Notes under the pieces: model-generated | Databases searched by the model: none | The model's input: the letters and a program-made list of their open reading frames with translations, nothing else | Told to the model about the DNA's origin: nothing | From: an uncultured bacterium | Lineage (GTDB): Bacteria > Actinomycetota > Acidimicrobiia > Spongiisociales > ZC4RG35 | Assembly: GCA_963753285.1 (NCBI GenBank) | Contig: CAVWBT010000010.1 | Coordinates: 240,481-304,480, forward strand | Direction of reading: 5' to 3' | DNA length: 64,000 nucleotides | Shown: positions 1 through 64,000 of the stretch, piece by piece | Layout of the letters: the number at the start of each line of letters is the position of its first letter | Position numbering within the stretch: the first letter of the stretch is position 1 | Position numbers and translations under genes: made by a program

Positions 1-75
1 GACGGTCTCCTCCTGAACGGACGCCGACACGATCGCTCCCCGGCGCTGACGTCCGGCTGACGCGTCAGCCGGCGT

Positions 76-1398
76 TCAGCTGATCGCAGGCATCCGTAGT
101 TCGAACGTCGCGCCTCGCCCGTCGACGAGGCGCAGCGATCCGTTGTGGCGCTCGGCGATCTCCCTGGCGATCGCGAGCCCGAGTCCGGTTCCACCGTGTG
201 TCGGCGTCCGCGAATCGTCGGCCCTTCCGAATCGCTCGAAGATGACTTGTGCCACGCTGGGGTCGACACCGGCACCGTCGTCGGTGATCTTCAGCACGGC
301 TTCGCCCTCGACTTCGTTGAGCGCAACCAGAACGGTGGAGGACGCGTGTCGTTCGGCGTTGTCCAGGAGGTTCCTGATCGCCCGTGCCAGCTGGGCGCGA
401 TCTCCGAGGACGTGCGCCCCGGAGAGGCCTGAGCGATCGACGAGGACCCGGCCGCGAGTGGAGAGTCGTTCGAGCTCCCGCATCACGATGTCGTCCAGGT
501 CGAGCGGAGTCGGATCGAATCGGAGCGACCCACCGTCGGCTCTTGCGAGCTCGAGCAGGTCTTCGGTCAGCCGTTGCATGCCGACCACCTCCTCGAGGGC
601 TTCTCCAAGGACCGTCCGAGGATCGTCCGGATTGGCTTGCTCGACCTCGAGAGACGTTCGGAGACGGGTCAACGGGCTGCGCAGTTCGTGCGATGCGTCG
701 GCCACGAAGCGCTGTTGGCGGTCGATGGAACGCTGCAGACGCTCGAGCATGCGGTTCATCGTCTCGGCGAGGCGCTGGACTTCGTCGTCTGAGCTTGGAA
801 CCGGGACCCGGCGGTCGAGTTCCGTCACTCCGATCGTCTGAACCTCGTCGGTGATCGCCTGAACCGGCCGGAGGGTTCGACCGACGAACACCCATATGAG
901 CCAGCCGAGGGCGAGGTCGAGCAGCGGGACGGTGATCGCGAGGCCCCCGATGAGAGCAGCGATGCTCTCGCCGACGACGTCGGCGCTCGTCCCGACATGG
1001 ATGACGCCACCGGCGTCGAGGCGACGTGTGAGCACTCGAAACGAGTCGTCGTCGACTGGAAGCCCGTCGAGCGTTCGGAAGACGCGCTCCGACGTCTGCG
1101 GCGTCGGGATTCGCAGTGGTGGGGCTTGTGACAGGTTGGGACTTGACGCGACCACGCGGCCATCGACACCGATGATCTGGACGAATTGCTCTGGGGCCGC
1201 TCCCGCCTCGAAGTCGGCTCCGAATCGTGCGAATTGAGCCACCGCATCGGTTGCTCGCCGTTCGAGTGTCTCGTCGAGCGTTGCGGTCAAGCTCGCCCGT
1301 TGAAATACGGTGAGCCCAACCGACCCGATTGCCAGGACCGCCGTCGTGGCGGCGACCGCGCTCAACGTGACCCGAAGCCTGAGCGACCGACGGTTCAT
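76..1398 (-). CDS. two-component sensor histidine kinase (TM + HAMP + HisKA + HATPase_c)
   Basis: ORF translation has N-terminal hydrophobic segments, the H-box SHELRSPLT, and G-box motifs GTGLGLAIA near the C-terminus. Its stop overlaps the start of the downstream response regulator. Confidence 0.85.
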   Translation of the reverse strand: MNRRSLRLRVTLSAVAATTAVLAIGSVGLTVFQRASLTATLDETLERRATDAVAQFARFGADFEAGAAPEQFVQIIGVDGRVVASSPNLSQAPPLRIPTPQTSERVFRTLDGLPVDDDSFRVLTRRLDAGGVIHVGTSADVVGESIAALIGGLAITVPLLDLALGWLIWVFVGRTLRPVQAITDEVQTIGVTELDRRVPVPSSDDEVQRLAETMNRMLERLQRSIDRQQRFVADASHELRSPLTRLRTSLEVEQANPDDPRTVLGEALEEVVGMQRLTEDLLELARADGGSLRFDPTPLDLDDIVMRELERLSTRGRVLVDRSGLSGAHVLGDRAQLARAIRNLLDNAERHASSTVLVALNEVEGEAVLKITDDGAGVDPSVAQVIFERFGRADDSRTPTHGGTGLGLAIAREIAERHNGSLRLVDGRGATFELRMPAIS

Positions 1399-2081
1399 CC
1401 ACCCTCCGGGTCGAGTCGGTAGCCGACACCTCGCACCGTTTGAATGCTGTGTCGGCCGAACGGTTCGTCGATCCGGGTGCGCAGTCGCCTGATGTAGACC
1501 TCGACGATGTTGAGGTCGCCGTCGAAGCCATAGTCCCAGACGCCGTCGACGATCTGCGTCTTCGACAGCACTTCGCCCGCTCGGCGCATCAAGAACTCGA
1601 GCACGTCGAACTGTCGTGCCGTCAACACGACTTCGCTGTCGCCTCGCCAGACCCTGCGCTGGAGTGGATCGATGCGGAGGTCACCCGCGGAGACCGGCGC
1701 TGGGTCTCTGCCAGCGGATCGCCTGAGCAGGGCTCGGATCCTCGCGACGAGGACCGCGAACGAGAATGGCTTCGTCAGGTAGTCGTCCGCCCCGGTGTCG
1801 AGTGCTTCGGCCTCGTCGAGATCGCCACTCTTGGCCGTCAGCATGATGATCGGCGTCCAGTTTCCGGCGTCTCGCAGGTCGGCGCAGATCTCGTAGCCGT
1901 TCCGCCCCGGCAGCAGGATGTCGAGGATGATCACGTCGTACGTGCCCTCGGTCGCCATCCACAGGCCGTCGGTCCCGGTCAGGGCGACGTCGACCGTGAA
2001 TCCCTCCGCCTGGAGCCCGCGTTTCACCGACGCGGCGATCCGCTTGTCGTCCTCGACGATCAGCACCTTCACACGCTGCAT
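1395..2081 (-). CDS. OmpR-family response regulator (REC + winged-helix)
   Basis: MQRVKVLIVEDD...DVIILDILLPG...LTAK, then a C-terminal trans_reg_C-like segment (VGYRL). Translationally coupled to the kinase gene. Confidence 0.9.
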   Translation of the reverse strand: MQRVKVLIVEDDKRIAASVKRGLQAEGFTVDVALTGTDGLWMATEGTYDVIILDILLPGRNGYEICADLRDAGNWTPIIMLTAKSGDLDEAEALDTGADDYLTKPFSFAVLVARIRALLRRSAGRDPAPVSAGDLRIDPLQRRVWRGDSEVVLTARQFDVLEFLMRRAGEVLSKTQIVDGVWDYGFDGDLNIVEVYIRRLRTRIDEPFGRHSIQTVRGVGYRLDPEGG

Positions 2082-2225
2082 TCTTCCACGGTGTGCCTGA
2101 CGCGAGCCTGACTCTGCGCTGACCGGCCCCGTTCGAGGGTCAGCGCACCGTCAGCGTTCGTGTCGTACGTTGACCCCGATCATCGATCCCGCTCCATGCG
2201 GGCCTTCGATCTCAGGAGGTCGAGA

Positions 2226-2552
2226 ATGCAGAAGAAGACGAAGATCATGCTGGGGGTCGCAGCTGTCGCCGTGGCGGGGGCCATCCCGCTCAGCGGGATC
2301 GCCGGGGCCGTTGCAGGAGAGATCGACCAGCCAATCACCGGAGACGCGCTCGAGAAGGCCAGCGATGCCGCGCTGACCTTCATCGGCGAGGGGCGAGTCA
2401 CCGACACCGAGGTCGGTGACGAGGAGAGCTTCTACGAAGTCGAGATCACCCGCGAGGACGGCACCCAGGTCGACGTGCAGCTGGACGAGGCGTTCGTCGT
2501 GGTTGGCTCGGAGGACGAGACTCCGGGCGAGAACGAAGCGAACGCAGATTGA
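2226..2552 (+). CDS. PepSY-domain secreted protein
   Basis: An internal ATG at 2226 is preceded by GGAGGT. It encodes a signal peptide (KIMLGVAAVAVAGA) and a PepSY-like acidic domain. PepSY proteins commonly sit beside two-component systems. Confidence 0.55.
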   Translation: MQKKTKIMLGVAAVAVAGAIPLSGIAGAVAGEIDQPITGDALEKASDAALTFIGEGRVTDTEVGDEESFYEVEITREDGTQVDVQLDEAFVVVGSEDETPGENEANAD

Positions 2553-2658
2553 CTGCCGCGCGGCCGGCGCGAGTTCACCGGGTCGCCGAACGAAGTCTCA
2601 ACACGACCATCGCGATGGTGCCGATCAGGAGAAGCATCGGGTCACCTCCAAGAGACGA

Positions 2659-4488
2659 TCATCGCGACATGAGCCGTTCCTCACGGGCGCCGACGTTGAA
2701 TGCGTCTGCTCCCGGGATGGCGAGATAGACGACCTCATCCCCCGGTGACAGCCGGGCGCTGGTCGCGTAGGGGGCGGACTCGAACCGGTTGACGACTGCC
2801 AGGGGGAACATCCCGGGGTCGTCGGGCCACGGTGCGACCGAGAAGTCCGTCTCGACCTCGGAATCGCCGGTCACTGGAACCGTGCCAAGTAGCGCCCTGC
2901 CGGTCGCAGTCGCGTGCTCCCAATCGAGGAGATCCTCTGGAGCGCGGATGATCGAGATGCCGGACGCCTTCAACAGGCTACGGAACGTCTGGGAGTCGGA
3001 GTCGCGGAGGATCACCGACACGTTGGGCACCCCTGCCTCGACTGCCATTTGCGCGGCGAGCACGTTCACCTCTGCGTTCGGTGTTGCTGCGATCAGCGTG
3101 TCTCGCTTGTCGATGCCTGCGGACTCGAGTGTGACGTCGTCCAGACCGCTCCCGGCGAGCACGTCGAGCCCCTCCATTTCACCAGCCACCTGGTGTTCCC
3201 GGTTGGTGTCGATCAGCGTGACCGGTGTCGAGCTGCGCAGCGCCAAAGCGAGATCGCGGGCGATCGGACCGGCCCCGACGATGAGCGCACCTTTGCGTCC
3301 GCCCGCCCGGACCAGGTCGCCGGTGGAGCGGAGCCACTTCACACCCAGGGTGAGGAGAACCGGAACGGTGGCCGTCGTGAACAGCGCCATGAAGACGAGG
3401 ATGGAGAAGACGTCCTGATCGATCAGGCCCTGCACGAGTGCGATCTCGGCCACGATGATCTCGACGGCTCCACGCCCGTTCATCCCGGAGCCGATCACCA
3501 GCCCCTCGCGCCATCCGTTGCGGCTGGGCAGGTAGAACAGGGCGGTGCCGACGATCTTGCCGACGGTCGCGAGCACCACGATGCCTATCAGCAGGGCGAG
3601 ATCGGTGCGGAACACGTCGAGTGAGACCTGGAAGCCTGCCGAGACGAAGAAGAACGGCGCCAGGAGTCCGACCGACACCGTTCGCAGCTTCTGCTCGGTG
3701 TCGCGCGCCACCTTGGCCCCCAAGAGATCGCCGTCGAGAAGGAGTCCGGCGACGAATGCCCCGAGAATGGCGTGGATGCCTGCGAGTTCGGCCGTCCATG
3801 CGACCGCCATGCCGAAGACGATCACGGCGAGGAGTGCAGCGCCGTTGTCGAATTCCCGATCCTTGACGAAGCGCTTGACCCTCGGCAGCACCATGGTGGT
3901 GACGAGTAACGCTCCGAGCACGAACGCCATGGCGCGAAGGCCGGCGATGGCGCCTGTCGCCAGCGAGATGCCGTCACTCGTGCCGGGACCGATCACCGCG
4001 GCGAACACGATCAGAACGGCGAGGTCGGACAGCAGAGCTGCGGCGACGAGCACGTGGGCGATCCTGGTGTCGAGGATCTTGAGATCCACGAGGATTCTCG
4101 ACTTCGTCGCGAGCGACGTGACGCCCATCGCAAGACCCACGAACAACGACTCGAGCAGTGAACGGCCAACAGCCAGCATGAGCGCCATCCCGAGGGCCGT
4201 CGGGACGATGAAGCCGCCCACCGCTGCCAGCAGGCCGGGCATCGAGGCTTTCCGGAGATCGCCGAGATCGAGATGCATCCCGATGTACAGCATCATGAGC
4301 AGGATGCCGAACTCGCCGAGGATGGTGATCGCCTCGTCGCCTGCGAGGAGCCCGAGCATCGGTGGACCGAGAACGATTCCGGCGACGATCTCTCCGAGGA
4401 TCGACGGGTAGCCGATCCTCGTGGCGAGGCGTCCGCCGGCGAGCGCAGCCGCCAGGACGAGGGCGATCATCAGGATCTCATGGTGCAT
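2659..4488 (-). CDS. cation:proton antiporter (Kef/NhaP type) with C-terminal TrkA-N/TrkA-C (RCK) domains
   Basis: 609-aa ORF. The N-terminal ~400 aa are polytopic membrane with GxxxG-rich helices. The C-terminus has a Rossmann segment (GAGPIARDLALAL) and a TrkA-C-like tail. Confidence 0.85.
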   Translation of the reverse strand: MHHEILMIALVLAAALAGGRLATRIGYPSILGEIVAGIVLGPPMLGLLAGDEAITILGEFGILLMMLYIGMHLDLGDLRKASMPGLLAAVGGFIVPTALGMALMLAVGRSLLESLFVGLAMGVTSLATKSRILVDLKILDTRIAHVLVAAALLSDLAVLIVFAAVIGPGTSDGISLATGAIAGLRAMAFVLGALLVTTMVLPRVKRFVKDREFDNGAALLAVIVFGMAVAWTAELAGIHAILGAFVAGLLLDGDLLGAKVARDTEQKLRTVSVGLLAPFFFVSAGFQVSLDVFRTDLALLIGIVVLATVGKIVGTALFYLPSRNGWREGLVIGSGMNGRGAVEIIVAEIALVQGLIDQDVFSILVFMALFTTATVPVLLTLGVKWLRSTGDLVRAGGRKGALIVGAGPIARDLALALRSSTPVTLIDTNREHQVAGEMEGLDVLAGSGLDDVTLESAGIDKRDTLIAATPNAEVNVLAAQMAVEAGVPNVSVILRDSDSQTFRSLLKASGISIIRAPEDLLDWEHATATGRALLGTVPVTGDSEVETDFSVAPWPDDPGMFPLAVVNRFESAPYATSARLSPGDEVVYLAIPGADAFNVGAREERLMSR

Positions 4489-4521
4489 GCCGAACCTCCT
4501 CGTCTCGTCTCCGTCTCGTCT

Positions 4522-4992
4522 TCATCCGATTCCGGCTCCGGACAAGTGGATGCGGCGGTCGGCCGGTTGGGATCGACACAGCGCGAACACCGGTTCGAGG
4601 AGCGCCTCGGGCCGGCCGAAGATGCAGTCCGGAATCGTGACGTCGACCGGGAGCAGATCGGAGACCGGGGTCGATGCCACCAGTGGTTCGGTCCAGAATC
4701 GTGTCGCGCCCGGGCAGACGCCGGAGGCGATCACCACTTTGGGCTCGGGTATCGAGTCGTACACCTGTCGGCAACTCGGCCCGGAGCCTTCCAGGACCCG
4801 CTCGGAGACCACCAGGAAGTGCAGTCCGACGTCGCCGAGGTCGATGCGGTTGCTCCGGAAGCGGATCAGGTCGAAGGAGCCGGACTCACCCGGATTGCCG
4901 CGACACCAGCACGGGCCGTGTTGGAGGAGCCACACGTTCGGCCGCCCAGGCAACGCCTCGGCGGGTTCGAGGTCTCGCAGCCGGGAGATCAC
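4522..4992 (-). CDS. NuoB / [NiFe]-hydrogenase small-subunit-like (NADH:ubiquinone oxidoreductase 20 kDa family) protein, stand-alone
   Basis: The translation aligns by eye to NuoB blocks: FDLIRF vs FDVMRFG, KVVIASGVCPGA vs WVISMGSCANGG, and LLPVDVTIPDCIFGRPEAL vs IVPVDVYVPGCPPRPEAL. Four Cys are retained, in a CxC...C...C arrangement. Confidence 0.6.
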   Translation of the reverse strand: MISRLRDLEPAEALPGRPNVWLLQHGPCWCRGNPGESGSFDLIRFRSNRIDLGDVGLHFLVVSERVLEGSGPSCRQVYDSIPEPKVVIASGVCPGATRFWTEPLVASTPVSDLLPVDVTIPDCIFGRPEALLEPVFALCRSQPADRRIHLSGAGIG

Positions 4993-5290
4993 GATGATCC
5001 GTCCCGGGTCGGTCGGGCCGGACGGTGCGTGGTGATGGCACGATCGTGCGAGATCCGTACGACGCTCGCCGAGGAGTGCGGTCCCGTACAGTGGGCTTCG
5101 ATCTGGCGTCCCATGTACAGAGTATGGGAAGCGCGGTTGACGACGATCGTCCGGTCATGTGACGTTTGTGTGACATCTCGGCCGGCGTCGGGGTCCCTCG
5201 GTAGCGTCGGATCACAGCAACGGCGCAGAGCGAGAGACGATGGAGGAAGATGCCGACTCGATCCATCACGGTGCGTGGCGAGCGGCGGAG

Positions 5291-6007
5291 ATGACGTCGG
5301 CCACCTCACCTGCGCATGTGCTCATCGTGGAAGACGACGAGGGCGTCCGCCGGTCGCTCGTTCTCGCTCTGCGCGACGAGGGCCACACCGTCGACTCGGC
5401 CGGCGACGCGACCTCAGGATTCGCATCCTTCTCGAAGCGGGTGCCCGACCTCGTGCTGATCGACATCATGCTCCCGGGGGAGAGTGGTCTCGACCTGTGC
5501 CGGCGGATCCGTCAGGTCAGTCAGGTGCCGATCATCATGGTCACCGCCAGAGACGATTCACACGACGTCGTGGCAGGGTTGGAGGCGGGTGCCGACGATT
5601 ATGTGACGAAGCCCTTCGTCTTCAAGGAACTGGCGGCGCGCATCAGGGCCCTGCTGCGCCGAGCGAGGGGATCGAGCGACACCGGGAGCACCATGCGCTT
5701 CGGAGGACTCGAGATCTCACGGAGTGAGGGGCGGGTGTCCCGGGACGGTGAGGACATCTCGCTCACCCGCACCGAATTCCTCCTCCTCTGCGAACTGGCA
5801 GGAAGCCCGCGCAGGGTCTTCTCCCGGGACCAGCTGCTCTCCAGCGTGTGGGGGTACGACTACTTCGGCGACGGCCGGGTCGTGGATGCCCATGTCCGCC
5901 GTCTGAGGAAGAAGCTCGAGCCTTCGCCGTCCGATCCGACGTACGTGCAGACGGTGCGCGGACTCGGATACAAGTTCGATCCCACCGGTGCCGATGCCGA
6001 GGGGTAG
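5291..6007 (+). CDS. mtrA: OmpR-family response regulator, MtrA-like
   Basis: HVLIVEDDEGVRRSL...LVLIDIMLPGESGLDLCRRIR...MVTARDD, then a winged helix (VRGLGYKF). It is followed by a kinase gene and an lpqB-like gene as in mtrAB-lpqB. ATG at 5291 chosen; the ORF opens at 5240. Confidence 0.8.
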   Translation: MTSATSPAHVLIVEDDEGVRRSLVLALRDEGHTVDSAGDATSGFASFSKRVPDLVLIDIMLPGESGLDLCRRIRQVSQVPIIMVTARDDSHDVVAGLEAGADDYVTKPFVFKELAARIRALLRRARGSSDTGSTMRFGGLEISRSEGRVSRDGEDISLTRTEFLLLCELAGSPRRVFSRDQLLSSVWGYDYFGDGRVVDAHVRRLRKKLEPSPSDPTYVQTVRGLGYKFDPTGADAEG

Positions 6008-7403
6008 CGCCGGCCTCCCGTTGCCAGCGCGACTCAGGTCGCGACTCGGGCTGAGGACGAAGATCATCATCCTGTTCGCTGCGATCGGGTTGATCCTCTC
6101 CTCACTGCTCGGAACGATCACCTACTTCGCGGCCCGCCAGCTGTTGCTCGACGACCGCGAAGCGATCGCCGTGGAGCAGGCCGCAGGCGACGGGCGGCTG
6201 GTGTTCACTGCGCTTCGCGGCGGTCAGGCCAATCCCGCCGAGGTTCTGGCGTCCCTGCGGCCGCCGACGAGGTCCACGCCGATGCTGCTGCGCGACGCCC
6301 AGTGGTTCGCGGCGTCGCTGCAGGTCCGCCCCGAGGACCTGCCGCATGCGTTGACGTCCATGGTCGAGGGCGGCACCCCGGCCCTTCAGCGGACGACCGT
6401 AAACGGAGTCCCCGTGCTCGTGATCGGGTTCCCGCTGCCCGACGACGCGGGCGCCTATCTCGAGGTCTTCTCGCTCGCTGACGTCAGAACCATCCTCTCG
6501 ACGTTGCAGCGGGTGCTGATCCTCGCCGGAGCGGTGGCGACCGTCGCAGGAGTGGTGCTCGGGGGCTGGATGGCGGGTCGCGTGTTGCGTCCGCTCCGAG
6601 AGGTCACGGAAGTGGCGAGCCGGATCGCCGAAGGCGAGCTCGACACACGTCTCGACGAGCAGCTCGATCGCGACCTGACGGTGCTCTCGGGAGCGTTCAA
6701 CCGCATGGCGGACACGCTGCAGGCCCGGATCGCCCGGGAGGCTCGCTTCGCCTCCGACGTGGCCCACGAGCTCCGGACCCCGATCACCAGCCTGGTGACG
6801 TCGCTGGCGGTGATCGAGGGGCGACGACCCGAGCTGTCCGAGCAGGGGAGAGAGGCGTTGGGAATCCTGTCCGACGACGTTCAGCGTTTGCAGCACACGG
6901 TGGCCGATCTCACCGAGATGGCGAAACACGATGCCGGGGTCGTCACGGCCGATCTCGAGCTGTATCCCGTCCCCGCCCTCATCGGTGGCATCCTGAACCG
7001 GCTTCACCGTCACGACATCAGGGCCGACTTCGATCAGGGCGCGTTGCGGGCGCTCATCCGCGCAGACGAGCGACGGCTCGAACGGATCATCGCGAATCTG
7101 ATCGAGAACGCCGATACCCACGGCGGCGGAGTGATGCGCCTTGCTGTCCGATCCGGGCAATCGGTCGTCACGATCGCGGTCGAAGACGAGGGGCCCGGAG
7201 TGCCGGAGGCGGAGCGGAGCCGGATCTTCGAACGCTTCTCACGAGGCTCGTCAACGTACCGGTCGGCGAGAGTGACGGGGAGCGGGCTCGGACTCTCGCT
7301 CGCCGCGGAGAACACCGCGCTCCAACGTGGCCGGATCTGGGTCGAGGACCGGCCGGGCGGCGGGGCCCGATTCGTTGTGGAGTTGGAGGCAGAGACCGCA
7401 TGA
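5988..7403 (+). CDS. mtrB: sensor histidine kinase, MtrB-like
   Basis: Has a TM helix, HAMP, the H-box SDVAHELRTPIT, and C-terminal G-boxes GSGLGLSLA. Overlaps the mtrA end and the lpqB start. Confidence 0.8.
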   Translation: MPMPRGSAGLPLPARLRSRLGLRTKIIILFAAIGLILSSLLGTITYFAARQLLLDDREAIAVEQAAGDGRLVFTALRGGQANPAEVLASLRPPTRSTPMLLRDAQWFAASLQVRPEDLPHALTSMVEGGTPALQRTTVNGVPVLVIGFPLPDDAGAYLEVFSLADVRTILSTLQRVLILAGAVATVAGVVLGGWMAGRVLRPLREVTEVASRIAEGELDTRLDEQLDRDLTVLSGAFNRMADTLQARIAREARFASDVAHELRTPITSLVTSLAVIEGRRPELSEQGREALGILSDDVQRLQHTVADLTEMAKHDAGVVTADLELYPVPALIGGILNRLHRHDIRADFDQGALRALIRADERRLERIIANLIENADTHGGGVMRLAVRSGQSVVTIAVEDEGPGVPEAERSRIFERFSRGSSTYRSARVTGSGLGLSLAAENTALQRGRIWVEDRPGGGARFVVELEAETA

Positions 7404-7942
7404 AGTCCCGATTGCTCGCGTTCGTTCTGGTATTGAGCGCATGTGGTATCCCGCTCGACTCCGAGCCCCGGCAGGTGCCGCTCGAACTCCCGGTCCCGGG
7501 CGGCTTCGAAGAAGCAATCGGCGTCGAATTGGAGTCCGTCAGGATCTTCCTCGTTCGAGACGATCAACTCGTCGGGGTCACTCGAAACGTCCGGGCGCCG
7601 GCGAGGCTGGTCGACGTGATCGAGGCGCTGGTGGCGGGGCCAACCGATGCCGAGGAGCGGTCCGGACTGCGGACGTCGATCCCCGCCGGCACCACGATGT
7701 CCGATGTACGGCAGCAGGGTCCGATCGCCGTCATCGACCTGAGTGCGGACTTCGCCGCCGTTGGTGGCGCCCAGGAGATCCTGGCGGTCGCCCAGTTCGT
7801 CCTCACGACCACCCAGGTCGAGGGGATCGAGTCGGTCAGCTTCGAGTTGCAGGGTGTCCGCACCGATGTACCGATCACGGACGGCGCCCTCTCGGTGGAG
7901 CCGGTCACCGCAGCCGATTACGCGGACCTGGTCGACCGTTGA
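7400..7942 (+). CDS. lpqB: LpqB-like lipoprotein (GerMN domain only, short form)
   Basis: Lipobox LVLSAC|G and a GerMN-like segment. Third gene of the conserved mtrA-mtrB-lpqB arrangement; ATG overlaps the mtrB stop (ATGA). At 180 aa it is much shorter than mycobacterial LpqB. Confidence 0.55.
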   Translation: MKSRLLAFVLVLSACGIPLDSEPRQVPLELPVPGGFEEAIGVELESVRIFLVRDDQLVGVTRNVRAPARLVDVIEALVAGPTDAEERSGLRTSIPAGTTMSDVRQQGPIAVIDLSADFAAVGGAQEILAVAQFVLTTTQVEGIESVSFELQGVRTDVPITDGALSVEPVTAADYADLVDR

Positions 7943-7966
7943 CCTGGTCTCCGTCCCGTTCGGCGG

Positions 7967-8194
7967 ATGTACGCTCTCGACATGGCCTATCGATGCGCGC
8001 ACTGTGGCAATCGGACGAGGTTCGATGTCGTCGACACTGTCCGCCGCAAGCGTTTCCACCACTACACCCTCGGCGGGGAGCTCGACGTGGAATCCGAGGA
8101 GATCCTCGAGCAGCAGATCGAGTCGATCACGTGTCGCTGGTGCGACCGTGCCGACGGCATCGAGGAGTACCGGATCGAGTCGTCTTCGACTTGA
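7967..8194 (+). CDS. small zinc-ribbon protein (CxxC...CxxC)
   Basis: 75 aa with CAHCGN and CRWCDR pairs. Confidence 0.4.
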   Translation: MYALDMAYRCAHCGNRTRFDVVDTVRRKRFHHYTLGGELDVESEEILEQQIESITCRWCDRADGIEEYRIESSST

Positions 8195-8228
8195 ATCCTC
8201 GATCACGCCCGATGTCACGGGTGCCTGG

Positions 8229-8780
8229 TCAGCTCTTGGGCGGCGTGTCCCAGTCGTGGACGTCCTTGCCTGCTTCGCGACTGAGGATGTCCAGTGCCGC
8301 CTTCGCTCCGTCACCGGCAGAGATGATCGCCTGGCTCCGCCCGGGTCGAGCGCTGCGTCCGATCACGTAGACCCGTGGCTCCGAGCTGCGGGCCTCGGTG
8401 TCGACGAGGATCGCACCTTCGTCCTCGTCGAGCCCGAGTGAGCGGGCGAGCTCGGGGTTCTTGCCTTCGGACAGGATCAGGTAATCGCCCTCAACCATCT
8501 CTCCAGATTCCAGGGTTGCAGTGACGCCATCGCGGTCTGCGGTGACCGCCGTGACCGTGGCCGCATCGATCGAGGCTCCGACCGCCGTCGCCTGTGAGCG
8601 AGCCCGCGCCTGGAAATCCGACCCGGAGATCTCTTCGATCCCGAGATAGTTGTGCAGGTAGGCGTAGTGCATCGCCGTCTCGTCCTTGCCGTACACGGTC
8701 ACATCGGTCCCGTTCTTGGCCAGGAACAGTGCGGCGCTGAGGCCTCCGGGGCCGTCTCCGATCACGATTGTGCGGGTCAT
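8229..8780 (-). CDS. FAD-dependent oxidoreductase (short thioredoxin-reductase-like)
   Basis: N-terminal dinucleotide-binding motif IVIGDGPGGLSAALFLAK, and a second GD motif near the C-terminus. Confidence 0.65.
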   Translation of the reverse strand: MTRTIVIGDGPGGLSAALFLAKNGTDVTVYGKDETAMHYAYLHNYLGIEEISGSDFQARARSQATAVGASIDAATVTAVTADRDGVTATLESGEMVEGDYLILSEGKNPELARSLGLDEDEGAILVDTEARSSEPRVYVIGRSARPGRSQAIISAGDGAKAALDILSREAGKDVHDWDTPPKS

Positions 8781-8834
8781 GTCTTCTCCTCGGGTGTTGT
8801 AGAAATGAAATCGGGCACGATGCGCTCGGCCGGG

Positions 8835-10046
8835 TCAACGGCTGCGCAGGGCGTTGCGAGCAGACTCGTGCGCCGCCGAGCGTATCCGTACTTCGCGCGG
8901 ATCGTCCACCAGATAGAACCCCATGCGGTTCATGGCGTAGCAGAACCCCATCCTGAGGTCGGGGTCGGCGAACCCCATCGAACCTCCTGCGCCGGGCGTT
9001 CCGAAGGCGGCGGGCGATCCAAAATCGAACCCGGGCCACGGCTTGCACATCCCGAGCGAGAACGCCGTGTCCATGTGGAGAACCTCGTCGTGTGGGCCTT
9101 CGGTCGGTGTCGTCGCTGGGACGGTGAGACTTGCCAGCGTTTCCTCGTCGATCCCGAGGCGGCGCCCGCCGGTTGCGAACTCGCCGTATGCGATGGCCAC
9201 GCTGCGCGACGTGCCGGTTCCGTTCGCTGCCGGTAGCTCGATGCGCCGCACATCCCGGTCGTTGTACCTGACGGGCATGCCCACGACCTTCGGGTTCGCA
9301 AAGGAACGCGCGGTGATCGACTTCGGGTTGAGGAACTTCCTCACGAAGGCGGTCGGGAGGGTGCGAATGTTCGCAATCATCTTGACCCGGTACCAGTCGC
9401 CCATGACTCGGGCAAGACGGTCTTCGGGGATGTCGTCGGGTAGACCGATGTGGAAGTCCAACCCCAGCGGCGCCGCGATTTCGTCGGCGAAGTAGCGGCC
9501 GACGGTGCGGTGCTTCGGATCGACCCGGCGGATCAACTCGGACTCGTACCACCCGAGCGTCACACCGTGGTAGCCGTGCCTCGTGCCAGGCTCCCACGCC
9601 GGGGCCTGTTTGCCGATCGCCGCTGCGACCGCGTCGGGGTCCCCGAGTGTCTCGAGATCCATCGGCTCGTCGATGGCGCACAGCCCTCCCTGGTGCGACA
9701 GCAGCGTCCGGACGGTCATCTCGGCCTTCCCGTTCGCCGCAAACTCCGGCCAGTACGCGGCAACCGGATCGTCGTAGGCGAAGAGTTGTCGCGAGTGAGC
9801 ATGGGCGACGGCGAGAGCCGACATGCCCTTCGTAGTGGAGAACATGTTGACGAGCGTGTCCCGCTGCCAGGCCAGTCCGGTTCTCGGGTTGGCGACGCCG
9901 GCCCAGAGATCCACGACGAGCTCGCCATCGACCACCACGGCGCAGGCCGCCCCGACTTCATGCCCATCGGCGAAGTTCTGCTCGAAGGCCTCCCGCACTC
10001 GCTCGAAGCCAGGCTCGGTGAAACCACCGATCGGTGTGTCGGTCAT
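8835..10046 (-). CDS. serine hydrolase, class C beta-lactamase / esterase family
   Basis: 403 aa with an S-x-x-K active-site motif (FSTTKGM) and a typical beta-lactamase-fold length. Confidence 0.8.
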   Translation of the reverse strand: MTDTPIGGFTEPGFERVREAFEQNFADGHEVGAACAVVVDGELVVDLWAGVANPRTGLAWQRDTLVNMFSTTKGMSALAVAHAHSRQLFAYDDPVAAYWPEFAANGKAEMTVRTLLSHQGGLCAIDEPMDLETLGDPDAVAAAIGKQAPAWEPGTRHGYHGVTLGWYESELIRRVDPKHRTVGRYFADEIAAPLGLDFHIGLPDDIPEDRLARVMGDWYRVKMIANIRTLPTAFVRKFLNPKSITARSFANPKVVGMPVRYNDRDVRRIELPAANGTGTSRSVAIAYGEFATGGRRLGIDEETLASLTVPATTPTEGPHDEVLHMDTAFSLGMCKPWPGFDFGSPAAFGTPGAGGSMGFADPDLRMGFCYAMNRMGFYLVDDPREVRIRSAAHESARNALRSR

Positions 10047-10193
10047 GGCAGGACTGCTTCCGGGAGACTCACCGGGACACTATCCGGACTGCGGCGACCC
10101 TGCCCTCCGTATCGAGGACAACGCGCTTCTGTCTCACGAGGCGTTGCACGGATCTCCGGGAATTCGAGCGGCGGTGTCCCCTAACGTCGGTCG

Positions 10194-11378
10194 ATGTCCA
10201 CCTCTCCGGTCGAACGGCTTCCGCGTCTCGTCACCGTTGTCCTCGGTCTCTCGGTCGTGGTCGGATTCGGGGTGTGGTTCTACGGCTACGGGGTCCTGCT
10301 CCAACCGATCGGTGTCGACACGGGCTGGTCGGAGGCGCTGCTGTCGTCGACGTACGGGGTTTCGATGTTCGGGTCCGGTGTGCTTGCCACGGTCGTGGGT
10401 CGTCTGCTGCCACGGAACGGATCGCGTGCCGTCTACGGAGTGGGTGCGGCCGTGGTCCTGCTCGCCTACTTCACACTCGCACAGGCGAGCTCACCGTGGC
10501 TGTTCGTGATCGTCGGCGTCGCGGCCGGGAGTGTCACCGGAGCTCTCGGGTACTACGCCGCGGTTCACACGATCATCGGCCACCTCGTTCCGCCCGCTGC
10601 CCGGGCGCGGACGATCACCACGAACACGCTGTGGGGTGCGATGGCCAGTCCCGTCTTCCTGCCGTTGATGGCATGGCTCGTCCTGGAGTTCGACTGGCGG
10701 ACGACTGTTCGGCTGACCGGTGCAGCGGTCGCCGGAGCCTTTGCGCTCGTCGCCGTCGCTGTCCCCGACATCAGGGGAGCAGCGGCTGTGACGCCATCGT
10801 TGCGGGCGGCGATCGCCTCCGCGGTGAGCGACCGCACGACGCGGGCGGTCCTCGCAACCACTCTGATCGGCGGAGTCGTCACGGCAATCGTGGTCCTCTA
10901 TCAGGTGCCGGCGATGGTGACGGCCGGACTCACGTTGGCGGTGGCCTCGTCGCTCGCCGGCGCGCGTGGATTCATGCAGTTGGGCGGCCGGATCCCGATG
11001 CCGTGGATGATCACCCGGTTCGGTTCGAGGACGACCCTGCGTGGAGCGCATCTCCTGACAGGTGTGGCCTGTCTGATGTTGCCATTCACGGGCGTGCTCC
11101 CGATCGCCGTCATGTTCGCGCTCGTCGCCGGACTGGCGATCGGCGCACTCGTCCCGGTCGAGAGCATCTTCACCGCCGACATCATCCCAACCGAGTCGCT
11201 CGGAGTCGTGCTGGGTGTGGCGTCATTGGCGCGCGGCGTCGGAGCGGCGCTCGGCCCCGCTCTCGGTGGCGGGCTGGCGAGTGCGGTCGGCAGCAGGACA
11301 CCGACACTCGTGGTCGCTGCGTCCCTCACGGCGCTGGCCGCGGCAATCGTCCCGATCCTGCGTTCAGGCCCGTCCTGA
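10194..11378 (+). CDS. MFS transporter
   Basis: 394 aa, ~12 predicted TM segments, two-halves architecture. Confidence 0.8.
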   Translation: MSTSPVERLPRLVTVVLGLSVVVGFGVWFYGYGVLLQPIGVDTGWSEALLSSTYGVSMFGSGVLATVVGRLLPRNGSRAVYGVGAAVVLLAYFTLAQASSPWLFVIVGVAAGSVTGALGYYAAVHTIIGHLVPPAARARTITTNTLWGAMASPVFLPLMAWLVLEFDWRTTVRLTGAAVAGAFALVAVAVPDIRGAAAVTPSLRAAIASAVSDRTTRAVLATTLIGGVVTAIVVLYQVPAMVTAGLTLAVASSLAGARGFMQLGGRIPMPWMITRFGSRTTLRGAHLLTGVACLMLPFTGVLPIAVMFALVAGLAIGALVPVESIFTADIIPTESLGVVLGVASLARGVGAALGPALGGGLASAVGSRTPTLVVAASLTALAAAIVPILRSGPS

Positions 11379-11455
11379 TCGGTCCGGTACGGGTGCTCGC
11401 CCTGGCGTGACATACGGGGTAGCGGTAGATTCCGGTGGGACGGAAGGAATACTCG

Positions 11456-11740
11456 ATGTCCATCGCAGAAGCCCGTGAAGCGCTCCAAGCGGAGAAGCGC
11501 TCGCTCCAGCGCCAGATCGAACTGATCGATGAGGCGCTCGCCGTGCTCGGCCGTGGGGCCAAGCCGTCACAGAACGGGCGCTCGAAGAGCTCCGGCACGA
11601 AGAAGACCTCACGGGCCGACCTGACGCAGGAAGAGGCCCTCGAGCGCTACGGCGCGGTCGCGCTCACGTGTCCGCAGTGCGGAAAGATCGCCCGTGCACC
11701 GCAGGGGATGAAGGCTCACCTTCGGTCGCACTCCTCCTGA
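11456..11740 (+). CDS. hypothetical protein with C-terminal C2H2-like zinc finger
   Basis: ATG at 11456 preceded by GGAAGG. N-terminal coiled coil, then C-terminal CPQCGK...H...H. Listed ORF starts at 11435 (alternative start). Confidence 0.45.
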   Translation: MSIAEAREALQAEKRSLQRQIELIDEALAVLGRGAKPSQNGRSKSSGTKKTSRADLTQEEALERYGAVALTCPQCGKIARAPQGMKAHLRSHSS

Positions 11741-11867
11741 TCCGTCCGTGTTGTCGAGCGCGGTCGCACCGGCCGTGGCAGCGGTGCGCTGGAGCGGACT
11801 TGGGCTGAGATGCGTCGAAATCCGGACCGGCGCTTCGTCGGAGAGTGACTCGACAGAAGGGATCATC

Positions 11868-12656
11868 ATGGAGCCAACCATCGGGACGTACAAAATGTGG
11901 CGAACAGCCCGGCTCCGCCTGCTGGAACACGAGAAGCAACTGACCCGGTTGCGAGACGAGGTCGCTGCGGAACGGCGTCGACTGCCGTGGGTGCCTGTCG
12001 ACACCGAGTACGTGTTCGACACGCTCGACGGTCGGCGCACGCTGGCTGAGCTGTTCGACGGCCGATCCCAGCTCGTGGTCTATCACTTCATGATGGGGCC
12101 GGACTGGGAAGAGGGTTGTCCGTCGTGTTCGTTCTGGTCGGACACCTACGACGGACTCGACGTCCATCTCGCCGCCCGTGATGTGACCTTCCTCTGTGCG
12201 TCGCGTGCGCCACTCGACAAGATCCAGGCGTACCGCAAGCGAATGGGATGGGCCTTCCAATGGGTGTCGTCGGAGCCGTCGAGCTTCAACTTCGACTATG
12301 GCGTTTCGTTCGAACCTGGCCAGAAGACGGGGGAGTACAACTTCGCCGAGATCGCCGACCCTGGCGAGGAGAACCCCGGGATCAGTGTGTTCGCCATGCA
12401 CGACGGCGTGCCGCACCACACCTACTCGGCCTACGCCCGAGGTCTCGATGCACTGAACGGTGCCTATCAGATCCTCGACCTCGTTCCGAAGGGGCGGGAC
12501 GAGAGCGGCCTGCCGTGGACTATGGCGTGGCTTCGCAGACACGACCGAGTACGCGACGGTCCTGATCCGAGCGCCGAGGTGGAGCACGATTACCTTGCAG
12601 CTTCTAGATATCCTGGATCTACTATGTACATAGCAGCTCTAGGTATCGATCGGTAG
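11868..12656 (+). CDS. DUF899 thioredoxin-like family protein
   Basis: ATG at 11868 with an upstream GAAGGG. Carries a conserved CPSC motif typical of DUF899. The 3' end runs through an AT-rich palindromic segment. Confidence 0.7.
   Translation: MEPTIGTYKMWRTARLRLLEHEKQLTRLRDEVAAERRRLPWVPVDTEYVFDTLDGRRTLAELFDGRSQLVVYHFMMGPDWEEGCPSCSFWSDTYDGLDVHLAARDVTFLCASRAPLDKIQAYRKRMGWAFQWVSSEPSSFNFDYGVSFEPGQKTGEYNFAEIADPGEENPGISVFAMHDGVPHHTYSAYARGLDALNGAYQILDLVPKGRDESGLPWTMAWLRRHDRVRDGPDPSAEVEHDYLAASRYPGSTMYIAALGIDR
12605..12633. promoter_or_regulatory. candidate PadR operator: tagat-N7-atcta inverted repeat plus perfect 12-bp palindrome ctATGTACATag
   Basis: A local AT-rich island in a ~70% GC window, sitting 33-60 nt upstream of the PadR start. 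The ATGT/ACAT half-sites match the reported PadR-family operator pattern (ATGT-N-ACAT). Confidence 0.4.
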
Positions 12657-12665
12657 GAGCCCGGT

Positions 12666-13025
12666 GTGCACATCGACAAGGATCTGGTGGCTGCTTCGGC
12701 CACCCCACTGGTGCTGGCACTGCTTTCCGAAGGCGAGAGCTACGGCTACGAGATCCTCAAGCGGGTACGCGACGTGTCGGATGGCGAACTCGAATGGACC
12801 GACGGAATGCTCTACCCGCTGCTCCATCGGCTGCGCCGGCTCGGGTACGTGACGACGGAGTGGCGGATTCCGCCTGAGGGTCGGCGCCGCAAGTACTACT
12901 TCATCACCGACGCCGGCCGAGATGCCTTGGCCGAACAGCAACGGCAGTGGGTCACCGTCACACGGACCCTCAGCGACGTGTGGCGGGGTTTTGGTGGGCT
13001 GATGGCCGCACCGGGCGAAACATGA
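12666..13025 (+). CDS. PadR-family transcriptional regulator
   Basis: LLSEGESYGYEILKRV...WTDGMLYPLLHRLRRLGYV is a classic PadR winged-HTH. GTG start 6 nt after an AGGAG. Confidence 0.85.
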   Translation: MHIDKDLVAASATPLVLALLSEGESYGYEILKRVRDVSDGELEWTDGMLYPLLHRLRRLGYVTTEWRIPPEGRRRKYYFITDAGRDALAEQQRQWVTVTRTLSDVWRGFGGLMAAPGET

Positions 13026-14371
13026 CCACCGACACCACCGAGTCACAGATCGCTGAATGGCGGAGGTTCGTCGCCGCCGCTCCCGCCGTGAACGGCCAGG
13101 ATCTCGATGAGCTCGAGGGCCACCTCCGCGACCAGATCGGGGAGCTGGGAGACGCCGGGTTGTCGGACGACGAGGCGTTCCTCGTCGCCGTCAAGCGGAT
13201 GGGCGACGTCGACAGCCTGTCGCGGGAGTTCGCACGCGAACACAGCAACCGACTGTGGAAACAGCTGGTCCTGAGTAGTGACGAGGACCAAGAGATGGCG
13301 AGCACCGAATGGCTGGCGCCCATCGGCTTCGCCGTGGCGGCGGCGGTCGTGATCCAGGTGGCGCTTCGGGTGGCCGGCTTCCCTGGCGAGCCGTCGGACT
13401 GGCTGGCCCGCAACCTCGGTCTCTTCGTGTTGCCGTTCCTTGCCGGCTATTTCGCCCTACGGCGAGAACTCGGTCCCCGACGGTGGCTGGTCACGGCGGC
13501 TCCGTTCGTCGTGGCAGGGATCGTGGTCAACCTGTACCCGTACTCGGATGAGTCGGCCACCGAACTGCTGGTCGCACTCCATCTGCCGGTCGTTCTGTGG
13601 TTCGCGGTTGCCTACCCGTACACGGGAGGGGCGGTCCGATCGCATGAGCGGCGGATGGATTTCGTGCGTTTTACCGGCGAGTGGTTCATCTACTTCGTGC
13701 TGATCGCGCTCGGCGGCGGCGTGCTCATGGGGCTCACCGGATTGATCCTGGATCCGATCGGGCCGGACATGGCGGAACGGGTGATCGAGTGGGTGCTGCC
13801 GTCAGGTGCGGCCGGTGCGGTGATCGTGGCCGCTTGGCTGGTCGAGTCGAAGCAGCGGGTAGTCGAAAACATGGCGCCGGTCCTCACGATGATCTTCACC
13901 CCGCTGTTCGCTCTGATGCTGACCGTGGCCGCCGTCACATATGCCGTGTCCGGAGTCGCAGGTGACTTCGATCGTGAGCTACTGGGTGTCTTCGACGCTC
14001 TGATGGTCGTTGTCTTGGGGCTGGTGCTGTATTCGCTGTCGGCCCGGGATGCGGCGCAGCCGGTCGGGTGGATGGATCGTATCCAGCTGCTCGCGGTGGC
14101 GGCTGCGCTCGTTCTCGATGTGCTCGTCCTCGTCGCCATGCTCGCCCGGATCGGTGATCTCGGATTCACTCCGAACCGGGTAGCCGCCCTCGGACTCAAC
14201 CTGGTGCTGTTGGCGAATCTCGCATGGACGGCATGGCTGTCGCTCGGGTTCCTCCGTGGGCGAACTCCCATGCACAGGATCGAGCGATGGCAGACCGCCT
14301 ACCTGCCAGTCTTCGCCGCTTGGGCGACCGCAGTGGTCGTGGTGCTCCCCCCGCTGTTCGGCTTCGAGTGA
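13022..14371 (+). CDS. PadR-associated integral membrane protein (N-terminal cytoplasmic domain + polytopic C-terminus)
   Basis: ATG overlaps the PadR stop (ATGA). ~8 TM helices after a ~90-aa soluble N-terminus. Confidence 0.65.
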   Translation: MTTDTTESQIAEWRRFVAAAPAVNGQDLDELEGHLRDQIGELGDAGLSDDEAFLVAVKRMGDVDSLSREFAREHSNRLWKQLVLSSDEDQEMASTEWLAPIGFAVAAAVVIQVALRVAGFPGEPSDWLARNLGLFVLPFLAGYFALRRELGPRRWLVTAAPFVVAGIVVNLYPYSDESATELLVALHLPVVLWFAVAYPYTGGAVRSHERRMDFVRFTGEWFIYFVLIALGGGVLMGLTGLILDPIGPDMAERVIEWVLPSGAAGAVIVAAWLVESKQRVVENMAPVLTMIFTPLFALMLTVAAVTYAVSGVAGDFDRELLGVFDALMVVVLGLVLYSLSARDAAQPVGWMDRIQLLAVAAALVLDVLVLVAMLARIGDLGFTPNRVAALGLNLVLLANLAWTAWLSLGFLRGRTPMHRIERWQTAYLPVFAAWATAVVVVLPPLFGFE

Positions 14372-14398
14372 CGTTTCGAGCGAGCGCCGCTGGCTCTG

Positions 14399-14776
14399 TC
14401 AATCGGGGGCGGGTCCGTCTGCGGGGAACACCGGAGGCCCCTCTCCGAACCTGACGACGATCGCCTCGGCGACCTCGTCGGAGGAGTTGCCCTCTCGATG
14501 GATGGCCCCCGGCGGCACCGTGAAGTACTCGCCGGGCCCGACTTCGGCGCTCTCTCGACCACCGGGACCGAATTCCAGGCGGATCCGACCCTTCACGATG
14601 TAGCCGACGGTCGTGTTGTCGCCGTGGTGGTGCCAGCCGGACATCGTGTTGGCGGCGGCCTCGGCGTGACCGAACCAGTGGTCGTCACCCTCGAACGCCG
14701 TCATCCGTTTGATGCCCGGGGTGCCCTGCGCCTCCGTCAGCTCGCCGGCCCTCCGCACGCTCACGCCATGTTCCAT
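14399..14776 (-). CDS. cupin-domain protein
   Basis: 126 aa from an internal ATG with AAGGAGGT 8 nt upstream. Has a cupin-like two-His motif region. The rest of the longer listed ORF is GC-shadow. Confidence 0.7.
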   Translation of the reverse strand: MEHGVSVRRAGELTEAQGTPGIKRMTAFEGDDHWFGHAEAAANTMSGWHHHGDNTTVGYIVKGRIRLEFGPGGRESAEVGPGEYFTVPPGAIHREGNSSDEVAEAIVVRFGEGPPVFPADGPAPD

Positions 14777-14857
14777 TGCCCTACCTCCTTCGGATCGAGA
14801 ACCGAACCTAACGCTCTCGTGCTCGCCGAGGCCGCCTGAGACATGGCAGCGTCGTAG

Positions 14858-15529
14858 GTGTGCGCCGGAGATAGGGTCGGCGCCGTGACCAGGTCGATCG
14901 TGTTCGTGCTGCTGCTGCTCATCCTCACGGCCTGTCTCGACGGCGGCGACGCCCGGCCCGTCACCACACAGCAGACAAGGGAACTCAAAGGAGAAGACGC
15001 ACTCTCGAAGATCCCCGAGGATCCGAAGGACGAGATCAGCATGGTGACTCAGGGTCTGGACGAGGTTCGGATCGAGGTGGACCAATACCTCGAGCGTGTC
15101 CCCGGGTATGCCGAGGGATCGGCGCGGACCGAGGCGATTCATCCCGGTCCCGGCGGGCCAAGCGCAATCGTGGGATACGAGGCCAACGACCGCATCCTCG
15201 GACGAGTGTCGTGCGTCATGGTTGCTCCTCCCGGAGCGGCGACGGGATCTCCGCCCAGGGCGGGTGGTGGTTGTGTCCCGCTCGCCGACGTCTCAGCCAA
15301 CCAGTTGGTCGGCATGTCGTATCAGTCCGAGGGGGCCGAGCCGTACATCCTCGTCAGGCATTCGCCGGACGCCGAGACGGTGGTCGTCGAGCTGGCCGAC
15401 GGTGAGTTCTTCGTGATCTGGCCGAACGGATCGACGGTGTCGTTTCATCGGTGGGTCGGCGAGGTACCCGTCGGTGTCACCGTCTTCTGGTCCGATGGGA
15501 CGACCTCGCATGAAGCTCTGTCGGGGTGA
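14858..15529 (+). CDS. hypothetical lipoprotein
   Basis: Signal peptide with lipobox LILTAC|L. Confidence 0.5.
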   Translation: MCAGDRVGAVTRSIVFVLLLLILTACLDGGDARPVTTQQTRELKGEDALSKIPEDPKDEISMVTQGLDEVRIEVDQYLERVPGYAEGSARTEAIHPGPGGPSAIVGYEANDRILGRVSCVMVAPPGAATGSPPRAGGGCVPLADVSANQLVGMSYQSEGAEPYILVRHSPDAETVVVELADGEFFVIWPNGSTVSFHRWVGEVPVGVTVFWSDGTTSHEALSG

Positions 15530-15757
15530 CGGGCCTGGCCTCGCACAGGAGGATTGTCTCGCTTCGGGCCGTCGAGCCACTGCCGGGCGACGGCAGGACG
15601 ACGTGAGCGACCGATTCGTGCACTGCTGTTCCGGTTCGCGGCGATCGTTGCCTCTGGCCTCCGCGCCTGGACCGGAGGCGACCCCGCCCGAAACCCCGAA
15701 AACGCCTGTTGCGACGGCGCATTTTGTGTCACACCCCGTTGGTAGGTTGGACCCCAG

Positions 15758-16839
15758 ATGGAACACCTCACCGCCGATCTGATCGCCGACCTCACCCCCG
15801 ACGAGCTCGATTCCGTGCTGGATCGTTTGGGCGGTCTCGAGTCGCAGATCAAGGCGGCGCAGGTGAGGGTGTTGCGGGAGGTCGACCGCCGTCAGGTGCC
15901 GCTCGGTGACGGGATGCGCACCCTGTCGGATTGGATCGTCGGCCGCATGGACGTCAGCCGACACACCGCCCGCAAACTCGTCGGTGTCGCCCGGGCCGAT
16001 TCGGCCGAGCTCGACGCGCTGTTGGCTGATGGTGTCTCGTTCGAGCGGGTCGCAGAGCTCGTCGCCGCCGGGGAGACCGACCCGCATCACGAGCTCGACA
16101 TGATCGGACTCCGGACAGAGCTCGCTCGACGCAAGCCGATCTCGGGTGATGACGAGCGGGACAGCTTCGAGGATCGGTTTCTGGCGATCCAACCGACACT
16201 GGACGAGTCGGCGTGGAACCTGTGGGGCAAGCTGCCGGCGCTCGAGGGCAAGATCGTTGCAGACACCCTCGATGAGGTCGCCGATGAATTCCCGAGCCGC
16301 CCGCCGGGCATCGTGAGTCCCGGGCGACCCGTCGCGCCGATGCGCTGTTCGTGGTCTGCGACCGGCGGGGTGAAGGTGCCGGCGGCATCGGGGTGAAGGC
16401 CACCGTGTTCGTCGATGCCACCGACTCTGCCCGACCGAACGCCTGGATCGCTTCCGGCCCTCGAGTTGGCCCCAATACGCTTCATCGGCTGCTGTGCGAG
16501 TCGGCGATCGACGTGGTCGCCCTCACCAGCGACGGCGAAGCACTCCGGGTGGGCAACGCGACGACGGCGATCCCACCGGCCACCCGCCGGTTCGTGCTGT
16601 GGCGGGATGGTGGGATGTGTACCGCCGACGGCTGCGGGTCGAGCTACCGGTTGCAGCCGCATCACATCCGAGAACGATCCGACGACGGAGACCACCACCA
16701 CACCAACCTCACCAGTCTCTGTTGGTATCACCACCACGTCGTCGTCCACGGTCGCGGCTTCCGCATCGACCCAACGAGCCCGACACGACGACGCCGCTTT
16801 CTCCCACCCGCCAGATCAAACAACGACCCGCCCATCTGA
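15758..16839 (+). pseudogene. DUF222 + HNH endonuclease (13E12-repeat family), frameshifted
   Basis: An N-terminal DUF222-like frame (15758..16396) and a C-terminal HNH frame (CTADGC...HH...WYHHHVVVH, 16351..16839) sit in different frames. The expected motif RRADALFVVC appears only in the second frame, upstream of its listed start. Confidence 0.6.
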
Positions 16840-16897
16840 ACGACGCGCACCCGCGTGTCATCAAAACGGAATCGTCGAGTGTGTGGGGCGTTCCAGG

Positions 16898-17155
16898 TCA
16901 GCCCATCCAGAAACCCTTGCGATGTGATACGCCGAGCACCTTGTTGCACGATGGGCAGGAGTAGATGTACCGCTTCCCGAAGGCGAACACGCCCGAGCTC
17001 GATGCCGCCAGCAGGTTGGTGTTGACGCCGTCCAGGTCATACTCGCAGTGAGGACATCTCACTGCCGCACCGCCCTTCACGATCCTCAGCACTCCACCCT
17101 CCGGCTGCCCGCCGCCTCCGCTCAACACCACCGTTCCTCCTTCACCGACCCTCAC
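16898..17155 (-). CDS. small zinc-ribbon protein
   Basis: Has CPHC and CPSC pairs. Confidence 0.4.
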   Translation of the reverse strand: MRVGEGGTVVLSGGGGQPEGGVLRIVKGGAAVRCPHCEYDLDGVNTNLLAASSSGVFAFGKRYIYSCPSCNKVLGVSHRKGFWMG

Positions 17156-17229
17156 GAAAGGTACACCGACTCGCCGTGCGTGGTCCCGGGCCGACCCTAT
17201 CCGACGGCGAGTCAGAGCACCGGGAGCGC

Positions 17230-17541
17230 CTATTTCGGGGGGAGACTCTGGGCGTAGGCGAGGCCGCTCCGGACCCAGGCTTCGAGATCGGCCCTCGACT
17301 CGACACGTTCGATGGCCACATGTAGCCAGCCACGCATGGGGCGACCTCCATCGACTCGACGCCGGGCTCGAGTAGCGCTTCGCACGTGTCTGGATCGGCC
17401 CGCACGATCAGCCCGCCTGGCTGCTGGCGCCGACTGCGAGATTCCCGGCCGCCATGAATGCCACACCCCCGAACATTCTCTGTTCGGTGACGTTCGGTTG
17501 ATCCTCGAGAACGTCTCTCAGCCGACTCGGCCTCCCAGCAT
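17230..17541 (-). pseudogene. TfoX N-terminal-domain protein, multiply frameshifted
   Basis: The conserved TfoX-N blocks are spread over three frames: MFGGVAFMAAGNLAVGA, then LIVRADPDTCEALLEPGVESMEV, then GRPMRGWLHVAIERV...AYAQSLPPK. Shifts occur at G/C runs. Confidence 0.5.
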
Positions 17542-17567
17542 GTCGAGGCCGATCAGGGTGTGTCTGT

Positions 17568-17957
17568 CTATGGGCTCGAGAACAGGGTGAGTTGCATGCC
17601 GTCTGGCGACTCGACCCGTGCGTTGCGATCGCCCCATGGTGTCGACACGGGTGGGGCGACGGTTCTGGCGCCCGCACCGACGAGTCGTGCCGCCATGTCG
17701 GCGGCGTCGTCGACCTCGAGGGCCAGCCTGATCGTTCCTGCCACCCGGCGGCCCACCTCGACCCGATCCACGAGCTCGGCCTGGACGTCGTCGAGGATTT
17801 CCAGCGTCGCACGGCCGGCGGAGAGGAGAATCACCCTCCCGTCGTCGGAGCTCCAGTCCTCGATCTGTTCGAGTCCGAGTGCGTCGCGATAGAAGGCGAC
17901 GGCCTGCTCGAAGTCCTTCACGGTGAGCGCTACCCGAAGCTCTGTCACGTCGGCCAT
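17568..17957 (-). CDS. VOC (glyoxalase/bleomycin-resistance) family protein
   Basis: 129 aa with a VOC-like N-terminal motif region. Confidence 0.75.
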   Translation of the reverse strand: MADVTELRVALTVKDFEQAVAFYRDALGLEQIEDWSSDDGRVILLSAGRATLEILDDVQAELVDRVEVGRRVAGTIRLALEVDDAADMAARLVGAGARTVAPPVSTPWGDRNARVESPDGMQLTLFSSP

Positions 17958-17988
17958 GTGAATCTCTCCTCCGTTCGATGCAAGTACA

Positions 17989-18031
17989 GAAACGCCGGAA
18001 GGGAAGGACCGAAGTCCTCCCCTCCCGTTTC
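17989..18031 (-). terminator. GC-rich hairpin downstream of nrdJ
   Basis: gaaacg-ccggaagggaaggaccgaagtcctcccctcc-cgtttc nested inverted repeats, 60 nt past the nrdJ stop. No T-tract. Confidence 0.4.
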
Positions 18032-18090
18032 TCAGCCCAACTGAGGCGGTCCGGTCCCCCCGACCGGGAGAACCTCAGCCCCCCTGAGAT

Positions 18091-21504
<3,414 letters not shown>

Positions 21505-21624
21505 GATGTGGGGGCTCCCTCTTCTCTCTGGCTTCCGCTGACAACTGACCCTGGGCGGGAGATTCCCCGGCCAGGGCGCTGTATTCGTGTCCCAACCACT
21601 ACATGTTGTGGTCCTCTGCGTATC

Positions 21625-21675
21625 GGACACCACATATTGGGGTGGGACACACGACTGTAATTACACAGGTGTCAC
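21625..21675 (-). promoter_or_regulatory. AT-rich palindromes in nrdJ leader (ccacatattgg; acac-N3-TGTAATTACA-N3-gtgt), candidate NrdR-type boxes
   Basis: Two partial palindromes ~15 bp apart, ~130-170 nt upstream of the nrdJ ATG. Confidence 0.3.
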
Positions 21676-21873
21676 TCAGTCAATGGTTTCTTCGGCCCAG
21701 ATGAGGTCGTTTTTCGCGACCTCGCCCAGAGCGCGAGAAAAACCACGCGGCCGGGTGACGGCCTTAGTTGGGGAAGTCATCCGAAGATGCGAGCGGGAAG
21801 GTATCGACCCGTCGACCAACGCGAAAACCCAACAGGCCTGGATTTTTCGCGCTCCATCGAGGGGATCGTCCCC

Positions 21874-22350
21874 TCACAGCTCGCGGGACATCCAGCCGGT
21901 GTCGTACCAGGTGTCGAACTTGTAGCCGACCTTGGGGAACGTGCCGACGTAGGAGAACCCGAGCGCACGGTGGAACTCCACGCTCTTGTCGTTCGGCAGC
22001 GTGATCCCTGCCACGGCGGTGACGAATCCGAGGGTGGCGAGTTGATCGAGGAGCTCCTCGTAGAGACGTCGACCAACCCCTCGGCCGTGGTGTTCGGCGG
22101 CGACGTAGACGGTGGTCTCCGCGGTGTAGCGGTAGGCGTGTCTCGAACGCCACGGCGTTCCGTAGGCATACCCGCGGATCTCTCCGTCGGTCTCGTCGAC
22201 CAGCCAGACATGGGCAGCCTCCACCCGCCGGGCGATCTCCTCCGCGTCGGGAGGTGTCTCTTCGAACGAGATCGCCGAGTCGGTGACATATGGTGCATAG
22301 ATCTCGGCGATGCGCCCTGCATCGTCGCGGGTTGCGGTCCGGATGTGCAT
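21874..22350 (-). CDS. GNAT family N-acetyltransferase
   Basis: Internal ATG at 22350. Acetyl-CoA-binding motif HHGRGVGRRLYEEL. Confidence 0.8.
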   Translation of the reverse strand: MHIRTATRDDAGRIAEIYAPYVTDSAISFEETPPDAEEIARRVEAAHVWLVDETDGEIRGYAYGTPWRSRHAYRYTAETTVYVAAEHHGRGVGRRLYEELLDQLATLGFVTAVAGITLPNDKSVEFHRALGFSYVGTFPKVGYKFDTWYDTGWMSREL

Positions 22351-22439
22351 TGGCCGAACGTAGCGGACTTCAAGTCGCGCCGACCGACCTCCTCGAGCCA
22401 TATGCCCGGTGTCTGGTGGCCACCGGTAGGTTCGGTGGT

Positions 22440-23483
22440 ATGGAACATCGATATCTCGGCAACAGTGGAACACCGGTCAGCGTCCTCGGCCTCGGCACGA
22501 TGACCTTCGGTGCGGAGACCGACGAACCCGACGCTCACGCCCAGCTGGACCGGTTCGTCGAGGCGGGCGGCACCTTCATCGACACCGCCGACGTGTACTC
22601 GCGGGGCGTGTCCGAAGAGATCATCGGCCGATGGTTCGTTCGATCGGGGAAACGCGATCGAGTCGTACTCGCCACCAAGGCCCGCTTTCCGATGAGTGGT
22701 GAGCCGCTCGATCGCGGTGCCGGGCGACTGCACCTCCGACGTGCGCTCCACGCCAGCCTGCGGCGTCTGGGAACCGAGGACGTCGATCTGTATCAGGTGC
22801 ACGGCTGGGACCCCAACACCCCACTCGACGAGACGCTTGCGACGCTCGACGAATTCGTGAGCCAGGGGACCGTGGCTCACGTCGGCTGGTCGAATGTCAC
22901 CGGCTGGCAGATGCAGCGGATCGTCGACCGATGCGAGATGCACGGGTGGGCGCGCCCGGTGACACTCCAGCCGCAATACAACCTGCTGGATCGCGGCATC
23001 GAGTTGGAAGTGATGCCGATGTGTCTCGAGGAGGAGATCGGGATTCTCCCGTGGTCGCCACTCGGCGGGGGGTGGCTCACAGGCAAGTACTCCCGCGACA
23101 CCCGGCCGACGGGAGAGACCCGCCTCGGCGAAGACCCGAATCGCGGCGTCGAGGCGTATGACGCCCGCAACACGGATCGCACCTGGAGCATTCTCACGCT
23201 GATGGAGCGTATCGCCGTTCGTCGGGGCATCACCCTGGCGCAGGTCGCGCTCGCCTGGGTTCGGCAACGGCCCGGCGTTGCGTCGGTGATCCTGGGGGCC
23301 AGAACGGTCGGCCAGCTCGATGACAACCTGGCTTCGGCAGACGTGACCCTCTCCACCGAGGAGATGACCGGCCTCACCGCCCTCTCGGCGCCGGGGCTGC
23401 CTCCCTACCCATACGGCGTGGTCCGATCGATCTGCGGCGAGGATGTCTGGGACGCCATCGGGACCGCCGAGATGGAGGGGTAG
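22440..23483 (+). CDS. aldo/keto reductase
   Basis: MEHRYLGNSG...FIDTADVY...LATK... is AKR family. ATG at 22440. Confidence 0.85.
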   Translation: MEHRYLGNSGTPVSVLGLGTMTFGAETDEPDAHAQLDRFVEAGGTFIDTADVYSRGVSEEIIGRWFVRSGKRDRVVLATKARFPMSGEPLDRGAGRLHLRRALHASLRRLGTEDVDLYQVHGWDPNTPLDETLATLDEFVSQGTVAHVGWSNVTGWQMQRIVDRCEMHGWARPVTLQPQYNLLDRGIELEVMPMCLEEEIGILPWSPLGGGWLTGKYSRDTRPTGETRLGEDPNRGVEAYDARNTDRTWSILTLMERIAVRRGITLAQVALAWVRQRPGVASVILGARTVGQLDDNLASADVTLSTEEMTGLTALSAPGLPPYPYGVVRSICGEDVWDAIGTAEMEG

Positions 23484-23494
23484 ACCCGGGTTGC

Positions 23495-23662
23495 TCAAGG
23501 GCCGATCGAGGTGATGGGTTGACCCCAGAAGGCCGACATGGCATCGAGGAACGCGTCGGCTGAATCGCCGATCGGATTGCCCGGGGGCAGCAGCGGGCCG
23601 AGCGCCACGAACGCCACGGCGCCCAGCACCACCAGGCCGACCAATCGGTAGAAGGTCTTCAT
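23495..23662 (-). CDS. possible 55-aa small membrane protein
   Basis: Hand-translated MKTFYRLVGLVVLGAVAFVALGPLLPPGNPIGD.... Below the ORF-track cutoff. Weak RBS. Confidence 0.25.
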   Translation of the reverse strand: MKTFYRLVGLVVLGAVAFVALGPLLPPGNPIGDSADAFLDAMSAFWGQPITSIGP

Positions 23663-23763
23663 GGGAGACACGTTAGGTGGGCCGTCTCATCTGTGTGCCC
23701 GTTTGCGAAGCGCCGCGTCGACGGTCTCGGTAGCGTCTCGGTGTCGTCGAATGAGGTGCGGAT

Positions 23764-24192
23764 GTGCCAGTCCTGAAGCGTCAGTCGGAGAAGATCGATC
23801 TGCTCGCCGGCGTGCCGCTGTTCGCAGGTCTCACGAAGAAGGAGCTCACCGGCCTCGCCCGACTGGTGAGTGAAGTCGAGTTCCTCCCCGGTGATCACAT
23901 CGTCCACGTGGGCGATATCGGGGATGCCGCCTACGTGATCATCGAGGGCCGAGCCACGGTCCGAAGGTCGCGACGCAAGGTCGCCGAACTCTCCTCCGGT
24001 GACGTGGTCGGAGAGATGAGCCTGATCACCAAGATGCCGCGGAATGCCGGTGTTCGAGCAGACACGTTCGTTCCCGCCCTTCGCATCGAACGAGCGCAGC
24101 TGGCGCTGATCATGGATGAGTATCCGAAGGTCGCGGTCAAGATCCTCGACACGGTTGCGAGCAGGCTGATCCAGTCGATCAAGACATACTGA
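23764..24192 (+). CDS. cyclic-nucleotide-binding domain protein (stand-alone cNMP domain)
   Basis: GDHIVHVGDIGDAAYVIIEGRATV...GDVVGEMSLI matches the cNMP-binding fold. Confidence 0.7.
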   Translation: MPVLKRQSEKIDLLAGVPLFAGLTKKELTGLARLVSEVEFLPGDHIVHVGDIGDAAYVIIEGRATVRRSRRKVAELSSGDVVGEMSLITKMPRNAGVRADTFVPALRIERAQLALIMDEYPKVAVKILDTVASRLIQSIKTY

Positions 24193-24609
24193 CGCTCCGT
24201 TCCGGAATCGAATGGAACTCGGACCCCTGAAGGTGACCCCGATGTTCGATGGGAGGACGGCAGTGTCGGTTTCGTCCTCCCGAGGGTGGGTGATCCAGGT
24301 GTCCCCCTCGACCGGCTGTTGTTCCGGGCAACAGGATCAGACGACCTCGTACCTGGTGCGCCGCGCATCGACATCCACATCCCCGACCTCGGCGTGGTCG
24401 TTTCGGTCTGGTTGCACCTGGGAACGGATTCGCTGTTCGAACTGGTCGACGGGCTCCGCCTGGCCGACCCGGCTCTCTGAGTTCGGGGGCGGCTTGCGCG
24501 GCGAACCTTGACCTGAGATCGACATCAATTGTCACGAGCAACCCTGGGTTCGCACAGATGAGCGAGGCGGACCATCATCGGATAGGACATCGATCGACGG
24601 AGGTCGGCA

Positions 24610-25032
24610 ATGAACGCCAGGGCGCAGCAAGCAGCACACCAGATCACCGAGGCGGGCGTCAGAACCGGCGAGCGACTCACCGATGTCGGTGAGATGATCG
24701 CCTCCGAAGCAGCCGAGATCGCCGATCGAATCGGGACTTGGCTCGCCGACAACGATCCGGTGGGCCAAGCCCGCGAGGTCGCCACAGAATCGCTTCACGT
24801 GGTCCGGGACTGGTCCTCGGCGCTTCCCGAGCGGATCGCAGCCGCACTGCCGGTCGTCGCCACGGTTCCTGCCAAGCCGAAGAAGCGGACGCTCATCGGG
24901 ATGTTCGCTCTGGGGGCGGCGGTGGCCTACTTCTTCGATCCGGCCTCGGGAGCGGCACGCCGGGACGCCGTCAAACAGCGGATTTCCGGGCTCTTCAGGC
25001 GCAACGCTCCAGATGAGGCCGCTTCGGGGTGA
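24610..25032 (+). CDS. hypothetical protein with C-terminal TM helix
   Basis: GGAGGT RBS. Helical N-terminus and one TM segment. Stop overlaps the next GTG (GTGA). Confidence 0.5.
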   Translation: MNARAQQAAHQITEAGVRTGERLTDVGEMIASEAAEIADRIGTWLADNDPVGQAREVATESLHVVRDWSSALPERIAAALPVVATVPAKPKKRTLIGMFALGAAVAYFFDPASGAARRDAVKQRISGLFRRNAPDEAASG

Positions 25033-25487
25033 GTGATCTCGAGCCGATCGATCGGCGGTTTCTGTCCGAGGCGATCGCCGAAGCCAGGCTCGGTCTCGAG
25101 GAAGGTGGAATCCCGATCGGCTCGGTGCTCGTCATCGACGGCGAAGTCGTCGGCCGCGGACACAACCGCAGGATCCAACGCGGCAGCGTCGTGCTTCATG
25201 CCGAGATGGACGCGCTCGAGAACGCCGGGCGGCTCAGAGCCACCGACTATCGGCGCTCGGTGTTGTTCTCGACGCTCTCACCATGCGACATGTGCACGGG
25301 GGCGGTGCTGCTGTATCGGATCCCGCGAGTGGTGATCGGAGAGAATCGCACCTTCCGGGGCCCTGAGGACTATTCGGCGTCCCGGGGTGTGCGCCTCGAC
25401 GTCGTCGACGACCCCGAATGCACCGAGATGATGGAGGCCTTCATCGCCGCCAAATCCGTCCTCTGGAACGAGGACATCGGCGAATGA
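25029..25487 (+). CDS. nucleoside deaminase (CMP/dCMP-type zinc-binding, guanine/cytosine deaminase family)
   Basis: HAEMDAL...PCDMCTGA zinc-binding signature. Confidence 0.8.
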   Translation: MSDLEPIDRRFLSEAIAEARLGLEEGGIPIGSVLVIDGEVVGRGHNRRIQRGSVVLHAEMDALENAGRLRATDYRRSVLFSTLSPCDMCTGAVLLYRIPRVVIGENRTFRGPEDYSASRGVRLDVVDDPECTEMMEAFIAAKSVLWNEDIGE

Positions 25488-26159
25488 TCAGCGTCGGCTG
25501 AACGTCGAGGCGCCGCCTTCGAACGTCACTCCGAGTGTGTCGTCGTCGCAGGTGAACGGCCCCGTGCCGCCGAGCTCGCGTGACGCCACCGTCTCGGGGC
25601 CGCCGAACGGGAGTTCTTGAAGCACGCCATCGACCTCGGCTGCGAAGCTCACCTGGAGGGTCGACGACTCCGACGTGACGGTCAGCTGGTTGCCTTCCGT
25701 CGACCAGGTGCCGGCTTCCTCGCCGTTCAGCGTCGTCACGAAGGTTCCCTCGTCGGCGCTGAGACGGATCTGCCAGTCGTCGCGCTCACCGACATAGGAG
25801 CCGTCGTCGTTCATCGTCACGATGAACGAGCCGCCGCCGTGCGAGACCGTCACTTCGCCGAGATCTTCGAAGCCGGTCTCGTCGGCTGCAGCGAAGATCT
25901 GCTCGATGAAGGCCTCCGAGTCGAGTTCCCAGGTCCCGACCAGGCAATCCGCCGAGACCGCCGCCTCGGTGGTCGTCGGAGCCTCGGTCGTGGTCGTCGT
26001 GGGCGCTTCGGTTGTCGTCGTGGTCTCGGCTTCCGTGGCCTGTGTCACATCTGCCGCGTCGCCACCAACCGTGGTGGTCGTGGCGGCGTCGTCGCCACCA
26101 CAGGCCGCGATGCTGACGGCGATCGCCATGAGCATCGCTATCGAGGTCCTGGCATTCAT
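25488..26159 (-). CDS. lipoprotein with Thr-rich linker
   Basis: Internal ATG at 26159. Lipobox IAAC|GG, a TTTTTEAPTTTTTEAPTTTE linker, and a C-terminal domain with one Cys pair. Confidence 0.6.
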   Translation of the reverse strand: MNARTSIAMLMAIAVSIAACGGDDAATTTTVGGDAADVTQATEAETTTTTEAPTTTTTEAPTTTEAAVSADCLVGTWELDSEAFIEQIFAAADETGFEDLGEVTVSHGGGSFIVTMNDDGSYVGERDDWQIRLSADEGTFVTTLNGEEAGTWSTEGNQLTVTSESSTLQVSFAAEVDGVLQELPFGGPETVASRELGGTGPFTCDDDTLGVTFEGGASTFSRR

Positions 26160-26261
26160 GGAGTCCCTCCCAATGTGTCTCGCAAGCCGACGGTGCGGAG
26201 CCGTCGCTGTACACCCGCTCTGGGGCAACCATACGCTGACCTTCCGGCATAGGGTCGACTG

Positions 26262-27143
26262 ATGGAGATCCTCACCACCCCGCTTGCGCACTTCGACGCC
26301 CTCCCCGACTTCGGATACGAGAGCGCCTCCACCGACATCGGTGACGGCCTGGAAGTGCACCACGTCGAAGCCGGCGAAGGGCCGACGGTGCTGCTCATGC
26401 ACGGTCAGCCCACCTGGTCGTTCCTCTATCGGTCGATGATCGGGCCGTTGGTCGAGCACGGCTTCCGGATCGTGGCTCCCGATCTGATCGGCTTCGGCCG
26501 GTCTGCGAAGCCCCGTGAGATGAGCGACCACACCTACGAGCGGCACGTTTCGTGGATGTCGCGCTGGCTCGACGCGGTCGATCTCGACGGCGTCACGATG
26601 TTCGCACAGGACTGGGGCGGGCTCATCGGACTTCGCCTGCTCGCATCTCAACCGGATCGCTTCGCCCGGCTCGTCGTCGCCAACACCGGGCTCCCGACCG
26701 GACACCAGCGGATGCCGGAAGCCTTCTTCGCATGGCGCGAGTTCGTGCGCACGACACCAGACTTCGACTGCGGGCGCATCGTGCAGGGGGCGACGCTGCG
26801 GACGTTGAGCGACGAAGAGGTCGCCGCCTACAACGCTCCGTTCCCGGACGATTCGTATCGGGCGGGTCCGCGGGTGATGCCTTCGCTGGTCCCGACCTCG
26901 CCGGACGATCCCTCGTCGGAGCCGAACCAGGCGGCGTGGGCGGTTCTGTCCCGATGGGAGCGGCCCACGCTGACGTTGTTCTCCGACAGCGACCCGATCA
27001 CTGCCGGGGGAGAGCGCGTGTTCCAGTCGAAGGTGCCCGGCGCGTCCGGTCAGCCGCACACGACGATCGAGCACGCCGGCCACTTCCTCCAAGAGGACGC
27101 CGGGCCGCTGCTGGCCGATACGATGGCCGCATGGATGCGTTGA
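26262..27143 (+). CDS. haloalkane dehalogenase-like alpha/beta hydrolase
   Basis: HGQPTWSFLYR...DWGG nucleophile-elbow context typical of the DhaA/DhmA family. Confidence 0.8.
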   Translation: MEILTTPLAHFDALPDFGYESASTDIGDGLEVHHVEAGEGPTVLLMHGQPTWSFLYRSMIGPLVEHGFRIVAPDLIGFGRSAKPREMSDHTYERHVSWMSRWLDAVDLDGVTMFAQDWGGLIGLRLLASQPDRFARLVVANTGLPTGHQRMPEAFFAWREFVRTTPDFDCGRIVQGATLRTLSDEEVAAYNAPFPDDSYRAGPRVMPSLVPTSPDDPSSEPNQAAWAVLSRWERPTLTLFSDSDPITAGGERVFQSKVPGASGQPHTTIEHAGHFLQEDAGPLLADTMAAWMR

Positions 27144-28348
27144 CCCGGGTCATCGACGCCGTCGAACAACGGCACGACTCGTCGCCGAGTGTCGTGATCC
27201 GTTCGCCCGGACGAGTGAACCTGATCGGGGAGCACACCGACTACTCGCTGCTCCCCGTCATGCCCTTCGCCATCGACCAGGCCGTCTACATCGCAGTCTG
27301 CGAAGGACCGGACGGCATCGAAGTGGATTCGCTCACCCACCCCGACCCCGTGACGATCGAACTCGGGGGGGACCGATCCGAGCTCACCGGATGGCACCGG
27401 TACTTCGCCGCCGCCGTCGACGTTGTCGGATTCGTCGGCGGCGCACGAGTCCTCATCGATGCCGACCTCCCCGCAACCGGTGGTCTGTCGTCGTCGTCTG
27501 CCTTCACGGTCGGCGTGTTGATGGCACTCGGGACCTTCGCAGGTGACCCCCCGCAACGAGAGGAACTGCCGGAACTCGCGCTCGCCGCAGAGCGCTCGAT
27601 CGGTGTGGAGAGCGGGGCTATGGACCAGACCGTCATCTCGTTGGCGACCGAGGGGCATGCGCTCCGGATCGACTTCGACCCGTTCGGGACCAGGCACGTC
27701 CCCATCTCCGAGGATCTCGGAATCGTGGCCGCCTATTCCGGACGGGCGGCGCCGAAAGGCGGCGACGCCAACCACGCCTACAACTCCCGGGTGGTGGCCT
27801 GCCGTGCCGCCGCGATGCTGTTGGCCGCGGAGGAGGGCGTCGACCCCGGAAGCCCGCCGGTGCTGTCGAAGGTCCGTTCGTCGAACCTGGTCGAGACGCT
27901 CCCGACCGAGGCGAGCGCGGCCTCGGTTGCAGAGCGCCTCGGCGTCGACGTGGGCCGGATGGTCAGGCTCACGGCGACCGAGTTCGATCCGGACGTCGAG
28001 CTTCCGATCCAGAACGTCGCCGCCCATGTGCTGTCGGAGGCGAAGCGGGTCGACGAAGCCGAGGCGGCGCTCATGGCCGAGGACTACATCGAACTCGGCC
28101 GGCTGTTGGATGCCTCCCACGAGTCACTCGGGCACTTCGGTGCGACGTCGCCTGCGCTCGACCGGCTCACCGGGGCGATGAACCAGGCGGGCGCCTACGG
28201 GGCTCGGCTCACCGGCGCAGGATTCGGCGGCTATGCCATCGGCATCTGCGCACTCGACCGCATCGACGCGGTGATCGAGGCCTCCGAACAGGCAACCGGC
28301 GGCCCGGCATTCCGGGTGCGGCCCTCGGCGGGCGTGTCCGGAGTCTGA
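27131..28348 (+). CDS. galK: galactokinase (GHMP kinase)
   Basis: GalK signature RVNLIGEHTDY and the GHMP motif PTGGLSSSSA. ATG at 27131 overlaps the dehalogenase 3' end. Confidence 0.85.
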   Translation: MDALTRVIDAVEQRHDSSPSVVIRSPGRVNLIGEHTDYSLLPVMPFAIDQAVYIAVCEGPDGIEVDSLTHPDPVTIELGGDRSELTGWHRYFAAAVDVVGFVGGARVLIDADLPATGGLSSSSAFTVGVLMALGTFAGDPPQREELPELALAAERSIGVESGAMDQTVISLATEGHALRIDFDPFGTRHVPISEDLGIVAAYSGRAAPKGGDANHAYNSRVVACRAAAMLLAAEEGVDPGSPPVLSKVRSSNLVETLPTEASAASVAERLGVDVGRMVRLTATEFDPDVELPIQNVAAHVLSEAKRVDEAEAALMAEDYIELGRLLDASHESLGHFGATSPALDRLTGAMNQAGAYGARLTGAGFGGYAIGICALDRIDAVIEASEQATGGPAFRVRPSAGVSGV

Positions 28349-28375
28349 TCGGGAATGGGCCGGTAGGGTGCCGGC

Positions 28376-29053
28376 ATGGCGAACGACGCAACCCTCATCG
28401 ACCAGGCCGGCAGACCATGGAGGCTCTCCGAGCAACTCGACGGCGCGGCGCTGCTGGTCTTCCTACGCGGCGACTGGTGACCGTACTGCAACGGCCAGCT
28501 GGTCAGCCTGGCATCACGACACGACGAGTTCCTCGCGGCCGGCGCACGGCTGTTCGGGGTGAGCATCGATTCGCCCGCCCAGAACGCCGCCATGGTCGAG
28601 AAGCTCCTCCTTCCGTTCCCGTTGCTGTCCGACCCAGACCGCAGCCTGATGATCGAGCCGATGGGTGTCGCCGACCCGAACGATGTCCGCCGGCTCGCCA
28701 GACCGGCGATGATCCTGGTCGGAACCGAGGGATCTGAACACTGGCGGTTCGTGTCGCGGGACTTCGCCGACCGGCTCCCCAACGACGAGGTCCTCGAGCA
28801 CGTCAGACAACTCGGTCTGCCATCTGCAACCCAGCCGCCGCCAGACCTCGGTCCCGTCGAGCCGGGGGAGAGGGCGATGCCGTTCGAAGGTCTGTTCCAC
28901 TACCTCAGGGGTGCCCGTTTCGCCGCGCTGGCCATGGGTCTGCGACACAAGGACCTCGGCGAGGTGATCAAGGAGGACTCGAAGGCGTACGTCGCCGAAA
29001 TGGACGAGATGCTGGAGGCGGTGAAGTCGCTCACCGAGCGTCGCCAACGATGA
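28376..29053 (+). CDS. peroxiredoxin-fold (AhpC/TSA-like) redoxin with in-frame TGA at catalytic position: candidate selenoprotein (W-U-P-Y-C)
   Basis: ATG at 28376 opens MANDATLIDQAGRPWRLSEQLDGAALLVFLRGDW-TGA-PYCNGQLV.... The same frame continues into the listed ORF 28559..29053. TGA at 28478-28480 replaces the first Cys of the redox motif. A stem-loop with a GGUC apical loop lies 13 nt downstream. Confidence 0.55.
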
Positions 29054-29108
29054 TCGATGGCCGGGCTCTCGGCCCGGCCATCGTACGTATCGGTGTTGGT
29101 GAAGACGC

Positions 29109-29999
29109 TCAGTTCTTGTCGACGAGCACGACCGTGTAGTCGTCAAAGGGTGATCCGCCGAAGTCGACGGCGTTCACGGCAGCGATCTGGCTGCCCTTGG
29201 CCGCGATCGTCGTCGGGATGTTGAATGCAGGATCGGTGATCGTGTCGACGATCGTGCCCGACGTGAGCGTGCCGGACAGCTTGATCTTGGCGATCTGGTT
29301 CAGCCTGTTCTGCATCACGTACAGCGTCCTGCCTTCGAGCAGGATCCCGTCACCGGAGACAACGGTGTCGCCACCGAGATCGATCAGCGCACTCTCACCG
29401 GTCTCGGGATCGACCGTGTACAGCTCTCCCTTCGACGAGTTGACGATGATGAGGGTCCCGCCGTCGGCGGTGGCCTCGATGCCGTTCGTGTTGAAGCCCG
29501 GCACGAAGGCTGCTGCAGGCCCGCTGAGCGAGATCACCTCGACACCGTCGGATCCGTCGGCGCTCACGCGATAGAGCACTGGAGCGAACGAGTTCGTGAA
29601 GTAGACCGAGTCGCCCGCCACGATGGCGTCGTTGACGAATCCGAGCCCGAAGTCGTACGTGTTGACCGTCTCACCGGTCCGGCTGTCGTAGGCGGCTGCA
29701 CTCCCTGACGGACCGCCGGCGGCCCAGACGAACTTGGTGGCGTTGTCGTACGCCAGGCCAACCGAGGGAACGATTGCTGGTTCGGTGACCAGGTAGCTCG
29801 TCTCGCCGGTCCGGTAGTCGCCGACGACGATCTGACCAGTGGTCAGCGAGCCGGTGTAGAAGGTGTTGCCGTCGCCACTGACGATGCCTTCTGGCGCCAA
29901 TCCGTTGGGGGAATTCCCGGCGGGCAGTGCGATGATCGACGGGAAGGACGCCGCCGCCATCGACAGGACCGCGACGACCGAGATGATCATTGTGCGCAT
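29109..29999 (-). CDS. secreted beta-propeller protein (SMP-30/gluconolactonase/NHL-like)
   Basis: ATG at 29999 with GGAGAG RBS. Signal peptide, then repetitive Gly/Thr-rich beta-strand blades. Confidence 0.6.
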   Translation of the reverse strand: MRTMIISVVAVLSMAAASFPSIIALPAGNSPNGLAPEGIVSGDGNTFYTGSLTTGQIVVGDYRTGETSYLVTEPAIVPSVGLAYDNATKFVWAAGGPSGSAAAYDSRTGETVNTYDFGLGFVNDAIVAGDSVYFTNSFAPVLYRVSADGSDGVEVISLSGPAAAFVPGFNTNGIEATADGGTLIIVNSSKGELYTVDPETGESALIDLGGDTVVSGDGILLEGRTLYVMQNRLNQIAKIKLSGTLTSGTIVDTITDPAFNIPTTIAAKGSQIAAVNAVDFGGSPFDDYTVVLVDKN

Positions 30000-30040
30000 G
30001 TTCTCTCCTCTGATTGCACTGTGGGATGGTCGACGGGCTG

Positions 30041-30665
30041 TTACCCGATCAGCCGAATCTGACACCTGAGATGTCGATCGGCTTCAGACCGACGTCGAAC
30101 TCGATCCGGTCGGACCCGTCGGCAACACCGAGGATCGGTATCGCCGGCGTCAGGCCCGAATTCGACCCGAACGATCCGCCTGACTCCGTTCGGGTGCCGC
30201 AGATGAGGTCGGAACCAGACGGCCTCCGGGGTGTGATGAACACAGAAGAACTGTTGCGGGTGCCCCGTGATCGGCAGCAGGGTGAAGCCGGCGGTCAGCT
30301 CCGATCCATCGGTTCGGGGCGCCGGCCGGCTGAACCACGTCGGTTCGCCCGCATCGAGTCCTGCATCCCTGACCTCGGATCCGGCGTCGACGACCGATGT
30401 CGCCCGACAGGCGAAGTGGCTGAACCCGCTCCGCTCCGCCTGCGAGGTGGTCGGCGACCCGTCTCGCGAAACCGACTGCTGGGATTCGAGTTGGATCGAC
30501 GACGGTGACCAGTTCGATGTAGACGCGTTCGAACACGACGAGCCGGTTGGCGGTGCCGAACGGGTGCGCTGCCTCGGGGGTGACGACGAATCCGAGGTCG
30601 GCGAGCGCACCGGCGGCCGCGTCCAGCTCGGCGACGGGAAGGACCAGATGGTCGAGCTCGGTCAT
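30041..30665 (-). CDS. glyoxalase-like domain (PF13468-like) protein, apparent internal frameshift
   Basis: N-terminal frame (from ATG 30665) has LDHLVLPV...HPFGTANRLVVFERVYIELV. The C-terminal conserved HPNGV block is in another frame (listed ORF 30041..30610). Confidence 0.5.
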
Positions 30666-31294
30666 GTCGCACCCGGGGCGGATCGATTTCGAGACGACAG
30701 GTAGCCGTGCCAGAGGATCTGGGCCGCGATGGTGCGGAGCGGGCGCCATCGTTCGCCGATCTCTCCCAGGACGACCGGACCGGGGACGGCATCCAATCCA
30801 AGTGCCTCGGCCGTGGCCACCTGGAGCGCGCGATCGCCGATCGGCCAGATGTCGGACCGCCCCAGGCTCGACATGAGGAACACGTCGGCGGTCCAGGAGC
30901 CGATCCCGGGCACCTCGGTCAGGGCCGTGCGAACCTCGTCGTCCTCCAGGGTGGCGAGCGCCGCCGGATCGAGACGCCCGTCGAGCACTCGGGCCGCCAG
31001 TTCGCGGGCGTACCGGGTCTTCTGCCTGCTGAATCCGACGTCACGGAGTTGTTCGTCCGAGAGATCGGCCAGATCGGCGGGCCCGACACCTGAAATCAGC
31101 CCGTCGAGCCGGTCGTAGGCGGCTCTGGCCGAGTCGAGGGAGACCTGCTGTTCGAGGATCAGCAGGATCAACGTCTGAAACGACGCCGGCCGGACGAAGC
31201 GTTGCGGGAGCCCGTGATCGTCGACGATGCGTCCGAGGTGAACGTCGGACGAGGCGAGGCGGTCGACCGCCGACCGGAAGGTCTCGGCATCCAT
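30662..31294 (-). CDS. DNA-3-methyladenine glycosylase II (HhH-GPD, AlkA-like)
   Basis: HhH-GPD motif region (LTEVPGIGSWTADVFLM...D). Stop overlaps the glyoxalase-like start (ATGA). Confidence 0.75.
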   Translation of the reverse strand: MDAETFRSAVDRLASSDVHLGRIVDDHGLPQRFVRPASFQTLILLILEQQVSLDSARAAYDRLDGLISGVGPADLADLSDEQLRDVGFSRQKTRYARELAARVLDGRLDPAALATLEDDEVRTALTEVPGIGSWTADVFLMSSLGRSDIWPIGDRALQVATAEALGLDAVPGPVVLGEIGERWRPLRTIAAQILWHGYLSSRNRSAPGAT

Positions 31295-31335
31295 GGCTTA
31301 GGAGTCTGCCACGGCTGGTCGGTAGTCTGGCCGGC

Positions 31336-32055
31336 ATGGTGGTGCAGCTGTTCGTCACGTGTCTGGTGGATGGTTTCGCGCCGCAGGTCGGCAGGGCGAC
31401 CGTCGCGGTGCTCGAGTCCAACGGGCAGACCGTGGAGTTCCCGGTCGACCAGACCTGCTGTGGGCAGCCCGCCCTCAACGCCGGGGTTCGTGACGACGCC
31501 CGCGCGATGGCGGCTCACACGGTTGCCGTACTCGATGAGACGGATGGCCCGATCGTCGTCCCGTCGGGATCGTGTGCCGAGATGATGATCCACCGCTATC
31601 CCGAGCTGCTGTCGTCGGGGCCCGAGGCTGCCGCAGCCAAACGAGTGGCCAATCGCGTTCGCGAGCTCACACAATTCCTCACCGACGACCTCGGGATCGA
31701 AGTCCAGGCGCAGGGATCCGGGACGGTGACCATCCACAAGTCGTGCCACGGACTCCGGGGGCTCGGCATCGACACCGAGATCGAATCACTCGTCGACGGC
31801 GTCGACGGCATCGAGCGATGCGAGTTGCCAGGCGCCGACGAGTGCTGTGGGTTCGGCGGTCTCTTCTCGATCGAGCTTCCGGAGGTCTCGTCGGCCATCC
31901 TGCAGACCAAGATCGACAACATCATCGCCTCGGGCGCCGACACCGTCGTGGGCGGCGACATCAGCTGTCTCATGCACATCGGCGGTGGCCTGCATCGCCA
32001 GGGGGCGAACGTCGAAACCCGCCACGTGGTCGAACTGCTGGTCGACGAGACATGA
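31336..32055 (+). CDS. lutA: lactate utilization protein A (Fe-S oxidoreductase, CCG domains)
   Basis: Two CCG-type cysteine motifs (QTCCGQP..., CCGFGG). First gene of lutABC. Confidence 0.8.
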   Translation: MVVQLFVTCLVDGFAPQVGRATVAVLESNGQTVEFPVDQTCCGQPALNAGVRDDARAMAAHTVAVLDETDGPIVVPSGSCAEMMIHRYPELLSSGPEAAAAKRVANRVRELTQFLTDDLGIEVQAQGSGTVTIHKSCHGLRGLGIDTEIESLVDGVDGIERCELPGADECCGFGGLFSIELPEVSSAILQTKIDNIIASGADTVVGGDISCLMHIGGGLHRQGANVETRHVVELLVDET

Positions 32056-33444
32056 CGCCGGTCACGTTTCGCGAGCGGTCGACCAGAGAGCTCGGCACCC
32101 AGAAGGTGGTCAACATCGGCAAGGCCACTCGACGGAAGACCGCTGACCGACTCACCGCCTCTGCCGCCTACCCGCCGATGGAGGCTATGCGCGATCGGGC
32201 TCGGGAGATCCGGCTCCAGACGCTGGCGAATCTCGAGCGAGTACCTCGCCCAGTTCGCCGATGCGGTGGAGCGAGCCGGCGGGCACGTCTACTTCGCCGG
32301 CGACGCCGACGAGGCCAACCGCTACGTTTCCCAGCTGGCGGCCGATCGAGGCGTGCGCTCGATCGTGAAGTCGAAGTCGATGGTCACCGAGGAGATCGAG
32401 CTCAACCATCATCTCGAGTCGAACGGTCTCGACGTCGTCGAGACCGATCTCGGGGAGTTCATCGTCCAGATCTCGGGGGATCGGCCGGTGCACATCATCT
32501 CACCGGTGATGCACAAGAACCGCTACGAGGTCGCCGAGCTGTTCGCCGACGTGCTCGGCATGGAGTACAGCGACGATCCGGTCGCACTCAACGCCGCTGC
32601 ACGGCAGCACCTCCGATCGATCTTTCTCGGCGCCGACATGGGGATCTCCGGCGTCAACTTCGGGGTCGCCGACACCGGAACCATCTGCACCGTCACCAAC
32701 GAGGGGAACGCCCGCCTCACCACCACGGCGCCGCGTATCCATGTGGCGATCATGGGCATGGAGCGGCTCGTGCCGAACGCCGGCGACCTGACCGTCATGC
32801 TCGAAGTCCTGGCCCGATCGGGGACCGGCCAGGCGCTCACCGTCTACACCAACATGATGACCGGGCCACGGGCGCCGGACGAACAGGACGGTCCGGACGA
32901 GCTGCACGTCGTCATCCTCGACAACGGCCGGAGTCGAGCCCTCGCCTCCTCCTCGGCGGAGATCCTCGCCTGCATCCGCTGCGGCGCGTGCCTCAACGTG
33001 TGCCCGGTGTTCCGCGAGGCCGGCGGGCACGCCTACGGCGGTGTCTATCCCGGCCCGATCGGTGCCGTTCTCACACCGGCATTGTTCGGTCACGACGAAT
33101 GGGGCGATCTTCCGTTCGCGTCGTCGCTGTGCGGCGCCTGCAAGGACGCGTGCCCCATCCGCATCGACATCCCGAGCCTGTTGCTCGAACAGCGAGCCGA
33201 AGCCATGAACCGGCGCGGCGGCGAGTTCGCCTGGTTGAAGCCGGGCATGGCCGCCTACCGCCGAATCGCCACGAACCCGGTGCTGTGGCGCGGATTCCTG
33301 GCAGCCGGGGGCGTGTTCGGCAAGGCATCGGGAGATTGGGTGACGCGGCTCCCGTTCCACGCCGGCAACTGGACGAGCACGCGTGACCTGCCGGCCCCGG
33401 CGACACAGTCGTTCCACTCGTGGTGGAAGGAGCATCGGGCCTGA
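32052..33444 (+). CDS. lutB: lactate utilization protein B (4Fe-4S ferredoxin + LUD domain), frameshift near 32235
   Basis: The N-terminus up to LQTLANL is in one frame (ATG 32052 overlaps the lutA stop). The conserved block YLAQFADAVERAGGHVYFA..., two CxxCxxC ferredoxin motifs and the rest are in the frame of listed ORF 32266..33444. Confidence 0.7.
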
Positions 33445-34088
33445 TGGAACGGTCCGAGTTCCTCGCGCGGGTCGCGACCGCCCAGGCGGCGGCGATCCTG
33501 CCCGACCACCCCGCCGAGGACCCCGGGCAGTGGGTTCCGGACCTCCCCGAAGTCGATCTTGTCGGCCGGTTCGTCGAGATGGCCGAGAAGATGGCCGCCG
33601 AGATCCACACCGATCCGGTCGACGACGTCATCGCAGAGGTCATCGACCGATACGACATCGAGAACTACATCAGCTGGGACGCCGATCGCATCGAAGGACT
33701 CGACCGGCTCCCCGACGGGCTCCGACGAATCGTCACGGAGACACCCCGTGGCCCCGAAGGGCGAACCGAGCACAACGCCGGATACATGGACTGCCAGCTC
33801 GGGATCACCGGTGCCGAGGCCGCCTTCGCCGAGACCGGCACGATCGTGGTCAGATCCGGGCCCGGACAGCCCCGGATGGCTTCGCTGGTGCCACTCGTCC
33901 ACATCGCCGTCCTCCGCAAGGACCGGGTCTTCCGATCGGCCTCACACTGGGCGGCAGACCCGTCTGCGCCAATGTCCGAAGGCTCGAACGTCGTCTTCAT
34001 CACTGGGCCATCGAAGACGGCAGACATCGAATCGATCGTCACCCTCGGCGTGCACGGGCCGAAGCACCTCCACATCGCGTTGGTGTGA
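33444..34088 (+). CDS. lutC: lactate utilization protein C (LUD domain)
   Basis: LUD-domain-like. ATG at 33444 overlaps the lutB stop. Confidence 0.75.
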   Translation: MERSEFLARVATAQAAAILPDHPAEDPGQWVPDLPEVDLVGRFVEMAEKMAAEIHTDPVDDVIAEVIDRYDIENYISWDADRIEGLDRLPDGLRRIVTETPRGPEGRTEHNAGYMDCQLGITGAEAAFAETGTIVVRSGPGQPRMASLVPLVHIAVLRKDRVFRSASHWAADPSAPMSEGSNVVFITGPSKTADIESIVTLGVHGPKHLHIALV

Positions 34089-34158
34089 CCCTCCCGCCAT
34101 ATGTCGGCCATATCTGGTCTTGATGCTGGTAACAGCCGCGCTCTCGTACGTTGGTTCG

Positions 34159-34806
34159 ATGATGCTGACGAATAGGAACCGCCGAACGCTTTCGATCGCC
34201 GTTGCAGTGACCCTCGTCGTCGCCGCCTGCGGTGGCAGCGAGACCGAGGACACCGGGTCGGGGCTCGCCACGCTCACCGACGACACTGCAGCGACCGAGA
34301 CCACCGCCGCCCCCGCAGAGCAGAGCGACGAAGAAGCCCTGCTGGAGTTCTCCGACTGCATGCGCGAGAACGGCGTGCCCGATTTCCAGGATCCGATCAT
34401 CAATGCCGACGGGTCGATCGAATTCATCCCACCGGCAGGCGCCGGTGACGGAACCGGCCCGTCACCGGAGCTGACCGAAGCGTTCGAGACCTGCTTTCCG
34501 TTGCTGGAGGGGGTTGCGCTGGGTCCGGGCGGCCAGGACTTCGACATCACCGAACTCCAGGACGATCTCCTCCTGCTCGCCGAATGCCTCCGAGACAACG
34601 GGCTCGATGCCGACGACCCAAACATCCTCGAGAGCTTCGGCGGCAACCAGGGAGACGGCCCACCGCGCGGAATCGCATCGCTGTTCGGGGACAACGTCGA
34701 CCTGACCGATCCGAAAGTGATCGGGATCATCGAGTCCTGCGCCGAGAAACTCGACCTCGCCGGACCCGGAGGTGGGCCGGGCGCGGGACCAGGGAATGGC
34801 GGATGA
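34159..34806 (+). CDS. secreted lipoprotein (acidic, Cys-containing)
   Basis: Lipobox LVVAAC|GG. First gene of a translationally coupled six-gene cluster. Confidence 0.55.
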   Translation: MMLTNRNRRTLSIAVAVTLVVAACGGSETEDTGSGLATLTDDTAATETTAAPAEQSDEEALLEFSDCMRENGVPDFQDPIINADGSIEFIPPAGAGDGTGPSPELTEAFETCFPLLEGVALGPGGQDFDITELQDDLLLLAECLRDNGLDADDPNILESFGGNQGDGPPRGIASLFGDNVDLTDPKVIGIIESCAEKLDLAGPGGGPGAGPGNGG

Positions 34807-36869
34807 CACAGGAGGAACACCCGGCAGCTGTCCAGCTGCCCTCGCCGGATCCACTGGCCGAACGGAGAGCAGAGCTGGCGACGCTCCAAAGCGAGGCGGA
34901 TCGCCAGCGCCGGCAACGCCTGGGCATTGCCGCCGTCGTCGTCATCGCAGTGGCGGTGGCGGCGTTCGTGGCGCTCAACCGTGAACCGGCGGAAGAAGTC
35001 GACTCCGAGTCGGTGGAACTGACGACCACGCTCGTTCAGCGCCGTGACCTCGCCGAATTCGAGCAGCTGGACGGAACCCTCGAGTTCGCCGAGGGCATCA
35101 GGTTCGACGCGTCGACGGTCGGTTCGCTCACGTTCCTCGCCGCCGAAGGCACCGTGCTCGAACGAGGAGACGTCGTTGCGGTCGTCTCTGACGAACTGAC
35201 CGAGTTGGAACGAGCCCAGATCGCCCAGTCTGTGCAGGCGGCCGAATCCCAGGTCGCCAGTGCTCAGAACACCCTGTCGAGCGTGCTCGATGGTGCCTCT
35301 GGGTCCGAGATCGCCAGCGCCGAAGCAGCGGTCCTCGCAGCGCAGACGTCACTCGACGACCTGCTCGAGCCCCCGTCGGAGAATGCCGTGACTCAGGCCG
35401 GCATCGCAGTGGAGGACGCCAGAACTGCGCTGAACGATGCCCTCGACGGTGCCGACGAAGCTGATCTGCGGCCGCTCCGCCAGCAGGTCGATCAGGCGGA
35501 GGCGAGTGTCGAATCGGCTCAGAACGCCGTCGACACGGCCTTCATCTCCGCGTTGACCGCCCAGAGCGCCTACTGCGCGCTCGACCCGCTACCGGTCGAC
35601 GCCTGCGACTCCGGAGATCTGCCGCTCAGCGGCGCCGCTATCGACGAATTGACATCCGCCATCGACGACTATCTCGGCAATGGGGATGCCCCATCGGCCC
35701 AGCTGACTCAGTCGTTCATCACGGCGAACGCGTCATACGACAACGCGCTGACGAACCTGTCCAGCGCCCAGAACGGCCTCGATGTCGCTCAGGCGAATCT
35801 CGCAGACGCCGAGGGCGGCGCCACCGAAGACGACATCGCCCGGCTCAGACTCAACCTCAGCCAGGCCGTCGAGGCGTATGAAGACCTCGTCGGGGGGCCC
35901 GATGAGAGTCGAATCGCGCTTGCGCGGGCAGATCTCGCCACCGCCCAGGCGCGCCTTGCCGACCTGTCGGCGGGCGCCGATGCCGCAGCGCGCAACTCGG
36001 CGTATGCGGCGCTCGAGTCCGCCCAGGCCAATCTCGCCACCCAGCAGATCCAGGCGGCAGAGCAGCTGGCGGTCGGGCCGCGACCGGCCGTGCTCATGTA
36101 TGGCACAGCACCGGCATGGCGCACGATGAGCGCAAGCTCCACCCCGGGGCCCGACATCGAACAGCTGGAGGCGAACCTCGTCGAGCTCGGGTTCGACGTC
36201 GGAGGAACCGTGGTCACCGATGGCGTCTTCGACGACGCCACCGCCGCCGCAGTCGCCGCCTGGCAGGAATCGCTCGGCATCGAACCCACCGATGATGTTC
36301 CGCTCGGGTCCGTGGTGTTCGTCTCCGGACCGAGCCTCGTGGAGGATCAGCTCGCCTCGCTCGGCTCGAACATCAACCCCGGCCTGCCCCTGCTCAGCCT
36401 CACGCCCACCAGAAGCGGCGACGAACTCCTCACGACTCAGCGGATCGTCGCCGAGCTTCCGCTGTCCGACCGGTCGCTGCTCGACCTCGATTCGACCGTC
36501 ACCATCGAGCTGCCGGATGGGACCCGCCTGTCTGCGGTGGTCGTCGACATCGGCAACGTGCCGCTCGGCGGTGGGCTCGACGGCACCGATGCATACGTCG
36601 AGGTCGAGATCCGCCCGGACGAGCCGATCGACGAGGTCTGGATCGGCGCATCCGTCGATGTCGAGGTGACGGCCGAACTGGCCGAGAATGCACTGTCGGT
36701 TCCCGTCAGTGCACTGCTCGCCCTGGTCGAGGGCGGGTACGCGATCGAAGTGCCGGAAGGCGACGGCACGCGCCTCATCGGCGTGGAGACGGGCATGTTC
36801 GCTGACGGTTTCGTCGAGATCAAAGGCGACGGGATCAGCGAGGGGCTCGAAGTGGTGGTTCCGCGATGA
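34803..36869 (+). CDS. efflux-transporter periplasmic adaptor (HlyD/MacA-like membrane fusion protein) with peptidoglycan-binding domain
   Basis: N-terminal TM, a long coiled-coil region, a PG_binding_1-like segment (LGFDVGGTVVTDGVFDDATAAAVAAWQESLGI), and a C-terminal beta-barrel. Confidence 0.75.
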   Translation: MTQEEHPAAVQLPSPDPLAERRAELATLQSEADRQRRQRLGIAAVVVIAVAVAAFVALNREPAEEVDSESVELTTTLVQRRDLAEFEQLDGTLEFAEGIRFDASTVGSLTFLAAEGTVLERGDVVAVVSDELTELERAQIAQSVQAAESQVASAQNTLSSVLDGASGSEIASAEAAVLAAQTSLDDLLEPPSENAVTQAGIAVEDARTALNDALDGADEADLRPLRQQVDQAEASVESAQNAVDTAFISALTAQSAYCALDPLPVDACDSGDLPLSGAAIDELTSAIDDYLGNGDAPSAQLTQSFITANASYDNALTNLSSAQNGLDVAQANLADAEGGATEDDIARLRLNLSQAVEAYEDLVGGPDESRIALARADLATAQARLADLSAGADAAARNSAYAALESAQANLATQQIQAAEQLAVGPRPAVLMYGTAPAWRTMSASSTPGPDIEQLEANLVELGFDVGGTVVTDGVFDDATAAAVAAWQESLGIEPTDDVPLGSVVFVSGPSLVEDQLASLGSNINPGLPLLSLTPTRSGDELLTTQRIVAELPLSDRSLLDLDSTVTIELPDGTRLSAVVVDIGNVPLGGGLDGTDAYVEVEIRPDEPIDEVWIGASVDVEVTAELAENALSVPVSALLALVEGGYAIEVPEGDGTRLIGVETGMFADGFVEIKGDGISEGLEVVVPR

Positions 36870-37564
36870 GCGGCGAGGCCCCGGCGCTCGAGCTCCGGAA
36901 CGTCACCAAAGCCTACGGGGGCACCCCACCGGTGAAGGCACTCGACGACGTGTCGGTCGCGATCCGGAGCGGAGAGATGGTCGCCGTGGTCGGGCCTTCG
37001 GGGAGCGGGAAATCGACGATGCTCCATGTCATGGGCACGCTCGACCGACCCACATCCGGGCAGGTGCTCGTCGACGGGGTCGACACCGGCCGACTCGACG
37101 ACAAGAAGCTCTCGGCGTTGCGCGGACGCAAGATCGGATTCGTCTTCCAGCGGTTCTTTCTCCTTCCCGGCGTCACCGCCCTCGACAACGTGGCCAACGG
37201 CCTGCTCTACCTCGGAGTCGACCAGGCGGTTCGGCGAGAGCTCGCCTTCGATGCCCTCGCCAGGGTCGGGCTCGCTCAACGAACGACCCATGTCCCGAGC
37301 CAGCTGTCCGGCGGGGAGCGTCAGCGTGTGGCGATCGCCCGGGCGTTGATCCACTCGCCGGCGTTCATCCTCGCCGACGAGCCGACGGGCAACCTCGATT
37401 CGGTCTCGAGCGGGGCCGTCATGGAGCTCCTCGAGTCGCTTCACGCCGAGGGCAGCACGATCGCCGTCATCACCCACGACACGGACATCGCCGAGGGGCT
37501 CCCGCGTCAGGTTCGACTCCTGGACGGCCGGGTCACCGAGGACACCGGTGTGGTGACGATCTGA
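36866..37564 (+). CDS. ABC transporter ATP-binding protein (MacB/LolD-like)
   Basis: Walker A GPSGSGKST, signature LSGGERQRVAIARA, Walker B ILADEPTGNLD. Confidence 0.9.
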   Translation: MSGEAPALELRNVTKAYGGTPPVKALDDVSVAIRSGEMVAVVGPSGSGKSTMLHVMGTLDRPTSGQVLVDGVDTGRLDDKKLSALRGRKIGFVFQRFFLLPGVTALDNVANGLLYLGVDQAVRRELAFDALARVGLAQRTTHVPSQLSGGERQRVAIARALIHSPAFILADEPTGNLDSVSSGAVMELLESLHAEGSTIAVITHDTDIAEGLPRQVRLLDGRVTEDTGVVTI

Positions 37565-38781
37565 TGGTCGCCCCGGCAGTCCCGTCGACCCCGGTCGAAC
37601 CGAGCCGCTTTCGGTTCGTCGACGTGATGCGGACAGGCTCGTCCGGTCTCGGCACCCGCCGCGGGCGCACGATTCTCTCGGCACTCGGCATCGCCATCGG
37701 GATCGCATCGCTGGTCGGTGTGCTCGGGCTGAGCGAGTCTTCGAAGTCCGATCTGCTCGCCGAGCTCGACGCCCTCGGGACCAACCTCCTCACCGTCCAG
37801 GCAGGCACCGGATTCGGGATCGGCAACGCCGAGCTCCCCGAGACCACGGTGGGCATGGTCGGCCGGATCGGGACCGTCCGACAGGTGTCGGCGGTGTCGT
37901 CGGTCAACGCGAGCGTGCTGCGAACCGATTTCATCCCCTCGGGTCAGACAGGTGGAATCAGTGTTGTCGCGGCCGAACCGGACCTGCTCGACACCCTGGG
38001 GGGCTCCGTGGCGAGCGGGGCGTTCCTCGACGGTGCTGCTCTCGAGTATCCCGCTGCCGTGCTCGGCTCCGTCGCTGCCGAGCGACTCGGGATCGGAGAT
38101 GTCGAGAACGGTGTCGCCGTGTGGCTGGGGGAGACCTGGGTCGAGGTGATCGGCATTCTCGACCCGTTCCCGCTCGCCGCCGATCTCGACCGGGCCGTCC
38201 TCGTCGGCACCGAAGCCGCCGAGCGGTTCCTCGACCAGGAACTCGTGCCGGGGACCGTCTACCTTCGGGTCGACCCCGGCTTCATCAACGAGACCCGTGA
38301 CATCATTCCGAGAACGGTCGATCCCGAGAACCCCGAGGAGGTCGAAGTGAGCCGGCCGTCGGATGTGCTCGTCGCCCAGGCCGCCGCCGAGGATGCCTTC
38401 TCCAGCCTGTTCCTCGGCCTCGGCGCAGTCGCCCTCTTCGTCGGCGGCATCGGGATCGCCAACATCATGGTCATCTCGGTGATCGAACGGCGGGGTGAGA
38501 TCGGGCTCCGGCGGGCGATCGGCGCCACCAGAGGCCACATCATGCGACAGTTCCTCACCGAATCGCTCATGCTGGGACTGATCGGCGGTGTCGCCGGAGT
38601 GCTCCTGGGGTCGGCCGTCACCGCCGGCTATGCGACTCTGCAAGGGTGGGGCATCATCATCCCGACCGTTGCCGTGACCGGCGGTCTCGCCGCGGCGGTC
38701 CTCATCGGAGCGGTTGCCGGGATGTATCCCGCCATGCGGGCAGCGCGACTCTCCCCGACGGAGGCGCTCCGTGCCGAGTGA
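37564..38781 (+). CDS. ABC transporter permease (FtsX/MacB-type)
   Basis: N-terminal TM, a large periplasmic domain, and a C-terminal FtsX-like 3-TM bundle. ATG overlaps the ATPase stop. Confidence 0.85.
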   Translation: MVAPAVPSTPVEPSRFRFVDVMRTGSSGLGTRRGRTILSALGIAIGIASLVGVLGLSESSKSDLLAELDALGTNLLTVQAGTGFGIGNAELPETTVGMVGRIGTVRQVSAVSSVNASVLRTDFIPSGQTGGISVVAAEPDLLDTLGGSVASGAFLDGAALEYPAAVLGSVAAERLGIGDVENGVAVWLGETWVEVIGILDPFPLAADLDRAVLVGTEAAERFLDQELVPGTVYLRVDPGFINETRDIIPRTVDPENPEEVEVSRPSDVLVAQAAAEDAFSSLFLGLGAVALFVGGIGIANIMVISVIERRGEIGLRRAIGATRGHIMRQFLTESLMLGLIGGVAGVLLGSAVTAGYATLQGWGIIIPTVAVTGGLAAAVLIGAVAGMYPAMRAARLSPTEALRAE

Positions 38782-38796
38782 ACGAGAGGCGATCAC

Positions 38797-39453
38797 ATGA
38801 GGGTCCTGGTCGTCGAGGATGATCAGGCGCTGGCAGATGGCGTGGCGCGCGGTCTCCGGCGCAAGGGCCTGGCCGTCGACGTGGTCGGTGACGGCGACGA
38901 GGCGCTCTTCAAGACGTCGGTCACCAGTTACGACGTCGTCGTGCTGGATCGCGACCTGCCCGGGACGCACGGGGACGAAGTGGCGCGCGCGCTCGTCGCA
39001 CGAGACGACTCCCCGAGGATCATCATGCTCACCGCCGCCGGATCGCTCGACGAGCGCGTCGAGGGGCTGTCGATCGGGGCGGACGACTACCTGTCGAAGC
39101 CGTTCGCCATGGCCGAGCTGGAGGCCAGGGTCAGGGCGCTGGCCCGCAGACCCGGCGCTGCGGTCCAGCCGGTGCTCAGGTACGCCGACGTCGAACTGGA
39201 CCCGGGAGCGTTCCGGGCTTCGCGGGGAGAACGGGCCCTCCACCTCACCAAGAAGGAGTTCGGCGTGCTCGAAGCGCTCATGTCATCGCATCCGAGAGTC
39301 GTGTCCGCCGAGGAGCTCGTCGAGCGGGTGTGGGACGAGCATGCCGACCCGTTCACCAACGCCCCACGAATCACCATGGTCACGCTGCGGCGCAAGCTGG
39401 GTGACCCGCCGTTGATCGAGACCGTGACCGGTGTGGGGTATCGGCTCCTATGA
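38797..39453 (+). CDS. OmpR-family response regulator
   Basis: MRVLVVEDDQALADG...VVVLDRDLPG...LTAA..., winged helix GVGYRL. Confidence 0.9.
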   Translation: MRVLVVEDDQALADGVARGLRRKGLAVDVVGDGDEALFKTSVTSYDVVVLDRDLPGTHGDEVARALVARDDSPRIIMLTAAGSLDERVEGLSIGADDYLSKPFAMAELEARVRALARRPGAAVQPVLRYADVELDPGAFRASRGERALHLTKKEFGVLEALMSSHPRVVSAEELVERVWDEHADPFTNAPRITMVTLRRKLGDPPLIETVTGVGYRLL

Positions 39454-40652
39454 CCACGAGAACCTCCATTCGACGGCGGCTGGCGATCCTGTTCGGGGCA
39501 TCGTTCCTGGTCGCCGGCCTGATCCTCGTCGCCCTGAACTATTTCCTGGTCGACGCCGAGATCCGAGACCTCCCGCAGGGCGGCCGGCAGGCGTTCGCCG
39601 ACGAGTTCGGCCTCGACCCCGCAGGCTTTCCCGGCTTCGAAGGCATCGAGGGTCTCCCACCGGTGATCGGCGACATCGTCCTCGAGGACGGTCGAACCAT
39701 CCGAGAGGCAGCAGACAGTTTCGAACGCCGGCTGCGTCGGGATCTGCTCAACTCGATCCTCGTGCAGTCCCTGATCGCTTTGGGAATCGTGGCGGTGATC
39801 GCTGCGGTCGTGGGCTGGATCATGTCCCGGCGCGCACTGGATCCGGTCGCCGAGATCACGAGGACCGCCCGGAGCCTGACCGAATCGGATCTGTCGCAGC
39901 GGGTCGGCCTGCAGGGTCCGTCGGACGAGATCAAGGAACTCGCCGACACGTTCGACGAGATGATGGATCGTGTCGAACGGGGCTACACCAACCAGGCCAA
40001 CTTCGCCGCTTACGCCTCGCACGAGCTCCGCACCCCGCTCAGTGTGATGCGTGTGGAGGCGGACAACCTCCTCGAAGCGGGTGAGGCACCTCGGGAAGAG
40101 CTCGACCTCGCACGGACCGTGCTCAAGGAGGTGGATCGGAGCGAGCGGCTCATCTCTCAGCTGATGTCGATCACCCGGTCCCGTAGCGGCAGCCTCAATC
40201 CCGAACCGATCGACCTCGCCGAGATGGTCGGCGAGGTAGTGGCGGACGCCGTGATGCTGGCCGACGCCCACGGCATCCAGCTCGACCTGTCGCTCCGCGA
40301 CGCAGTCGTGGTCGCCGACCGTTCGTTGCTGCGTTCGCTGATCCAGAACCTCGTCGTCAACGGCATCGTCCACAATGTCGGAGGCGGAGAGGTGGTCGTC
40401 GAGGTGGGGAGTGTCGATGGTCACGCGATCTTGACCGTGGAGAACACCGGTGACGAGGTCGAAGGCGCAGAAGTCGAGCGCATGTATCGCCCGTTCGAGC
40501 GGATCGAACGAGACCGAACCGGCGGTGTGGGTCTCGGGCTGGCGGTGGTCGCGGCGATCGCCGAAACCCACCAGGCCTCGGTGACGGCCACGCCTCGCGT
40601 GGGTGGGGGCCTCGTGACGACCGTGCGATTCGCGCAGTCGAGCCCCGACTGA
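39450..40652 (+). CDS. sensor histidine kinase
   Basis: 2 TM, HAMP, H-box ASHELRTPLSV, G-boxes GGVGLGLAVV. Confidence 0.85.
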   Translation: MTTRTSIRRRLAILFGASFLVAGLILVALNYFLVDAEIRDLPQGGRQAFADEFGLDPAGFPGFEGIEGLPPVIGDIVLEDGRTIREAADSFERRLRRDLLNSILVQSLIALGIVAVIAAVVGWIMSRRALDPVAEITRTARSLTESDLSQRVGLQGPSDEIKELADTFDEMMDRVERGYTNQANFAAYASHELRTPLSVMRVEADNLLEAGEAPREELDLARTVLKEVDRSERLISQLMSITRSRSGSLNPEPIDLAEMVGEVVADAVMLADAHGIQLDLSLRDAVVVADRSLLRSLIQNLVVNGIVHNVGGGEVVVEVGSVDGHAILTVENTGDEVEGAEVERMYRPFERIERDRTGGVGLGLAVVAAIAETHQASVTATPRVGGGLVTTVRFAQSSPD

Positions 40653-40747
40653 CCGCCGCTCACCCTTCGTCGTGATCCTGCGGCGTCTCCAGCAACCCTG
40701 GCCTGCCTGCAGTGGGGCTCGGACGGCGGTGCGGTTACCCTTTCCGC

Positions 40748-41860
40748 ATGCCCCCGGCACCCCTCGAGATCGGTCGATTGTCGGTCGACCCGCCCGTCGT
40801 GCTCGCCCCGATGGCGGGTGTCACGAACGCGCCGTTCCGTCGGCTGTGCCGGCAGTTCGGGGCCGGGATCTATGTCTGCGAGATGATCGGTGCCCGCTCC
40901 CTGGTCGAGGGAGACGAGAAGACGAGGCTGCTTGCGACGTTCCCCGAGGACGAGTCACCGCGCTCGATCCAGCTCTACGGGACCGACGCGCACTACGTGG
41001 GTCGGGCCGTGGAACACCTGGTCACCGAGGGTGGCGCGGATCACGTCGACCTCAACTTCGGGTGCCCGGCACCGAAGGTGACTCGCAACGGTGGGGGAGC
41101 GGCGTTGCCGTTCAACCGCGATCTGTACCGTGACATCGTTCGGGCCGCGGTCGCCAACGCCGGTGACGTGCCGATCACCGTCAAGTTCCGCAAGGGCATC
41201 GACGACGAGCACCTCACGTACCTGGACACCGGCCGGATCGCCCAGGACGAGGGCGTGTCGGCGGTCGGGCTGCACGCCCGGACCGCCGAAGAGCTCTACT
41301 CCGGTCATGCCGATTGGAACGCGATCGCCACGCTGAAGGATGCCCTCGACGTCCCGGTGCTGGGCAACGGCGACATCTGGGAGGCGAGCGATGCCATCAG
41401 GATGGTCGACGAGACCGGCTGCGACGGGGTGATCGTGGGTCGCGGTTGCCTCGGGCGGCCGTGGCTGTTCGGTGACCTGGCGAAGGTCTTCGCCGGTGAG
41501 GAGGTCGTCACGATCCCAGACCTCGGATACGTCGCCGACACGATGGAGACCCACGCTGCTCTCCTCATCGACTGGTTCGGCGAGTACCGGGGCATCCGCA
41601 GCTTCCGCAAGCACACGTCGTGGTACCTCAAGGGGTATCCGGTCGGCCCCGAGATCCGCCGCCGACTCTCGACAGTGGAGTCACTCGACGAGTTGGCCGC
41701 CATCACTGCGACGTTCGATCGCCACGCCCAGCCCCACGATGGCGCCTCACGCATGGCGAGAGGCCACACCCACGGCCCCCGCCCCGTCAGACTCCCACAC
41801 CGCTATCTCGAGGGCGGCTGGAACCACCCGGTCCCCGAACTCGCCGTCTCCGGCGGCTGA
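40748..41860 (+). CDS. tRNA-dihydrouridine synthase
   Basis: Dus signature LAPMAGVTNAPFRRL...NFGCPAPKV. ATG at 40748. Confidence 0.85.
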   Translation: MPPAPLEIGRLSVDPPVVLAPMAGVTNAPFRRLCRQFGAGIYVCEMIGARSLVEGDEKTRLLATFPEDESPRSIQLYGTDAHYVGRAVEHLVTEGGADHVDLNFGCPAPKVTRNGGGAALPFNRDLYRDIVRAAVANAGDVPITVKFRKGIDDEHLTYLDTGRIAQDEGVSAVGLHARTAEELYSGHADWNAIATLKDALDVPVLGNGDIWEASDAIRMVDETGCDGVIVGRGCLGRPWLFGDLAKVFAGEEVVTIPDLGYVADTMETHAALLIDWFGEYRGIRSFRKHTSWYLKGYPVGPEIRRRLSTVESLDELAAITATFDRHAQPHDGASRMARGHTHGPRPVRLPHRYLEGGWNHPVPELAVSGG

Positions 41861-41874
41861 GTCGGTATCGACCA

Positions 41875-42578
41875 GGGGGACGATCCCCCTGAACCCCCCT
41901 GATGGCATGTCCGCCGTCGGGTTGCACGGCCCGCAGCCAGCATCCCGGGTCTGTGTTGGTCTGGGGGACGATCCCCTTGAACCCCCCTGATGGCATGTCC
42001 GCCGTCGGGTTGCACGGCCCGCAGCCAGTATCCCGGGTCTGTGTTGGTCTGGGGGACGATCCCCTTGAACCCCCCTGATGGCATGTCCGCCGTCGGGTTG
42101 CACGGCCCGCAGCCAGTATCCCGGGTCTGTGTTGGTCTGGGGGACGATCCCCTTGAACCCCCCTGATGGCATGTCCGCCGTCGGGTTGCACGGCCCGCAG
42201 CCAGTATCCCGGGTCTGTGTTGGTCTGGGGGACGATCCCCTTGAACCCCCCTGATGGCATGTCCGCCGTCGGGTTGCACGGCCCGCAGCCAGTATCCCGG
42301 GTCTGTGTTGGTCTGGGGGACGATCCCCTTGAACCCCCCTGATGGCATGTCCGCCGTCGGGTTGCACGGCCCGCAGCCAGTATCCCGGGTCTGTGTTGGT
42401 CTGGGGGACGATCCCCTTGAACCCCCCTGATGGCATGTCCGCCGTCGGGTTGCACGGCCCGCAGCCAGTATCCCGGGTCTGTGTTGGTCTGGGGGACGAT
42501 CCCCTTGAACCCCCCTGATGGCATGTCCGCCGTCGGGTTGCACGGCCCGCAGCCAGCATCCCGGGTCTGTGTCGATGT
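41875..42578. repeat. tandem repeat array, 8 x 88 bp
   Basis: Units start at 41875, 41963, 42051, 42139, 42227, 42315, 42403 and 42491. They are near-identical; the first and last units are slightly diverged. The unit begins GGGGGACGATCCCC (a hairpin). There are no variable spacers. The period is not a multiple of 3. Confidence 0.9.
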
Positions 42579-42927
42579 CGGAGACGATCGATTGATGGCC
42601 TGGGTGATCGGGCGGTCAGAGGGGCGTTGTGATGCGCCGCGAGCCCTCCGGGTTCGAACCCCCCTTGGCTTGCTGGCGCAAGCCTGTTCCCCCTGAGGGG
42701 GAACGAACAACGAGTCCGTCGTTTGGGGGGCATTGTGTGTCCCCTCTCTGGGGGGGACACGCTGCCGCCAGGCAGCGAGGGGGGCGTCGGCGCCCGGGGT
42801 AGGAAGCCCCGAAGGCTTGCGCCAGGCGGCCAGGGGGGAGTTGTGGTCATGACGCAACCACATCGGTTCTGCAGCCGCGGCACGCGACCCCCTTGTGTGC
42901 GGGTTTGCCGAGTGGCATATCGAGCAG

Positions 42928-43290
42928 ATGAAGTTCAGGACGACACCGGATCTGCAGTATCACGCACGAGAGATGCGAGGGGAGATGACCGTCTCCGAGC
43001 GCGCCGCCTGGAACGAGTTGAAGGGCAAGAAGCTGGGCGTCAGGTTTCGTCGGCAGGTGGTGATCGGTCCGTACATCGTCGATTTCGCCTGCTTCGATCC
43101 GCGCCTCGCGATCGAGATCGACGACCCGTCCCACGAGTATCGAGACGAGACGGTCCGGACGTCGTACATCGAGAGCCAGGGCTTCACCATGCTCCGATTC
43201 ACCAACGAGTTCGTGGCGAAGCACGGTGTCGGGAACTCGATCGCGAACTGGCTCGAGCAGAACCACGGACTGCACCAACCCTGGCGGTGA
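42928..43290 (+). CDS. DUF559 endonuclease-domain protein (Vsr-like fold)
   Basis: MTVSERAAWNELKGKKLGVRFRRQVVIGPYIVDFACFDPRLAIEIDD is the typical DUF559 core. ATG at 42928; alternative GTG at 42895. Confidence 0.7.
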   Translation: MKFRTTPDLQYHAREMRGEMTVSERAAWNELKGKKLGVRFRRQVVIGPYIVDFACFDPRLAIEIDDPSHEYRDETVRTSYIESQGFTMLRFTNEFVAKHGVGNSIANWLEQNHGLHQPWR

Positions 43291-43459
43291 CAACCCCCGT
43301 GGCTTGCTGGCGCATTGTTTGTCCCTTCTTTGGGGGGACAGGCCGCCCTCTGGGGCGGCCAGGGGGGTGTCGTGCCGGCGGCGCCACACGCTGACACGAG
43401 CGATGGCGCCTTGGGGTGACAGCCGCCGCGTGGGAAAGGCTGCGCGTACCCTGCCTGGC

Positions 43460-44365
43460 GTGTCTGAGCTGGTTCGTGTCTTCGTCGATGTGCTCACGCC
43501 GGTGTTCGTCATCGTCGGCGTGGGCTACCTGGTCGCAGGCCGGATGAAGGTCGACGCAGGGACACTGTCGAAGCTGGCCTACTGGATCCTGGGACCGGCG
43601 TTCATCTTCGATGTGCTGGCGGGCACCGACCTCCAGGGGGACGTGGTCCTGCGGGTCGTGCTCGTGAGCCTCGCCACCATGGTCGTCACCGGCCTGGGAG
43701 CGACCGGCGTCGCGCGGGCGATGGGCAGGTCGAGCTCGCAGACGAGTGCGACGATGCTGACATCGGTTCACGGGAACGTCGGCAACTTCGGGATCGCCAT
43801 CGCGGCGTTCGCCTTCGGCGAGGAGGCGCTTCCGCTCGCCGGCATCGTGATGGTCACGGTGAACACGGCCGGGATCCTCGTCGGTGTGGCCGCTGCCACG
43901 TCCCGTACTGCGCGTCCTGCGGTCGCCGTCAGAACCGCCTTTCTCGCCCCGATGGCCTTGGCGGTCATCCCTGCGGTCATCGTCAACGTGTCGAACTCGA
44001 CGCTGCCGGTGTTCGCCGATCGGCCGATCGGGTTGCTGGCGAATGCGCTCATCCCGATGATGCTGCTCACGCTCGGGATCCAGCTCGGTCAGATGGACCG
44101 CCCTCACGTCGGTTCGGTCGTGGCGGTCCCGATCGCAGCCAAGCTCATCGTGGCGCCGTCGGTCGCGGCGCTGATCGTGGCGATCGTCGGTCCAACGGGT
44201 CTCGCCGGTCAGGTCGTGATCGTGCAGGCGGCGATGCCTGCTGCGGTGTTCACGTCGCTGGTCGCGTTGGAGCACGACATGGAGCCCGATCTGGTCACGA
44301 CCATCGTGCTCGCCGGCACGCTCGTCTCCGTTCTGACTCTCCCTGTCGTCCTCACCCTCGTCTGA
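43460..44365 (+). CDS. AEC-family (auxin efflux carrier-like) membrane transporter
   Basis: ~10 TM in two inverted halves. GTG at 43460; alternative ATG at 43403. Confidence 0.75.
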   Translation: MSELVRVFVDVLTPVFVIVGVGYLVAGRMKVDAGTLSKLAYWILGPAFIFDVLAGTDLQGDVVLRVVLVSLATMVVTGLGATGVARAMGRSSSQTSATMLTSVHGNVGNFGIAIAAFAFGEEALPLAGIVMVTVNTAGILVGVAAATSRTARPAVAVRTAFLAPMALAVIPAVIVNVSNSTLPVFADRPIGLLANALIPMMLLTLGIQLGQMDRPHVGSVVAVPIAAKLIVAPSVAALIVAIVGPTGLAGQVVIVQAAMPAAVFTSLVALEHDMEPDLVTTIVLAGTLVSVLTLPVVLTLV

Positions 44366-44373
44366 TCGGTAGC

Positions 44374-45267
44374 GTGCGCTCGATGGCGCCCGAGCACCCC
44401 CGTCCAGGCCGCGCCACCCTGGCGGTGGCTCTCGCCGCCGCCTTGTTCGCCACCACCGGCACGGCGGCGGAACTCGGCCCGGATGCGCTGGCTCCCCAGA
44501 CGGCGGGGGCATGGCGAGCGGTGATCGGGGGATGTGGGCTGCTCACGTGGATGTGGCTCCGTCATCGTGCGATCCCGATCAGATCGCTGGACTGGCGGTG
44601 GGTGCTGCTCGGCGGTGTCGCGGTGGCCGGCTATCAGCTGACTTTCTTCGATGCCGTGTCGCGGACCGGAGTGGCCGTCGGCACGCTGGTGACGATCGGG
44701 ACCGGCCCGATCGTGGCGGGACTGATCGACCTCATCGCCGCTCGCCGGCCCCCGTCGGCGCGGTGGTTGGCGGGAGCCTTGTCCGGGATCGCCGGTGTTG
44801 CGTTGCTCACCGTGGATGCGCCCGACGTCGATGTCGTCGGAGTCGGGCTGGCACTGATCGCCGGGACCACCTTCCCGGTCTACGGTCTGGCCGCCCAACG
44901 GCTGATGCGGCGGGTCGAGCCCGATGTGGCGATCGGCGTGGTCTTCGGGACGGGAGCCGCTCTGCTGGCTCCGCTCGCCGTCGGTTCTGCGGCCGAAGCA
45001 CTCGACTCGATCGAGTCCTTCGTCACCGTCGTCTATCTCGGAGTCTTCACGCTCTCGATCGCCTACATCCTGTGGGGGCTGGGTCTGAAGCAGCTCACAC
45101 TCGGCGTCGTGGTCGTCGTCACACTGCTCGAGCCCGCCATCGCTTCGATGCTCGGCGTGGTCGTCCTCGGAGAGCCGTTCACCGGTCCTCTGGCCTTCGG
45201 CATCGGCCTGGTGGCGGCCGGCGTCTGGTTGGCGTCGACGACCAAGCCGGTGTCGGGGACGGTGTAG
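44374..45267 (+). CDS. EamA/DMT-family transporter
   Basis: 10 TM with duplicated EamA halves. Confidence 0.75.
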   Translation: MRSMAPEHPRPGRATLAVALAAALFATTGTAAELGPDALAPQTAGAWRAVIGGCGLLTWMWLRHRAIPIRSLDWRWVLLGGVAVAGYQLTFFDAVSRTGVAVGTLVTIGTGPIVAGLIDLIAARRPPSARWLAGALSGIAGVALLTVDAPDVDVVGVGLALIAGTTFPVYGLAAQRLMRRVEPDVAIGVVFGTGAALLAPLAVGSAAEALDSIESFVTVVYLGVFTLSIAYILWGLGLKQLTLGVVVVVTLLEPAIASMLGVVVLGEPFTGPLAFGIGLVAAGVWLASTTKPVSGTV

Positions 45268-45286
45268 GCCGGTAGCCTTCGACGCC

Positions 45287-46432
45287 ATGGTCAGTCAACG
45301 CCTCGAGCCGTTCGGGTCGACGATCTTCACCGAGATCTCGGCGCTCTCGCGTCAACACGGCGCGACCGACCTCGGCCAGGGCTATCCGACGTTCGAAGGC
45401 CCCGAGTCCGTCAAGCAGGCCGCCATCGAGGGCTTGCGCAGCGGGTGGAACCAGTATCCGCCGATGATGGGGATGACCGAGCTCCGCACCGCCGTGGCGG
45501 ACCGCTGGCGCAAGGACACGGGTCTTCTCGCCGACCCGGACAGAGAGATCACGGTCACCTCCGGCGCGACCGAGGCATTGGCGGCCACTTTCATCGGGAC
45601 GTTCGATCCCGGCGACGAGGTGATCCTCATCGAGCCCTACTACGACGCCTATCCGGTGGGCTGTGCGCTCTCTGGAGCCGTTCCGCGGTACGTGACGCTG
45701 CACACCCCCGAGTTCCGGCTCGATCCCGAGGCGCTCGAGTCGGTCGTCTCGGAGCGGACCCGGGCGATCCTGATCAACACTCCGCACAACCCCACCGGGA
45801 GGGTGTTCGATCGGACCGAGCTCGAAGCGGTCGCAGATCTCTGCCGTCGCCACGACATGATCGCCATCACCGACGAGGTGTACGAGCGGATGGTCTACGA
45901 CGTCGAACACGTCCGGCTCGCGACCCTGGAGGGCATGGCAGAGCGCACCATCACGATCTCGTCGATCGGCAAGTCGTTCTCGTTCACCGGATGGAAGACC
46001 GGCTGGGCGATCGCCCCACCCGAACACACGGCCGGGATCCGAGCTGCACACCAGTTCCTCACCTTCACGGTGCCGAATGCGATGCAGTACGGGTCGGCGG
46101 CCGCGCTCCGGATCGACGACTCGTACTACGCCGAGTTGACCGATCTGTACCGGTCGAAGCGGGACCGGCTCGTCGCAGGTCTCCGATCGATCGGACTCGA
46201 GGTCTACGAGCCACAGGGCACCTACTTCGTGCTCGCCGACCATCGCCCATTCGGGTTCGCTGACGACGTCTCGTTCGTCCAGCATCTCATCACCGAGGTC
46301 GGGGTCGCCGCCATCCCGCCCTCGGCGTTCTACACGAACTCCGACGAGGGCTCTCGATTGGTCCGGTTCGCCTTCTGCAAAGACGACCGGATCATCGATG
46401 AGGCGCTCGAGAAGCTCGCAGCGATGAAGTGA
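45287..46432 (+). CDS. PLP-dependent aminotransferase (class I/II)
   Basis: PLP-lysine context SIGKSFSFTGWKTGW and fold I length. Confidence 0.85.
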   Translation: MVSQRLEPFGSTIFTEISALSRQHGATDLGQGYPTFEGPESVKQAAIEGLRSGWNQYPPMMGMTELRTAVADRWRKDTGLLADPDREITVTSGATEALAATFIGTFDPGDEVILIEPYYDAYPVGCALSGAVPRYVTLHTPEFRLDPEALESVVSERTRAILINTPHNPTGRVFDRTELEAVADLCRRHDMIAITDEVYERMVYDVEHVRLATLEGMAERTITISSIGKSFSFTGWKTGWAIAPPEHTAGIRAAHQFLTFTVPNAMQYGSAAALRIDDSYYAELTDLYRSKRDRLVAGLRSIGLEVYEPQGTYFVLADHRPFGFADDVSFVQHLITEVGVAAIPPSAFYTNSDEGSRLVRFAFCKDDRIIDEALEKLAAMK

Positions 46433-46533
46433 GGGGTAGGTCCTGACGTCGCACGGAGGCGTTGTGTAGGGTCGCCGGTGTATCACGAGGAGCCGACGAT
46501 GCTCCGCGATGACGTCCGCAACGAGGGGAACCC

Positions 46534-47664
46534 ATGGTCATAGGAAGGCAATACCCGCACAACCACGAAGACCTCGTCACGGTCGGCGGGAAGGAGGTCG
46601 TCTTCGATTCGAGGGGTTTCGAGTACATCGACGACGAGGTGATCGTCGCCGCAGACGATGTCGATGCGGCACTCCGCGTGCTCGCCAAGCGATTCGACGC
46701 ACGCGTCGCAGAGCAGGATGGCGCCACCGACGTGTCGATCATCGAGCTCGCAGCCAACGGGAAACTCCTAGAGATCGTTGCCAGGCTCGAGGCGGCGGGG
46801 ATACCGGCATCACCGAATCACGTGCTCCAGACGACTTGGCACTCCACGGTCATCGGCACCGGACGACCGAAGCCGGCTCGGCCCAACGCCTGGCTCACGA
46901 GTCAACTGAAGAAGAAGCCGAGCGCCCGCCGCCGTCCGGTAGTGGCCGTGATCGACACCGGAATCGTCAAGCACTCGCGATTGGTCAACGTGCGAGGCGT
47001 CGGTCAGGCCACGGATCGCCAGACGGACCCGGCTGCGAAGTCGTTCGGGCACGGCACGTTCGTCGCAGGTCTGATCGCCGCAGAGTGCCCTGACGCGGAC
47101 ATCAAGGTGTTCCGCGCCGAGTTCGGTTCCACCGATGACAACTGGTTCGGCCTGATCACCGACGCCGACCTCGCAGCGTCGATCGATTCCGCGCTGGCCC
47201 GGTTGAAGGTCATCGACGTGATGAATCTGTCGATCGGCGGCTACACGCACGACAACCGCCCATTGTTCGCCACGAGTCGGAGCGTCGCCCGGGCGATCCG
47301 GCGCAACGTCACCGTTGTAGCGGGTGCCGGGAACGACGGGCGCCGCGACCCCTTCTACCCCGCTGCAGAACCCGGCGTGATCGGCGTCGGCTCGATCGAC
47401 GCGTCCGGCAAACGGTCGTGCTTCTCGAACATCGGTCCATGGGTCGACGTCGAAGCCGTGGGCGAGGACGTCGTGTCGACGTTCCCGGAGACCGAGGTTC
47501 ACACCATTGCACTCCCCGAGGGCGGCTCCGCCGGGTGTCCCCCGGAACCCGCGTCGCCGGAACAGACCGTCGACTTCACCGGAGGATTCGCGCGGTGGTC
47601 CGGCACGTCCTTCTCGGCGGCACGAGTATCTGGTGCGATCGCTGCCACCCGAATCGGACGCTGA
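46534..47664 (+). CDS. S8-family subtilisin-like serine peptidase, no signal peptide, ~140-aa N-terminal domain
   Basis: Catalytic triad contexts VAVIDTGI (Asp), HGTFVAG (His) and GTSFSAA (Ser). The N-terminus is non-hydrophobic. Confidence 0.85.
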   Translation: MVIGRQYPHNHEDLVTVGGKEVVFDSRGFEYIDDEVIVAADDVDAALRVLAKRFDARVAEQDGATDVSIIELAANGKLLEIVARLEAAGIPASPNHVLQTTWHSTVIGTGRPKPARPNAWLTSQLKKKPSARRRPVVAVIDTGIVKHSRLVNVRGVGQATDRQTDPAAKSFGHGTFVAGLIAAECPDADIKVFRAEFGSTDDNWFGLITDADLAASIDSALARLKVIDVMNLSIGGYTHDNRPLFATSRSVARAIRRNVTVVAGAGNDGRRDPFYPAAEPGVIGVGSIDASGKRSCFSNIGPWVDVEAVGEDVVSTFPETEVHTIALPEGGSAGCPPEPASPEQTVDFTGGFARWSGTSFSAARVSGAIAATRIGR

Positions 47665-50221
47665 AGACTCCGGGCTGAGGCTGGCGGGGGAGGCCTGGGA
47701 CGCGGCCACCTCCGATCCCGACTCCGCCCGTGAGTTGGCGGCTTGGGTGCTGGCGCACAGCGGCTCCCCTCGGGCGCGGGCCCTTGCCGCGCGTGCACTC
47801 GGTGTGGCACTGCGAACGCTGCGTGACCTCCCAGGCGCCCTCACCGCCTTCAAAGAGGCCATCGAGATCGCAGATGGGGACGACCTGCCCGCCGAGCGCG
47901 CATTCGCTCAGGTGCTCCTCGCGGGCGCCGAATTCCTGGCCGGCCGACCCGACCGCTCGCTGGAGCTGCTCGACGCCGCAGTCCCGGACCTCGAGGGGGA
48001 ACAACTGGTGCTGGCGCACATGCAGACGGGCATCGTGCGGGGGCTGTCCGGCGACTTCGCGAACGGTCTCGCGGCGCTGGACTCGATCAGCGATCAGGTG
48101 GGGTCGCTGCCGCTCATGCGGCAGGGGATGTATCACACGAATCGGGCGGCTTGCCTCCTCGGGATCAACCGGGCGACCGAGGCGATCGAGGTCTTCGAGC
48201 AGGCGCTGACGCTCTACGAGCGGGTGGGAGAGCCCCACCTCTCGTCGAACGCGCTCCACAATCTCGCTCGCGCCTACGCCGCTTCAGGTCATGTCGTCGG
48301 TGCGTTGCGTTGCTTCGAACGGGTCGATGCGCTCGGCATCGGGCCGCCGTCCGGTGTCGACCTCGTCGACCGGGCCACGGTGTTCCTTTCGGCCAGCCTC
48401 CTGCAGGAGGCCGAGGACTCGGCGCGACGGGCCAGACAGGCGGCAGCGCGGGCTCCGATCGAGGAGTGGCACCCGGTTGCTTCGATGATCCTCGCCCAGG
48501 CGCTCGAAGCCCTCGGCGACGTCGCTGGCGCCGTCGAGCCGGCGCAGCATGCGATGGAGTTGTTCGAACAGCAGGACCGCCCGAACCTCCGCGATCTCGC
48601 CGAGGCCGTCGAACTGCGCTGCCTCGCTGTGGTCCACGGCGGCGACGGTGTCGCAGAGCGGGCCCGTGCAACCGCAGCCCGGCTGGCCGAGTGGGGTGCT
48701 TCCGCCGAAGCGATCACACTCCTGCTCGGCGTCGTACGACGTTCGATCGATGAACGGTTGATCCGGGCGCAGCTCGAGGCGGCAATGGACATTCGGACCG
48801 CCGGCCTCGGACCCGACGTCCTCCGGGCGGAGGCATTCGCTCGGCTCGCCGTACTCGATGGCGACATCGACAGCATGGAAACCATGGTCGCCGAAGCCTT
48901 CGAGTCGCTCGACGAATGGCGACGGACGATCGGCTCGACGGAACTGCAGGCTGGCGTCGCCCGCCAGGGCGTGCATCTCGCCGATGTCGCGATCGGGGTT
49001 GCGATCGGGCGGCGAGACGCAGCGTCGGCGCTCGAAGCAGTCGAACGCCCTCGGGCGCTGTCGCTGGTCTCGACGAAGGATCGCCCCCGAAACGAGGAAC
49101 TCGACCGTCTGCTCGTCGAGTACCGGGCGCTCGCAGGGCGGTTGGAGACGGGCGGCCACCAAGCCGACAGAAGCCGTCTCGAACGAAGGATCAGGGAGCT
49201 CGGCAGGCTGGCGGACCACACGACGGAGACATCTCGACAGCCGGCAGTCGACACGGCCGTCGAGCGTCTGGTAGGTCGGCGATTGGTGGAGTTCATCGAT
49301 CATCGTGGCTCGATCTTCGCGATCACGGTCTCGGGCGGTGCTCCGATGGAGATGGTCGAGGTCGCCTCGGTCGCAGATGTCCGCTCCGAGATCGACTCAT
49401 TGCGCAGCGCAGTAGCTCGATTGGCGAGTCCGCAGATCTCTCCTGCCGCACGTGACGCGTTCGCCACCGTGCTCGATGCGTCGGCTGGATTCGTCTCCGA
49501 CTGGCTGTTCGGCTCGGTCGACCTCGGAGACGCTTCGTCGGTCCTCGTGGTCCCGTCCCGGTCGCTCGGGTCGCTCCCGTGGTCCGCGCTCCCAGCGCTG
49601 TCCGGCCGTGCGTTCACCGTTGCGCCGTCCTTTCGCCTGTGGGCAGCGATGGATTCGCGAGCGCCGTCAGACTCCGGGCGTGTCGTGGCAGTCGGGCTCG
49701 AGGACCCCCCGTTGGCCTCGATGGAAGCCCGCGCCGTTGCCGAGCTGCGTGGTGGGACGGCCATCGTCGGGGACGAAGCGACCGTGGACGTCGTCGTCCG
49801 CGAGATCGACGGTGCCGGCGTCGCCCATCTGGCCTGCCACGGGGTCTTCCGCGGTGACAACCCCCTGATGTCCTCGCTCTCCATGGCGGATGGGCCGATC
49901 ACGGTCTACGACCTCGAACACCTGCGCGATCCGCCGAGGACGCTCGTGCTCTCCGCGTGTGAGGTCGCGCAGTCCCAGCGCCTCGCCGGAGATGCGCTTC
50001 TCGGCATGACGGCCTCACTGATGGCGGCGGGTACACGGTCGATCATCGCCGCGACCACGGTGGTATCGGACCAGGCGGCGCCCGAGTTCATGGAAGAGTG
50101 GCACCGGAGCCATTCGGAGGGAGCGTCACCGGCCGAGGCATTGGCGCATGCCCGATCTTCGATGTCCGGCGATCCTCGCGCGCGGGCGGTTGCGGCCTCG
50201 TTCCTGTGTCTCGGGGTCTGA
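47642..50221 (+). CDS. TPR-repeat + CHAT-domain (caspase-like) protein
   Basis: An ~860-aa helical-repeat N-terminus, then a C-terminal CHAT core with the His/Cys dyad HLACHG ... LVLSACEVAQ. GTG at 47642 overlaps the S8 gene end; the listed ORF opens at 47507. Confidence 0.75.
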   Translation: MPPESDAEDSGLRLAGEAWDAATSDPDSARELAAWVLAHSGSPRARALAARALGVALRTLRDLPGALTAFKEAIEIADGDDLPAERAFAQVLLAGAEFLAGRPDRSLELLDAAVPDLEGEQLVLAHMQTGIVRGLSGDFANGLAALDSISDQVGSLPLMRQGMYHTNRAACLLGINRATEAIEVFEQALTLYERVGEPHLSSNALHNLARAYAASGHVVGALRCFERVDALGIGPPSGVDLVDRATVFLSASLLQEAEDSARRARQAAARAPIEEWHPVASMILAQALEALGDVAGAVEPAQHAMELFEQQDRPNLRDLAEAVELRCLAVVHGGDGVAERARATAARLAEWGASAEAITLLLGVVRRSIDERLIRAQLEAAMDIRTAGLGPDVLRAEAFARLAVLDGDIDSMETMVAEAFESLDEWRRTIGSTELQAGVARQGVHLADVAIGVAIGRRDAASALEAVERPRALSLVSTKDRPRNEELDRLLVEYRALAGRLETGGHQADRSRLERRIRELGRLADHTTETSRQPAVDTAVERLVGRRLVEFIDHRGSIFAITVSGGAPMEMVEVASVADVRSEIDSLRSAVARLASPQISPAARDAFATVLDASAGFVSDWLFGSVDLGDASSVLVVPSRSLGSLPWSALPALSGRAFTVAPSFRLWAAMDSRAPSDSGRVVAVGLEDPPLASMEARAVAELRGGTAIVGDEATVDVVVREIDGAGVAHLACHGVFRGDNPLMSSLSMADGPITVYDLEHLRDPPRTLVLSACEVAQSQRLAGDALLGMTASLMAAGTRSIIAATTVVSDQAAPEFMEEWHRSHSEGASPAEALAHARSSMSGDPRARAVAASFLCLGV

Positions 50222-50317
50222 ACCGAAACGCGCGTATCAGATGCCGACCGACCGGCTCTGTTGATCATGTCATCCGTCGCCAGGGACGCACGCCACCGAT
50301 CTCTAGGATCGTGCCGT

Positions 50318-50863
50318 ATGTCGGAACGATCGGTCGCGCTGTTGCTCGAGGCTGCCTCGGAGGGAGATCAGGCAGCCTGGAACGCGCTCGTCGACCGGTA
50401 CGGCCGGCTCGTGTGGTCGGTGGTGCGCGGTTTCCGGCTGGACGACGCCGCTGCCCACGACGTCTTTCAGACGGTGTGGCTCCGACTGGTCGAGCACGTC
50501 GATCGGATCCGTGAGCCGGAACGACTGCCGGGATGGCTGTCGATGACCGCCAAGAACGAGTGCATCAGGGTGCTGAAGCGGCAGAAGCGGCAGATCCCGA
50601 GCGACTTCGAATACGACGTCGCCGATCCCACTGCCCGGGACTTCGCCGACCCGCTCATCGATCTCGAATCCATCGAGGTGGCGATCGACGCATTCGAACA
50701 ACTCTCACCCGAACATCAGCAGTTGATGCGGCTGCTGTGCGCGGACCCGCCACTGGACTACGAGACGATCGCATCGATAATCGACCGTCCGATCGGATCG
50801 ATCGGGCCGACGAGGGCGAGATGCATCGCCAAGCTCAGGGCCATCATCGGAGAGGAATCGTGA
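50318..50863 (+). CDS. ECF (sigma-70 family) RNA polymerase sigma factor
   Basis: Region 2 (LVWSVVRGFRLDDAAAHDVFQTVWLRLVEH) and region 4 (YETIASIIDRPIGSIGPTRARCIAKLR). Confidence 0.8.
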   Translation: MSERSVALLLEAASEGDQAAWNALVDRYGRLVWSVVRGFRLDDAAAHDVFQTVWLRLVEHVDRIREPERLPGWLSMTAKNECIRVLKRQKRQIPSDFEYDVADPTARDFADPLIDLESIEVAIDAFEQLSPEHQQLMRLLCADPPLDYETIASIIDRPIGSIGPTRARCIAKLRAIIGEES

Positions 50864-51309
50864 ACGAGCACATCACAGACGACGAGCTCGTCGAAGCAAT
50901 CAAGGCAGGGCTGGAACTCAACGACCCGGTGCCGACCTCCGCGCTCGAAGCGGCCAAAGCCGCCTTCACGTGGCGGACCATCGACGCCGAGCTGGCGGAG
51001 CTGGTGTACGACTCGGCAGAGTCCGGTCTCGTCGGGGTCAGGGGGGAGGCGGCGCGTCAGGTGACCTTCCGCAGCCCCGGAGTCGAGATCGAGGTCATGG
51101 TCGTCGACGAGCGAGCCCGGAGAATCGTCGGACAGCTCGTCCCACCGCAGCAGGCGACCGTCGAGCTGCACACGTCGGCAGGGGTCCGGGAACAGGGCTC
51201 GGACTCGCTCGGCAGGTTCGGCTTCGAAGGAATCGCACCCGGGCCGGTGAAGCTCTCGGTGCAGACTGCCGACGGCGGTACTGTCGTCACCGAATGGACG
51301 ATCATCTGA
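50860..51309 (+). CDS. hypothetical protein co-transcribed with ECF sigma (GTGA overlap), possible anti-sigma/partner
   Basis: 149 aa with no TM or Zn motif. An N-terminal helix, then a probable beta-sandwich. Confidence 0.45.
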   Translation: MNEHITDDELVEAIKAGLELNDPVPTSALEAAKAAFTWRTIDAELAELVYDSAESGLVGVRGEAARQVTFRSPGVEIEVMVVDERARRIVGQLVPPQQATVELHTSAGVREQGSDSLGRFGFEGIAPGPVKLSVQTADGGTVVTEWTII

Positions 51310-52268
51310 CATCCCCACCCCACCTGCGTTGGGGCATCATCGGGACCGGTGGCATCGCCGCCGCGTTCGCCGCCGCCATCGCCGAGCACGGCTCGGCGGT
51401 CTCCGCCGTGGCTTCGCGGTCCGCCGAACGTGCAGCCGCCTTCGTCGAACGCCAGGGGATGGATGTCAGCGCGGGGACGATCGACTCCCTCGTCGAAACC
51501 CGGCCGGATGTCGTGTACGTCGGTTCGTCGCACACCAACCACCTCGGCGATGCGCTCGCATGCCTGAACGCGGGGATCCCGGTGCTCTGCGAAAAGCCGC
51601 TCACCCCCGACCTCGCAACGACCGACCGGATGATCGAGGCAGCCCGGGACAACGGCGTGTTCTTGATGGAGGCGATGTGGATGCGATTCCAACCCGCTTG
51701 GATGCTGCTCGAGTCGCTCGTCGCCGAGGGCCGAATCGGTCCGCTGCGAACCATCCACGCCGACTTCGGGATCGTGGCCAACGATGATCCGGAGCGACGT
51801 TGGTTCGACCCGTCCCAGGCGGGAGGGTCGCTGCTCGACGTGGGTATCTACCCGGTGACCTTTGCGCAGCTGCTCGCCGGACCTCCGTTGGAGGTCCAGG
51901 CCACCCGTGCGCTCACCGGCACCGGTGTCGACGCCCAGTACGCAATCACCATGAAGCACGAGAACGACGTGCTCTCGTTGCTGGGGTCGTCGTTCGTGTC
52001 GGACACGAACCTCACGGCCACGGTGTCGGGTCCGCTCGGTCGGCTCCACCTCACCTCACCGTTCCATCACAGCTCGCGGGTCGAGCACTGGAAACGTAGT
52101 GACCTGGTTGGATCGTGGGAGGTCGAGTACGAGGGATCCGGCTACACCTTCGAGGTCGCCGAGGTCGAGTTGTGCCTCGCCGCCGGCCTCACCGAGAGCC
52201 CCCGCCACCCCCTGGCCGACACCCGCGCCGTCATGGCCACCTTGGACCACCTGTTGGGGCTTGCATGA
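51294..52268 (+). CDS. Gfo/Idh/MocA-family oxidoreductase
   Basis: N-terminal Rossmann motif WGIIGTGGIAAAFA and a conserved EKPL motif. Confidence 0.8.
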   Translation: MDDHLTSPPHLRWGIIGTGGIAAAFAAAIAEHGSAVSAVASRSAERAAAFVERQGMDVSAGTIDSLVETRPDVVYVGSSHTNHLGDALACLNAGIPVLCEKPLTPDLATTDRMIEAARDNGVFLMEAMWMRFQPAWMLLESLVAEGRIGPLRTIHADFGIVANDDPERRWFDPSQAGGSLLDVGIYPVTFAQLLAGPPLEVQATRALTGTGVDAQYAITMKHENDVLSLLGSSFVSDTNLTATVSGPLGRLHLTSPFHHSSRVEHWKRSDLVGSWEVEYEGSGYTFEVAEVELCLAAGLTESPRHPLADTRAVMATLDHLLGLA

Positions 52269-52445
52269 TGTTCCCCACGCAGTACCGAAAGGTCCCTGCC
52301 GCCTGGGTGTTCCCCACGTAGTGGGGAAAGGTCCCTGCCGGCGAGGAACGAGCCGGGAGGTAAGGGGCCAACTCCCACGCATCGGTGGTCGCGCATGGCG
52401 TGTGCGCTGGAGTTGTCCCCCTTCCTCCGAACCGCCTCGCGATGG
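52269..52445. repeat. MITE-like palindromic repeat element copy 1
   Basis: A 37-bp direct half-repeat, then a 67-bp arm gtgttccccacgtagtggggaaaggtccctgccggcgaggaacgagccgggaggtaaggggccaactcc, a 33-bp loop, and an inverted partial arm ggagttgtcccccttcctcc. Confidence 0.7.
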
Positions 52446-52527
52446 ACCGCCGCCGTCGGATCTACGCGACGCTTGATCCTCTCGAAGGCGGTTCGCAGGG
52501 ACCTTCCCCCAGCGAGCTGGGGGACAT

Positions 52528-53511
52528 CTACGGGATGAGCAGGACCTTGCCGGTCGTGTTTCGGGATTCGAGGGCGGTGTGGGCGGCGGCCGCTTCCGAG
52601 ACCGGGTAGGTGGCGCCGATCCGCACGTCGAGGTGGCCCGATTCCATCCAGGCGAAGAGATCGGCCGCCCTCGATCTGAGCTCCTCGGGGCCGGAGATGT
52701 AGTCGAACAGCGTCGGGCGGGTGAGGTAGATCGAGCCGTTCGTCATCAGGTCGAGCGGCGAGACCGGGTCGACCGGCCCCGAAGCGTTGCCGAACGTGAC
52801 CATCATCCCCCTCGGTCGCAGCACCGTGATGCCCTTGGCGAACGTGGTCTTCCCGACTCCGTCATAGACGACGTCGATCGGCCGATGTCCGGCGATCTCG
52901 GTGATGGCGTCGGCGAAATCGACGTCCCGATACTTGATGACGTGGTCTGCGCCCGCCGCCTCGGAGAGCTCGGCCTTCTCGTCGCTGCCGACGGTCGTGA
53001 ACACCTCGGCACCCTTGAGTTTGGCGATCTGGGTCAGCAAGAGACCCACGCCACCTGCTCCGGCATGGATGAGCGCGGTCTGGCCGGGTTGCAGGGGGAA
53101 CGTGTCGGTGGCGAGATAGTGGGCGGTCAGGCCCTGGAGCATGACAGCAGCTGCCGTGTCCAGCGGCACGCTCTCGGGAACGTGGACCAGGCTGTCCTGT
53201 GCTGCGGCTTTCCGCTCGGCGTAGCTCCCGATGGAACTGGTCCAGGCGACCCGATCGCCGACCGAGAAGCCCTCGACCTCCGAGCCGACGGCGGTGATCG
53301 TCCCCGAGCCCTCGAGGCCGGGCGTGAACGGCAGCTCCATCGGGTAGAGCCCGCCGCGGTGATAGGTGTCGATGAAGTTCACGCCGGCTGCGGCGACCTT
53401 CACGACCACGTGCGACGGCTCGAGCTCGGGCTCTGGGAGTTCGCCGTATTCGAGAACCTCCGGTCCGCCTGTGGACCTGACCGAGATCCCACGGTTGGGT
53501 GTGCTGCTCAT
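52528..53511 (-). CDS. qor: NADPH:quinone oxidoreductase (zinc-type MDR family)
   Basis: Internal ATG at 53511 with GGAGGA RBS. Nucleotide-binding motif AGAGGVGL and an MDR length of 327 aa. Confidence 0.85.
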   Translation of the reverse strand: MSSTPNRGISVRSTGGPEVLEYGELPEPELEPSHVVVKVAAAGVNFIDTYHRGGLYPMELPFTPGLEGSGTITAVGSEVEGFSVGDRVAWTSSIGSYAERKAAAQDSLVHVPESVPLDTAAAVMLQGLTAHYLATDTFPLQPGQTALIHAGAGGVGLLLTQIAKLKGAEVFTTVGSDEKAELSEAAGADHVIKYRDVDFADAITEIAGHRPIDVVYDGVGKTTFAKGITVLRPRGMMVTFGNASGPVDPVSPLDLMTNGSIYLTRPTLFDYISGPEELRSRAADLFAWMESGHLDVRIGATYPVSEAAAAHTALESRNTTGKVLLIP

Positions 53512-53951
53512 GTCTCCTCCGGTTCCTCGACGGTCCATCCTCGCCTCGTGAGCTCTTCTGCGAGCGCGTGATCGGAGAACCCGAGGAGGTCCGGCGCCCA
53601 CTCCCGGTGCGTCGGGATCTCGTCCATCAGGAGCTCCTCGACCGGATCGCGGAGTGTCCGCGCCCACGCCCGTCCCCTCGCCTGACCGTGCTCGCTCAGC
53701 GTCGAATCGGGGTTCACCACGAAGACCCGCGCCTCGGATTGGGGGTTCGCCCGCGATCCGCGTTCTCCGTACACCAGCACCACCGAACCGGCCGGGACGT
53801 CCTGGATCCCGCCGGTTGCGATGAAGTCGCCGATGAACGCCCACCCCGACGACTTCGTGGGGTCCACCGAGTGCACCACCTTCGCCCAGTTCTTGTGTCG
53901 TTCGTCCCCGACCTGGGGGATCTCGACCGCGACGACCGGTGTCTCGTTCAT
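53508..53951 (-). CDS. hypothetical protein
   Basis: 147 aa, coupled to qor (ATGA). No recognisable motif. Confidence 0.4.
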   Translation of the reverse strand: MNETPVVAVEIPQVGDERHKNWAKVVHSVDPTKSSGWAFIGDFIATGGIQDVPAGSVVLVYGERGSRANPQSEARVFVVNPDSTLSEHGQARGRAWARTLRDPVEELLMDEIPTHREWAPDLLGFSDHALAEELTRRGWTVEEPEET

Positions 53952-54062
53952 CCGTATGCCCCGGATCCGTTCATGCCGCCGGAGCGTACCGCTGCGGTTG
54001 CGGCAGTGGAACCCGCGCCAGGATCGGGAATCCCGTCTCTCCGCCGGGTTAGTGTTGCGCCG

Positions 54063-55061
54063 ATGGCACGACTTCGACTGTTCGCCGGCTTGCGCGATGT
54101 CGCCGGCACGAGCTCGATCGAGATCGACGAGCCCACCGTGGCGCAGGTGATCGAGTCTGCCGCCGCTCGGTTTGGGCCGGCATTCTCAGAAGCTGCCCAG
54201 CGGGCGCGCGTCTGGGTCAATGGTGACGAAGCAGAGGACGGGCAGGCAGTCGGCCCGACCGACGAGGTTGCGCTGATCCCGCCGGTGTCGGGTGGTGCAG
54301 GTCCGATGACCGAGCTCCCAACGGGTTCGGAGGCGATCGTCGGACTCGTCGTCGGTCTCGTGCTCATCTTCGTCAACACCCTCGAGGGCAGCACCTGGTG
54401 GTCGGTCGCCGTCGTCGGCGTCGTCGTGGCCTGGATGGCCGATGTTGCATCCATCGCGGCTCAGCGGGCACGAGACATACCGCTCATCCCGGCGATGCTC
54501 TCCGTTGTCGCCGCGGTGGTGTCCACTCGAACCCTCGGGACCGACGGGGTAGGGATCACGTTGATGGTCTCCGTGGTCGTGCCGCTCGCCTGGTCCGTGG
54601 CCTCCGACGAGTCGAGAGCGCTCGTGGCGCTGGTGCCCTCGCTCGTGGTCTCCGTCGTGTCCTCGGCGGCGGTCGCCTCGCTGCTGCTGTCTCGGGACTC
54701 GTTCACGCCCACCAATCGCGCCACCGGTGTGTTGATCACCGTCGCGATCGCAGCGATCGCGATCGGCGCGGTGATCGAACGCTTTTCTCATCTGCCGTTC
54801 GGTGATCCATTCACCGCCACGACGCTGGGGGCGATCGGGACCTCTCTTGCGATCGCCAGCATCTGGGATCTGGACCTCGTCACCTTCCTGATCATGGGAG
54901 TCGTCATCGCTGCGTCGCTGATCGCCGGGCGCGGGTTGGGTTCGCTCCTCAGGACTCGGCGGGTCGAATTGATCAACCGGCCACCTGGGCTGTTGGCGTC
55001 ACTCGACGGTCTGATACTCGCTGCAGCGGTGTTTCTCCCGGTGCTCCGCCTGGTCGCCTGA
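54063..55061 (+). CDS. MoaD/ThiS-like beta-grasp domain fused to polytopic membrane domain
   Basis: The N-terminal ~80 aa resemble MoaD (MARLRLFAGLRDVAG...VALIPPVSGG). The Gly-Gly is internal, followed in-frame by ~6-7 TM helices. Confidence 0.5.
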   Translation: MARLRLFAGLRDVAGTSSIEIDEPTVAQVIESAAARFGPAFSEAAQRARVWVNGDEAEDGQAVGPTDEVALIPPVSGGAGPMTELPTGSEAIVGLVVGLVLIFVNTLEGSTWWSVAVVGVVVAWMADVASIAAQRARDIPLIPAMLSVVAAVVSTRTLGTDGVGITLMVSVVVPLAWSVASDESRALVALVPSLVVSVVSSAAVASLLLSRDSFTPTNRATGVLITVAIAAIAIGAVIERFSHLPFGDPFTATTLGAIGTSLAIASIWDLDLVTFLIMGVVIAASLIAGRGLGSLLRTRRVELINRPPGLLASLDGLILAAAVFLPVLRLVA

Positions 55062-55066
55062 CGGAT

Positions 55067-55426
55067 TCAGGCACGGCCGAGCGAATAGCCGATCGCAGCT
55101 GCCGCGAGCCCCACCAGCACAGACACGAAGACGTTCATGAGCGCAAGTTGCCACCGTCCGCCATCGAGCAACAGCACCGTTTCGGCGGAGAAGGTCGAGA
55201 AGGTCGTGAATCCCCCGAGAACTCCCGTCAGGAGGCCGATCTGAATCGCCGGATCGGCGGAACGGTCGGAGAACCAGCCGATCAGGAACCCGAGCGCGGC
55301 GGAACCGAGCAGGTTCACGAGGATCGTCCCCCACGGTGACATCCGCTCGTTGATCGGCGTCGACAGCAGATACCGGCCAACCGCTCCGATGGCCCCACCA
55401 ACCGCGACAAACAGGACGATGCGCAT
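55067..55426 (-). CDS. crcB: fluoride exporter CrcB/Fluc
   Basis: 119 aa, 4 TM. Motifs GAIGAVGRYLLS and GFTTFSTFS. ATG at 55426. Confidence 0.8.
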   Translation of the reverse strand: MRIVLFVAVGGAIGAVGRYLLSTPINERMSPWGTILVNLLGSAALGFLIGWFSDRSADPAIQIGLLTGVLGGFTTFSTFSAETVLLLDGGRWQLALMNVFVSVLVGLAAAAIGYSLGRA

Positions 55427-55523
55427 GGACGGCAGCCTACGGCTGCTGGCTCTTGGCTCTTGGCTCCTGGCGGGCGGTGGAGGCTTCGACGTCGTGACGT
55501 GTGACGTGAGACCCGGCACGATC

Positions 55524-55558
55524 ATCTGTCATCTGTCATCTGTCATCTGTCATCTGTC
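55524..55558. repeat. heptamer microsatellite (atctgtc) x5
   Basis: Perfect tandem copies in the divergent crcB / M23-peptidase intergenic region. gtgacgt x2 lies adjacent. Confidence 0.85.
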
Positions 55559-55603
55559 CTTTCGCGTCTGGCGTGTTTCGCGCACCGGGGTACCATGCCG
55601 GGT

Positions 55604-56695
55604 ATGCGAATGAAGTCCGCGCTCCGCGGTCTGGTGTTCTTCGTCTCTGTCGCTCTCTTCGGGTCGGTGGTTCAGCTGCCGGCCCTCTCTGTCACCAAGA
55701 GCCAGGTCGATGCCGCCTGCGCCAGCTCCAGCGCTCAGTACGGCATCTACCAGGAGAAGCAGCGAGAAGCCGACGCGGCCCTGCTCGCCTGGGAACAGAC
55801 GCTCGGCGAGATCGCGGCGCTGGAGGATCAGCGCGCGTACATCGACGAGTCGATCGACCGGCGTGCCGGCCAGATCGAGGCCTCGGGCGACGAGATCAAC
55901 GAACTGGCCGTCGAGCTGTACATGGAGGCCGGGGGAACGTCGTCGATCGTGCTGTTCGCAGGGTCATTGGACGAGGCGCTGACGGGAAACGAGCTGCTGG
56001 ACGCCGCCACGGGAGACAGCATGGCGGCCCTCGACGACCTGCTCGCCATCCGCAACGACCTCGATCGCTTCCAGGGTGAATTGGTGCAGCTCGACGCCCA
56101 GTTGCGCGAGGTCGAAGCCGAGCGGGCAGCGTTCACCGAGACGCTTCGTGCGATCGAGGAGGAGGCAGCGACCGAGTTCAACAAGCTCTCGTCGGAGTGT
56201 CGGGATCTCACCACTCAGTACAACCGTGAACAGGCCGCTGCCGAGGCTGCCCGCAGGCTCGCCGCCGGCGGCCGCTCGGCCGGCGTGGGGGCGATCAGCG
56301 GCTTCCGATGCCCCATCCCAGGGTCGTCGTTCATCGACTCGTGGGGCTTCCCGCGCTCCGGTGGTCGTTCACACAAGGGCACCGACATGTTCCAGTCGTG
56401 GAACGCCAGCATCATCGCCGTGGCCGACGGCACGGTCTCGCTCAGGAGCGGCGGCCTCGGCGGCAAGACCATCTGGTTGAACGGCGACGATGGCCACGCC
56501 TACTACTACGCCCACCTCTCCGACTACGCGGTCTCGAACGGTGCCCGTGTTTCCGCAGGCCAGCTCATCGGCTACAACGGTGACTCGGGCAACGCCTACG
56601 GCGGGCCACCCCATCTCCACTTCGAGATCCACCCCGGTGGACGTGGCGCTTCAGCCGTCAATCCATATCCGACCGTCGCAGCCGCCTGCCGGTAG
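55604..56695 (+). CDS. M23-family peptidase with N-terminal coiled coil (EnvC/LytM-like)
   Basis: Signal/TM at the N-terminus. The C-terminal LytM motif includes HKGTDMF...YYAHL...HLHFEI. Confidence 0.8.
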   Translation: MRMKSALRGLVFFVSVALFGSVVQLPALSVTKSQVDAACASSSAQYGIYQEKQREADAALLAWEQTLGEIAALEDQRAYIDESIDRRAGQIEASGDEINELAVELYMEAGGTSSIVLFAGSLDEALTGNELLDAATGDSMAALDDLLAIRNDLDRFQGELVQLDAQLREVEAERAAFTETLRAIEEEAATEFNKLSSECRDLTTQYNREQAAAEAARRLAAGGRSAGVGAISGFRCPIPGSSFIDSWGFPRSGGRSHKGTDMFQSWNASIIAVADGTVSLRSGGLGGKTIWLNGDDGHAYYYAHLSDYAVSNGARVSAGQLIGYNGDSGNAYGGPPHLHFEIHPGGRGASAVNPYPTVAAACR

Positions 56696-56704
56696 TCTGT
56701 TCCC

Positions 56705-57238
56705 ATGCCGCAGCATCGCAGACGTCTCGACCGTGTCCTCGACCCCGAGTACCTCGAAGGGCTCGACGACATGACCCTCGACGAGCTCCGCGAGCACAGG
56801 GGCACCGCAGTCGAAGTCGAGAACGAACTGTCCTACTACCGGCGACTGCTCTACGGCCGCATGGATCTCGTCAAGTTCGAGCAGCGGCGTCGAACGGGTG
56901 AAGAGGATCGTTCGCTCATCGATTCGCTCGTCGACATCCTCACGGACCCCGAGCGGGAAGATCGCACCGAACCGCGCGGGACGCGCCACATCGTCACCGA
57001 CCTCCCTCCGCTGCCCGACACCGGCAAACGCGACATCGACGAGGTGATGGGCGATGGGGTCCTCACCCGCCTCGACGAGGCAACGGAAGAAGAACTGCAG
57101 GCATCCCTCGACGGATTCGAGCGGATGCTGTCCGAGATCAACGCTCAGCGTGTCGACGCCCAACGCGTCATCGACACCCTCAGCGAGTTGATCGCCGAAC
57201 GCTTCAAGGCCGAGGTCTCGGCCCCTGGCGACGACTGA
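56705..57238 (+). CDS. conserved hypothetical two-helix coiled-coil protein
   Basis: 177 aa, acidic. Helix 1 contains E-x3-S-x2-R-x3-Y-x3-D. Confidence 0.5.
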   Translation: MPQHRRRLDRVLDPEYLEGLDDMTLDELREHRGTAVEVENELSYYRRLLYGRMDLVKFEQRRRTGEEDRSLIDSLVDILTDPEREDRTEPRGTRHIVTDLPPLPDTGKRDIDEVMGDGVLTRLDEATEEELQASLDGFERMLSEINAQRVDAQRVIDTLSELIAERFKAEVSAPGDD

Positions 57239-57250
57239 GCCGACGTCGAG

Positions 57251-58196
57251 GTGTTGGCGAGGGTCACCCGCTCCGGCGTGACGGAGTCGGTGCACGACGG
57301 TGCCGTCGCCGTCGTCGACACCAACGGCAGACTGATCGCTTCGTACGGAGACATCGACTGGCCGTTCTTCGCCCGGTCATCGATCAAGCCCTTCCAGGGC
57401 ACCGTCGCCCTCGAACTCGGAGCCGAGCTCCCACCCGAGTGGCTCGCGTTGGCATGCGCCAGTCACACGGGTGCCCCGATCCACATCGCCATCGTTCGCG
57501 AGATGCTGCGGTCCGCAGGACTGTCCGAAGGCCAACTCCGGACACCGCCTGATTGGCCAGATGGCGACAACCGTGATCGCCTGCTGCGCGACTCGCAGCG
57601 TGAGCCCGAATCGGTGTTCCACAACTGCTCGGGCAAACACGCCGCCTTCCTGATGGCGTGCGCCGCGTCCGGCTGGGACCTCGATACGCTACACCGAACC
57701 GTCGCATCCGCTCCAGCAGAGCGTGCGCGTGACGCTCGAGGACGTGACCGGCTGGGCAGGGCTCGAGGTCGGTGTCGACGGGTGCGGAGCTCCCACGTTC
57801 ACGGTCTCGACGAGGTCGCTTGCGAATGCGTTCGTCCATCTCGGGAATGACGAACGGTTCAACCGTGTTTTCGATGCGATGCATCGATTCCCCCGATTGT
57901 CCTCCGGGATGGGCCGTCCCGACGCCGAGTTCGCCATTCACACCAACGGCGTCTCCAAGCGCGGAGCAGAAGGCAATCTCGGCCTCTCGATCAGAGGTCG
58001 AGGCGCCATCGCCATCAAGGTCGCCGATGGAGACAGTCGGGCCATCGGCCCGGTCGTCACTGCCGTCCTCACCCAGCTCGACTGGCTGACCCCGACGATG
58101 TCGAACGCCCTGTTCGCCGCCACCCGGGTGCCGATGTCCGGTGGTGGGCGCGAGGTCGGTACGGTGGAATCAGTCGTTCGACTCAATCTGACATGA
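57251..58196 (+). CDS. asparaginase family protein (PF06089-like), frameshift near 57700
   Basis: The N-terminal frame has NCSGKHAAFL. The conserved HPLQQSV ... GVDGCGAP block and the C-terminus are in the frame of listed ORF 57723..58196. Confidence 0.7.
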
Positions 58197-59107
58197 CGAT
58201 CCCCGCCACCACCCTCCCGCGACTTCCTGCACTCCGGCCCCTCGCCCCGGCGGTCGGCCCGTTCCCGCTCGCCACCTTCGTCGACGCGGTCACGACGTTT
58301 CGGGGCGAGAGCGTCGACATCGTCGGCGACGAGCGGGGTGCCTTGCCGCTCACCGTGACCGATGGTGCGGTGCGCATCGCCGGACATCCAGATCTGACCG
58401 ACTATCACTCGCCGCTCGGCGACGACGTCACTGCGATCGCCGACGCGCTCGCGAGGATGATCGACGACGGCTGCGCATTGGACCTCGACTCGCTCCCCGA
58501 AGAGGCCTGCGGTCCGCTGGCCGCTGCGCTGAGCGCACGGAGCGTCGACATCGCCGTCGAGGAGCACACCGTCACGGCGATCGTCGCCCTGCCCGACACC
58601 TTCGACGACTACCTGGGCATGCTGTCGAAGAAGCAGCGTCACGAAGTGCGTCGCAAGCGGCGCCGCTACGAGGACGTCCTGGGCGAGGTGGTGCACGAAG
58701 TCCACCACGAGCCGGACTGGGCGTTCGACGAGTTCGTGCGGCTCCATCGGCTCTCCGAAGGCGACAAGGGAGAGTTCATGACGCCGGCTCGAGAAGCCTT
58801 CTTCGCGACGCTGGTGCAGCTCGAAGGCTGGAGACTCGACGTCTTGCGGGTTCCCGGGACCGACCGGGCCGCCGCATGCCTGGTCTCCTTCTCGGACGAT
58901 CAGGGGATCTATCTGTACAACTCGTCGTACGACCCCCATCTCTCGGAGGCGTCGCCCGGGATCGCCATCGTCGGGACGCTCATCGAGCAGGCCATCGCCG
59001 AGGGCCTGCCCCGCTTCGACTTCCTCAAAGGCGATGAGACCTACAAGTTCCGCCTCGGAGCAGAATCCCGCCCGCTGTACCGGATCTCGGCCGGAGTGAA
59101 GGCATGA
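58193..59107 (+). CDS. GNAT-fold acyltransferase (Acetyltransf_6/FemAB-like)
   Basis: 304 aa. ATG overlaps the upstream stop (ATGA). The C-terminal half has a GNAT-like beta-strand pattern. Confidence 0.6.
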   Translation: MTIPATTLPRLPALRPLAPAVGPFPLATFVDAVTTFRGESVDIVGDERGALPLTVTDGAVRIAGHPDLTDYHSPLGDDVTAIADALARMIDDGCALDLDSLPEEACGPLAAALSARSVDIAVEEHTVTAIVALPDTFDDYLGMLSKKQRHEVRRKRRRYEDVLGEVVHEVHHEPDWAFDEFVRLHRLSEGDKGEFMTPAREAFFATLVQLEGWRLDVLRVPGTDRAAACLVSFSDDQGIYLYNSSYDPHLSEASPGIAIVGTLIEQAIAEGLPRFDFLKGDETYKFRLGAESRPLYRISAGVKA

Positions 59108-60333
59108 TCCAACGAGTCGCCTATCTCTCGATGCACACCTCGCCGCTCATGCAACCGGGCGTCGGCAACGCCGGCGGTATGAACGTCTACATCGACGAAC
59201 TCGCCCGAACCATGGTCGGTCGTGGCGTCGCCGTCGACGTCTTCACCCGGCGCACAGACCCCGATCAACCGGATCTCGTCGAGGCGGGCGATGGCTACCG
59301 GGTGTTTCACGTCGATGCCGGCCCGCCGGCGCAGGCTCCGATCGGCGACATGGTCGACTGGGTCCACCAGTTCGCCGAAGGTGTGATGGCGGTCCTCGAC
59401 CAGGATCCCCCCGATCTGGTGCACAGTCACTACTGGCTGAGCGGTTCCGCCGGGCTCGTCGTCAAGCGCAAGCTCGGCATCCCGCTGGCGAACTCGTTCC
59501 ACACGCTGGGCCGAGTCAAGGATCTCGCCAAACGATTCGACGAGGCACCGGAGTCGACCGCCCGGATCGCGGCGGAGATGGAGGTCATCGCCGAGTCGGA
59601 CTGTGTCGTCGCCGCCACCCCGCTCGAAGCCCAGGAACTGATGGAGCACTACGGAGCCGATCCGACACGGCTGTGCACGTCACCCCCGGGCATCGACCAC
59701 GAAGTGTTCTCCCCAGGTGACCGGACGAGCGCGCGGCGGGCCGTCGGCTGGCACATCGACGGGACCCACGCGGTGGTCGCCGGGCGGATCCAGCCGTTGA
59801 AGGGGGTCGACGTGGCACTCGAAGCGGCTTCGATCATCGCCTCACAGATTCCCGAGTTTCGGCTCTCGGTGATCGGAGGAGCGTCGGGACCGAGCGGCGA
59901 GGCCGAATTCGAGCGGCTCACAGCCCGCGCCGCCGAACCCGACCTCGCCGGAGTCGTCGACTTCCACGATGCCGTGCCCCACACCGAGCTCGCAGAGTTC
60001 TACCGGGCCGCCGACGTGGTGATGGTCCCTTCCCGCAGCGAGTCCTTCGGCCTGGTCGCGGCCGAGGCCCAGTCGTGTGGCGTGCCCGTGGTCGCAGCAC
60101 GCGTCGGTGGGCTCGAACATGTCGTAGCCGATGGTCGATCCGGCATCCTCGTCGACGGCTGGGATCCGAAGGACCACGCAGACGCAGTGGTCTCCGTGCT
60201 GTCCGACCCGAAGCTCTCGGCCCGATTGTCGTTGGGAGCGCTGCGCTGGTCGGAGCGGTTCAGCTGGGACTCGACCGCAAACCGGTTTCTCGAGCTGTAC
60301 GAGGGAGCCGTCAACCGTGCCGGGCGCGGCTGA
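59104..60333 (+). CDS. mshA: D-inositol-3-phosphate glycosyltransferase MshA (GT4), mycothiol biosynthesis
   Basis: The N-terminus YLSMHTSPLMQPGVGNAGGMNVYI is the MshA hallmark. The GT4 C-terminal motif E(x7)E region is present. Confidence 0.85.
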   Translation: MIQRVAYLSMHTSPLMQPGVGNAGGMNVYIDELARTMVGRGVAVDVFTRRTDPDQPDLVEAGDGYRVFHVDAGPPAQAPIGDMVDWVHQFAEGVMAVLDQDPPDLVHSHYWLSGSAGLVVKRKLGIPLANSFHTLGRVKDLAKRFDEAPESTARIAAEMEVIAESDCVVAATPLEAQELMEHYGADPTRLCTSPPGIDHEVFSPGDRTSARRAVGWHIDGTHAVVAGRIQPLKGVDVALEAASIIASQIPEFRLSVIGGASGPSGEAEFERLTARAAEPDLAGVVDFHDAVPHTELAEFYRAADVVMVPSRSESFGLVAAEAQSCGVPVVAARVGGLEHVVADGRSGILVDGWDPKDHADAVVSVLSDPKLSARLSLGALRWSERFSWDSTANRFLELYEGAVNRAGRG

Positions 60334-60730
60334 GACCCTCTGGGAAGCGATCGAGCGCTGGATCGCCGACGAGGAGTCATCCGTCGAGTACGCCGAGCAG
60401 GTCGATGACCAGATCGCTGTGCGGATGCGTCAGGAAGCGAGAGACGCGTCGACCGTGTGGTGGTCTCCGGGACAGCGATCTCTGACCGCCGAGCTGTTCG
60501 TGATCCCCGAGCCGCACGTGAATCAGGAATCCGTCTACCGGCTGGCGCTCGACCGGAACCGATCGACCTTCCGGGTCCACTACGCCCTGGCGCGAGATGG
60601 CGGCATCGTCCTCCGGTCCCGCCTTTCGAACGAGTCCGTCTCGCTCGAACTGCTCGATCTGGTGCTGGGTGAGCTCTACGACCAGGTCGAGCTCACGTTC
60701 AGGCCGCTGGTGCGGTTGGCGTTCGCCTGA
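60317..60730 (+). CDS. YbjN-domain protein
   Basis: 137 aa. GTG at 60317 overlaps the mshA 3' end. YbjN-like (a YbjN-like gene also follows mshA in mycobacteria). Confidence 0.55.
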   Translation: MPGAAETLWEAIERWIADEESSVEYAEQVDDQIAVRMRQEARDASTVWWSPGQRSLTAELFVIPEPHVNQESVYRLALDRNRSTFRVHYALARDGGIVLRSRLSNESVSLELLDLVLGELYDQVELTFRPLVRLAFA

Positions 60731-60766
60731 ATCGCGAAAGATCTCGCTCGCCCGACGCCAGATTTC

Positions 60767-60787
60767 TTTCCACAGCCACTGTGGAAA
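60767..60787 (+). terminator. perfect 9-bp stem hairpin tttccacag-cca-ctgtggaaa
   Basis: Sits 37 nt downstream of the YbjN-gene stop. Confidence 0.4.
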
Positions 60788-61053
60788 GCAGCTGTGGATC
60801 CGGCCTCCGGTCGCTCGGGTTGGACGAAAGGAGCCTCGTTCTTTCCCGGACGGCGCGACGCGACGCCAAACCCGGGCCCGAACAGAGTCGGAGGAGGGGT
60901 AAGACACGGCAAAACGACCGTGTTGACCGGGTCCCGGCGGGTCGATACGTTCCGCACCACAACGCCCGAGGTGCTCGGTCGTCGATCCTCCGCTCGGGGA
61001 AGTGCGGTCCGATCGTTCGACATGGGTTCCTCGGGCGTTGGCAGTGTCGACCC

Positions 61054-61689
61054 GGGGGACGATCCCCCTGGAACCCCCTGATGGCACACCCGCCCCGCAT
61101 GTCACGCGGCCCGCGGCCAGCAACCCGGGTCTGTGACATGATGGGGGCGATGTCGACCTGGGGGACGATCCCCCTGGAACCCCCTGATGGCACACCCGCC
61201 CCGCATGTCACGCGGCCCGCGGCCAGCAACCCGGGTCTGTGACATGATGGGGGCGATGTCGACCTGGGGGACGATCCCCCTGGAACCCCCTGATGGCACA
61301 CCCGCCCCGCATGTCACACGGCCCGCGGCCAGCAACCCGGGTCTGTGACATGATGGGGGCGATGTCGACCTGGGGGACGATCCCCCTGGAACCCCCTGAT
61401 GGCACACCCGCCCCGCATGTCACGCGGCCCGCGGCCGGCAACCCGGGTCTGTGACATGATGGGGGCGATGTCGACCTGGGGGACGATCCCCCTGGAACCC
61501 CCTGATGGCACACCCGCCCCGCATGTCACGCGGCCCGCGGCCAGCAACCCGGGTCTGTGACATGATGGGGGCGATGTCGACCTGGGGGACGATCCCCCTG
61601 GAACCCCCTGATGGCACACCCGCCCCGCATGTCACGCGGCCCGCGGCCAGCATCCCGGGTCTGGGCTCGCGCAGCACCGTGAGACGTGA
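61054..61689. repeat. tandem repeat array, 6 x 106 bp, related to the 88-bp family
   Basis: Units start at 61054, 61160, 61266, 61372, 61478 and 61584. They share the modules GGGGGACGATCCCCCTGGAACCCCCTGATGGCA and CGGCCCGCGGCCAGCAACCCGGGTCTGTG with the 88-bp unit. The intervening segments differ. Confidence 0.9.
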
Positions 61690-61702
61690 GACGTGAGACG
61701 TG
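61679..61702. repeat. heptamer microsatellite (gtgagac) x3
   Basis: Directly follows array 2. Confidence 0.8.
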
Positions 61703-61707
61703 CCGGT

Positions 61708-62562
61708 CTACTCGATCGTGACCGGGGTGCCGTTGCTGGTGAAACGGACGATCGGGTCGCTGCCGGCCACCGCGAGCATCGAGAAGATCGGGCGGAAGAC
61801 CACGTGGCTGCGCTCGTTGATCGCTCCGGCGACCTTCGCCGCCGGGCGTTCGCCGGTGGGGGCGTCGAGTCGAGCGAATGTGAGTTGCGCGGCTCCTGAC
61901 TCCGTTGTCGGCGCCGAGTCGGCTTCGGGGGAGGGGGCCGTGGTGGTGACCACCGGGACCGTGGTGGTCGGGGTGGGCGGAGCCGTGGTGAGCACCGGGA
62001 CCGTGGTGGTCGTGACTGGTGGAGCGGTGGTGGTCGTGACTGGTGGAGCGGTGGTGGTCGTGACGGGAACGGTGGTGGTCGTGGTCGGCGGGGCAGTGGT
62101 GGTGGTCGTCGGGGCAGGAGCGGCCGACTTCATGAAGACCACCGTCACGAACATGACGCCGTCTCCGGATCGATCGACGCCGACGCCCACGAGGTCGTAG
62201 TCGCCGAGGATGTTCGCCTTGTGGCTCGGCGAGTTCATGAACGCCTGATGGAGGAGGGTGGGATTCGGGCCCATGCCCACGTTCTCGCCGAGGAGAGACC
62301 AGCCCGACGCATAGGAACCGAGTTGGGCGGCCGTGCTGTGGAAGACCTGACCGGCTGCGATCATGTCGGCCGTGTGGACCCTGGCGTCGTCGGTGAGATC
62401 GGCGTGTCCGCCGAGCGGACTCAGCCCGGCGGCGGCCCGACTCTGGTTGATCAGCGAGATGAACTGCGCTTCGTCTCCGGGGCTCGCTGCCACGGGAAGT
62501 GCGGCAGCAGTCATCGCCATGACAACACTCAGAGTGAGAATTGCGCGAAGAATGTGACGCAT
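61708..62562 (-). CDS. secreted CAP-domain (SCP/PR-1-like) protein with Thr/Pro-rich linker
   Basis: ATG at 62562. Signal peptide, CAP motifs (HKANILGDYDLVGVGV), a TTTTTAPPTTTTTVPVTTT... linker encoded by internally repetitive DNA, and a C-terminal domain. Confidence 0.7.
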   Translation of the reverse strand: MRHILRAILTLSVVMAMTAAALPVAASPGDEAQFISLINQSRAAAGLSPLGGHADLTDDARVHTADMIAAGQVFHSTAAQLGSYASGWSLLGENVGMGPNPTLLHQAFMNSPSHKANILGDYDLVGVGVDRSGDGVMFVTVVFMKSAAPAPTTTTTAPPTTTTTVPVTTTTAPPVTTTTAPPVTTTTVPVLTTAPPTPTTTVPVVTTTAPSPEADSAPTTESGAAQLTFARLDAPTGERPAAKVAGAINERSHVVFRPIFSMLAVAGSDPIVRFTSNGTPVTIE

Positions 62563-62616
62563 AGTGAGATCTTCGACCAAATCCCCACAAACTTGAGAGG
62601 CTGTATCTACTCAGCT

Positions 62617-62786
62617 GTCCCCCACGCAAGTGGGGGAAGGGACCCGAGAGGCGAGGAACGAGCCTCACGGGTAGGGGGCGAACTCCAATTCATCCTCGTT
62701 CGCGCCACCGGCTCCGCGGAGTTGGCCCCTTACCTCCCCGGCTCGTTCCTCGCCGGGCAGGGACCTTTCCCCACTTCGTGGGGAAC
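62617..62786. repeat. MITE-like palindromic repeat element copy 2
   Basis: Two ~68-bp inverted arms around a 31-bp loop. The right arm reverse-complements to gttccccacgaagtggggaaaggtccctgcccggcgaggaacgagccggggaggtaaggggccaactcc, about 95% identical to the copy-1 arm. Confidence 0.7.
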
Positions 62787-62912
62787 ATCCCGGTTTTGAT
62801 CCAGCCGGGCGGATGCCCAGACTGCCCTTCATGCGTCCTGCGACTGCCATCGTCGTCATCGTTCTGCTGCTGGTGATCGCCGGAGCGGCGATCTACCAGA
62901 CGGTCGAGCTGC

Positions 62913-63716
62913 TCAACCCGCCAGAGTCAGTGCCGTCCCAGCTGCCAGATTGAAATACGACGTGGCCGAACCCGCTCGGACGGCCAGCGCCATCAGGCCG
63001 GACGAATCGACGTGCAGCAGTGGCTCGCCTTCCTCGACGTCGCCATAGACCTCCACCCAGGGGACCTCGTACTCGCTGGCACCGACGCGAACGGTGACGG
63101 TCACGTCTTGCGTGATGCCGGCGACCGCCAGGTCTTCGGGACCGACGTTGGACTGGACATTGCCGAATGTGTCGACCCACCAGGCCTCTCCCACGACCTT
63201 GCCGGCTTCGATCTCGGGCAGCGGGATCAGCAGGGGAGTGACGGAGTCTGGTGAGACCTCGTCTCCGAGATCCTCGAGTGAGGCCTCCCCGGAGGCGAGC
63301 AGCGCTGCCGCCGGTCCGAAGATGTCACGACCGGCGAAGGTGGCACCGGCACTGGGGATCTGCGCATCGGGATTCGTCAGCTCGACGATCTTGGTGGCGC
63401 CGCCCATCGTGGCCACCGCCGGTCCGAGCAAACCGTTGTCCGGTCCCACGAACAGCATCCCCGAGTCGGTCCCCGCCGCGATTGCTCGACGACTGGTACC
63501 GACGCCGGGATCGACCACCGCCAGGACCACGCCCTCAGGCAGATACTGGATGGATCGAACGAGCGCCAGCGCTCCCGACCGAACGTCCCCCCGGGGGATG
63601 CCGTGGGTGATGTCGATGACGGTCGTCTCGGGAGCCAGCTTGGCGATGACCCCGTGCACGACGCCGACGAACTCGTCGGTCAGGCCGAAGTCGGACAGAA
63701 AGCTCACGTGTGGCAT
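62913..63716 (-). CDS. SAM hydrolase / SAM-dependent halogenase family (DUF62, S-adenosyl-L-methionine hydroxide adenosyltransferase)
   Basis: VSFLSDFGLTDEFVGVVHGVI...DITHGIPRGD...VVDPGVGT is the DUF62 signature. ATG at 63716. Confidence 0.75.
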   Translation of the reverse strand: MPHVSFLSDFGLTDEFVGVVHGVIAKLAPETTVIDITHGIPRGDVRSGALALVRSIQYLPEGVVLAVVDPGVGTSRRAIAAGTDSGMLFVGPDNGLLGPAVATMGGATKIVELTNPDAQIPSAGATFAGRDIFGPAAALLASGEASLEDLGDEVSPDSVTPLLIPLPEIEAGKVVGEAWWVDTFGNVQSNVGPEDLAVAGITQDVTVTVRVGASEYEVPWVEVYGDVEEGEPLLHVDSSGLMALAVRAGSATSYFNLAAGTALTLAG

Positions 63717-63805
63717 GGGTGGTGAGGCTACGCGCTCGTGCGGGCAATCCGCCATCGATCGGTGGCCGAAACAGGTGGCGCTGTGGGGTCGGTACCATCG
63801 CCGCC

Positions 63806-64000
63806 ATGGGTGAAAGGCACACCGAGGTCGTCTCGAAGGTTCTTGCGTCGACCTCGGTCATGTTCGTCGGCGCCCTCGACACGGGGAAGACCACCATGGC
63901 GCTCGCCTGCGCTCGTGCAGCCGTGGCTGCCGGGAAGGTGGTGGGATTCGTCGATGCCGACATCAGCAACGGACGAGTCGGCCCTCCGGCCTGCGTCGGC
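63806..64000 (+). CDS. P-loop NTPase, Clp1-like polynucleotide-kinase family (partial, runs off window)
   Basis: VMFVGALDTGKTTMALA...VGFVDADI resembles Clp1/Grc3 P-loop and DxD blocks. Confidence 0.35.
   Translation, partial: MGERHTEVVSKVLASTSVMFVGALDTGKTTMALACARAAVAAGKVVGFVDADISNGRVGPPACVG

Follow-up and report, generated by a model that had tools for sequence, protein, structure and literature searches.

Selenoproteins of the Prx-like thiol:disulfide oxidoreductase type, in which a PF00578 domain carries a UxxC or UxxU motif, have been described as computational predictions, and the same type was named 'Prx-like 1' in the GOS survey (PMC13188914, PMC2398784, PMC1794560). PrxU (TxxU; NF040737) is also a selenoprotein of the AhpC/TSA family, but its Sec replaces the peroxidatic Cys. 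Proteins of the ResA/TlpA type are membrane-anchored and extracytoplasmic. The SECIS of E. coli fdhF and of Moorella thermoacetica fdhA is a hairpin within the coding sequence, located roughly 11–13 nt past the UGA, with a GGUC apical loop that exposes G and U, and with one bulged base. With respect to Sec decoding in Acidimicrobiia, the literature that we searched yielded only a 2026 preprint on one order, which reports that all 84 complete genomes of Actinomarina, a separate Acidimicrobiia lineage, carry selA, selB, selC and selD (bioRxiv 10.64898/2026.04.03.716425).

The window analyzed here is a 64-kb stretch of DNA from an uncultured bacterium of the Acidimicrobiia, with a G+C content of 64–68% along its whole length. 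On the forward strand, a single frame runs from the ATG at 28376 to the TGA at 29051–29053 (225 codons plus stop) and holds one internal TGA, codon 35, at 28478–28480, within the peptide VFLRGDW-*-PYCNGQ. A first-pass annotation had proposed that this frame continues through the internal TGA into the open reading frame listed at 28559..29053 and encodes an AhpC/TSA-like fold. Translation bore out the first point, since the listed frame is in register with the ATG at an offset of 183 nt (61 codons). The second was confirmed with Cys put in for the stop: Pfam AhpC-TSA (PF00578) matches residues 2–119 with E = 1.2e-21 (77.4 bits versus a cut-off of 26), and because the match covers these residues, the domain spans the TGA. 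None of the other in-frame TGAs of the window lies in a redox-motif context, and those that we inspected look like borders of neighboring genes that share a frame. The internal TGA is almost certainly decoded as selenocysteine, yielding a 225-residue redox protein. As an overall explanation we strongly favor a selenoprotein gene at 28376–29053 in which a hairpin directs Sec insertion, and whose product is a UxxC selenol/thiol oxidoreductase built on a peroxiredoxin fold. The first residue of the motif is U35 and the second is Cys38 (TGC, 28487..28489, forward strand), which is invariant in our protein alignment A1; the tryptic peptide that bears Sec35 would be GDW-U-PYCNGQLVSLASR.

Structural features were taken from the AlphaFold model of a homologue of the same length, P0017, which is 59% identical (pLDDT 93.5, pTM 0.89). 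Foldseek matched this model to 3hjp, 5epf and 1xxu with target-normalised TM-scores of 0.84–0.86 and rmsd values of 1.5–2.3 Å over approximately 150 columns, the best superposition being that on 3hjp (TM-score 0.86, target-normalised; rmsd 1.5 Å; 149 columns), and the P0017 model thus has the fold of a peroxiredoxin. Together with the Pfam match, these data delimit a BCP/AhpE-like thioredoxin-fold domain at about residues 2–146 (28379..28813, forward strand). It is followed by a conserved C-terminal extension (28877..29050, forward strand) that is predicted to form a hairpin of two long helices, residues 170–191 and 196–223 in the P0017 model. The extension matches no Pfam family and lies beyond what solved peroxiredoxin structures cover, as the PDB matches end at approximately 150 columns; Y176, G179, A180, F182, R190, M209 and D210 within it are invariant in alignment A1.

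Active-site columns were assigned by profile alignment to solved structures. Sec35 occupies the column of the Thr of TxxC in BCP and of the N-terminal Cys of CxxC in ResA, while Cys38 occupies those of the BCP peroxidatic Cys and of the C-terminal Cys of the ResA motif. The TGA had initially been placed at the peroxidatic or redox Cys; this needs correcting, as U35 falls on the N-terminal position of CxxC and the peroxidatic position in the profile alignment belongs to Cys38. Arg31 stands in the column of the conserved BCP Pro, and the canonical PxxxTxxC motif is reduced to R31...U35..C38, where the Cys column alone is kept. In the sequence alignment, the column of the catalytic Arg, which canonical peroxiredoxins carry on the strand that follows the Cys-bearing helix, holds an invariant Pro110, and the neighboring Arg109 is Leu in some members. 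The segment W-U-P-Y-C aligns with W-C-x-x-C of ResA, which places UxxC in the CxxC register. Judging from these alignments, the protein would carry a thioredoxin-type UxxC center on a peroxiredoxin scaffold stripped of the Pro/Thr/Arg triad. The sequence reads without an N-terminal hydrophobic segment, and the product is predicted to be a cytoplasmic protein with a BCP/PrxQ-like fold. Its activity is most likely that of a selenol/thiol oxidoreductase with a selenenylsulfide cycle, in which the Sec35 selenolate would attack an oxidized substrate (disulfide, sulfenate or peroxide), and the resulting Sec35–Cys38 selenenylsulfide would then be reduced again by a thioredoxin-type reductant.

When compared to the systems described above, the gene is a real selenoprotein gene that belongs to the known Prx-like UxxC kind. 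Like the described members, it encodes a PF00578 domain above cut-off, has its UxxC motif at the N-terminal end of helix 1, and contains an intragenic hairpin just past the UGA, with a function that is inferred in both cases. The Prx-like selenoproteins were first listed in Deltaproteobacteria, whereas the present family occurs in Acidimicrobiia, and it differs from the described kind by its conserved two-helix C-terminal extension and by having Sec in every one of the 88 related loci that we fetched. The fold, the LSDPD segment and the location of Cys38 in the peroxidatic column are shared with BCP/PrxQ and AhpE (3hjp, 5epf, 2ywn, 2cx3, 1xxu), but the Pro/Thr/Arg columns are occupied by Arg31, Sec35 and Pro110, and these proteins lack the additional C-terminal domain. 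The Sec lies three residues before the position of Sec in PrxU. The register of the motif is identical to that of ResA/TlpA (1st9, 3c71), with Sec35 on the nucleophilic N-terminal Cys, although the present protein, unlike its membrane-anchored counterparts, has no N-terminal hydrophobic segment. Scores against curated models tell the same family apart: the best NCBIfam match, NF040769 ('SelL-related redox protein'), reaches 41.8 bits versus a cut-off of 120 over residues 4–91 (36–54 bits for the Cys homologues described below), the PrxU model NF040737 reaches 21.2 bits versus 270, and the ResA model NF002854 17 bits versus 170. The protein falls outside the curated NF040769, PrxU and ResA models, and it is not a canonical peroxiredoxin.

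To recover Cys homologues, 1.84 billion cluster representatives were searched exhaustively with HMMER. Full-length relatives at 41–49% identity to P0017 read RGDW-C-[PAS]-[YFW]-C, and the C-terminal extension is partly present in them. The RGDW-C-xx-C motif is present in P0139, P0141, P0144, P0150, P0157 and others, and the family therefore displays the pairing of Sec and Cys forms by which predicted selenoproteins are defined. At the DNA level, the Cys homologues at loci L089–L094 have TGC at the codon aligned to Sec. An alignment to Cys homologues had been suggested in the first-pass annotation, and in it U falls on the Cys that is N-terminal in CxxC.

The candidate bacterial SECIS-type hairpin, GCCAGCU-GGUC-AG(C)CUGGC, lies at 28494..28512 on the forward strand, 13 nt past the TGA, and its position, GGUC loop and spacing had been given correctly at the outset. 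The lower stem pairs 28494–28497 with 28509–28512 and the upper stem pairs 28498–28500 with 28505–28507, closing a GGUC tetraloop at 28501–28504; comparison favors 28508 over 28507 as the bulge. The element appears to resemble the fdhF/fdhA SECIS in its GGUC loop, bulge and spacing, but it has a shorter stem (4 + 3 bp), with the bulge on the 3' side. By analogy with SECIS of the fdhF type, a ribosome arriving at UGA 28478–28480 would encounter the hairpin in the mRNA, which would recruit SelB-GTP-Sec-tRNASec; Sec would be inserted at the UGA and translation would go on.

Judged from the window sequence by itself, the hairpin is not significant and counts as weak evidence. Folding of the region, as had been recommended, gave a stability that does not exceed that of shuffled sequence (minimum free energy of 28470–28540 versus shuffles, z = +1.15). 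An equally good hairpin with a G-containing loop is found at the same spacing from 8% of all TGA trinucleotides of the window, and an equally good fold is reached by 19% of the synonymous recodings of this peptide. Since the shuffle z-score, the TGA base rate and the recoding do not discriminate, none of them was used as support. No relevant Rfam family was found, either at the gathering threshold over the whole window or in an E-value scan of 28350–28650.

The comparative pattern, by contrast with the window alone, exceeds chance. We aligned 77 distinct hairpin sequences (alignment A2, in which the window coordinate equals 28471 + column). In the proposed structure (lower stem, columns 23–26 with 38–41; upper stem, columns 27–29 with 34–36; GGUC loop, columns 30–33; bulged base, column 37), 95.7% of the cells are paired, versus 4–49% if the 3' side is shifted by one to three columns. 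The third base of the Ser codon, which does not vary, takes part in pairing, and column 37, which does, forms the bulge. One pair, columns 24–40, covaries (CG 65, AU 4, UG 4, GU 2, UA 1), synonymous changes of the Gly codon from GGC to GGA, GGG or GGT being matched by Ala to Ser or Thr changes on the opposite strand; this probably reflects only two or three independent events, and because a single pair is involved, the covariation is modest. Folding energies in the family range from -8.7 to -12 kcal/mol.

Codon usage points to the same element. At the hairpin, Val43 is encoded by GTC in 60/60 sequences and Ser44 by AGC in 59/60, as compared to 51% and 20%, respectively, elsewhere in the same genes; Gln41 is CAG in 73/74 (76% elsewhere). 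Synonymous entropy is lowered at codons 38–44 only. The Cys homologue at L092 encodes the same NGQLVSLA peptide through CTC/TCC/CTC codons and forms no hairpin (-3.0 kcal/mol), and the hairpin is missing from three further Cys forms. In another Cys homologue, P0139 (locus L090, 1976–2035), a SECIS-like hairpin is retained, UGCCAGCU-GAUG-AG-U-UUGGCA, with an energy of -8.5 kcal/mol; it may be the relic of a switch from Sec to Cys.

A variant clade of 12 sequences, with the peptide NGQLAVMA, differs from the fdhF/fdhA arrangement by a shifted hairpin and an AGUU loop. Its hairpin, ACGGCC-AGUU-GGCCGU, lies 3 nt nearer the UGA, contains GU in the loop and has an energy of approximately -10 kcal/mol. 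An alternative fold, GGCC-AGCU-GGUC (columns 21–25 with 30–34), was also considered; it suits the main clade less well, with 82% of cells paired and no excess over shuffles, and was rejected there, being preferred solely in the variant clade.

Nine loci of the variant clade carry, directly upstream of the family gene, a second gene with a conserved in-frame TGA. It occupies 2163–2957 in locus L073, with the TGA at 2319, and is also found in L077, L078, L079, L081, L082, L083, L086 and L087. Its product consists of an AhpC-TSA/Redoxin domain followed by a TPR-like tail, and carries the motif LLLF[FM]WGSW-U-[GAR]C; the best match is NCBIfam NF041054, 'ResA-like WAxxUGC motif-containing protein', at 150 bits versus a cut-off of 300. 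A conserved hairpin, GCUGCC-CGGGU-GGCAGC, follows its UGA at a distance of approximately 17 nt. This tandem arrangement indicates that organisms carrying the family own at least two genes of selenoprotein type, and they are therefore predicted to decode Sec.

In the 64-kb window, scans for tRNAs, Rfam families and motifs detected neither a tRNA-Sec nor a signature of SelA, SelB or SelD; likewise, no SelA, SelB or SelD motif was found in 410 kb of related flanks, and no tRNA-Sec in the 60 loci scanned. Indirect support for Sec machinery comes from the second selenoprotein-type gene adjoining the first in related contigs and from the sel genes reported in Actinomarinales. A 93-nt 'tRNA-Pro (cgg)' called by ARAGORN at 24644–24736 on the reverse strand was not taken for a tRNA-Sec. 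It looks like ordinary G+C-rich DNA without evident tRNA features, and since Rfam shows no tRNA anywhere in the window, it is probably a false positive.

That no Sec machinery was found in the window or in the related flanks is what could be expected if the TGA were read through without Sec, a near-cognate or suppressor tRNA inserting Trp, Cys or Gly and the hairpin acting as a general stimulator. Some database calls do give Trp at this position, but they merely mirror the translation table. We consider such a readthrough very unlikely: the codon is located at the nucleophilic position of CxxC, where distant homologues have Cys, as is classic for Sec/Cys pairs; in spacing and in its G-U loop the hairpin matches a bacterial SECIS; and a second gene of a recognized selenoprotein type adjoins the first in related contigs. 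To our knowledge, no SelB-independent readthrough system of this kind has been described in bacteria.

The Sec reading is further borne out by conservation of the codon. The 88 loci fetched (4 GTDB species representatives, 2 of them labelled Acidimicrobiia MAGs, 80 JGI metagenome contigs and 4 exact look-ups) represent Acidimicrobiia MAGs and metagenomes, and encode proteins 43–88% identical to that of the window. TGA stands at the equivalent of codon 35 in 88/88 of them (89/89 including the window), and not one has a Cys codon there, despite the use of two search patterns of which one, DWC[PA]YCN, was biased towards Cys forms. In the family alignment, the 34 codons 5' of the TGA keep their amino acids while synonymous sites vary: an invariant Asp is GAC in 36 sequences and GAT in 34, Arg31 is written with six codons and Gly32 with four. 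This segment is therefore translated in the same frame. TGA also terminates 52/74 family genes, including that of the window, which shows that the standard code applies in the hosts and that recoding of the internal TGA is local.

These observations bear on the possibility that a TGC or TGT Cys codon was turned into TGA in a pseudogene or by a sequencing error. The broken frames of lutB and of a Glyoxalase_3-like gene elsewhere in the window could speak for such an event. However, the TGA recurs in 88 independent loci with identities as low as 43%, the frame is intact before and after it, and the upstream part is under purifying selection as protein, which leaves this explanation with scarcely any probability.

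The same upstream conservation bears on how the family is recorded in public databases. A search of 5.8 billion proteins yielded hundreds of close relatives, nearly all of them 150–183 aa long and covering just the C-terminal 68–80% of the query, because gene callers restart past an internal stop. The identical public protein for the window gene is a 153-aa call that begins past the TGA. If such calls were right, translation would start at GTG 28559 or at Met73 (as in P0002), and the 34 upstream codons would be non-coding or a separate small ORF; indeed, almost all public calls begin past the TGA, and small upstream ORFs of 36–38 aa are called in L002 and L003. However, the shortened products lack strands beta1–beta3 and the redox motif, both the Pfam match and the structural superposition start from residues 2–5, and the upstream segment is conserved as protein, which makes a downstream start extremely improbable. 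The start position and N-terminal peptide of the full-length gene are kept in relatives.

Two 'full-length' database matches, P0017 and P0085, read RGDW-W-PYC. The DNA behind one of them (locus L001) has TGA at the Trp position, and this protein was therefore called with a table in which TGA is Trp. Genome-wide reassignment of TGA to Trp or Gly (code 4 or 25), as these two calls would imply, is of negligible probability given that TGA ends 52/74 family genes at a conserved C-terminus, that P0085 overruns the family end by 95 residues once TGA is read through, and that the genome has a G+C content of 66%. Taken together, the TGA in 89/89 loci, the translated upstream segment and the TGA terminators thus rule against a pseudogene, a sequencing error, a downstream start and a reassigned code alike. 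The selenoprotein gene with a U-x-x-C motif that had been claimed from the window stands, with TGA in all 88 relatives, Cys in distant homologues and a hairpin under RNA-level selection. As a separate observation, P0121 is frameshifted, as is the L002 member beyond approximately codon 60 (about 10000–10531 of the locus), which suggests error-prone assemblies among the relatives.

Within the window, the selenoprotein gene begins 27 nt after galK, which ends at 28348. The galK frame (26552–28348, forward strand) is 598 aa long, but its galactokinase domains begin at approximately residue 207 and its upstream part overlaps an alpha/beta-hydrolase gene (26262–27143) in another frame; for these reasons the true galK start is probably near 27150. 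Directly past the selenoprotein stop codon, a G+C-rich, perfect 13-bp inverted repeat (29055..29083; -27.6 kcal/mol) separates the gene from a convergent one at 29109–30065. The repeat resembles a terminator stem and could function as one; it is missed by a consensus terminator scan because it has no T tract. The neighbors include genes for a class II ribonucleotide reductase, an aldo-keto reductase, a deaminase, an alpha/beta hydrolase and an HhH-GPD glycosylase, as well as lutABC; the neighborhood is syntenic with locus L002, and none of the flanking genes has a link to selenium metabolism.

The first-pass annotation had remarked on indel-type disruptions elsewhere in the window, and two were found by comparison with L002 orthologues. 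lutB (32052–33438, forward strand) is split, with residues 1–62 at 32052–32237 and residues 25–462 at 32116–33438, and a Glyoxalase_3/DJ-1-like gene (30179–30665, reverse strand) is split at approximately 30431. Both cases represent pseudogenes or else indels of the assembly, and the frame breaks thus indicate that the assembly or the genome is imperfect.

The selenoprotein gene introduces no new principle; predictions of Prx-like UxxC selenoproteins go back to the mid-2000s. We tentatively suggest, as a joint reading that may well prove too broad, that it represents a distinct and uncurated selenoprotein family, in which a BCP-derived fold lost its triad and gained UxxC and a C-terminal helical hairpin, which contains Sec obligately in Acidimicrobiia of soil, sediment and marine origin, and which uses two SECIS architectures, one clade being arranged in tandem with a WAxxUGC-type gene. 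If this were true, Sec decoding would be common in high-G+C Acidimicrobiia, current annotation would shorten the family systematically, and its chemistry could depart from that of both peroxiredoxins and ResA-type reductases.

As annotated, the window gene and nearly all of its public relatives stand as N-terminally shortened fragments without a redox center, and recognition of the Sec codon gives back the complete enzyme. The family also offers a test system, with a compact SECIS, a Sec/Cys contrast and one peptide written in different codons in a Cys homologue, and it can serve as a marker of selenocysteine use in Acidimicrobiia.

Follow-up and report, generated by a model that had tools for sequence, protein, structure and literature searches.

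A family of hairpin-forming non-coding repeats in single copies and tandem arrays in the intergenic DNA of an uncultured Acidimicrobiia lineage

Directly behind the dus gene in a 64,000-nucleotide stretch of DNA from an uncultured bacterium, hereafter the window, stands a run of tandem 88-bp repeats. The locus raises the question of what kind of element these repeats are and how they came to lie there. The window has a G+C content of 66.5%, and its GC skew was too flat for assigning the replication strand. The organism is placed in the Acidimicrobiia from the named homologues of Dus, the SAM hydrolase and GT4, which all carry labels of MAGs from this class.

The array behind dus (array 1) was delimited by Tandem Repeats Finder at 41875-42572, with a period of 88, 7.9 copies, 99% matches and a score of 1375. 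The upstream ORF (40712-41860) encodes Dus (PF01207, E=8e-85) and the first GGGGG of the array lies 14 nt from its TGA, confirming the position immediately past dus given in the original prediction. The array, whose eight copies had been described as perfect, is real and near-perfect. Unit-by-unit comparison revealed six internal units to be identical over all 88 nt, amounting to 528 bp of perfect periodicity, while unit 1 carries 8 differences, mostly in its leader, and unit 8 a single one; the ninth position is occupied by unrelated or degenerate sequence. The unit had been thought to open with a hairpin; this hairpin is present, with the internal units closing in a G-U pair (CCCCT) instead of CCCCC, and the unit boundary is better drawn about 12 nt upstream of it, the leader being part of the unit. 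The CCCGGG palindrome singled out earlier is also there, as a mere part of the hairpin-2 stem. The features of array 1, with unit 1 as the example, are as follows.

41858-41860, plus strand: TGA stop codon of dus
41863-42578, plus strand: array 1, eight 88-bp units; leader-first register 41863, 41951 and so on to 42479
41861-41874, plus strand: leader of unit 1 (GTCGGTATCGACCA); its last 2-3 nt lengthen the hairpin-1 stem
41873-41891, plus strand: hairpin 1 of unit 1 (CAGGGGGA-CGA-UCCCCCUG), about -15 kcal/mol, recurring each 88 nt
41891-41907, plus strand: A box of unit 1 (GAACCCCCCTGATGGCA), almost invariant across the element family
41908-41927, plus strand: semi-variable segment of unit 1, 20 nt long, against 21 nt in array 2 and at most other loci
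41928-41955, plus strand: hairpin 2 and B box of unit 1 (GGCCCG-CAGCCAGCATC-CGGGTC-TGTG), with an invariant G-U pair in the stem
42567-42656, plus strand: degenerate tail past array 1 (TCGATGTCGGAGACGATCGATTGATGGCC...), resembling a collapsed unit start and the sequence that follows TGAG in the related contig L026

A second array further along the window was delimited by the same program at 61045-61663, with a period of 106, 5.8 copies, 98% matches and a score of 1210. It had been assigned to the same family as array 1, and this was upheld by a single covariance model matching both arrays at 99-109 bits. Its earlier span of 61054-61689 had to be corrected to 61042-61665; a CGTGAGA heptamer repeat at 61678-61702 is separate from it. 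Units 3 and 4 of array 2 carry private single-base changes, as evident from the unit-by-unit comparison. The array lies between convergent genes, beyond a strong conserved stem.

60962-61042, plus strand: long stem-loop (AACGCCCGAGG...CCTCGGGCGTT) directly 5' of array 2, marking the insertion point and present at the empty sites of relatives
61042-61665, plus strand: array 2, five full 106-bp units and a sixth cut off after CCCGGGTCTG; hairpin 1, A box and B box as in array 1

Within the window, the two arrays account for all 14 exact occurrences of GGGGGACGATCCCC. Allowing up to two mismatches, 19 matches were found where 3.0 were expected, a count reached by 0 of 100 shuffles; for CCCGGGTCTGTG, the 14 matches compare with an expectation of 0.85 and were likewise equalled by no shuffle.

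The plan of the unit was derived from an alignment of 16 distinct units, taken from the window and ten other loci, and it defines a sequence family composed of leader, hairpin 1, A box, semi-variable segment and hairpin 2 with the B box. The leader measures 5-17 nt and usually has the form (C)AGTGACAYNGA; it commonly includes a TGA. Hairpin 1 follows as GGGGG(R)-CGA-(Y)CCCCC with 2-4 flanking pairs and an energy of -13 to -19 kcal/mol. The A box reads GAACCCCC(0-2 nt)GATGGCA, its core GAACCCCCUGAUGGCA being near-invariant. The middle segment of 20-21 nt is semi-conserved (CAC-CCGCC-...-CAC) and shows no variation within arrays 1 and 2; in the related contig L007, it differs at many positions among three units, the boxes being intact. 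Hairpin 2 pairs GGCCCG with CGGGTC around the loop CRGCCAGCAAC, which holds the B box with its invariant GCCAGCAAC, and is followed by TGTG. A tail of 7-24 nt merges into the leader of the next unit. Across the family, unit lengths of 88, 89, 104, 106 and 130 were observed, and the element spans about 85-130 bp.

Whether this plan reflects a fold was judged from base-pair variation. In hairpin 1, the loop-closing pair is A-U in 10 units, G-C in 5 and G-U in 1, and the flanking pair is C-G in 10, G-C in 3 and A-U in 1, both of which are compensatory patterns. For hairpin 2 and a candidate pseudoknot between UGAUGGC of the A box and GCCAGCA of the B loop, 90-97% of the positions are paired and almost never vary, so that covariation neither supports nor refutes these two structures. 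On the plus strand, 35 G-U pairs compare with 10 A-C mismatches, which makes the plus strand the folding strand, if a fold matters. The original prediction had offered a structured RNA array as one explanation; the hairpin-1 covariation is in line with it, but the 88-nt unit as a whole folded no better than its shuffled versions (z = -0.76). The 106-nt unit folded modestly better than shuffles (z = -2.2), an effect of the pairing between its tail and the middle segment; this longer tail yields an extended hairpin 2 of -40 kcal/mol in array 2.

Searches for known RNA classes and signals gave little. Rfam returned 0 matches over the whole window at the gathering threshold and only spurious sub-threshold matches at E<=10, such as BLV_package with 21 bits against a threshold of 70; this match and one to Clostridiales-2 are hairpin-1 look-alikes far below threshold. 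A whalefall-1 match at 42737-42788 (21 bits versus 37) was dropped, as it did not recur beside other copies. Over eight related loci, Rfam found nothing except a tRNA. No terminator-like sites with a U tract were detected in 41600-43000 and 60300-61800, hairpin 1 being followed by GAACCCCC, and a scan for promoter-like sites at both array regions found none. Three further candidates were set aside. CUGAUG and GAA motifs, compared by eye with a hammerhead core, had an unfit order and spacing, and no ribozyme family scored. A guide-RNA-like role of the 20-21-nt segment was rejected on account of its being semi-conserved and identical within arrays. SECIS-like recoding or read-through of the TGA was rejected as well, a second in-frame TGA being found in the window and L005 and none in L006, L009, L010 and L002.

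Pattern scans for the conserved modules beyond the window, which had been proposed as a check, recovered the element in 10 further contigs of uncultured bacteria, namely 3 MAG contigs among the GTDB representative genomes and 7 metagenome contigs, so that the family survives the refutation proposed for it; the pattern used on the GTDB genome collection demanded the ACGAT loop form, so that GGGGGGCGACCCCCC variants are undercounted. A covariance model built from the unit alignment scored 89-109 bits on all ten contigs and additionally picked up decayed copies at 8016-8116 of L005 (62 bits) and at the end of L022 (35 bits). One copy each is carried by L001 and L009. L002 holds two diverged units whose middle segments and hairpin-1 loop pairs differ, L007 three diverged units in tandem, L004 two units directly past a tRNA-Val gene and L010 two units of 130 bp each, while L005 has one copy plus a degenerate stub, with its second, decayed copy 2.5 kb off. 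In L003, L006, L008 and L022, the contig ends fall within the element, which is what short-read assemblies breaking at tandem copies would produce. L024 contains a related family in which the same GGGGGGCGACCCCCC hairpin is combined with different boxes. BLAST searches against plasmids and phages and a scan of viral contigs gave no match to the element, and a literature search with the hairpin sequence found no paper containing it in the library searched.

The genes next to the copies are mutually unrelated, comprising Dus, NuoD, an ECF-type sigma-70 factor, an M42 peptidase, an MFS transporter, a SnoaL-like protein and tRNA-Val. The orientation of the element relative to these genes varies, some copies being antisense to both neighbours and some lying beside a divergent gene start, and within every array the units, 2 to 8 in number, are strictly head-to-tail.

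The element sits preferentially just 3' of a TGA, and at half of the loci this TGA terminates a co-oriented gene. In 9 of 12 loci, a TGA precedes hairpin 1 by no more than 17 nt, compared with 17% of random 17-nt windows (P = 1.5e-5), and the co-oriented gene's TGA stop lies inside the leader in 6 of 12 independent loci; with about 13 independent loci known, the statistics for target preference and orientation are thin. At the six stop-codon loci, 2-11 nt separate the TGA from the base of the extended hairpin-1 stem. The enrichment could reflect a target preference, the survival of harmless insertions, or both. The window also contains a solitary hairpin at a stop codon:

21859-21878, minus strand: solo hairpin 1 (UGAGGGGACGAUCCCCUCGA), which overlaps a GNAT acetyltransferase gene at its TGA stop

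At orthologous sites, the element was found to be present, absent or decayed. Contigs of syntenic relatives were recovered via homologues of Dus, the SAM hydrolase and GT4. Behind dus, the element is absent in L026 (Dus 94% identical in amino acids), where TGAG is followed by about 150 bp and then by a gene for an AEC-family transporter; in L011 (92%), with a TAG stop and 137 bp to an EamA gene; and in L012 and L013 (84%), with 30 bp to an aminotransferase gene. L027 has no element after dus either. Homology between the window and L026 ends exactly at TGAG (41861) and resumes at 42657. The first 42 nt past TGAG in L026 bear a faint likeness to a collapsed hairpin 1 and A box, and therefore a gain in the window lineage is not cleanly separable from a loss in L026; gain here and loss in relatives are also indistinguishable given that the empty-site relatives share only about 78% DNA identity (L011). 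Comparing the window with L026, L014 and L024 revealed no clean target-site duplication, the relatives being too diverged for base-level resolution.

At the position of array 2, L014, L024 and L029 all retain the 80-nt stem-loop at 60962-61042 with more than 90% conservation, and its consensus fold has an energy of -50 kcal/mol. The site directly past it is empty in L014, L024, L025 and L028. In L022 (SAM hydrolase 92%), an intact A box is followed by a decayed second half, where the contig stops, and L029 (GT4 92%) carries a different hairpin repeat at this site, of the type flanking the DUF559 gene of the window; a literature search on DUF559 cassettes gave no match. Judged from these empty, decayed and exchanged states among relatives, the position is a hot spot for intergenic insertion at which the element is not kept at orthologous sites.

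These findings identify the element as a small non-coding structured repeat dispersed in the intergenic DNA of one uncultured Acidimicrobiia lineage. Occurrence at unrelated loci, insertion and decay polymorphism, lack of a gene association, variable orientation and recently homogenised arrays together make up the signature of the REP/MIRU/MITE class of small intergenic repeats, which are selfish or nearly neutral. We consider it probable (roughly 0.6) that the arrays are tandem amplifications, by recombination or slippage, of a lineage-specific REP/MIRU-like structured repeat that is or was mobile. Among the explanations offered originally, a VNTR/MIRU-like element comes closest, with the amendment that the element is dispersed and also occurs as single, diverged and decayed copies.

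The repeat may have spread, in the present or the past, as a non-autonomous mobile element whose hairpin 1 and invariant boxes would be read by an enzyme acting in trans. This enzyme would be encoded outside the window; a Pfam scan of window ORFs that took in the flanks of both arrays revealed no transposase, RAYT or HUH gene, and none was found beside other copies. Insertions would persist at harmless positions, directly past stop codons or in the gap between convergent genes. After two copies had come to lie head-to-tail, unequal recombination or replication slippage could expand and homogenise them to the 99%-identical units; it is also possible that the arrays were built by self-adjacent insertion instead. 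Transcription of the upstream gene would then give a plus-strand RNA with a hairpin of -13 to -19 kcal/mol 2-11 nt past the stop. By analogy with REPs and ribosome termination structures, such a stop-proximal hairpin may be expected to block 3' exonucleases and to insulate against re-initiation, an effect on the 3' ends of upstream mRNAs that is likely a by-product and not the reason for the element to exist. The invariant boxes are explained most simply by selection at the level of the element, where only copies recognisable to the propagator leave descendants.

The invariance of the boxes, which extends to the diverged three-unit array of L007 while neighbouring positions drift, could equally mean selection on an RNA at the level of the host. 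Hairpin 1 and the hairpin-2 pseudoknot would then serve stability, termination or translation insulation in 3' UTRs, or the array would be a sponge or small-RNA precursor, for instance one whose C-rich single strands pair with G-rich ribosome-binding sites. The compensatory changes in hairpin 1 and the plus-strand excess of G-U pairs agree with this, as do the complementarity of A box and B loop at 6 of 7 positions, where one C-to-U change retains a G-U pair, the co-oriented position directly past a stop codon at half of the loci and the folding of the 106-nt unit. We nevertheless regard a host-functional RNA as doubtful. The pairs of hairpin 2 and the pseudoknot never vary informatively, the 88-nt unit does not outfold its shuffles, no gene class is associated with the copies and Rfam holds no match. 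Several copies run antisense to the genes on both sides, lie behind a tRNA gene or occupy a divergent promoter region, and array 2 is placed between convergent genes beyond a strong conserved stem. Orthologous sites are moreover empty or decayed in close relatives, and the decayed copies in L022 and L005 disfavour a strong host-level constraint.

It is unlikely that the invariant boxes and hairpin 1 define a structured nucleic-acid element of a new sort whose biochemistry is its own, be it a single-stranded mobile element, driven by an enzyme so far unrecognised, that targets the post-TGA position and builds arrays by inserting next to itself, or an array transcribed and processed into trans-acting, unit-length pseudoknotted RNAs.

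A separate caveat, compatible with any of these readings, is that the element is real and the array lengths of eight and six copies are artefacts of assembly, a shorter repeat having been collapsed or over-expanded. Short reads are unable to count the six identical units of array 1 (528 bp), and four related contigs break within the element. Against this, the private variants of units 3 and 4 in array 2 and the distinct first and last units of both arrays imply that the assembly told individual units apart; the occurrence of a 100%-identical GT4 protein on a 434-kb contig suggests a long-read or high-quality assembly, and independent assemblies hold 2-3 tandem units. We rate an artefactual length as quite improbable.

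The arrays might alternatively act as duplex DNA, with the boxes being binding sites for an iteron-type, nucleoid-associated, gyrase-like or recombinase protein. Such a role would suit the two invariant boxes, which measure 14-25 bp and are separated by a spacer conserved in length (20-21 bp) and variable in sequence; TGATGGC and GCCAGCA form an imperfect inverted repeat, and enterobacterial REP/BIME are generally known to bind proteins of this kind (PMC2817692). The compensatory changes of hairpin 1 and its G-U pairs point, however, to a single-stranded fold, and single and decayed copies are scattered over unrelated loci. The iteron array suggested in the original prediction was abandoned, since the scanned window ORFs offer no replicon, partition or recombinase context and the plasmid and phage searches gave no similarity; a binding-site array in general is highly unlikely.

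A coding function, exerted by long minus-strand ORFs or by a chain of small plus-strand ORFs starting at the AUG of UGAUGG in the manner of MIRU coupling, is hardly credible: the minus strand is indeed stop-free in all frames across array 1 (ORFs 41747-42883 and others) and the A-box AUG of array 1, by reading, opens a 58-codon plus-strand frame that ends at the A-box UGA two units on (UGAUG overlap), but the minus-strand ORFs belong to no Pfam family and failed the GC3 codon-position filter, in keeping with their earlier dismissal as artefacts, and the equally early verdict of a non-coding unit is sustained by unit lengths that are not multiples of 3, by the 20/21-nt segment shifting the B-box frame between copies, by the A-box AUG frame stopping elsewhere in array 2 and by three variants without UGA (CGAUGG).

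With the mobile or formerly mobile repeat as the preferred reading, the locus represents a previously undescribed family of hairpin-forming non-coding intergenic repeats. REP, MIRU, Correia and BOX elements are known mainly from cultured pathogens and Proteobacteria; a small structured repeat family of this sort is now documented in an uncultured Acidimicrobiia lineage; its composite architecture is unusual, and its copies are strongly associated with TGA stop codons. In practical terms, the element breaks short-read assemblies, several contigs ending inside it, marks hot spots of intergenic insertion and would lend itself readily to VNTR-type strain typing. A tractable entry to a new mechanism of repeat propagation would open up if the boxes turned out to form part of an RNA fold or the recognition site of a mobilising enzyme; otherwise, the element is an ordinary, though undescribed, genomic repeat.

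Among known systems, CRISPR arrays are set apart by their spacers: the units described here abut without any, there is no Rfam CRISPR-DR match, and no cas genes or CRISPR leader were seen nearby, the ORFs flanking both arrays and most of the other window ORFs scanned being housekeeping genes, so that the exclusion of CRISPR in the original prediction stands. Stable structures directly past stop codons have been reported to be widespread and include the ribosome termination structure (PMC7518266). REPs located within 15 nt of a stop are of the same stop-proximal kind. The hairpin 2-11 nt past the stop at six loci occupies the position described there, but a ribosome termination structure is a generic energetic feature, whereas hairpin 1 is part of a repeated, mobile-looking element that also occurs away from stops.

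MIRUs are described as mobile elements that insert at gene boundaries or start codons and carry a small ORF coupled to the neighbouring gene (PMC12548453). With the MIRU/VNTR loci of the Mycobacterium tuberculosis complex, the present family shares the phylum Actinomycetota, intergenic tandem units (40-100 bp in MIRU/VNTR) at many loci, and the placement at gene boundaries of elements thought to be mobile (PMC12548453). Its own features, by which the description separates it from MIRUs, are the lack of a conserved or coupled frame, the location past stop codons, two conserved hairpins and the occurrence of single copies as well; MIRU loci vary in copy number between strains, and the comparisons made here showed tandem units and presence or absence between species.

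REP/BIME are defined by a palindrome of 20-40 bp that ends in GTAG or CGTC, and these small hairpin repeats have been proposed to act in termination and mRNA stability (PMC3733652). PMC3733652 and PMC2817692 describe REPs as presumably mobilised in trans, with presumed effects on termination and on the stability of mRNA. Like the REP/BIME/REPINs of Proteobacteria, the element consists of GC-rich extragenic stem-loops, often 3' of genes, that are dispersed, clustered and variable among relatives. REP/BIME are single palindromes, often alternating in orientation and linked to RAYT, whereas the element is a head-to-tail composite of 85-130 bp with two unlike hairpins and invariant unpaired boxes. 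A GTAG or CGTC tag is absent from the hairpin-1 stem end, where GGGGG...CCCCC is preceded by ...CGACCA/TCGA and followed by TGG/TCGA; a minus-strand CGTC occurs in the loop.

With MITEs and elements derived from IS200/IS605, the element has in common its small size, its non-autonomous nature, secondary structure and insertion polymorphism. IS200/IS605 types insert 3' of a short specific sequence and possess subterminal hairpins. The order of TGA, leader and hairpin may parallel this insertion behaviour, and the TGA enrichment fits a target preference, but the ends of IS200/IS605 carry similar hairpins, whereas hairpins 1 and 2 are unrelated in sequence. Neither the scanned ORFs of the window nor the regions flanking other copies yielded a Y1 transposase (TnpA), and in 5 units the best inverted alignment of 5' and 3' ends, as a measure of terminal inverted repeats, scored within the range of shuffles.

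NIMEs and Correia elements form intergenic arrays of conserved modules with more variable segments and affect flanking transcripts; the units of NIMEs lie between inverted dRS3 repeats, and Correia elements are characterised by terminal inverted repeats and a TA duplication. Intergenic arrays combining conserved modules and variable segments are shared with the present family, which differs in showing no dRS3-type bounding or TIR/TA-duplication features and in residing in another host phylum. The element resembles MIRU/VNTR loci and REP/BIME clusters in its behaviour but lacks defining features of each; we assign it to no named family and regard it as a further instance of the REP/MIRU type, not as a system of a new kind.

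Downstream of array 1, the eight element units 3' of dus, a DUF559 gene (Vsr-like endonuclease fold) was found within region 42655-43443 of the window, and no DUF559 gene was present at the corresponding site in the relatives L026, L011 and L012. It is bracketed on both sides by ~100-bp repeats of G/C-run hairpins (CCCCCNTGGCTTGCTGGCGCA...), and this hairpin repeat was also revealed at the array-2 site in L029, another relative. The DUF559 gene together with its bracketing repeats looks like a small mobile cassette. Further along the window, a 4.8-kb block is present in L012 and missing from L011, the closest syntenic relative.

Features of the window and of related contigs
Window 42659 (+), 42839 (-), 43293 (+): copies of the DUF559-flanking repeat
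Window 42895-43290: DUF559 gene
Window 46427-51267: 4.8-kb block; genes for a subtilase, a TPR-CHAT protein and an ECF-type sigma factor
Window 52269-52367, 52410-52525, 62615-62790: copies of the TCCCCAC/GTGGGGA repeat
Window 60962-61042: 80-nt stem-loop between convergent YbjN-like and CAP-domain genes
Window 61708-62580 (-): CAP-domain gene
Heptanucleotide microsatellites, window: 55447-55471, 55522-55558, 61678-61702
The same, element-carrying contigs: L002 287-371; L007 3771-3799; L008 2219-2251; L009 152-220, 1736-1762
The same, L022 (decayed element copy at the array-2 site): 1838-1860, 2842-2881
The same, relatives with an empty array-2 site: L014 4385-4416, 4923-4958; L024 952-979

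The 80-nt stem-loop is >90% conserved in relatives, the coding DNA of which is ~78-80% identical, and its consensus fold has an energy of -50 kcal/mol. No compensatory changes were detected among three sequences and no match was found in Rfam; the stem-loop is a candidate for a conserved RNA or a bidirectional terminator. The neighbouring CAP-domain gene contains in-frame 21/24-bp tandem repeats (61930-62120), encoding a Thr/Pro/Val-rich low-complexity linker, and is the end point of several related contigs.

A further dispersed structured repeat of the window, without a match in Rfam, consists of TCCCCAC-loop-GTGGGGA followed by AAGGTCCCTGCCGGCGAGGAACGAGCC... and occurs as two direct copies near 52.3 kb and as an inverted pair, which forms a large palindrome between the point where the CAP-domain gene starts and that where the SAM hydrolase gene ends. 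L024 holds a family related to the element (100-400 (-) and 1928-2180), which has the GGGGGGCGACCCCCC hairpin and a CAGCAAC motif in common with it. The boxes of this family (GTGTGGGGGGCGACCCCCCACAC CCCCCGGGCC...GGCAGCAACGGTG) differ from those of the element, and a three-copy ~60-bp tandem repeat adjoins it.

The intergenic DNA of this Acidimicrobiia clade is strikingly rich in heptanucleotide microsatellites, which have 3-10 copies and differ in their 7-mers (TCATCTG, CGTGAGA, GGGCGTG, CCGATGA, AACTGTG and others). These microsatellites often lie immediately 3' of the element, but also elsewhere, and some 7-mers are similar to its leader or tail motif (TGTCATC, GTGAGAC).

Hairpin pairs 3' of the element in L004, L005 and L009 gave no match in Rfam. 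They are comparable to the pair GTGTCCCC...GGGGGACAC plus GCTGCC...GGCAGC at window 42737-42788, which weakly resembles the Rfam whalefall-1 motif at a sub-threshold 21 bits (gathering score 37; E=0.011).

Follow-up and report, generated by a model that had tools for sequence, protein, structure and literature searches.

Within the window, i.e., the whole 64,000-nucleotide stretch analyzed here, ORF and domain calls reveal a cassette encoding a subtilase (S8), a TPR-CHAT caspase-like protease, an ECF sigma factor and a 149-aa partner protein (Table 1). As originally predicted, the four genes are co-directional, carry the respective domains and overlap or nearly abut, with the CHAT ORF start overlapping the 3' end of the S8 gene by 32 nt. 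Upstream, the cassette is flanked by an aminotransferase gene and downstream by a gene for a GFO/IDH/MocA oxidoreductase; since both are housekeeping genes, the cassette comprises exactly four genes. Neither a signal peptide nor a transmembrane helix was found in any of the four proteins (19-residue Kyte-Doolittle windows, maximum 1.31), and all of them are clearly predicted to be cytoplasmic.

Table 1. Features of the cassette, with positions referring to the window.
Feature	Position	Strand	Details
S8 subtilase, 376 aa	46534–47664	+	Pfam Peptidase_S8, 2e-25
TPR-CHAT caspase-like protease, 862 aa	47633 (GTG)–50221	+	Pfam CHAT, 1.8e-31; TPR_12, 3.3e-14
ECF sigma factor, 181 aa	50318–50863	+	Pfam Sigma70_r2, 2e-15; TIGR02937, 2.6e-19
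149-aa partner protein	50860–51309	+	GTGA overlap of its start with the sigma stop; GAGGAA Shine-Dalgarno
ECF-type promoter-like GTATCA-N16-CTC	46480–46504	+	54 bp upstream of S8 start codon
ECF-type promoter-like GTATCA-N16-CTC	50234–50258	+	84 bp upstream of sigma ATG
TAGGAT, TAnnnT -10-like box	50304–50309	+	8 nt before sigma ATG

The ATG of the S8 gene is preceded by a GAGGGG Shine-Dalgarno sequence. At the protein level, residues 22–87 match the Fervidolysin N-pro-like family (Pfam Fervidolysin_NPro-like, 2.3e-07), indicative of a pro-domain-like N-terminal region (about residues 22–87), and the N-terminus lacks a hydrophobic stretch, which bears out the earlier description as a subtilase without signal peptide but with an extra N-terminal domain. 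Each of the catalytic residues D141, H173, N267 and S359 is retained by 66 to 71 of 71 homologues. The protein stops 18 aa past the catalytic serine, a short tail shared with its closest relative, whereas other homologues have about 46–48 aa. Hence, about 30 C-terminal residues found in most homologues are missing, making S8 activity at this locus uncertain and counting against the mechanism favored below.

The TPR-CHAT model (AlphaFold, pLDDT 88.6, pTM 0.81) consists of all-helical repeats (residues ~7–525) followed by the CHAT domain (~545–862). Its catalytic dyad, His736 (HLACHG) and Cys776 (LSAC), is intact as predicted and canonical on alignment, with the histidine invariant in 76/76 homologues and the cysteine present in 75/76. 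Best Foldseek matches of the model are separase, Csx29 and DdvA, while a PDB sequence search gave as sole CHAT match the 991-aa CHAT-domain chain 8rot_B (E=2e-10), the entry 8rot being the anti-sigma factor DdvA. Both Csx29 and DdvA have been tied to ECF sigma control (PMC10028731, PMC11506125).

Recurrence of the cassette and its assignment to ECF54

Among 64 species-level loci of Acidimicrobiia, the pair of sigma and small protein genes is always kept (64/64), CHAT being linked to it in 58 and S8 in 53. Gene orientations and flanks vary, and the all-co-directional order seen here is unusual (1/64). As the neighborhood recurs in 53/64 loci with different flanks, the linkage is more than chance. 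Moreover, orthologues of all four genes occur together in Streptomyces coelicolor, where SCO6995 is taken to be the S8 orthologue, and in Polymorphospora (P. rubra), with identities of 39–46% for sigma and 38% (E=4e-20) for the small protein. The neighborhood is thus conserved across two classes of Actinomycetota. With this and the canonical CHAT dyad, the cassette withstands two of the three refutations proposed originally. Hundreds of Acidimicrobiia species, plus Streptomyces, carry the module at conserved sites of the chromosome next to housekeeping genes (rpoC/rpsL, aminotransferase), and within Acidimicrobiia it is near-universal and apparently inherited vertically. Across loci, CHAT and S8 show identities of only about 31–34%, compared to about 53–55% for sigma and small protein, and accordingly evolve much faster. 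In 6 of the 64 loci (~9%), sigma and small protein genes stand without any protease within 8 kb. Jiangella possesses an S8|CHAT pair without sigma and small protein, so that the proteases must also act on some other substrate or in some other capacity. Both observations count against the mechanism favored below.

This gene content matches the Actinobacterial ECF54 group, described as having carboxypeptidase-regulatory-like, subtilase and CHAT neighbors and no recognizable anti-sigma factor (PMC8999054, section 3.3; PMC7826278); the cassette is an Acidimicrobiia member of this sigma-factor module. Consequently, the association is not new, since genome surveys had already catalogued such cassettes as ECF54, and the module is not an unrecognized one. 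It likewise bears a minimal sigma2-sigma4 ECF (Huang et al., 2015; Casas-Pastor et al., 2021; reviewed in PMC8999054) and does not differ in kind, only in gene order and the C-terminally short S8. A 4Fe-4S protein reported near ECF54 by Casas-Pastor et al. was not seen at this locus. In the literature, we found neither experiments on ECF54 nor a promoter motif or anti-sigma candidate for it. New here are the GTATCA-N16-CTC motif and its placement as well as the architecture of the small protein, its coupling to sigma and its anti-sigma-like position.

Promoter-like motif and sigma-partner pair

Exact matches to GTATCA-N16-CTC occur twice in the 64 kb, compared to 0.21 expected, both intergenic, one upstream of S8 and the other upstream of sigma. 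The motif was found in 79 of 80 sigma upstream regions, with fixed spacing in 73/79 and in sense orientation at 73/79 loci. At other loci, it precedes S8 in 24 cases in sense (24/67) and in 5 in antisense orientation, whereas CHAT has it upstream in sense in 2/69; in S. coelicolor, it precedes an S8-sigma-small protein operon. The copy ahead of the sigma gene is presumed to be an autoregulatory promoter, and as S8 carries a sigma-type promoter, it should at least partly be an output of sigma. Such placement agrees with a constitutive CHAT acting upstream and with S8 being induced. From an ATG at 50267, 8 nt past the -10 CTC, a 198-aa sigma isoform is possible, and an in-frame upstream start was found in 56 of 74 loci. 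The TAnnnT hexamer repeats at the corresponding site in the inspected sigma upstream regions (read by eye), and the TAGGAT box may be a housekeeping promoter, giving a short sigma mRNA with little or no leader.

The TIGR02937 match spans sigma residues 20–175, and 4682 sigma homologues were retrieved at E<=1e-15. In 64 of 79 loci, the stop of sigma overlaps the start of the small protein, the overlap measuring 4 nt in 55 of them and 1 nt in the other 9, clearly pointing to translational coupling. The gene after sigma is the spot where an anti-sigma factor usually sits. In addition, sigma and the small protein vary together in their similarity scores (rho 0.50, p=5e-5), while by the same crude measure neither does so with CHAT or S8. 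The overlaps, the persistence without proteases and this covariation indirectly favor a sigma/anti-sigma-like pair, with the small protein as candidate soluble anti-sigma factor. According to AlphaFold (pLDDT 70.9 overall, about 90 in the sandwich), the latter is composed of a helical hairpin (helices 7–20 and 26–52), a linker and a beta-sandwich (67–148). The linker (~43–64, ELAEL.(F/Y)DS...GVRG) is highly conserved yet modelled with low confidence, as is, in the protein modelled alone, the most conserved stretch, WRTIDAELAEL..DS...GVRG..R.LTF. Such conserved but low-confidence stretches are typical of partner-folded segments or cleavage sites. The beta-sandwich is CarboxypepD_reg-like, with CarboxypepD_reg matches in 40/40 family members; no known anti-sigma domain was detectable in the small protein, which also lacks the signatures of anti-sigma classes I, II and III. 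Close homologues number 845, and at E<=1e-10 the family comprises 2020 representatives, the best 150 of which are 116–214 aa long, except for one 2424-aa repeat protein, and include no fusion to sigma.

Proposed mechanism and competing explanations

A protease-gated sigma switch, as suggested originally, is plausible. Among the mechanisms considered, cleavage of the anti-sigma-like small protein by TPR-CHAT, together with S8, and thereby release of the autoregulated sigma factor has the best chance of being correct, albeit we put it forward tentatively. We infer sigma binding by the small protein, the cleaving enzyme and its target, the cleavage site and the signal alike. Translational coupling would provide sigma and the 149-aa protein at a 1:1 ratio, and the N-terminal helical hairpin of the latter would keep sigma inactive, thus representing a soluble anti-sigma factor of a new type. 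Sensing would fall to the cytoplasmic TPR-CHAT, whose long TPR array would bind a cue. TPR-CHAT would then cleave the small protein, either itself or through activation of S8 with its pro-domain; the cut would probably lie in the flexible, invariant linker that joins hairpin and beta-sandwich. Acting at GTATCA-N16-CTC promoters, freed sigma would transcribe the operon it belongs to as well as S8, which in this window means the S8-CHAT operon, resulting in a self-amplifying response that would be reset by newly made small protein.

The sigma-type promoter ahead of S8 would agree just as well with a model in which the proteases are nothing but outputs. Then, the anti-sigma small protein would sense the cue itself or be turned over by general proteases (Clp), while S8, in this window also CHAT, would represent the main sigma regulon, i.e., induced cytoplasmic proteases carrying out remodelling or protein degradation under stress or in development. 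This is rather doubtful, although the promoter also precedes S8 at the other loci mentioned and in S. coelicolor. ECF sigma factors commonly have their main targets as neighbors. Furthermore, context alone fails to separate regulators from targets (Casas-Pastor et al.), and SCO6995 has been described as an intracellular protease that depends on AdpA (PMC2936110). The Jiangella S8|CHAT pair existing without sigma points in the same direction. However, the rarity of the motif ahead of CHAT combined with its frequent linkage to sigma is easier to understand if CHAT acts on the pathway. Besides, TPR-CHAT proteins of such architecture, like separase and Csx29, are signal-gated, site-specific proteases rather than bulk degraders.

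Unlikely is the published ECF54 proposal, which departs from the mechanism favored here and dispenses with an anti-sigma factor, and according to which subtilase and/or CHAT would degrade sigma and thus switch the system off, with the CarboxypepD_reg-like small protein as adaptor or regulator of this proteolysis. In line with it, the small protein lacks a detectable known anti-sigma domain, and the longer sigma isoform, plausibly made from the autoregulated promoter, recalls SigR', an unstable isoform of S. coelicolor (PMC7826278). Against it, tight coupling and covariation point to a stoichiometric partner and not to an adaptor, and the sigma2-sigma4 linker varies between Acidimicrobiia and Streptomyces without conservation. 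Moreover, sigma inducing its own destroyer S8 would be possible as negative feedback only, leaving a constitutive TPR-CHAT sensor unexplained.

Rapid evolution, as observed for CHAT and S8 relative to sigma and small protein, is frequent in immune sensors. Nevertheless, an anti-phage or abortive-infection module, related to Craspase or to gasdermin-type protease systems but working without CRISPR, with TPR-CHAT sensing a phage protein and sigma turning on defence genes, is very improbable. It would be in keeping with the fold resemblance to Csx29 and DdvA, which both have links to ECF sigmas of defence (PMC10028731; PMC11506125), and with weak PADLOC matches of S8 to 'subtilase' and IetS. However, CHAT, sigma and small protein have no PADLOC match, no defence genes were found among the motif-bearing targets, and the vertical, core-like distribution beside housekeeping genes, unlike that of patchy defence islands, argues against a mobile defence island.

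Relation to known systems

With Craspase (Cas7-11/gRAMP, Csx29, Csx30, Csx31 and ECF sigma), the cassette shares a TPR-CHAT protein with His/Cys dyad (Foldseek match to 8eey_B, E=2e-14) and an ECF sigma encoded alongside it. Craspase works by proteolytic cleavage of an inhibitor that binds sigma, with sigma controlling its own locus (PMC10028731). The parallel drawn originally is one of logic and fold only; Cas7-11, a CRISPR array and an RNA trigger are lacking. In agreement with the claimed absence of CRISPR-Cas, no cas gene was found among annotated neighbors at 38.7–55 kb, and neither of the window's two tandem arrays resembles CRISPR; because of this absence, the comparison is a functional analogy only. 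Csx29 is only about 14% identical, a relation of the 149-aa beta-sandwich protein to Csx30 is not established, and the cassette differs in its additional S8 subtilase and in its core-like rather than defence-island distribution.

DdvA from the DdvA/DdvS system of Myxococcus xanthus is the nearest solved CHAT by sequence and is likewise a TPR-CHAT protein tied to an ECF sigma, with a proposed signal-induced self-cleavage freeing sigma (PMC11506125). However, DdvA is one periplasm-facing protein combining an anti-sigma zinc domain, a transmembrane helix and TPR-CHAT, whereas here TPR-CHAT is separate, soluble and predicted to be cytoplasmic and lacks an anti-sigma zinc finger, with the 149-aa protein, encoded separately, as candidate anti-sigma factor.

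Regulated anti-sigma proteolysis is established for RseA by DegS/RseP/ClpXP, for RsiW and for mycobacterial RseA by ClpC1P2. The proposed switch would follow the same logic of a co-transcribed pair, signal-driven anti-sigma removal and an autoregulated sigma. In contrast to the RseA/RsiW-type systems, the candidate anti-sigma factor lacks a class signature, all components are predicted to be cytoplasmic and soluble, and the proteases, a clan CD caspase-like enzyme and a subtilase, are encoded by the module itself.

Composition of the cassette

As claimed in the original prediction, four co-directional genes that overlap or nearly abut, all on the plus strand, could be confirmed by Pfam and NCBIfam searches to encode an S8 subtilase, a TPR-CHAT protein, an ECF sigma factor and a small protein. 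This observation is sound and goes well beyond chance. The S8 and CHAT genes overlap by 32 nt, while a GTGA overlap joins the sigma and small genes, with a GAGGAA ribosome-binding site located within the sigma 3' end. The window has a G+C content of 66%. Upstream of the cassette, a two-component pair, Dus, two transporters and an aminotransferase are encoded, and a GFO/IDH/MocA oxidoreductase and a zinc-ADH follow downstream. These flanking genes are ordinary, and hence the cassette consists of exactly four genes. Across all four proteins, the maximal 19-residue hydropathy is 1.31, in line with neither a signal peptide nor a transmembrane helix in any of them.

Features of the cassette and other elements of the window (positions in nucleotides of the window)
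Feature	Position	Strand	Details
Two-component pair	38782-40652		OmpR-type response regulator and HAMP/HisKA histidine kinase
Tandem array	41875-42572		non-coding; period 88, 7.9 copies, 99% matches
Aminotransferase gene	45287-46432
GTATCA-N16-CTC	46480		54 bp before S8 ATG
S8 subtilase	46534-47664	+	376 aa; Peptidase_S8 2e-25 (Pfam)
TPR-CHAT protein	47633-50221	+	862 aa; CHAT 1.8e-31, several TPR families (Pfam)
GTATCA-N16-CTC	50234		84 bp before sigma ATG
ECF sigma factor	50318-50863	+	181 aa; Sigma70_r2 2e-15, TIGR02937 2.6e-19
Small protein	50860-51309	+	149 aa; weak CarboxypepD_reg match
147-aa protein	53508-53951	-	no Pfam match
Tandem array	61045-61663		non-coding; period 106, 5.8 copies, 98% matches

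The S8 protein bears the canonical Asp-His-Ser triad in S8 order plus the oxyanion Asn (D141, H173, N267 and S359), residues that are kept in 66 to 71 of 71 aligned S8 sequences from related loci, and its top PDB sequence matches are subtilisin BPN'. The proposed lack of a signal peptide is borne out by the hydropathy values, and the extra N-terminal domain corresponds to a Fervidolysin N-terminal pro-domain-like region (residues 22-87, 2.3e-07). The window protein stops 18 residues past the catalytic Ser, compared with 46-48 in most relatives, and the 3' end of its gene (47610-47664) overlaps the CHAT start. The closest relative (locus L007, 63% identical) also terminates this early, which marks the short C-terminus as a feature of the clade rather than an artefact of sequencing. 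A frameshift into the CHAT ORF was ruled out, since the upstream CHAT frame is Arg/Pro-rich junk and the L007 end is equally short. The short end of the predicted enzyme may result from the inversion by which S8 came to lie in the same direction as CHAT.

In the CHAT domain, the His/Cys dyad is intact, as had been predicted, and is canonical on alignment of 76 CHAT proteins, with His736 (HLACHG) being invariant and Cys776 (LSAC) present in 75. The AlphaFold model (pLDDT 88.6, pTM 0.81) shows about 27 TPR-like helices starting at residue 7, followed by the CHAT domain, and its Foldseek neighbours are separase, the Craspase protease Csx29 and DdvA (E-values of 1e-15 to 1e-11 at 12-15% identity). 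By sequence profile, the sole PDB match to CHAT is 8rot_B (E=2e-10), a 991-aa CHAT-domain chain from an entry listed as DdvA. Both Csx29 (PMC10028731) and DdvA (PMC11506125) have been tied to the control of ECF sigma factors. From the parallel to type III-E Craspase drawn in the original prediction, the TPR-CHAT architecture with its His/Cys dyad and the structural match to Csx29 stand; the relationship is one of analogy, not of membership. Craspase needs Cas7-11/gRAMP and a CRISPR array, whereas neither is found among the annotated genes flanking the cassette (aminotransferase, transporters, oxidoreductases and two-component system), in agreement with the predicted absence of CRISPR-Cas; likewise, Csx29 requires Cas7-11 and RNA, neither of which features in the cassette. 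DdvA, in contrast, is membrane-bound and brings along an N-terminal zinc anti-sigma domain and a transmembrane helix, both fused to TPR-CHAT. Both elements are absent from the cassette CHAT protein, in which a Pfam search revealed no anti-sigma domain. Two non-coding tandem arrays elsewhere in the window have a common core comprising the palindrome GGGGGACGATCCCC and ...GGCCCGC.GCCAG.A.CCCGGGTCTGTG; lacking unique spacers, they are not CRISPR.

Distribution and assignment to ECF54

Scanning a single genome for each species yielded relatives in 333 genomes; 80 loci were retrieved for comparison. Neighbourhood counts were restricted to those 64 loci for which the upstream DNA extends to 6.5 kb or more. 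Sigma adjoins the small gene in all 64, whilst 58 include a CHAT gene and 53 an S8 gene, sometimes two. The full set of four genes is likewise clustered in Streptomyces coelicolor and Polymorphospora rubra, arranged as CHAT(+) | S8-sigma-small(-). The neighbourhood is thus conserved, so that lack of conservation can firmly be discarded as an objection to the original prediction. Gene orientation is variable, with S8(-) | CHAT(+)-sigma-small as the most frequent layout, and the all-co-directional order of the window is shared with just one other locus. The flanks vary by locus as well (e.g., rpoC/rpsL, a K+ channel or an aminotransferase). Identity to the window proteins in related loci is about 53-55% for sigma and the small protein and only about 31-34% for CHAT and S8. 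Nearly all named organisms among 845 close homologues of the small protein are Acidimicrobiia or other Actinomycetota MAGs, and the named ones among the best 120 sigma homologues listed are Acidimicrobiia. On the basis of sequence identity to the S. coelicolor and P. rubra proteins (small protein 38%, E=4e-20; sigma 39-46%; S8 about 30%; CHAT 31-42%), orthology of these modules is clear. In S. coelicolor, the genes probably correspond to SCO6994-6997, as the cluster adjoins idh and SCO6995 and SCO6996 have been named as an intracellular serine protease and a sigma factor, respectively; SCO6995 mRNA has been reported to be AdpA-dependent (PMC2936110). A Jiangella locus (L088) has divergent S8 (5667-6890, minus strand) and CHAT (7001-9550, plus strand) genes with no sigma or small gene nearby.

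The sigma factor consists of sigma2 and sigma4 only, without sigma3, and TIGR02937 (sigma70-ECF) spans residues 20-175 of 181. Carboxypeptidase(-regulatory-like), subtilase and CHAT domains have been described in conserved neighbours of the ECF54 group (PMC8999054, section 3.3), which in the ECF re-classification is Actinobacterial and has neither a putative anti-sigma factor nor another clear regulator (PMC7826278). The cassette agrees with ECF54 in all of these respects, i.e., sigma2/sigma4-only architecture, Actinobacterial origin, the three types of neighbours and no recognizable anti-sigma factor. Judged from taxonomy, architecture and diagnostic context, the window sigma very probably belongs to ECF54. 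A full-text literature search surfaced only the classification and review works and no experimental study of this group. The cassette is, therefore, an Acidimicrobiia addition to a catalogued, mechanistically unexplored module.

A promoter-like motif upstream of sigma and S8

Upstream of sigma, GTAT(C/T)(A/T) is found in 79 of 80 loci, followed at a fixed distance by (C)TC(T) in 73 of these 79. The resulting consensus GTATCA-N16-CTC lies 70-120 bp ahead of the start codon, and its exact form occurs twice in the 64-kb window, compared with 0.21 copies expected. The motif is present in sense orientation ahead of sigma in 73/79 loci and ahead of S8 in 24/67 (antisense in 5), and precedes CHAT in sense orientation in only 2/69. 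In the common divergent layout, it resides in the S8|CHAT intergenic region facing S8, and in S. coelicolor it precedes the S8-sigma-small operon. We read GTATCA-N16-CTC as the putative promoter recognized by sigma itself. If so, sigma would control its own expression and S8 would form a conserved part of the regulon, with expression of CHAT mostly being independent. In the window, with CHAT located behind S8, co-induction of the two would be expected.

An in-frame ATG, GTG or TTG that continues without a stop into the sigma ORF is positioned 3-17 nt (usually 8) past the -10 CTC in 56 of 74 loci, and a separate TAnnnT box is present just ahead of the shorter sigma start (window region 50267-50320). 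This arrangement suggests two promoters and two predicted sigma isoforms of 198 aa (ATG at 50267) and 181 aa (ATG at 50318), a pattern reminiscent of SigR/SigH.

Additional motif copies are seen just past the 3' end of S8(-) or CHAT(-) in related loci (e.g., on the minus strand, L004 at about 3297, L009 at 3212, L015 at 3200, L014 at 3497 and L021 at 3463). They are followed by 100-250 nt of stem-like sequence with no convincing ORF, and in several loci the extra motif faces the 3' end of a convergent aminotransferase gene homologous to that of the window. Rfam matches were obtained neither in the window nor in eight related loci, including the transcribed-looking regions past the extra sites. 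These regions are candidates for sigma-dependent small or antisense RNA in the related loci; a corresponding site was not found in the window. A second S. coelicolor motif site (locus L089, 12112, minus strand) is situated at the beginning of a gene beside CHAT that encodes a LuxR/AAA_16 regulator. Homologues of the 147-aa window protein (48-74% identical) have the motif upstream in seven loci (L015, L016, L018, L036, L038, L059 and L073). The window copy was dropped as a regulon member, as no motif precedes it.

The small protein and possible protease control of sigma

In 64 of 79 loci, the stop codon of sigma and the start codon of the small gene overlap, the overlap measuring 4 nt in 55 of them and 1 nt in the other 9. 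The pair also persists where the proteases are missing, with unrelated neighbours in six loci. Moreover, in a crude comparison across 60 loci, similarity scores of sigma and the small protein covary (rho 0.50, p=5e-5), while neither CHAT nor S8 scores covary with those of sigma or the small protein. An exhaustive profile search retrieved 2020 members of the small-protein family at E<=1e-10. Among the best 150 of these, all but one are stand-alone proteins of about 150 aa, the exception being a 2424-aa repeat protein, and no sigma (Rosetta-stone) fusion was found. The AlphaFold model shows N-terminal helices at residues 7-20 and 26-52, a low-confidence stretch at 43-64 and a confident beta-sandwich at 67-148. 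The low-confidence segment is one of the best-conserved stretches in the family (WRTIDAELAEL..DS...GVRG..R.LTF), which holds even for 141 representatives whose median identity is 42%. Such a combination would be expected if this stretch forms a surface that takes up its fold upon contact with a partner or serves as a recognition site for a protease.

Class I anti-sigma factors (ASDI) have a four-helix domain, often with an HxxxCxxC zinc motif, and are detectable by Pfam. The small gene shares the typical position directly downstream of sigma, with the GTGA overlap, but the fold is not matched, as its product shows only two predicted N-terminal helices, no conserved Cys/His and no Pfam match to this class. 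Similarity to known anti-sigma domains was not observed; matches to zf-HC2, RskA and other anti-sigma Pfam families were absent from the four cassette proteins and, at E<=1, from 40 small-protein homologues. The small protein looks like a candidate partner of sigma.

Starting from the observed gene set, the promoter and the sigma-small coupling, a four-step model, the best supported of those considered, can tentatively be put forward, to which we assign somewhat less than an even chance. Sigma and the anti-sigma-like small protein would be made together, the latter holding sigma inactive. The TPR-CHAT protein, made constitutively, would sense a cytoplasmic cue via its repeat array and would then cut the small protein or first activate the pro-domain-bearing S8. 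Finally, free sigma would transcribe its own operon and S8, thereby amplifying the response. Context alone cannot separate regulators from targets (PMC7826278), and an arrangement in which the proteases are outputs of sigma only, with S8 as predicted regulon member, is unlikely. It is still less probable that the proteases degrade sigma itself, as has been proposed in the literature. A defence module is the most improbable reading: PADLOC gave weak matches of S8 to subtilase and IetS models and nothing more, so that the cassette does not correspond to any known defence system, and its distribution is core-like and vertical beside housekeeping genes.

The originally predicted protease-linked sigma switch is partly supported. 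In its general form it fits the present evidence and a published proposal, but the module itself was already catalogued as ECF54. Extending the protease-gating model to the whole phylum is a rather doubtful step. It would amount to a CRISPR-independent counterpart of Craspase and DdvA in which a soluble cytoplasmic pair of proteases, a TPR-CHAT sensor and a zymogen-like S8, cleaves an unrecognized class of soluble anti-sigma factor (helical hairpin, invariant linker and transthyretin-like beta-sandwich), freeing ECF54 sigmas onto GTATCA-N16-CTC, with a regulon that in some lineages may include sigma-dependent small or antisense RNA. ECF54 is among the ECF groups without known regulator and bears on the wider question in bacterial signalling of how sigma factors lacking a recognizable anti-sigma factor are controlled. 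New in this respect are the candidate target promoter, an anti-sigma candidate whose conserved linker is a candidate cleavage segment, the predicted asymmetry between constitutive CHAT and inducible S8, and the tie to orthologues in the genetically tractable S. coelicolor. If protease gating holds true, caspase-like sigma control would be an old Actinobacterial housekeeping mechanism and not a speciality of CRISPR or defence.

Besides, the response regulator and histidine kinase of the window are encoded 6 kb upstream of the cassette, and the P. rubra module also has a two-component pair as well as an HtrA-like protease nearby.

Follow-up and report, generated by a model that had tools for sequence, protein, structure and literature searches.

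Two tandem arrays of a small dispersed intergenic repeat in an uncultured acidimicrobiial genome: probable local expansions rather than island boundaries

The BOX elements of Streptococcus pneumoniae and the BIME/REP elements of enterobacteria are small, modular, non-coding intergenic repeats with hairpin modules, one of which is repeated in tandem to a variable extent. They cluster with other motifs at the 3' ends of transcription units, and an effect on mRNA stability or on termination has been proposed. The MIRUs of mycobacteria, which are actinobacteria, reportedly consist of 40-100-bp head-to-tail units at dispersed intergenic loci, often after the end of a gene and with copy numbers that differ between strains, and are said to carry small coupled ORFs overlapping the stop and start codons of the flanking genes. 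A repeat comparable to these systems occurs in two arrays within the stretch of DNA analysed here, a window of 64,000 nucleotides from an uncultured member of the Acidimicrobiia.

Tandem Repeats Finder (TRF) located array 1 at 41875-42572 (period 88, 7.9 copies, 99% matches) and array 2 at 61045-61663 (period 106, 5.8 copies, 98% matches). Both consist of the same element, referred to as E1. Module 1 (GGGGGACGATCCCCYTGRAMCCCCCTGATGGCA) and module 2 (CGGCCCGCRGCCAGYAWCCCGGGTCTGTG) each had 14 matches in the window, eight in array 1 and six in array 2, all on the + strand, with none expected in shuffled sequence, and a profile of the family identified no E1 copy outside the two arrays in the 64 kb. 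E1 combines a leader of 14 nt with a core of about 80 nt, in which two conserved modules surround a variable, subfamily-specific centre of about 20 nt. The 5' module is formed by a GGGGGA-CGA-TCCCCC hairpin or palindrome and the subsequent CCCCCTGATGGC, the 3' module by CGGCCCGCRGCCA...CCCGGGTCTGTG. A first-pass annotation of the sequence had described two modules shared by the arrays in the same orientation, a differing linker and an extra 24 bp; the unit alignment agrees, placing the difference in the central ~20 nt and the 24 extra nt in the 106-bp unit. As the inter-unit 'linkers' of 7 or 24 nt are variants of the leader, the arrays are direct concatemers of whole elements.

E1 resembles BOX and BIME elements in being modular, hairpin-capable, tandemly arranged and located near the 3' ends of transcription units, but it is unrelated to them in lineage and sequence. 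BIMEs alternate the orientation of their REP units, whereas E1 arrays are strictly head to tail, all 14 units lying on the + strand, and no RAYT-type transposase was among the Pfam hits from the scanned part of the window's ORFs; the alternating orientation that characterizes REP/BIME is therefore lacking. The likeness to MIRUs and other mycobacterial VNTRs is one of arrangement: E1 is also head-to-tail, dispersed in intergenic DNA, often located past gene ends and variable in copy number, but differs by its modular core, its subfamily-specific centre, its 7-bp tails and its hairpin companions. Neither of the unit lengths (88 and 106 nt) is divisible by 3, and every reading frame of array 2 is interrupted by stop codons; a coding function was therefore rejected, and E1 lacks the small coupled ORFs of MIRUs. 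With the ToxI-like repeats of type III toxin-antitoxin systems and the tandem small RNA arrays NsiR1 and LhrC it shares non-coding units in tandem that are potentially part of one transcript. However, E1 exceeds ToxI repeats two- to threefold in unit length, and no toxin gene adjoins the arrays, array 2 being followed by a convergent CAP gene and array 1 by hairpin elements, a DUF559 gene and a transporter gene. Nor do the individual E1 units carry promoters or terminators, and the neighbouring genes change from locus to locus. A CRISPR-like organization was rejected, as the 'spacers' are identical within each array and no cas genes are present, and ARAGORN identified no tRNA-like gene in the arrays. 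Nothing relevant to E1 was found in the literature, and the sequence family appears to be undescribed, though the kind of element is known.

Array 1, which starts directly past the stop codon of the Dus gene, occupies positions 41861..42572 (+) including its leader GTCGGTATCGACCA and comprises eight 88-bp E1 units according to TRF and to module and profile searches. The six inner units are identical, while the first and the last deviate. The adjacent region 42573..42640 (+; GGAGACGATCGAT-TGATGGCC...) probably represents a degenerate, internally deleted E1 remnant, a weak assignment made by reading of the sequence; the nhmmer family profile did not detect it.

Array 2 (61045..61663, +) consists of six head-to-tail E1 units of 106 bp, as determined by TRF, module searches and the nhmmer family profile, which recovered every unit with E values of 1e-19 to 1e-21. 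The cores are located at 61054-61135, 61160-61241, 61266-61347, 61372-61453, 61478-61559 and 61584-61665, all on the + strand. The six 106-bp units and the subsequent 7-bp microsatellite annotated before are confirmed, with two corrections: the array starts with a partial leader (TGTCGACC) at 61045 and not at 61054, and the sixth unit, a terminal variant, is without the 24-nt extension and has GGGTCTGGG at its end. The 5' leader of the first unit (GGCAGTGTCGACCC; 61040..61053, +) was assigned from sequence reading, a flank survey of 17 arrays and comparison with the related contig L021. A leader of the type GKCRGTRTCGACCN also occurs upstream of E1 in array 1 and at other loci and corresponds to the end of the 24-nt inter-unit piece. 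The array-2 tail (61666..61702, +) is formed by 12 nt (CTCGCGCAGCAC) and a (CGTGAGA)x3.6 microsatellite, a period-7 tract of 3.6 perfect copies at 61678-61702 (TRF) that ends 5 nt short of the stop codon of the convergent gene. The latter (61708..62580, -) encodes a Thr/Pro-rich secreted protein with a CAP domain (Pfam CAP, E=9e-9, and translation), is syntenic in L016, L017 and L021 and forms the right border of the intergenic spacer holding array 2. Imperfect 21-48-bp tandem repeats within this gene (61934-62117, - strand) encode a Thr/Pro-rich linker (TTTTAPP/VPV), and the short-read contigs of relatives L023-26 stop within this coding repeat.

The first-pass annotation had correctly noted, as TRF and the unit alignment show, that the two arrays belong to the same family, have the same orientation and bracket about 18.5 kb, and had proposed that they might mark an island boundary or a recombination-prone region. 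The gene content it listed between the arrays is real, with DUF559, transporters and S8-CHAT-sigma supported by Pfam and crcB by synteny with annotated relatives. Based on Pfam hits and synteny tables, three small genes being named from synteny only, the segment contains genes for DUF559, Mem_trans, EamA, an aminotransferase, S8, TPR-CHAT, an ECF sigma factor, GFO/IDH/MocA, Zn-ADH, a ThiS-domain protein, crcB, M23, RsiG, asparaginase II, GNAT, GT4 and YbjN. That the arrays are att-like direct-repeat boundaries of an 18.5-kb island or excisable segment is suggested by the position of same-family direct repeats on both sides of accessory-looking genes (DUF559, the S8-CHAT-sigma cassette) and by cassettes in the segment that differ between relatives, Mem_trans, EamA and S8-CHAT-sigma being present in some and absent in others. 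This explanation is nevertheless hardly credible given the composition of the region. GC content is 0.65-0.69 over the whole window, neither GC nor GC skew shows a step at the arrays (41.9 and 61.0 kb), and the GC3 of genes inside the segment (0.76-0.87) equals the range of the genes outside. No integrase or transposase was found among the Pfam hits, for which part of the window's ORFs was scanned, and no tRNA is located at the segment ends, the only tRNA of the window being at 24644.

Synteny over 42.6-61.0 kb, a check that the annotation itself had put forward, also speaks against an island, as relatives keep the backbone order in the absence of the arrays, which is essentially the outcome that the annotation had named as refuting. 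These relatives were identified through homologues of YbjN and Dus, and protein identity was 63-92% for the array-free syntenic ones. In none of them is the segment missing with its flanks joined; L017/L019, L018 and L016 keep the order Dus ... GFO-ADH-ThiS-crcB-M23-RsiG-AspII-GNAT-GT4-YbjN followed by CAP-SAM_HAT, and none has arrays. L017 and L019 represent one 165-kb contig (YbjN 63%, Dus 84%) with Dus-aminotransferase-S8-CHAT-sigma-...-GT4-YbjN and then CAP-SAM_HAT, where the spacers measure 30 bp after Dus and 415 bp between YbjN and CAP and contain no E1. Similarly, no E1 is present in L018 (Dus 92%; Dus-EamA-aminotransferase-GFO-...) or in L016 (YbjN 80%), in which the YbjN-CAP spacer is 355 bp long. 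Across array 2, all relatives examined retain the order YbjN, CAP, SAM_HAT. In addition, the arrays are far more alike internally, with 98-99% identity, than to each other, at only about 83%, which indicates that each was expanded in place and that they are not an att-like pair from a single insertion; the edge units of array 1, which differ from the identical inner ones, also point to independent expansion in place. The interpretation of the arrays as island boundaries is thus largely refuted. The proposed proneness to recombination holds locally, as the arrays themselves are hypervariable, array 2 being organized differently in L015, a relative with 98% ANI, and array 1 is part of an insertion of about 2.5 kb, but not for the arrays as boundaries of the segment.

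This insertion is lineage-specific and contains array 1, two hairpin elements (E3 and E2), the DUF559 gene, a second E2 and Mem_trans; it is missing after Dus in L018 and L019, and no E1 was found downstream of Dus in the relatives with 92% and 84% Dus identity. With respect to the genes next to Dus, the window (41861-44365) has array 1, DUF559, Mem_trans and EamA, L018 (11113-11250) has EamA only, and L019 (11113-11144) has neither. The S8-CHAT-sigma cassette occurs in the window and in L019 and is missing from L018.

The site of array 2 was similarly variable among relatives. It is devoid of E1 in those with 82% (L023-26), 80% (L016) and 63% (L017) YbjN identity, where merely 14-60 nt separate the closing stem of a candidate small RNA, described below, from the CAP stop codon. 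L021 (91% YbjN identity) has a single E1 of a different central subfamily at this position, followed by E2 and E3, and another E1 between CAP and SAM_HAT that is absent in the window; no E1 occurs at the orthologous sites in L016, L017, L018, L019 and L023-26. In L015, which matches the window with 98.2% identity along 13.6 kb of flanking sequence, array 2 is composed of 3 units, 4.6 heptamers, 2 units and 13.6 heptamers, as compared to 6 units and 3.6 heptamers in the window. Tandem copy number therefore varies between close relatives (6 in the window, 3+2 in L015, 1 in L021). The single copy in L021 together with the rearranged array in L015 identifies array 2 as a polymorphic minisatellite of a dispersed repeat and, as judged from these sequence comparisons, a recent one that is polymorphic within the species. 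Short-read contigs from two other samples with 99%-identical YbjN stop 345-365 nt past the YbjN stop codon, which is the start of the array; contig L029 ends inside the small RNA.

A different kind of repeat is located at the same position in L027, a 66% relative, where unrelated 17-18-bp tandem repeats start inside the 3' stem of the small RNA. Different repeats at one spot in different lineages characterize this site as a repeat hotspot. Directly past the closing stem, the repeats occupy 4726-4860 in L027 (17-18-bp repeats), 4736-4960 in L021 (E1, E2 and E3) and 61045-61702 in the window, with an E1 array also in L015. The CAP-SAM_HAT spacer of the window (62620-62700) contains another G5/C5 hairpin (CTGTCCCCCACGCAAGTGGGGGAAGG) where L021 has E1 and E2, and this spacer is variable between 91%-related genomes.

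Beyond the window, exact-pattern scans identified E1 at 14 further loci, six stretches from four species-representative MAGs and eight metagenome contigs, and gave no match on viral contigs. One of the four MAGs is labelled Acidimicrobiales, two have two E1 contigs each, and proteins of the window's relatives carry the label Acidimicrobiia. These loci yielded about 25 distinct E1 copies, single or in tandem, many of them at contig ends, as is expected for repeats. E1 is thus a dispersed repeat that occupies several unlinked intergenic loci, all between ORFs. In the other loci, tandem neighbours have unlike central regions, and the central regions fall into a few discrete types that are common to distant genomes, a pattern that fits spread from master copies and not drift in place. 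At eight independent loci, no more than about 20 nt separate the start of E1 from the end of a co-oriented gene, a tRNA-Val (L010) or a small RNA. At five loci a divergent gene start is located upstream of E1, and at two E1 is antisense within same-strand gene pairs; this non-uniform orientation with respect to the neighbours weakens a simple role as terminator or 3'-UTR. No target-site duplication and no clean insertion boundary was found, and searches for such duplications and for terminal inverted repeats were inconsistent in outcome, TCGA often being near both ends; the palindromic nature of CCCGGG makes the occurrence of GACCNGGG/CCCGGGTC at the E1 termini partly trivial.

The flank survey of 17 arrays showed heptamer tracts of the CGTG type downstream of E1 in 8 of about 12 complete arrays. 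Their sequences share the CGTG core and include GTGAGAC, GTGCGAC, GTGAGGC, GTGGGGC, GTGGAAC and others, and in L005 and L015 the tract is located inside the repeated unit. Slippage alone leaves this regular association unexplained. Period-7 microsatellites are also frequent in intergenic DNA without E1, namely at 55447-55558 in the window and in L004 (285-371), L007 (182-215 and 1074-1125), L014 (152-220 and 1691-1762), L016 (8459-8500) and L018 (14320-14354 and 17249-17287). In three unrelated loci a composite of (GTGNGAC)n and then (ATCTGTC)n was observed, and the crcB-M23 spacer has heptamer tracts of differing sequence in the window and in L018.

Upstream of array 2 and co-oriented with it, an alignment of seven taxa revealed a promoter-like site, TTGACC-N17-TACGTT (60923..60951, +). 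In each of the seven (YbjN identity 63-99%) the two hexamers are unchanged and lie 17 nt apart, the spacer sequence varies, and a generic promoter scan did not call the site. It is followed by a candidate small RNA of about 82 nt (60959..61040, +) with a 10-bp closing stem (AACGCCCGAGG/CCUCGGGCGUU), which is predicted from the alignment and from RNAalifold (28 pairs, -43 kcal/mol and some compensated changes in inner stems among six distinct sequences). Its apical region (CCGCUCGGGGAAGUGCGG) is invariant, and it is located between YbjN and the convergent CAP gene in the seven taxa. As it matched no Rfam family, 60959-61040 may represent a new small RNA, and array 2 starts directly after it.

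This arrangement raises the possibility that the arrays are multi-copy structured-RNA genes, with array 2 being transcribed from the TTGACC-N17-TACGTT site along with the small RNA and either cut into unit-length RNAs or serving as a sponge or scaffold with multiple sites; the heptamer tract would belong to this transcript. The conserved promoter and small RNA immediately 5' of the array, the conservation of both modules around a variable centre and the unrelated 17-18-bp tandem repeats after the same small RNA in the 66% relative would be in line with such a function, as would a potential of the + strand to fold into three hairpins. The evidence for an RNA structure of E1 is, however, weak. 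For 23 E1 copies RNAalifold gave support to the 5' hairpin alone, in which a few A-U pairs were changed to G-C or G-U. A three-hairpin model, hand-written and derived from the same sequences, reached 83% paired cells versus 28-54% with slid partners, but double changes were confined to three pairs, and 20 of 500 shuffles attained its covariation score, which is thus not significant, and z-scores of single-unit folds ranged from -2.2 to +0.7, not clearly better than shuffled sequence. G-U pairs are frequent, U26-G46 and G56-U77 occurring in 20 of 23 copies along with G-U variants in the 5' hairpin; as these would be A-C mismatches on the other strand, they favour the + strand, if the hairpins matter at all.

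Searches of the window, both arrays and the 14 loci against Rfam at gathering and permissive thresholds yielded no family for E1. With the Rfam 15 library, the window had no matches at gathering thresholds, and the arrays gave chance-level scores only (BLV_package, 21 bits with a threshold of 70; guanidine-II, 13 bits with a threshold of 32). Hammerhead, HDV-like, twister and guanidine-II (ACGR-loop) motifs were rejected by eye, as E1 has CUGAUGG and not CUGAUGA, GAAA is absent and the loop is not kept as ACGR in variants. The generic scan detected no promoter-like or terminator-like sites in or around array 2, so that the units are without such signals of their own, and array 1 has no promoter of this type and would merely be the 3' UTR of Dus. 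Moreover, some E1 copies are antisense to the genes around them or adjoin divergent gene starts, and relatives with 82% identity or less retain the small RNA without the array, indicating that the small RNA does not need it. Dedicated RNA genes are therefore considered an unlikely explanation of the arrays.

The same conservation of the modules in sequence without covariation could alternatively reflect recognition at the DNA level. The arrays would then be platforms for a sequence-specific protein that recognizes the GGGGGACGAT and CCCGGG modules. Such a protein could be a regulator, could act on the nucleoid or in partition, or could be a nuclease or recombinase, e.g., the product of the nearby DUF559 gene. 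The 5' module forms a palindrome of 15 bp, several loci have an additional GGGGGACGAT half-site 10-20 bp upstream of E1, which also recurs inside the 106-bp unit, and the gene adjoining array 1 encodes an endonuclease fold. But no candidate binding protein is consistently linked to E1, and a constant partnership with DUF559 was excluded, as tblastn identified DUF559 only in the window and in no other E1 locus. In addition, E1 positions are not kept in close relatives, which is a poor fit to a fixed chromosomal function, and we regard a protein platform as quite unlikely.

The DUF559 gene itself (42895..43290, +; Vsr-like endonuclease fold; Pfam PF04480, E=1.9e-26) is flanked by direct copies of a companion element, E2. 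The copies at 42731-42789 (+) and 43313-43372 (+) were identified by an nhmmer E2 profile and by comparison with Rfam, and the profile also detected an inverted E2-like copy, E3, at 42660-42710. E2 adjoins E1 in the window and in L001, L008, L010, L014 and L021. It resembles Whalefall-1 (RF01762), an orphan metagenomic motif, matching it from end to end with 21-23 bits (21.3 for 42731-42789) and sharing the two-hairpin layout and the single-stranded GACAG and CAGGG.G, but the scores are below the gathering score of 37, and a larger search recovered none of the copies from other loci at E<=0.1. E1 itself shows no resemblance to Whalefall-1. E2 may therefore be a distant relative of this motif in the Acidimicrobiia. 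The E2-flanked DUF559 gene looks like a small repeated or mobile cassette. On L028, a contig of 1.4 kb with an 89% identical DUF559, E2-like hairpins are located on both sides (1-560), and the contig breaks inside one of them; DUF559 homologues are mostly found on short contigs, and none on record is near-identical to that of the window.

The association of E1, a CGTG-type heptamer tail and E2 might also be taken to represent a class of small, mobile, non-coding elements in the Acidimicrobiia that is active and has not been described before. Such an element would be moved in trans by a nuclease or recombinase, e.g., the E2-flanked DUF559, or by an RNA-mediated, SINE-like route in which the 3' microsatellite is made at insertion, and the arrays would perhaps be read through from the promoter of the small RNA to yield a multi-unit regulatory RNA. 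No mobilizing enzyme for E1 was found, and this scenario is, in our view, very unlikely.

Taken together, the two arrays are probably local tandem expansions, i.e., minisatellites, of E1, a small dispersed repeat without coding potential that populates intergenic regions in a clade of uncultured Acidimicrobiia. E1 copies would arrive in spacers just past the 3' end of a transcription unit, Dus in the case of array 1 and the conserved small RNA in the case of array 2, frequently accompanied by CGTG-type 7-bp microsatellites and Whalefall-1-like hairpins. Once arrived, they may multiply in place by replication slippage or unequal recombination, which would give rise to inner units that are nearly identical, edge units that are older and a copy number that is polymorphic within the species. 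An effect, if there is any, would most likely be exerted at the 3' end of RNAs, where three GC-rich + strand hairpins could pause or stop transcription or stabilize transcripts between convergent genes; alternatively, E1 may be selfish or neutral.

The analysis removes a false island call. It overturns no current ideas, and its value is descriptive unless E1 moves by a new route or makes a functional RNA. It also provides pointers to a possible distant Whalefall-1 relative and to a conserved promoter and small RNA whose 3' side is a repeat hotspot. The E1 arrays account for the breaks at such sites in short-read assemblies of these Acidimicrobiia, and the E1 family, together with E2/E3 and the 7-bp tracts, could serve as a strain-typing (VNTR) marker for this uncultured lineage.
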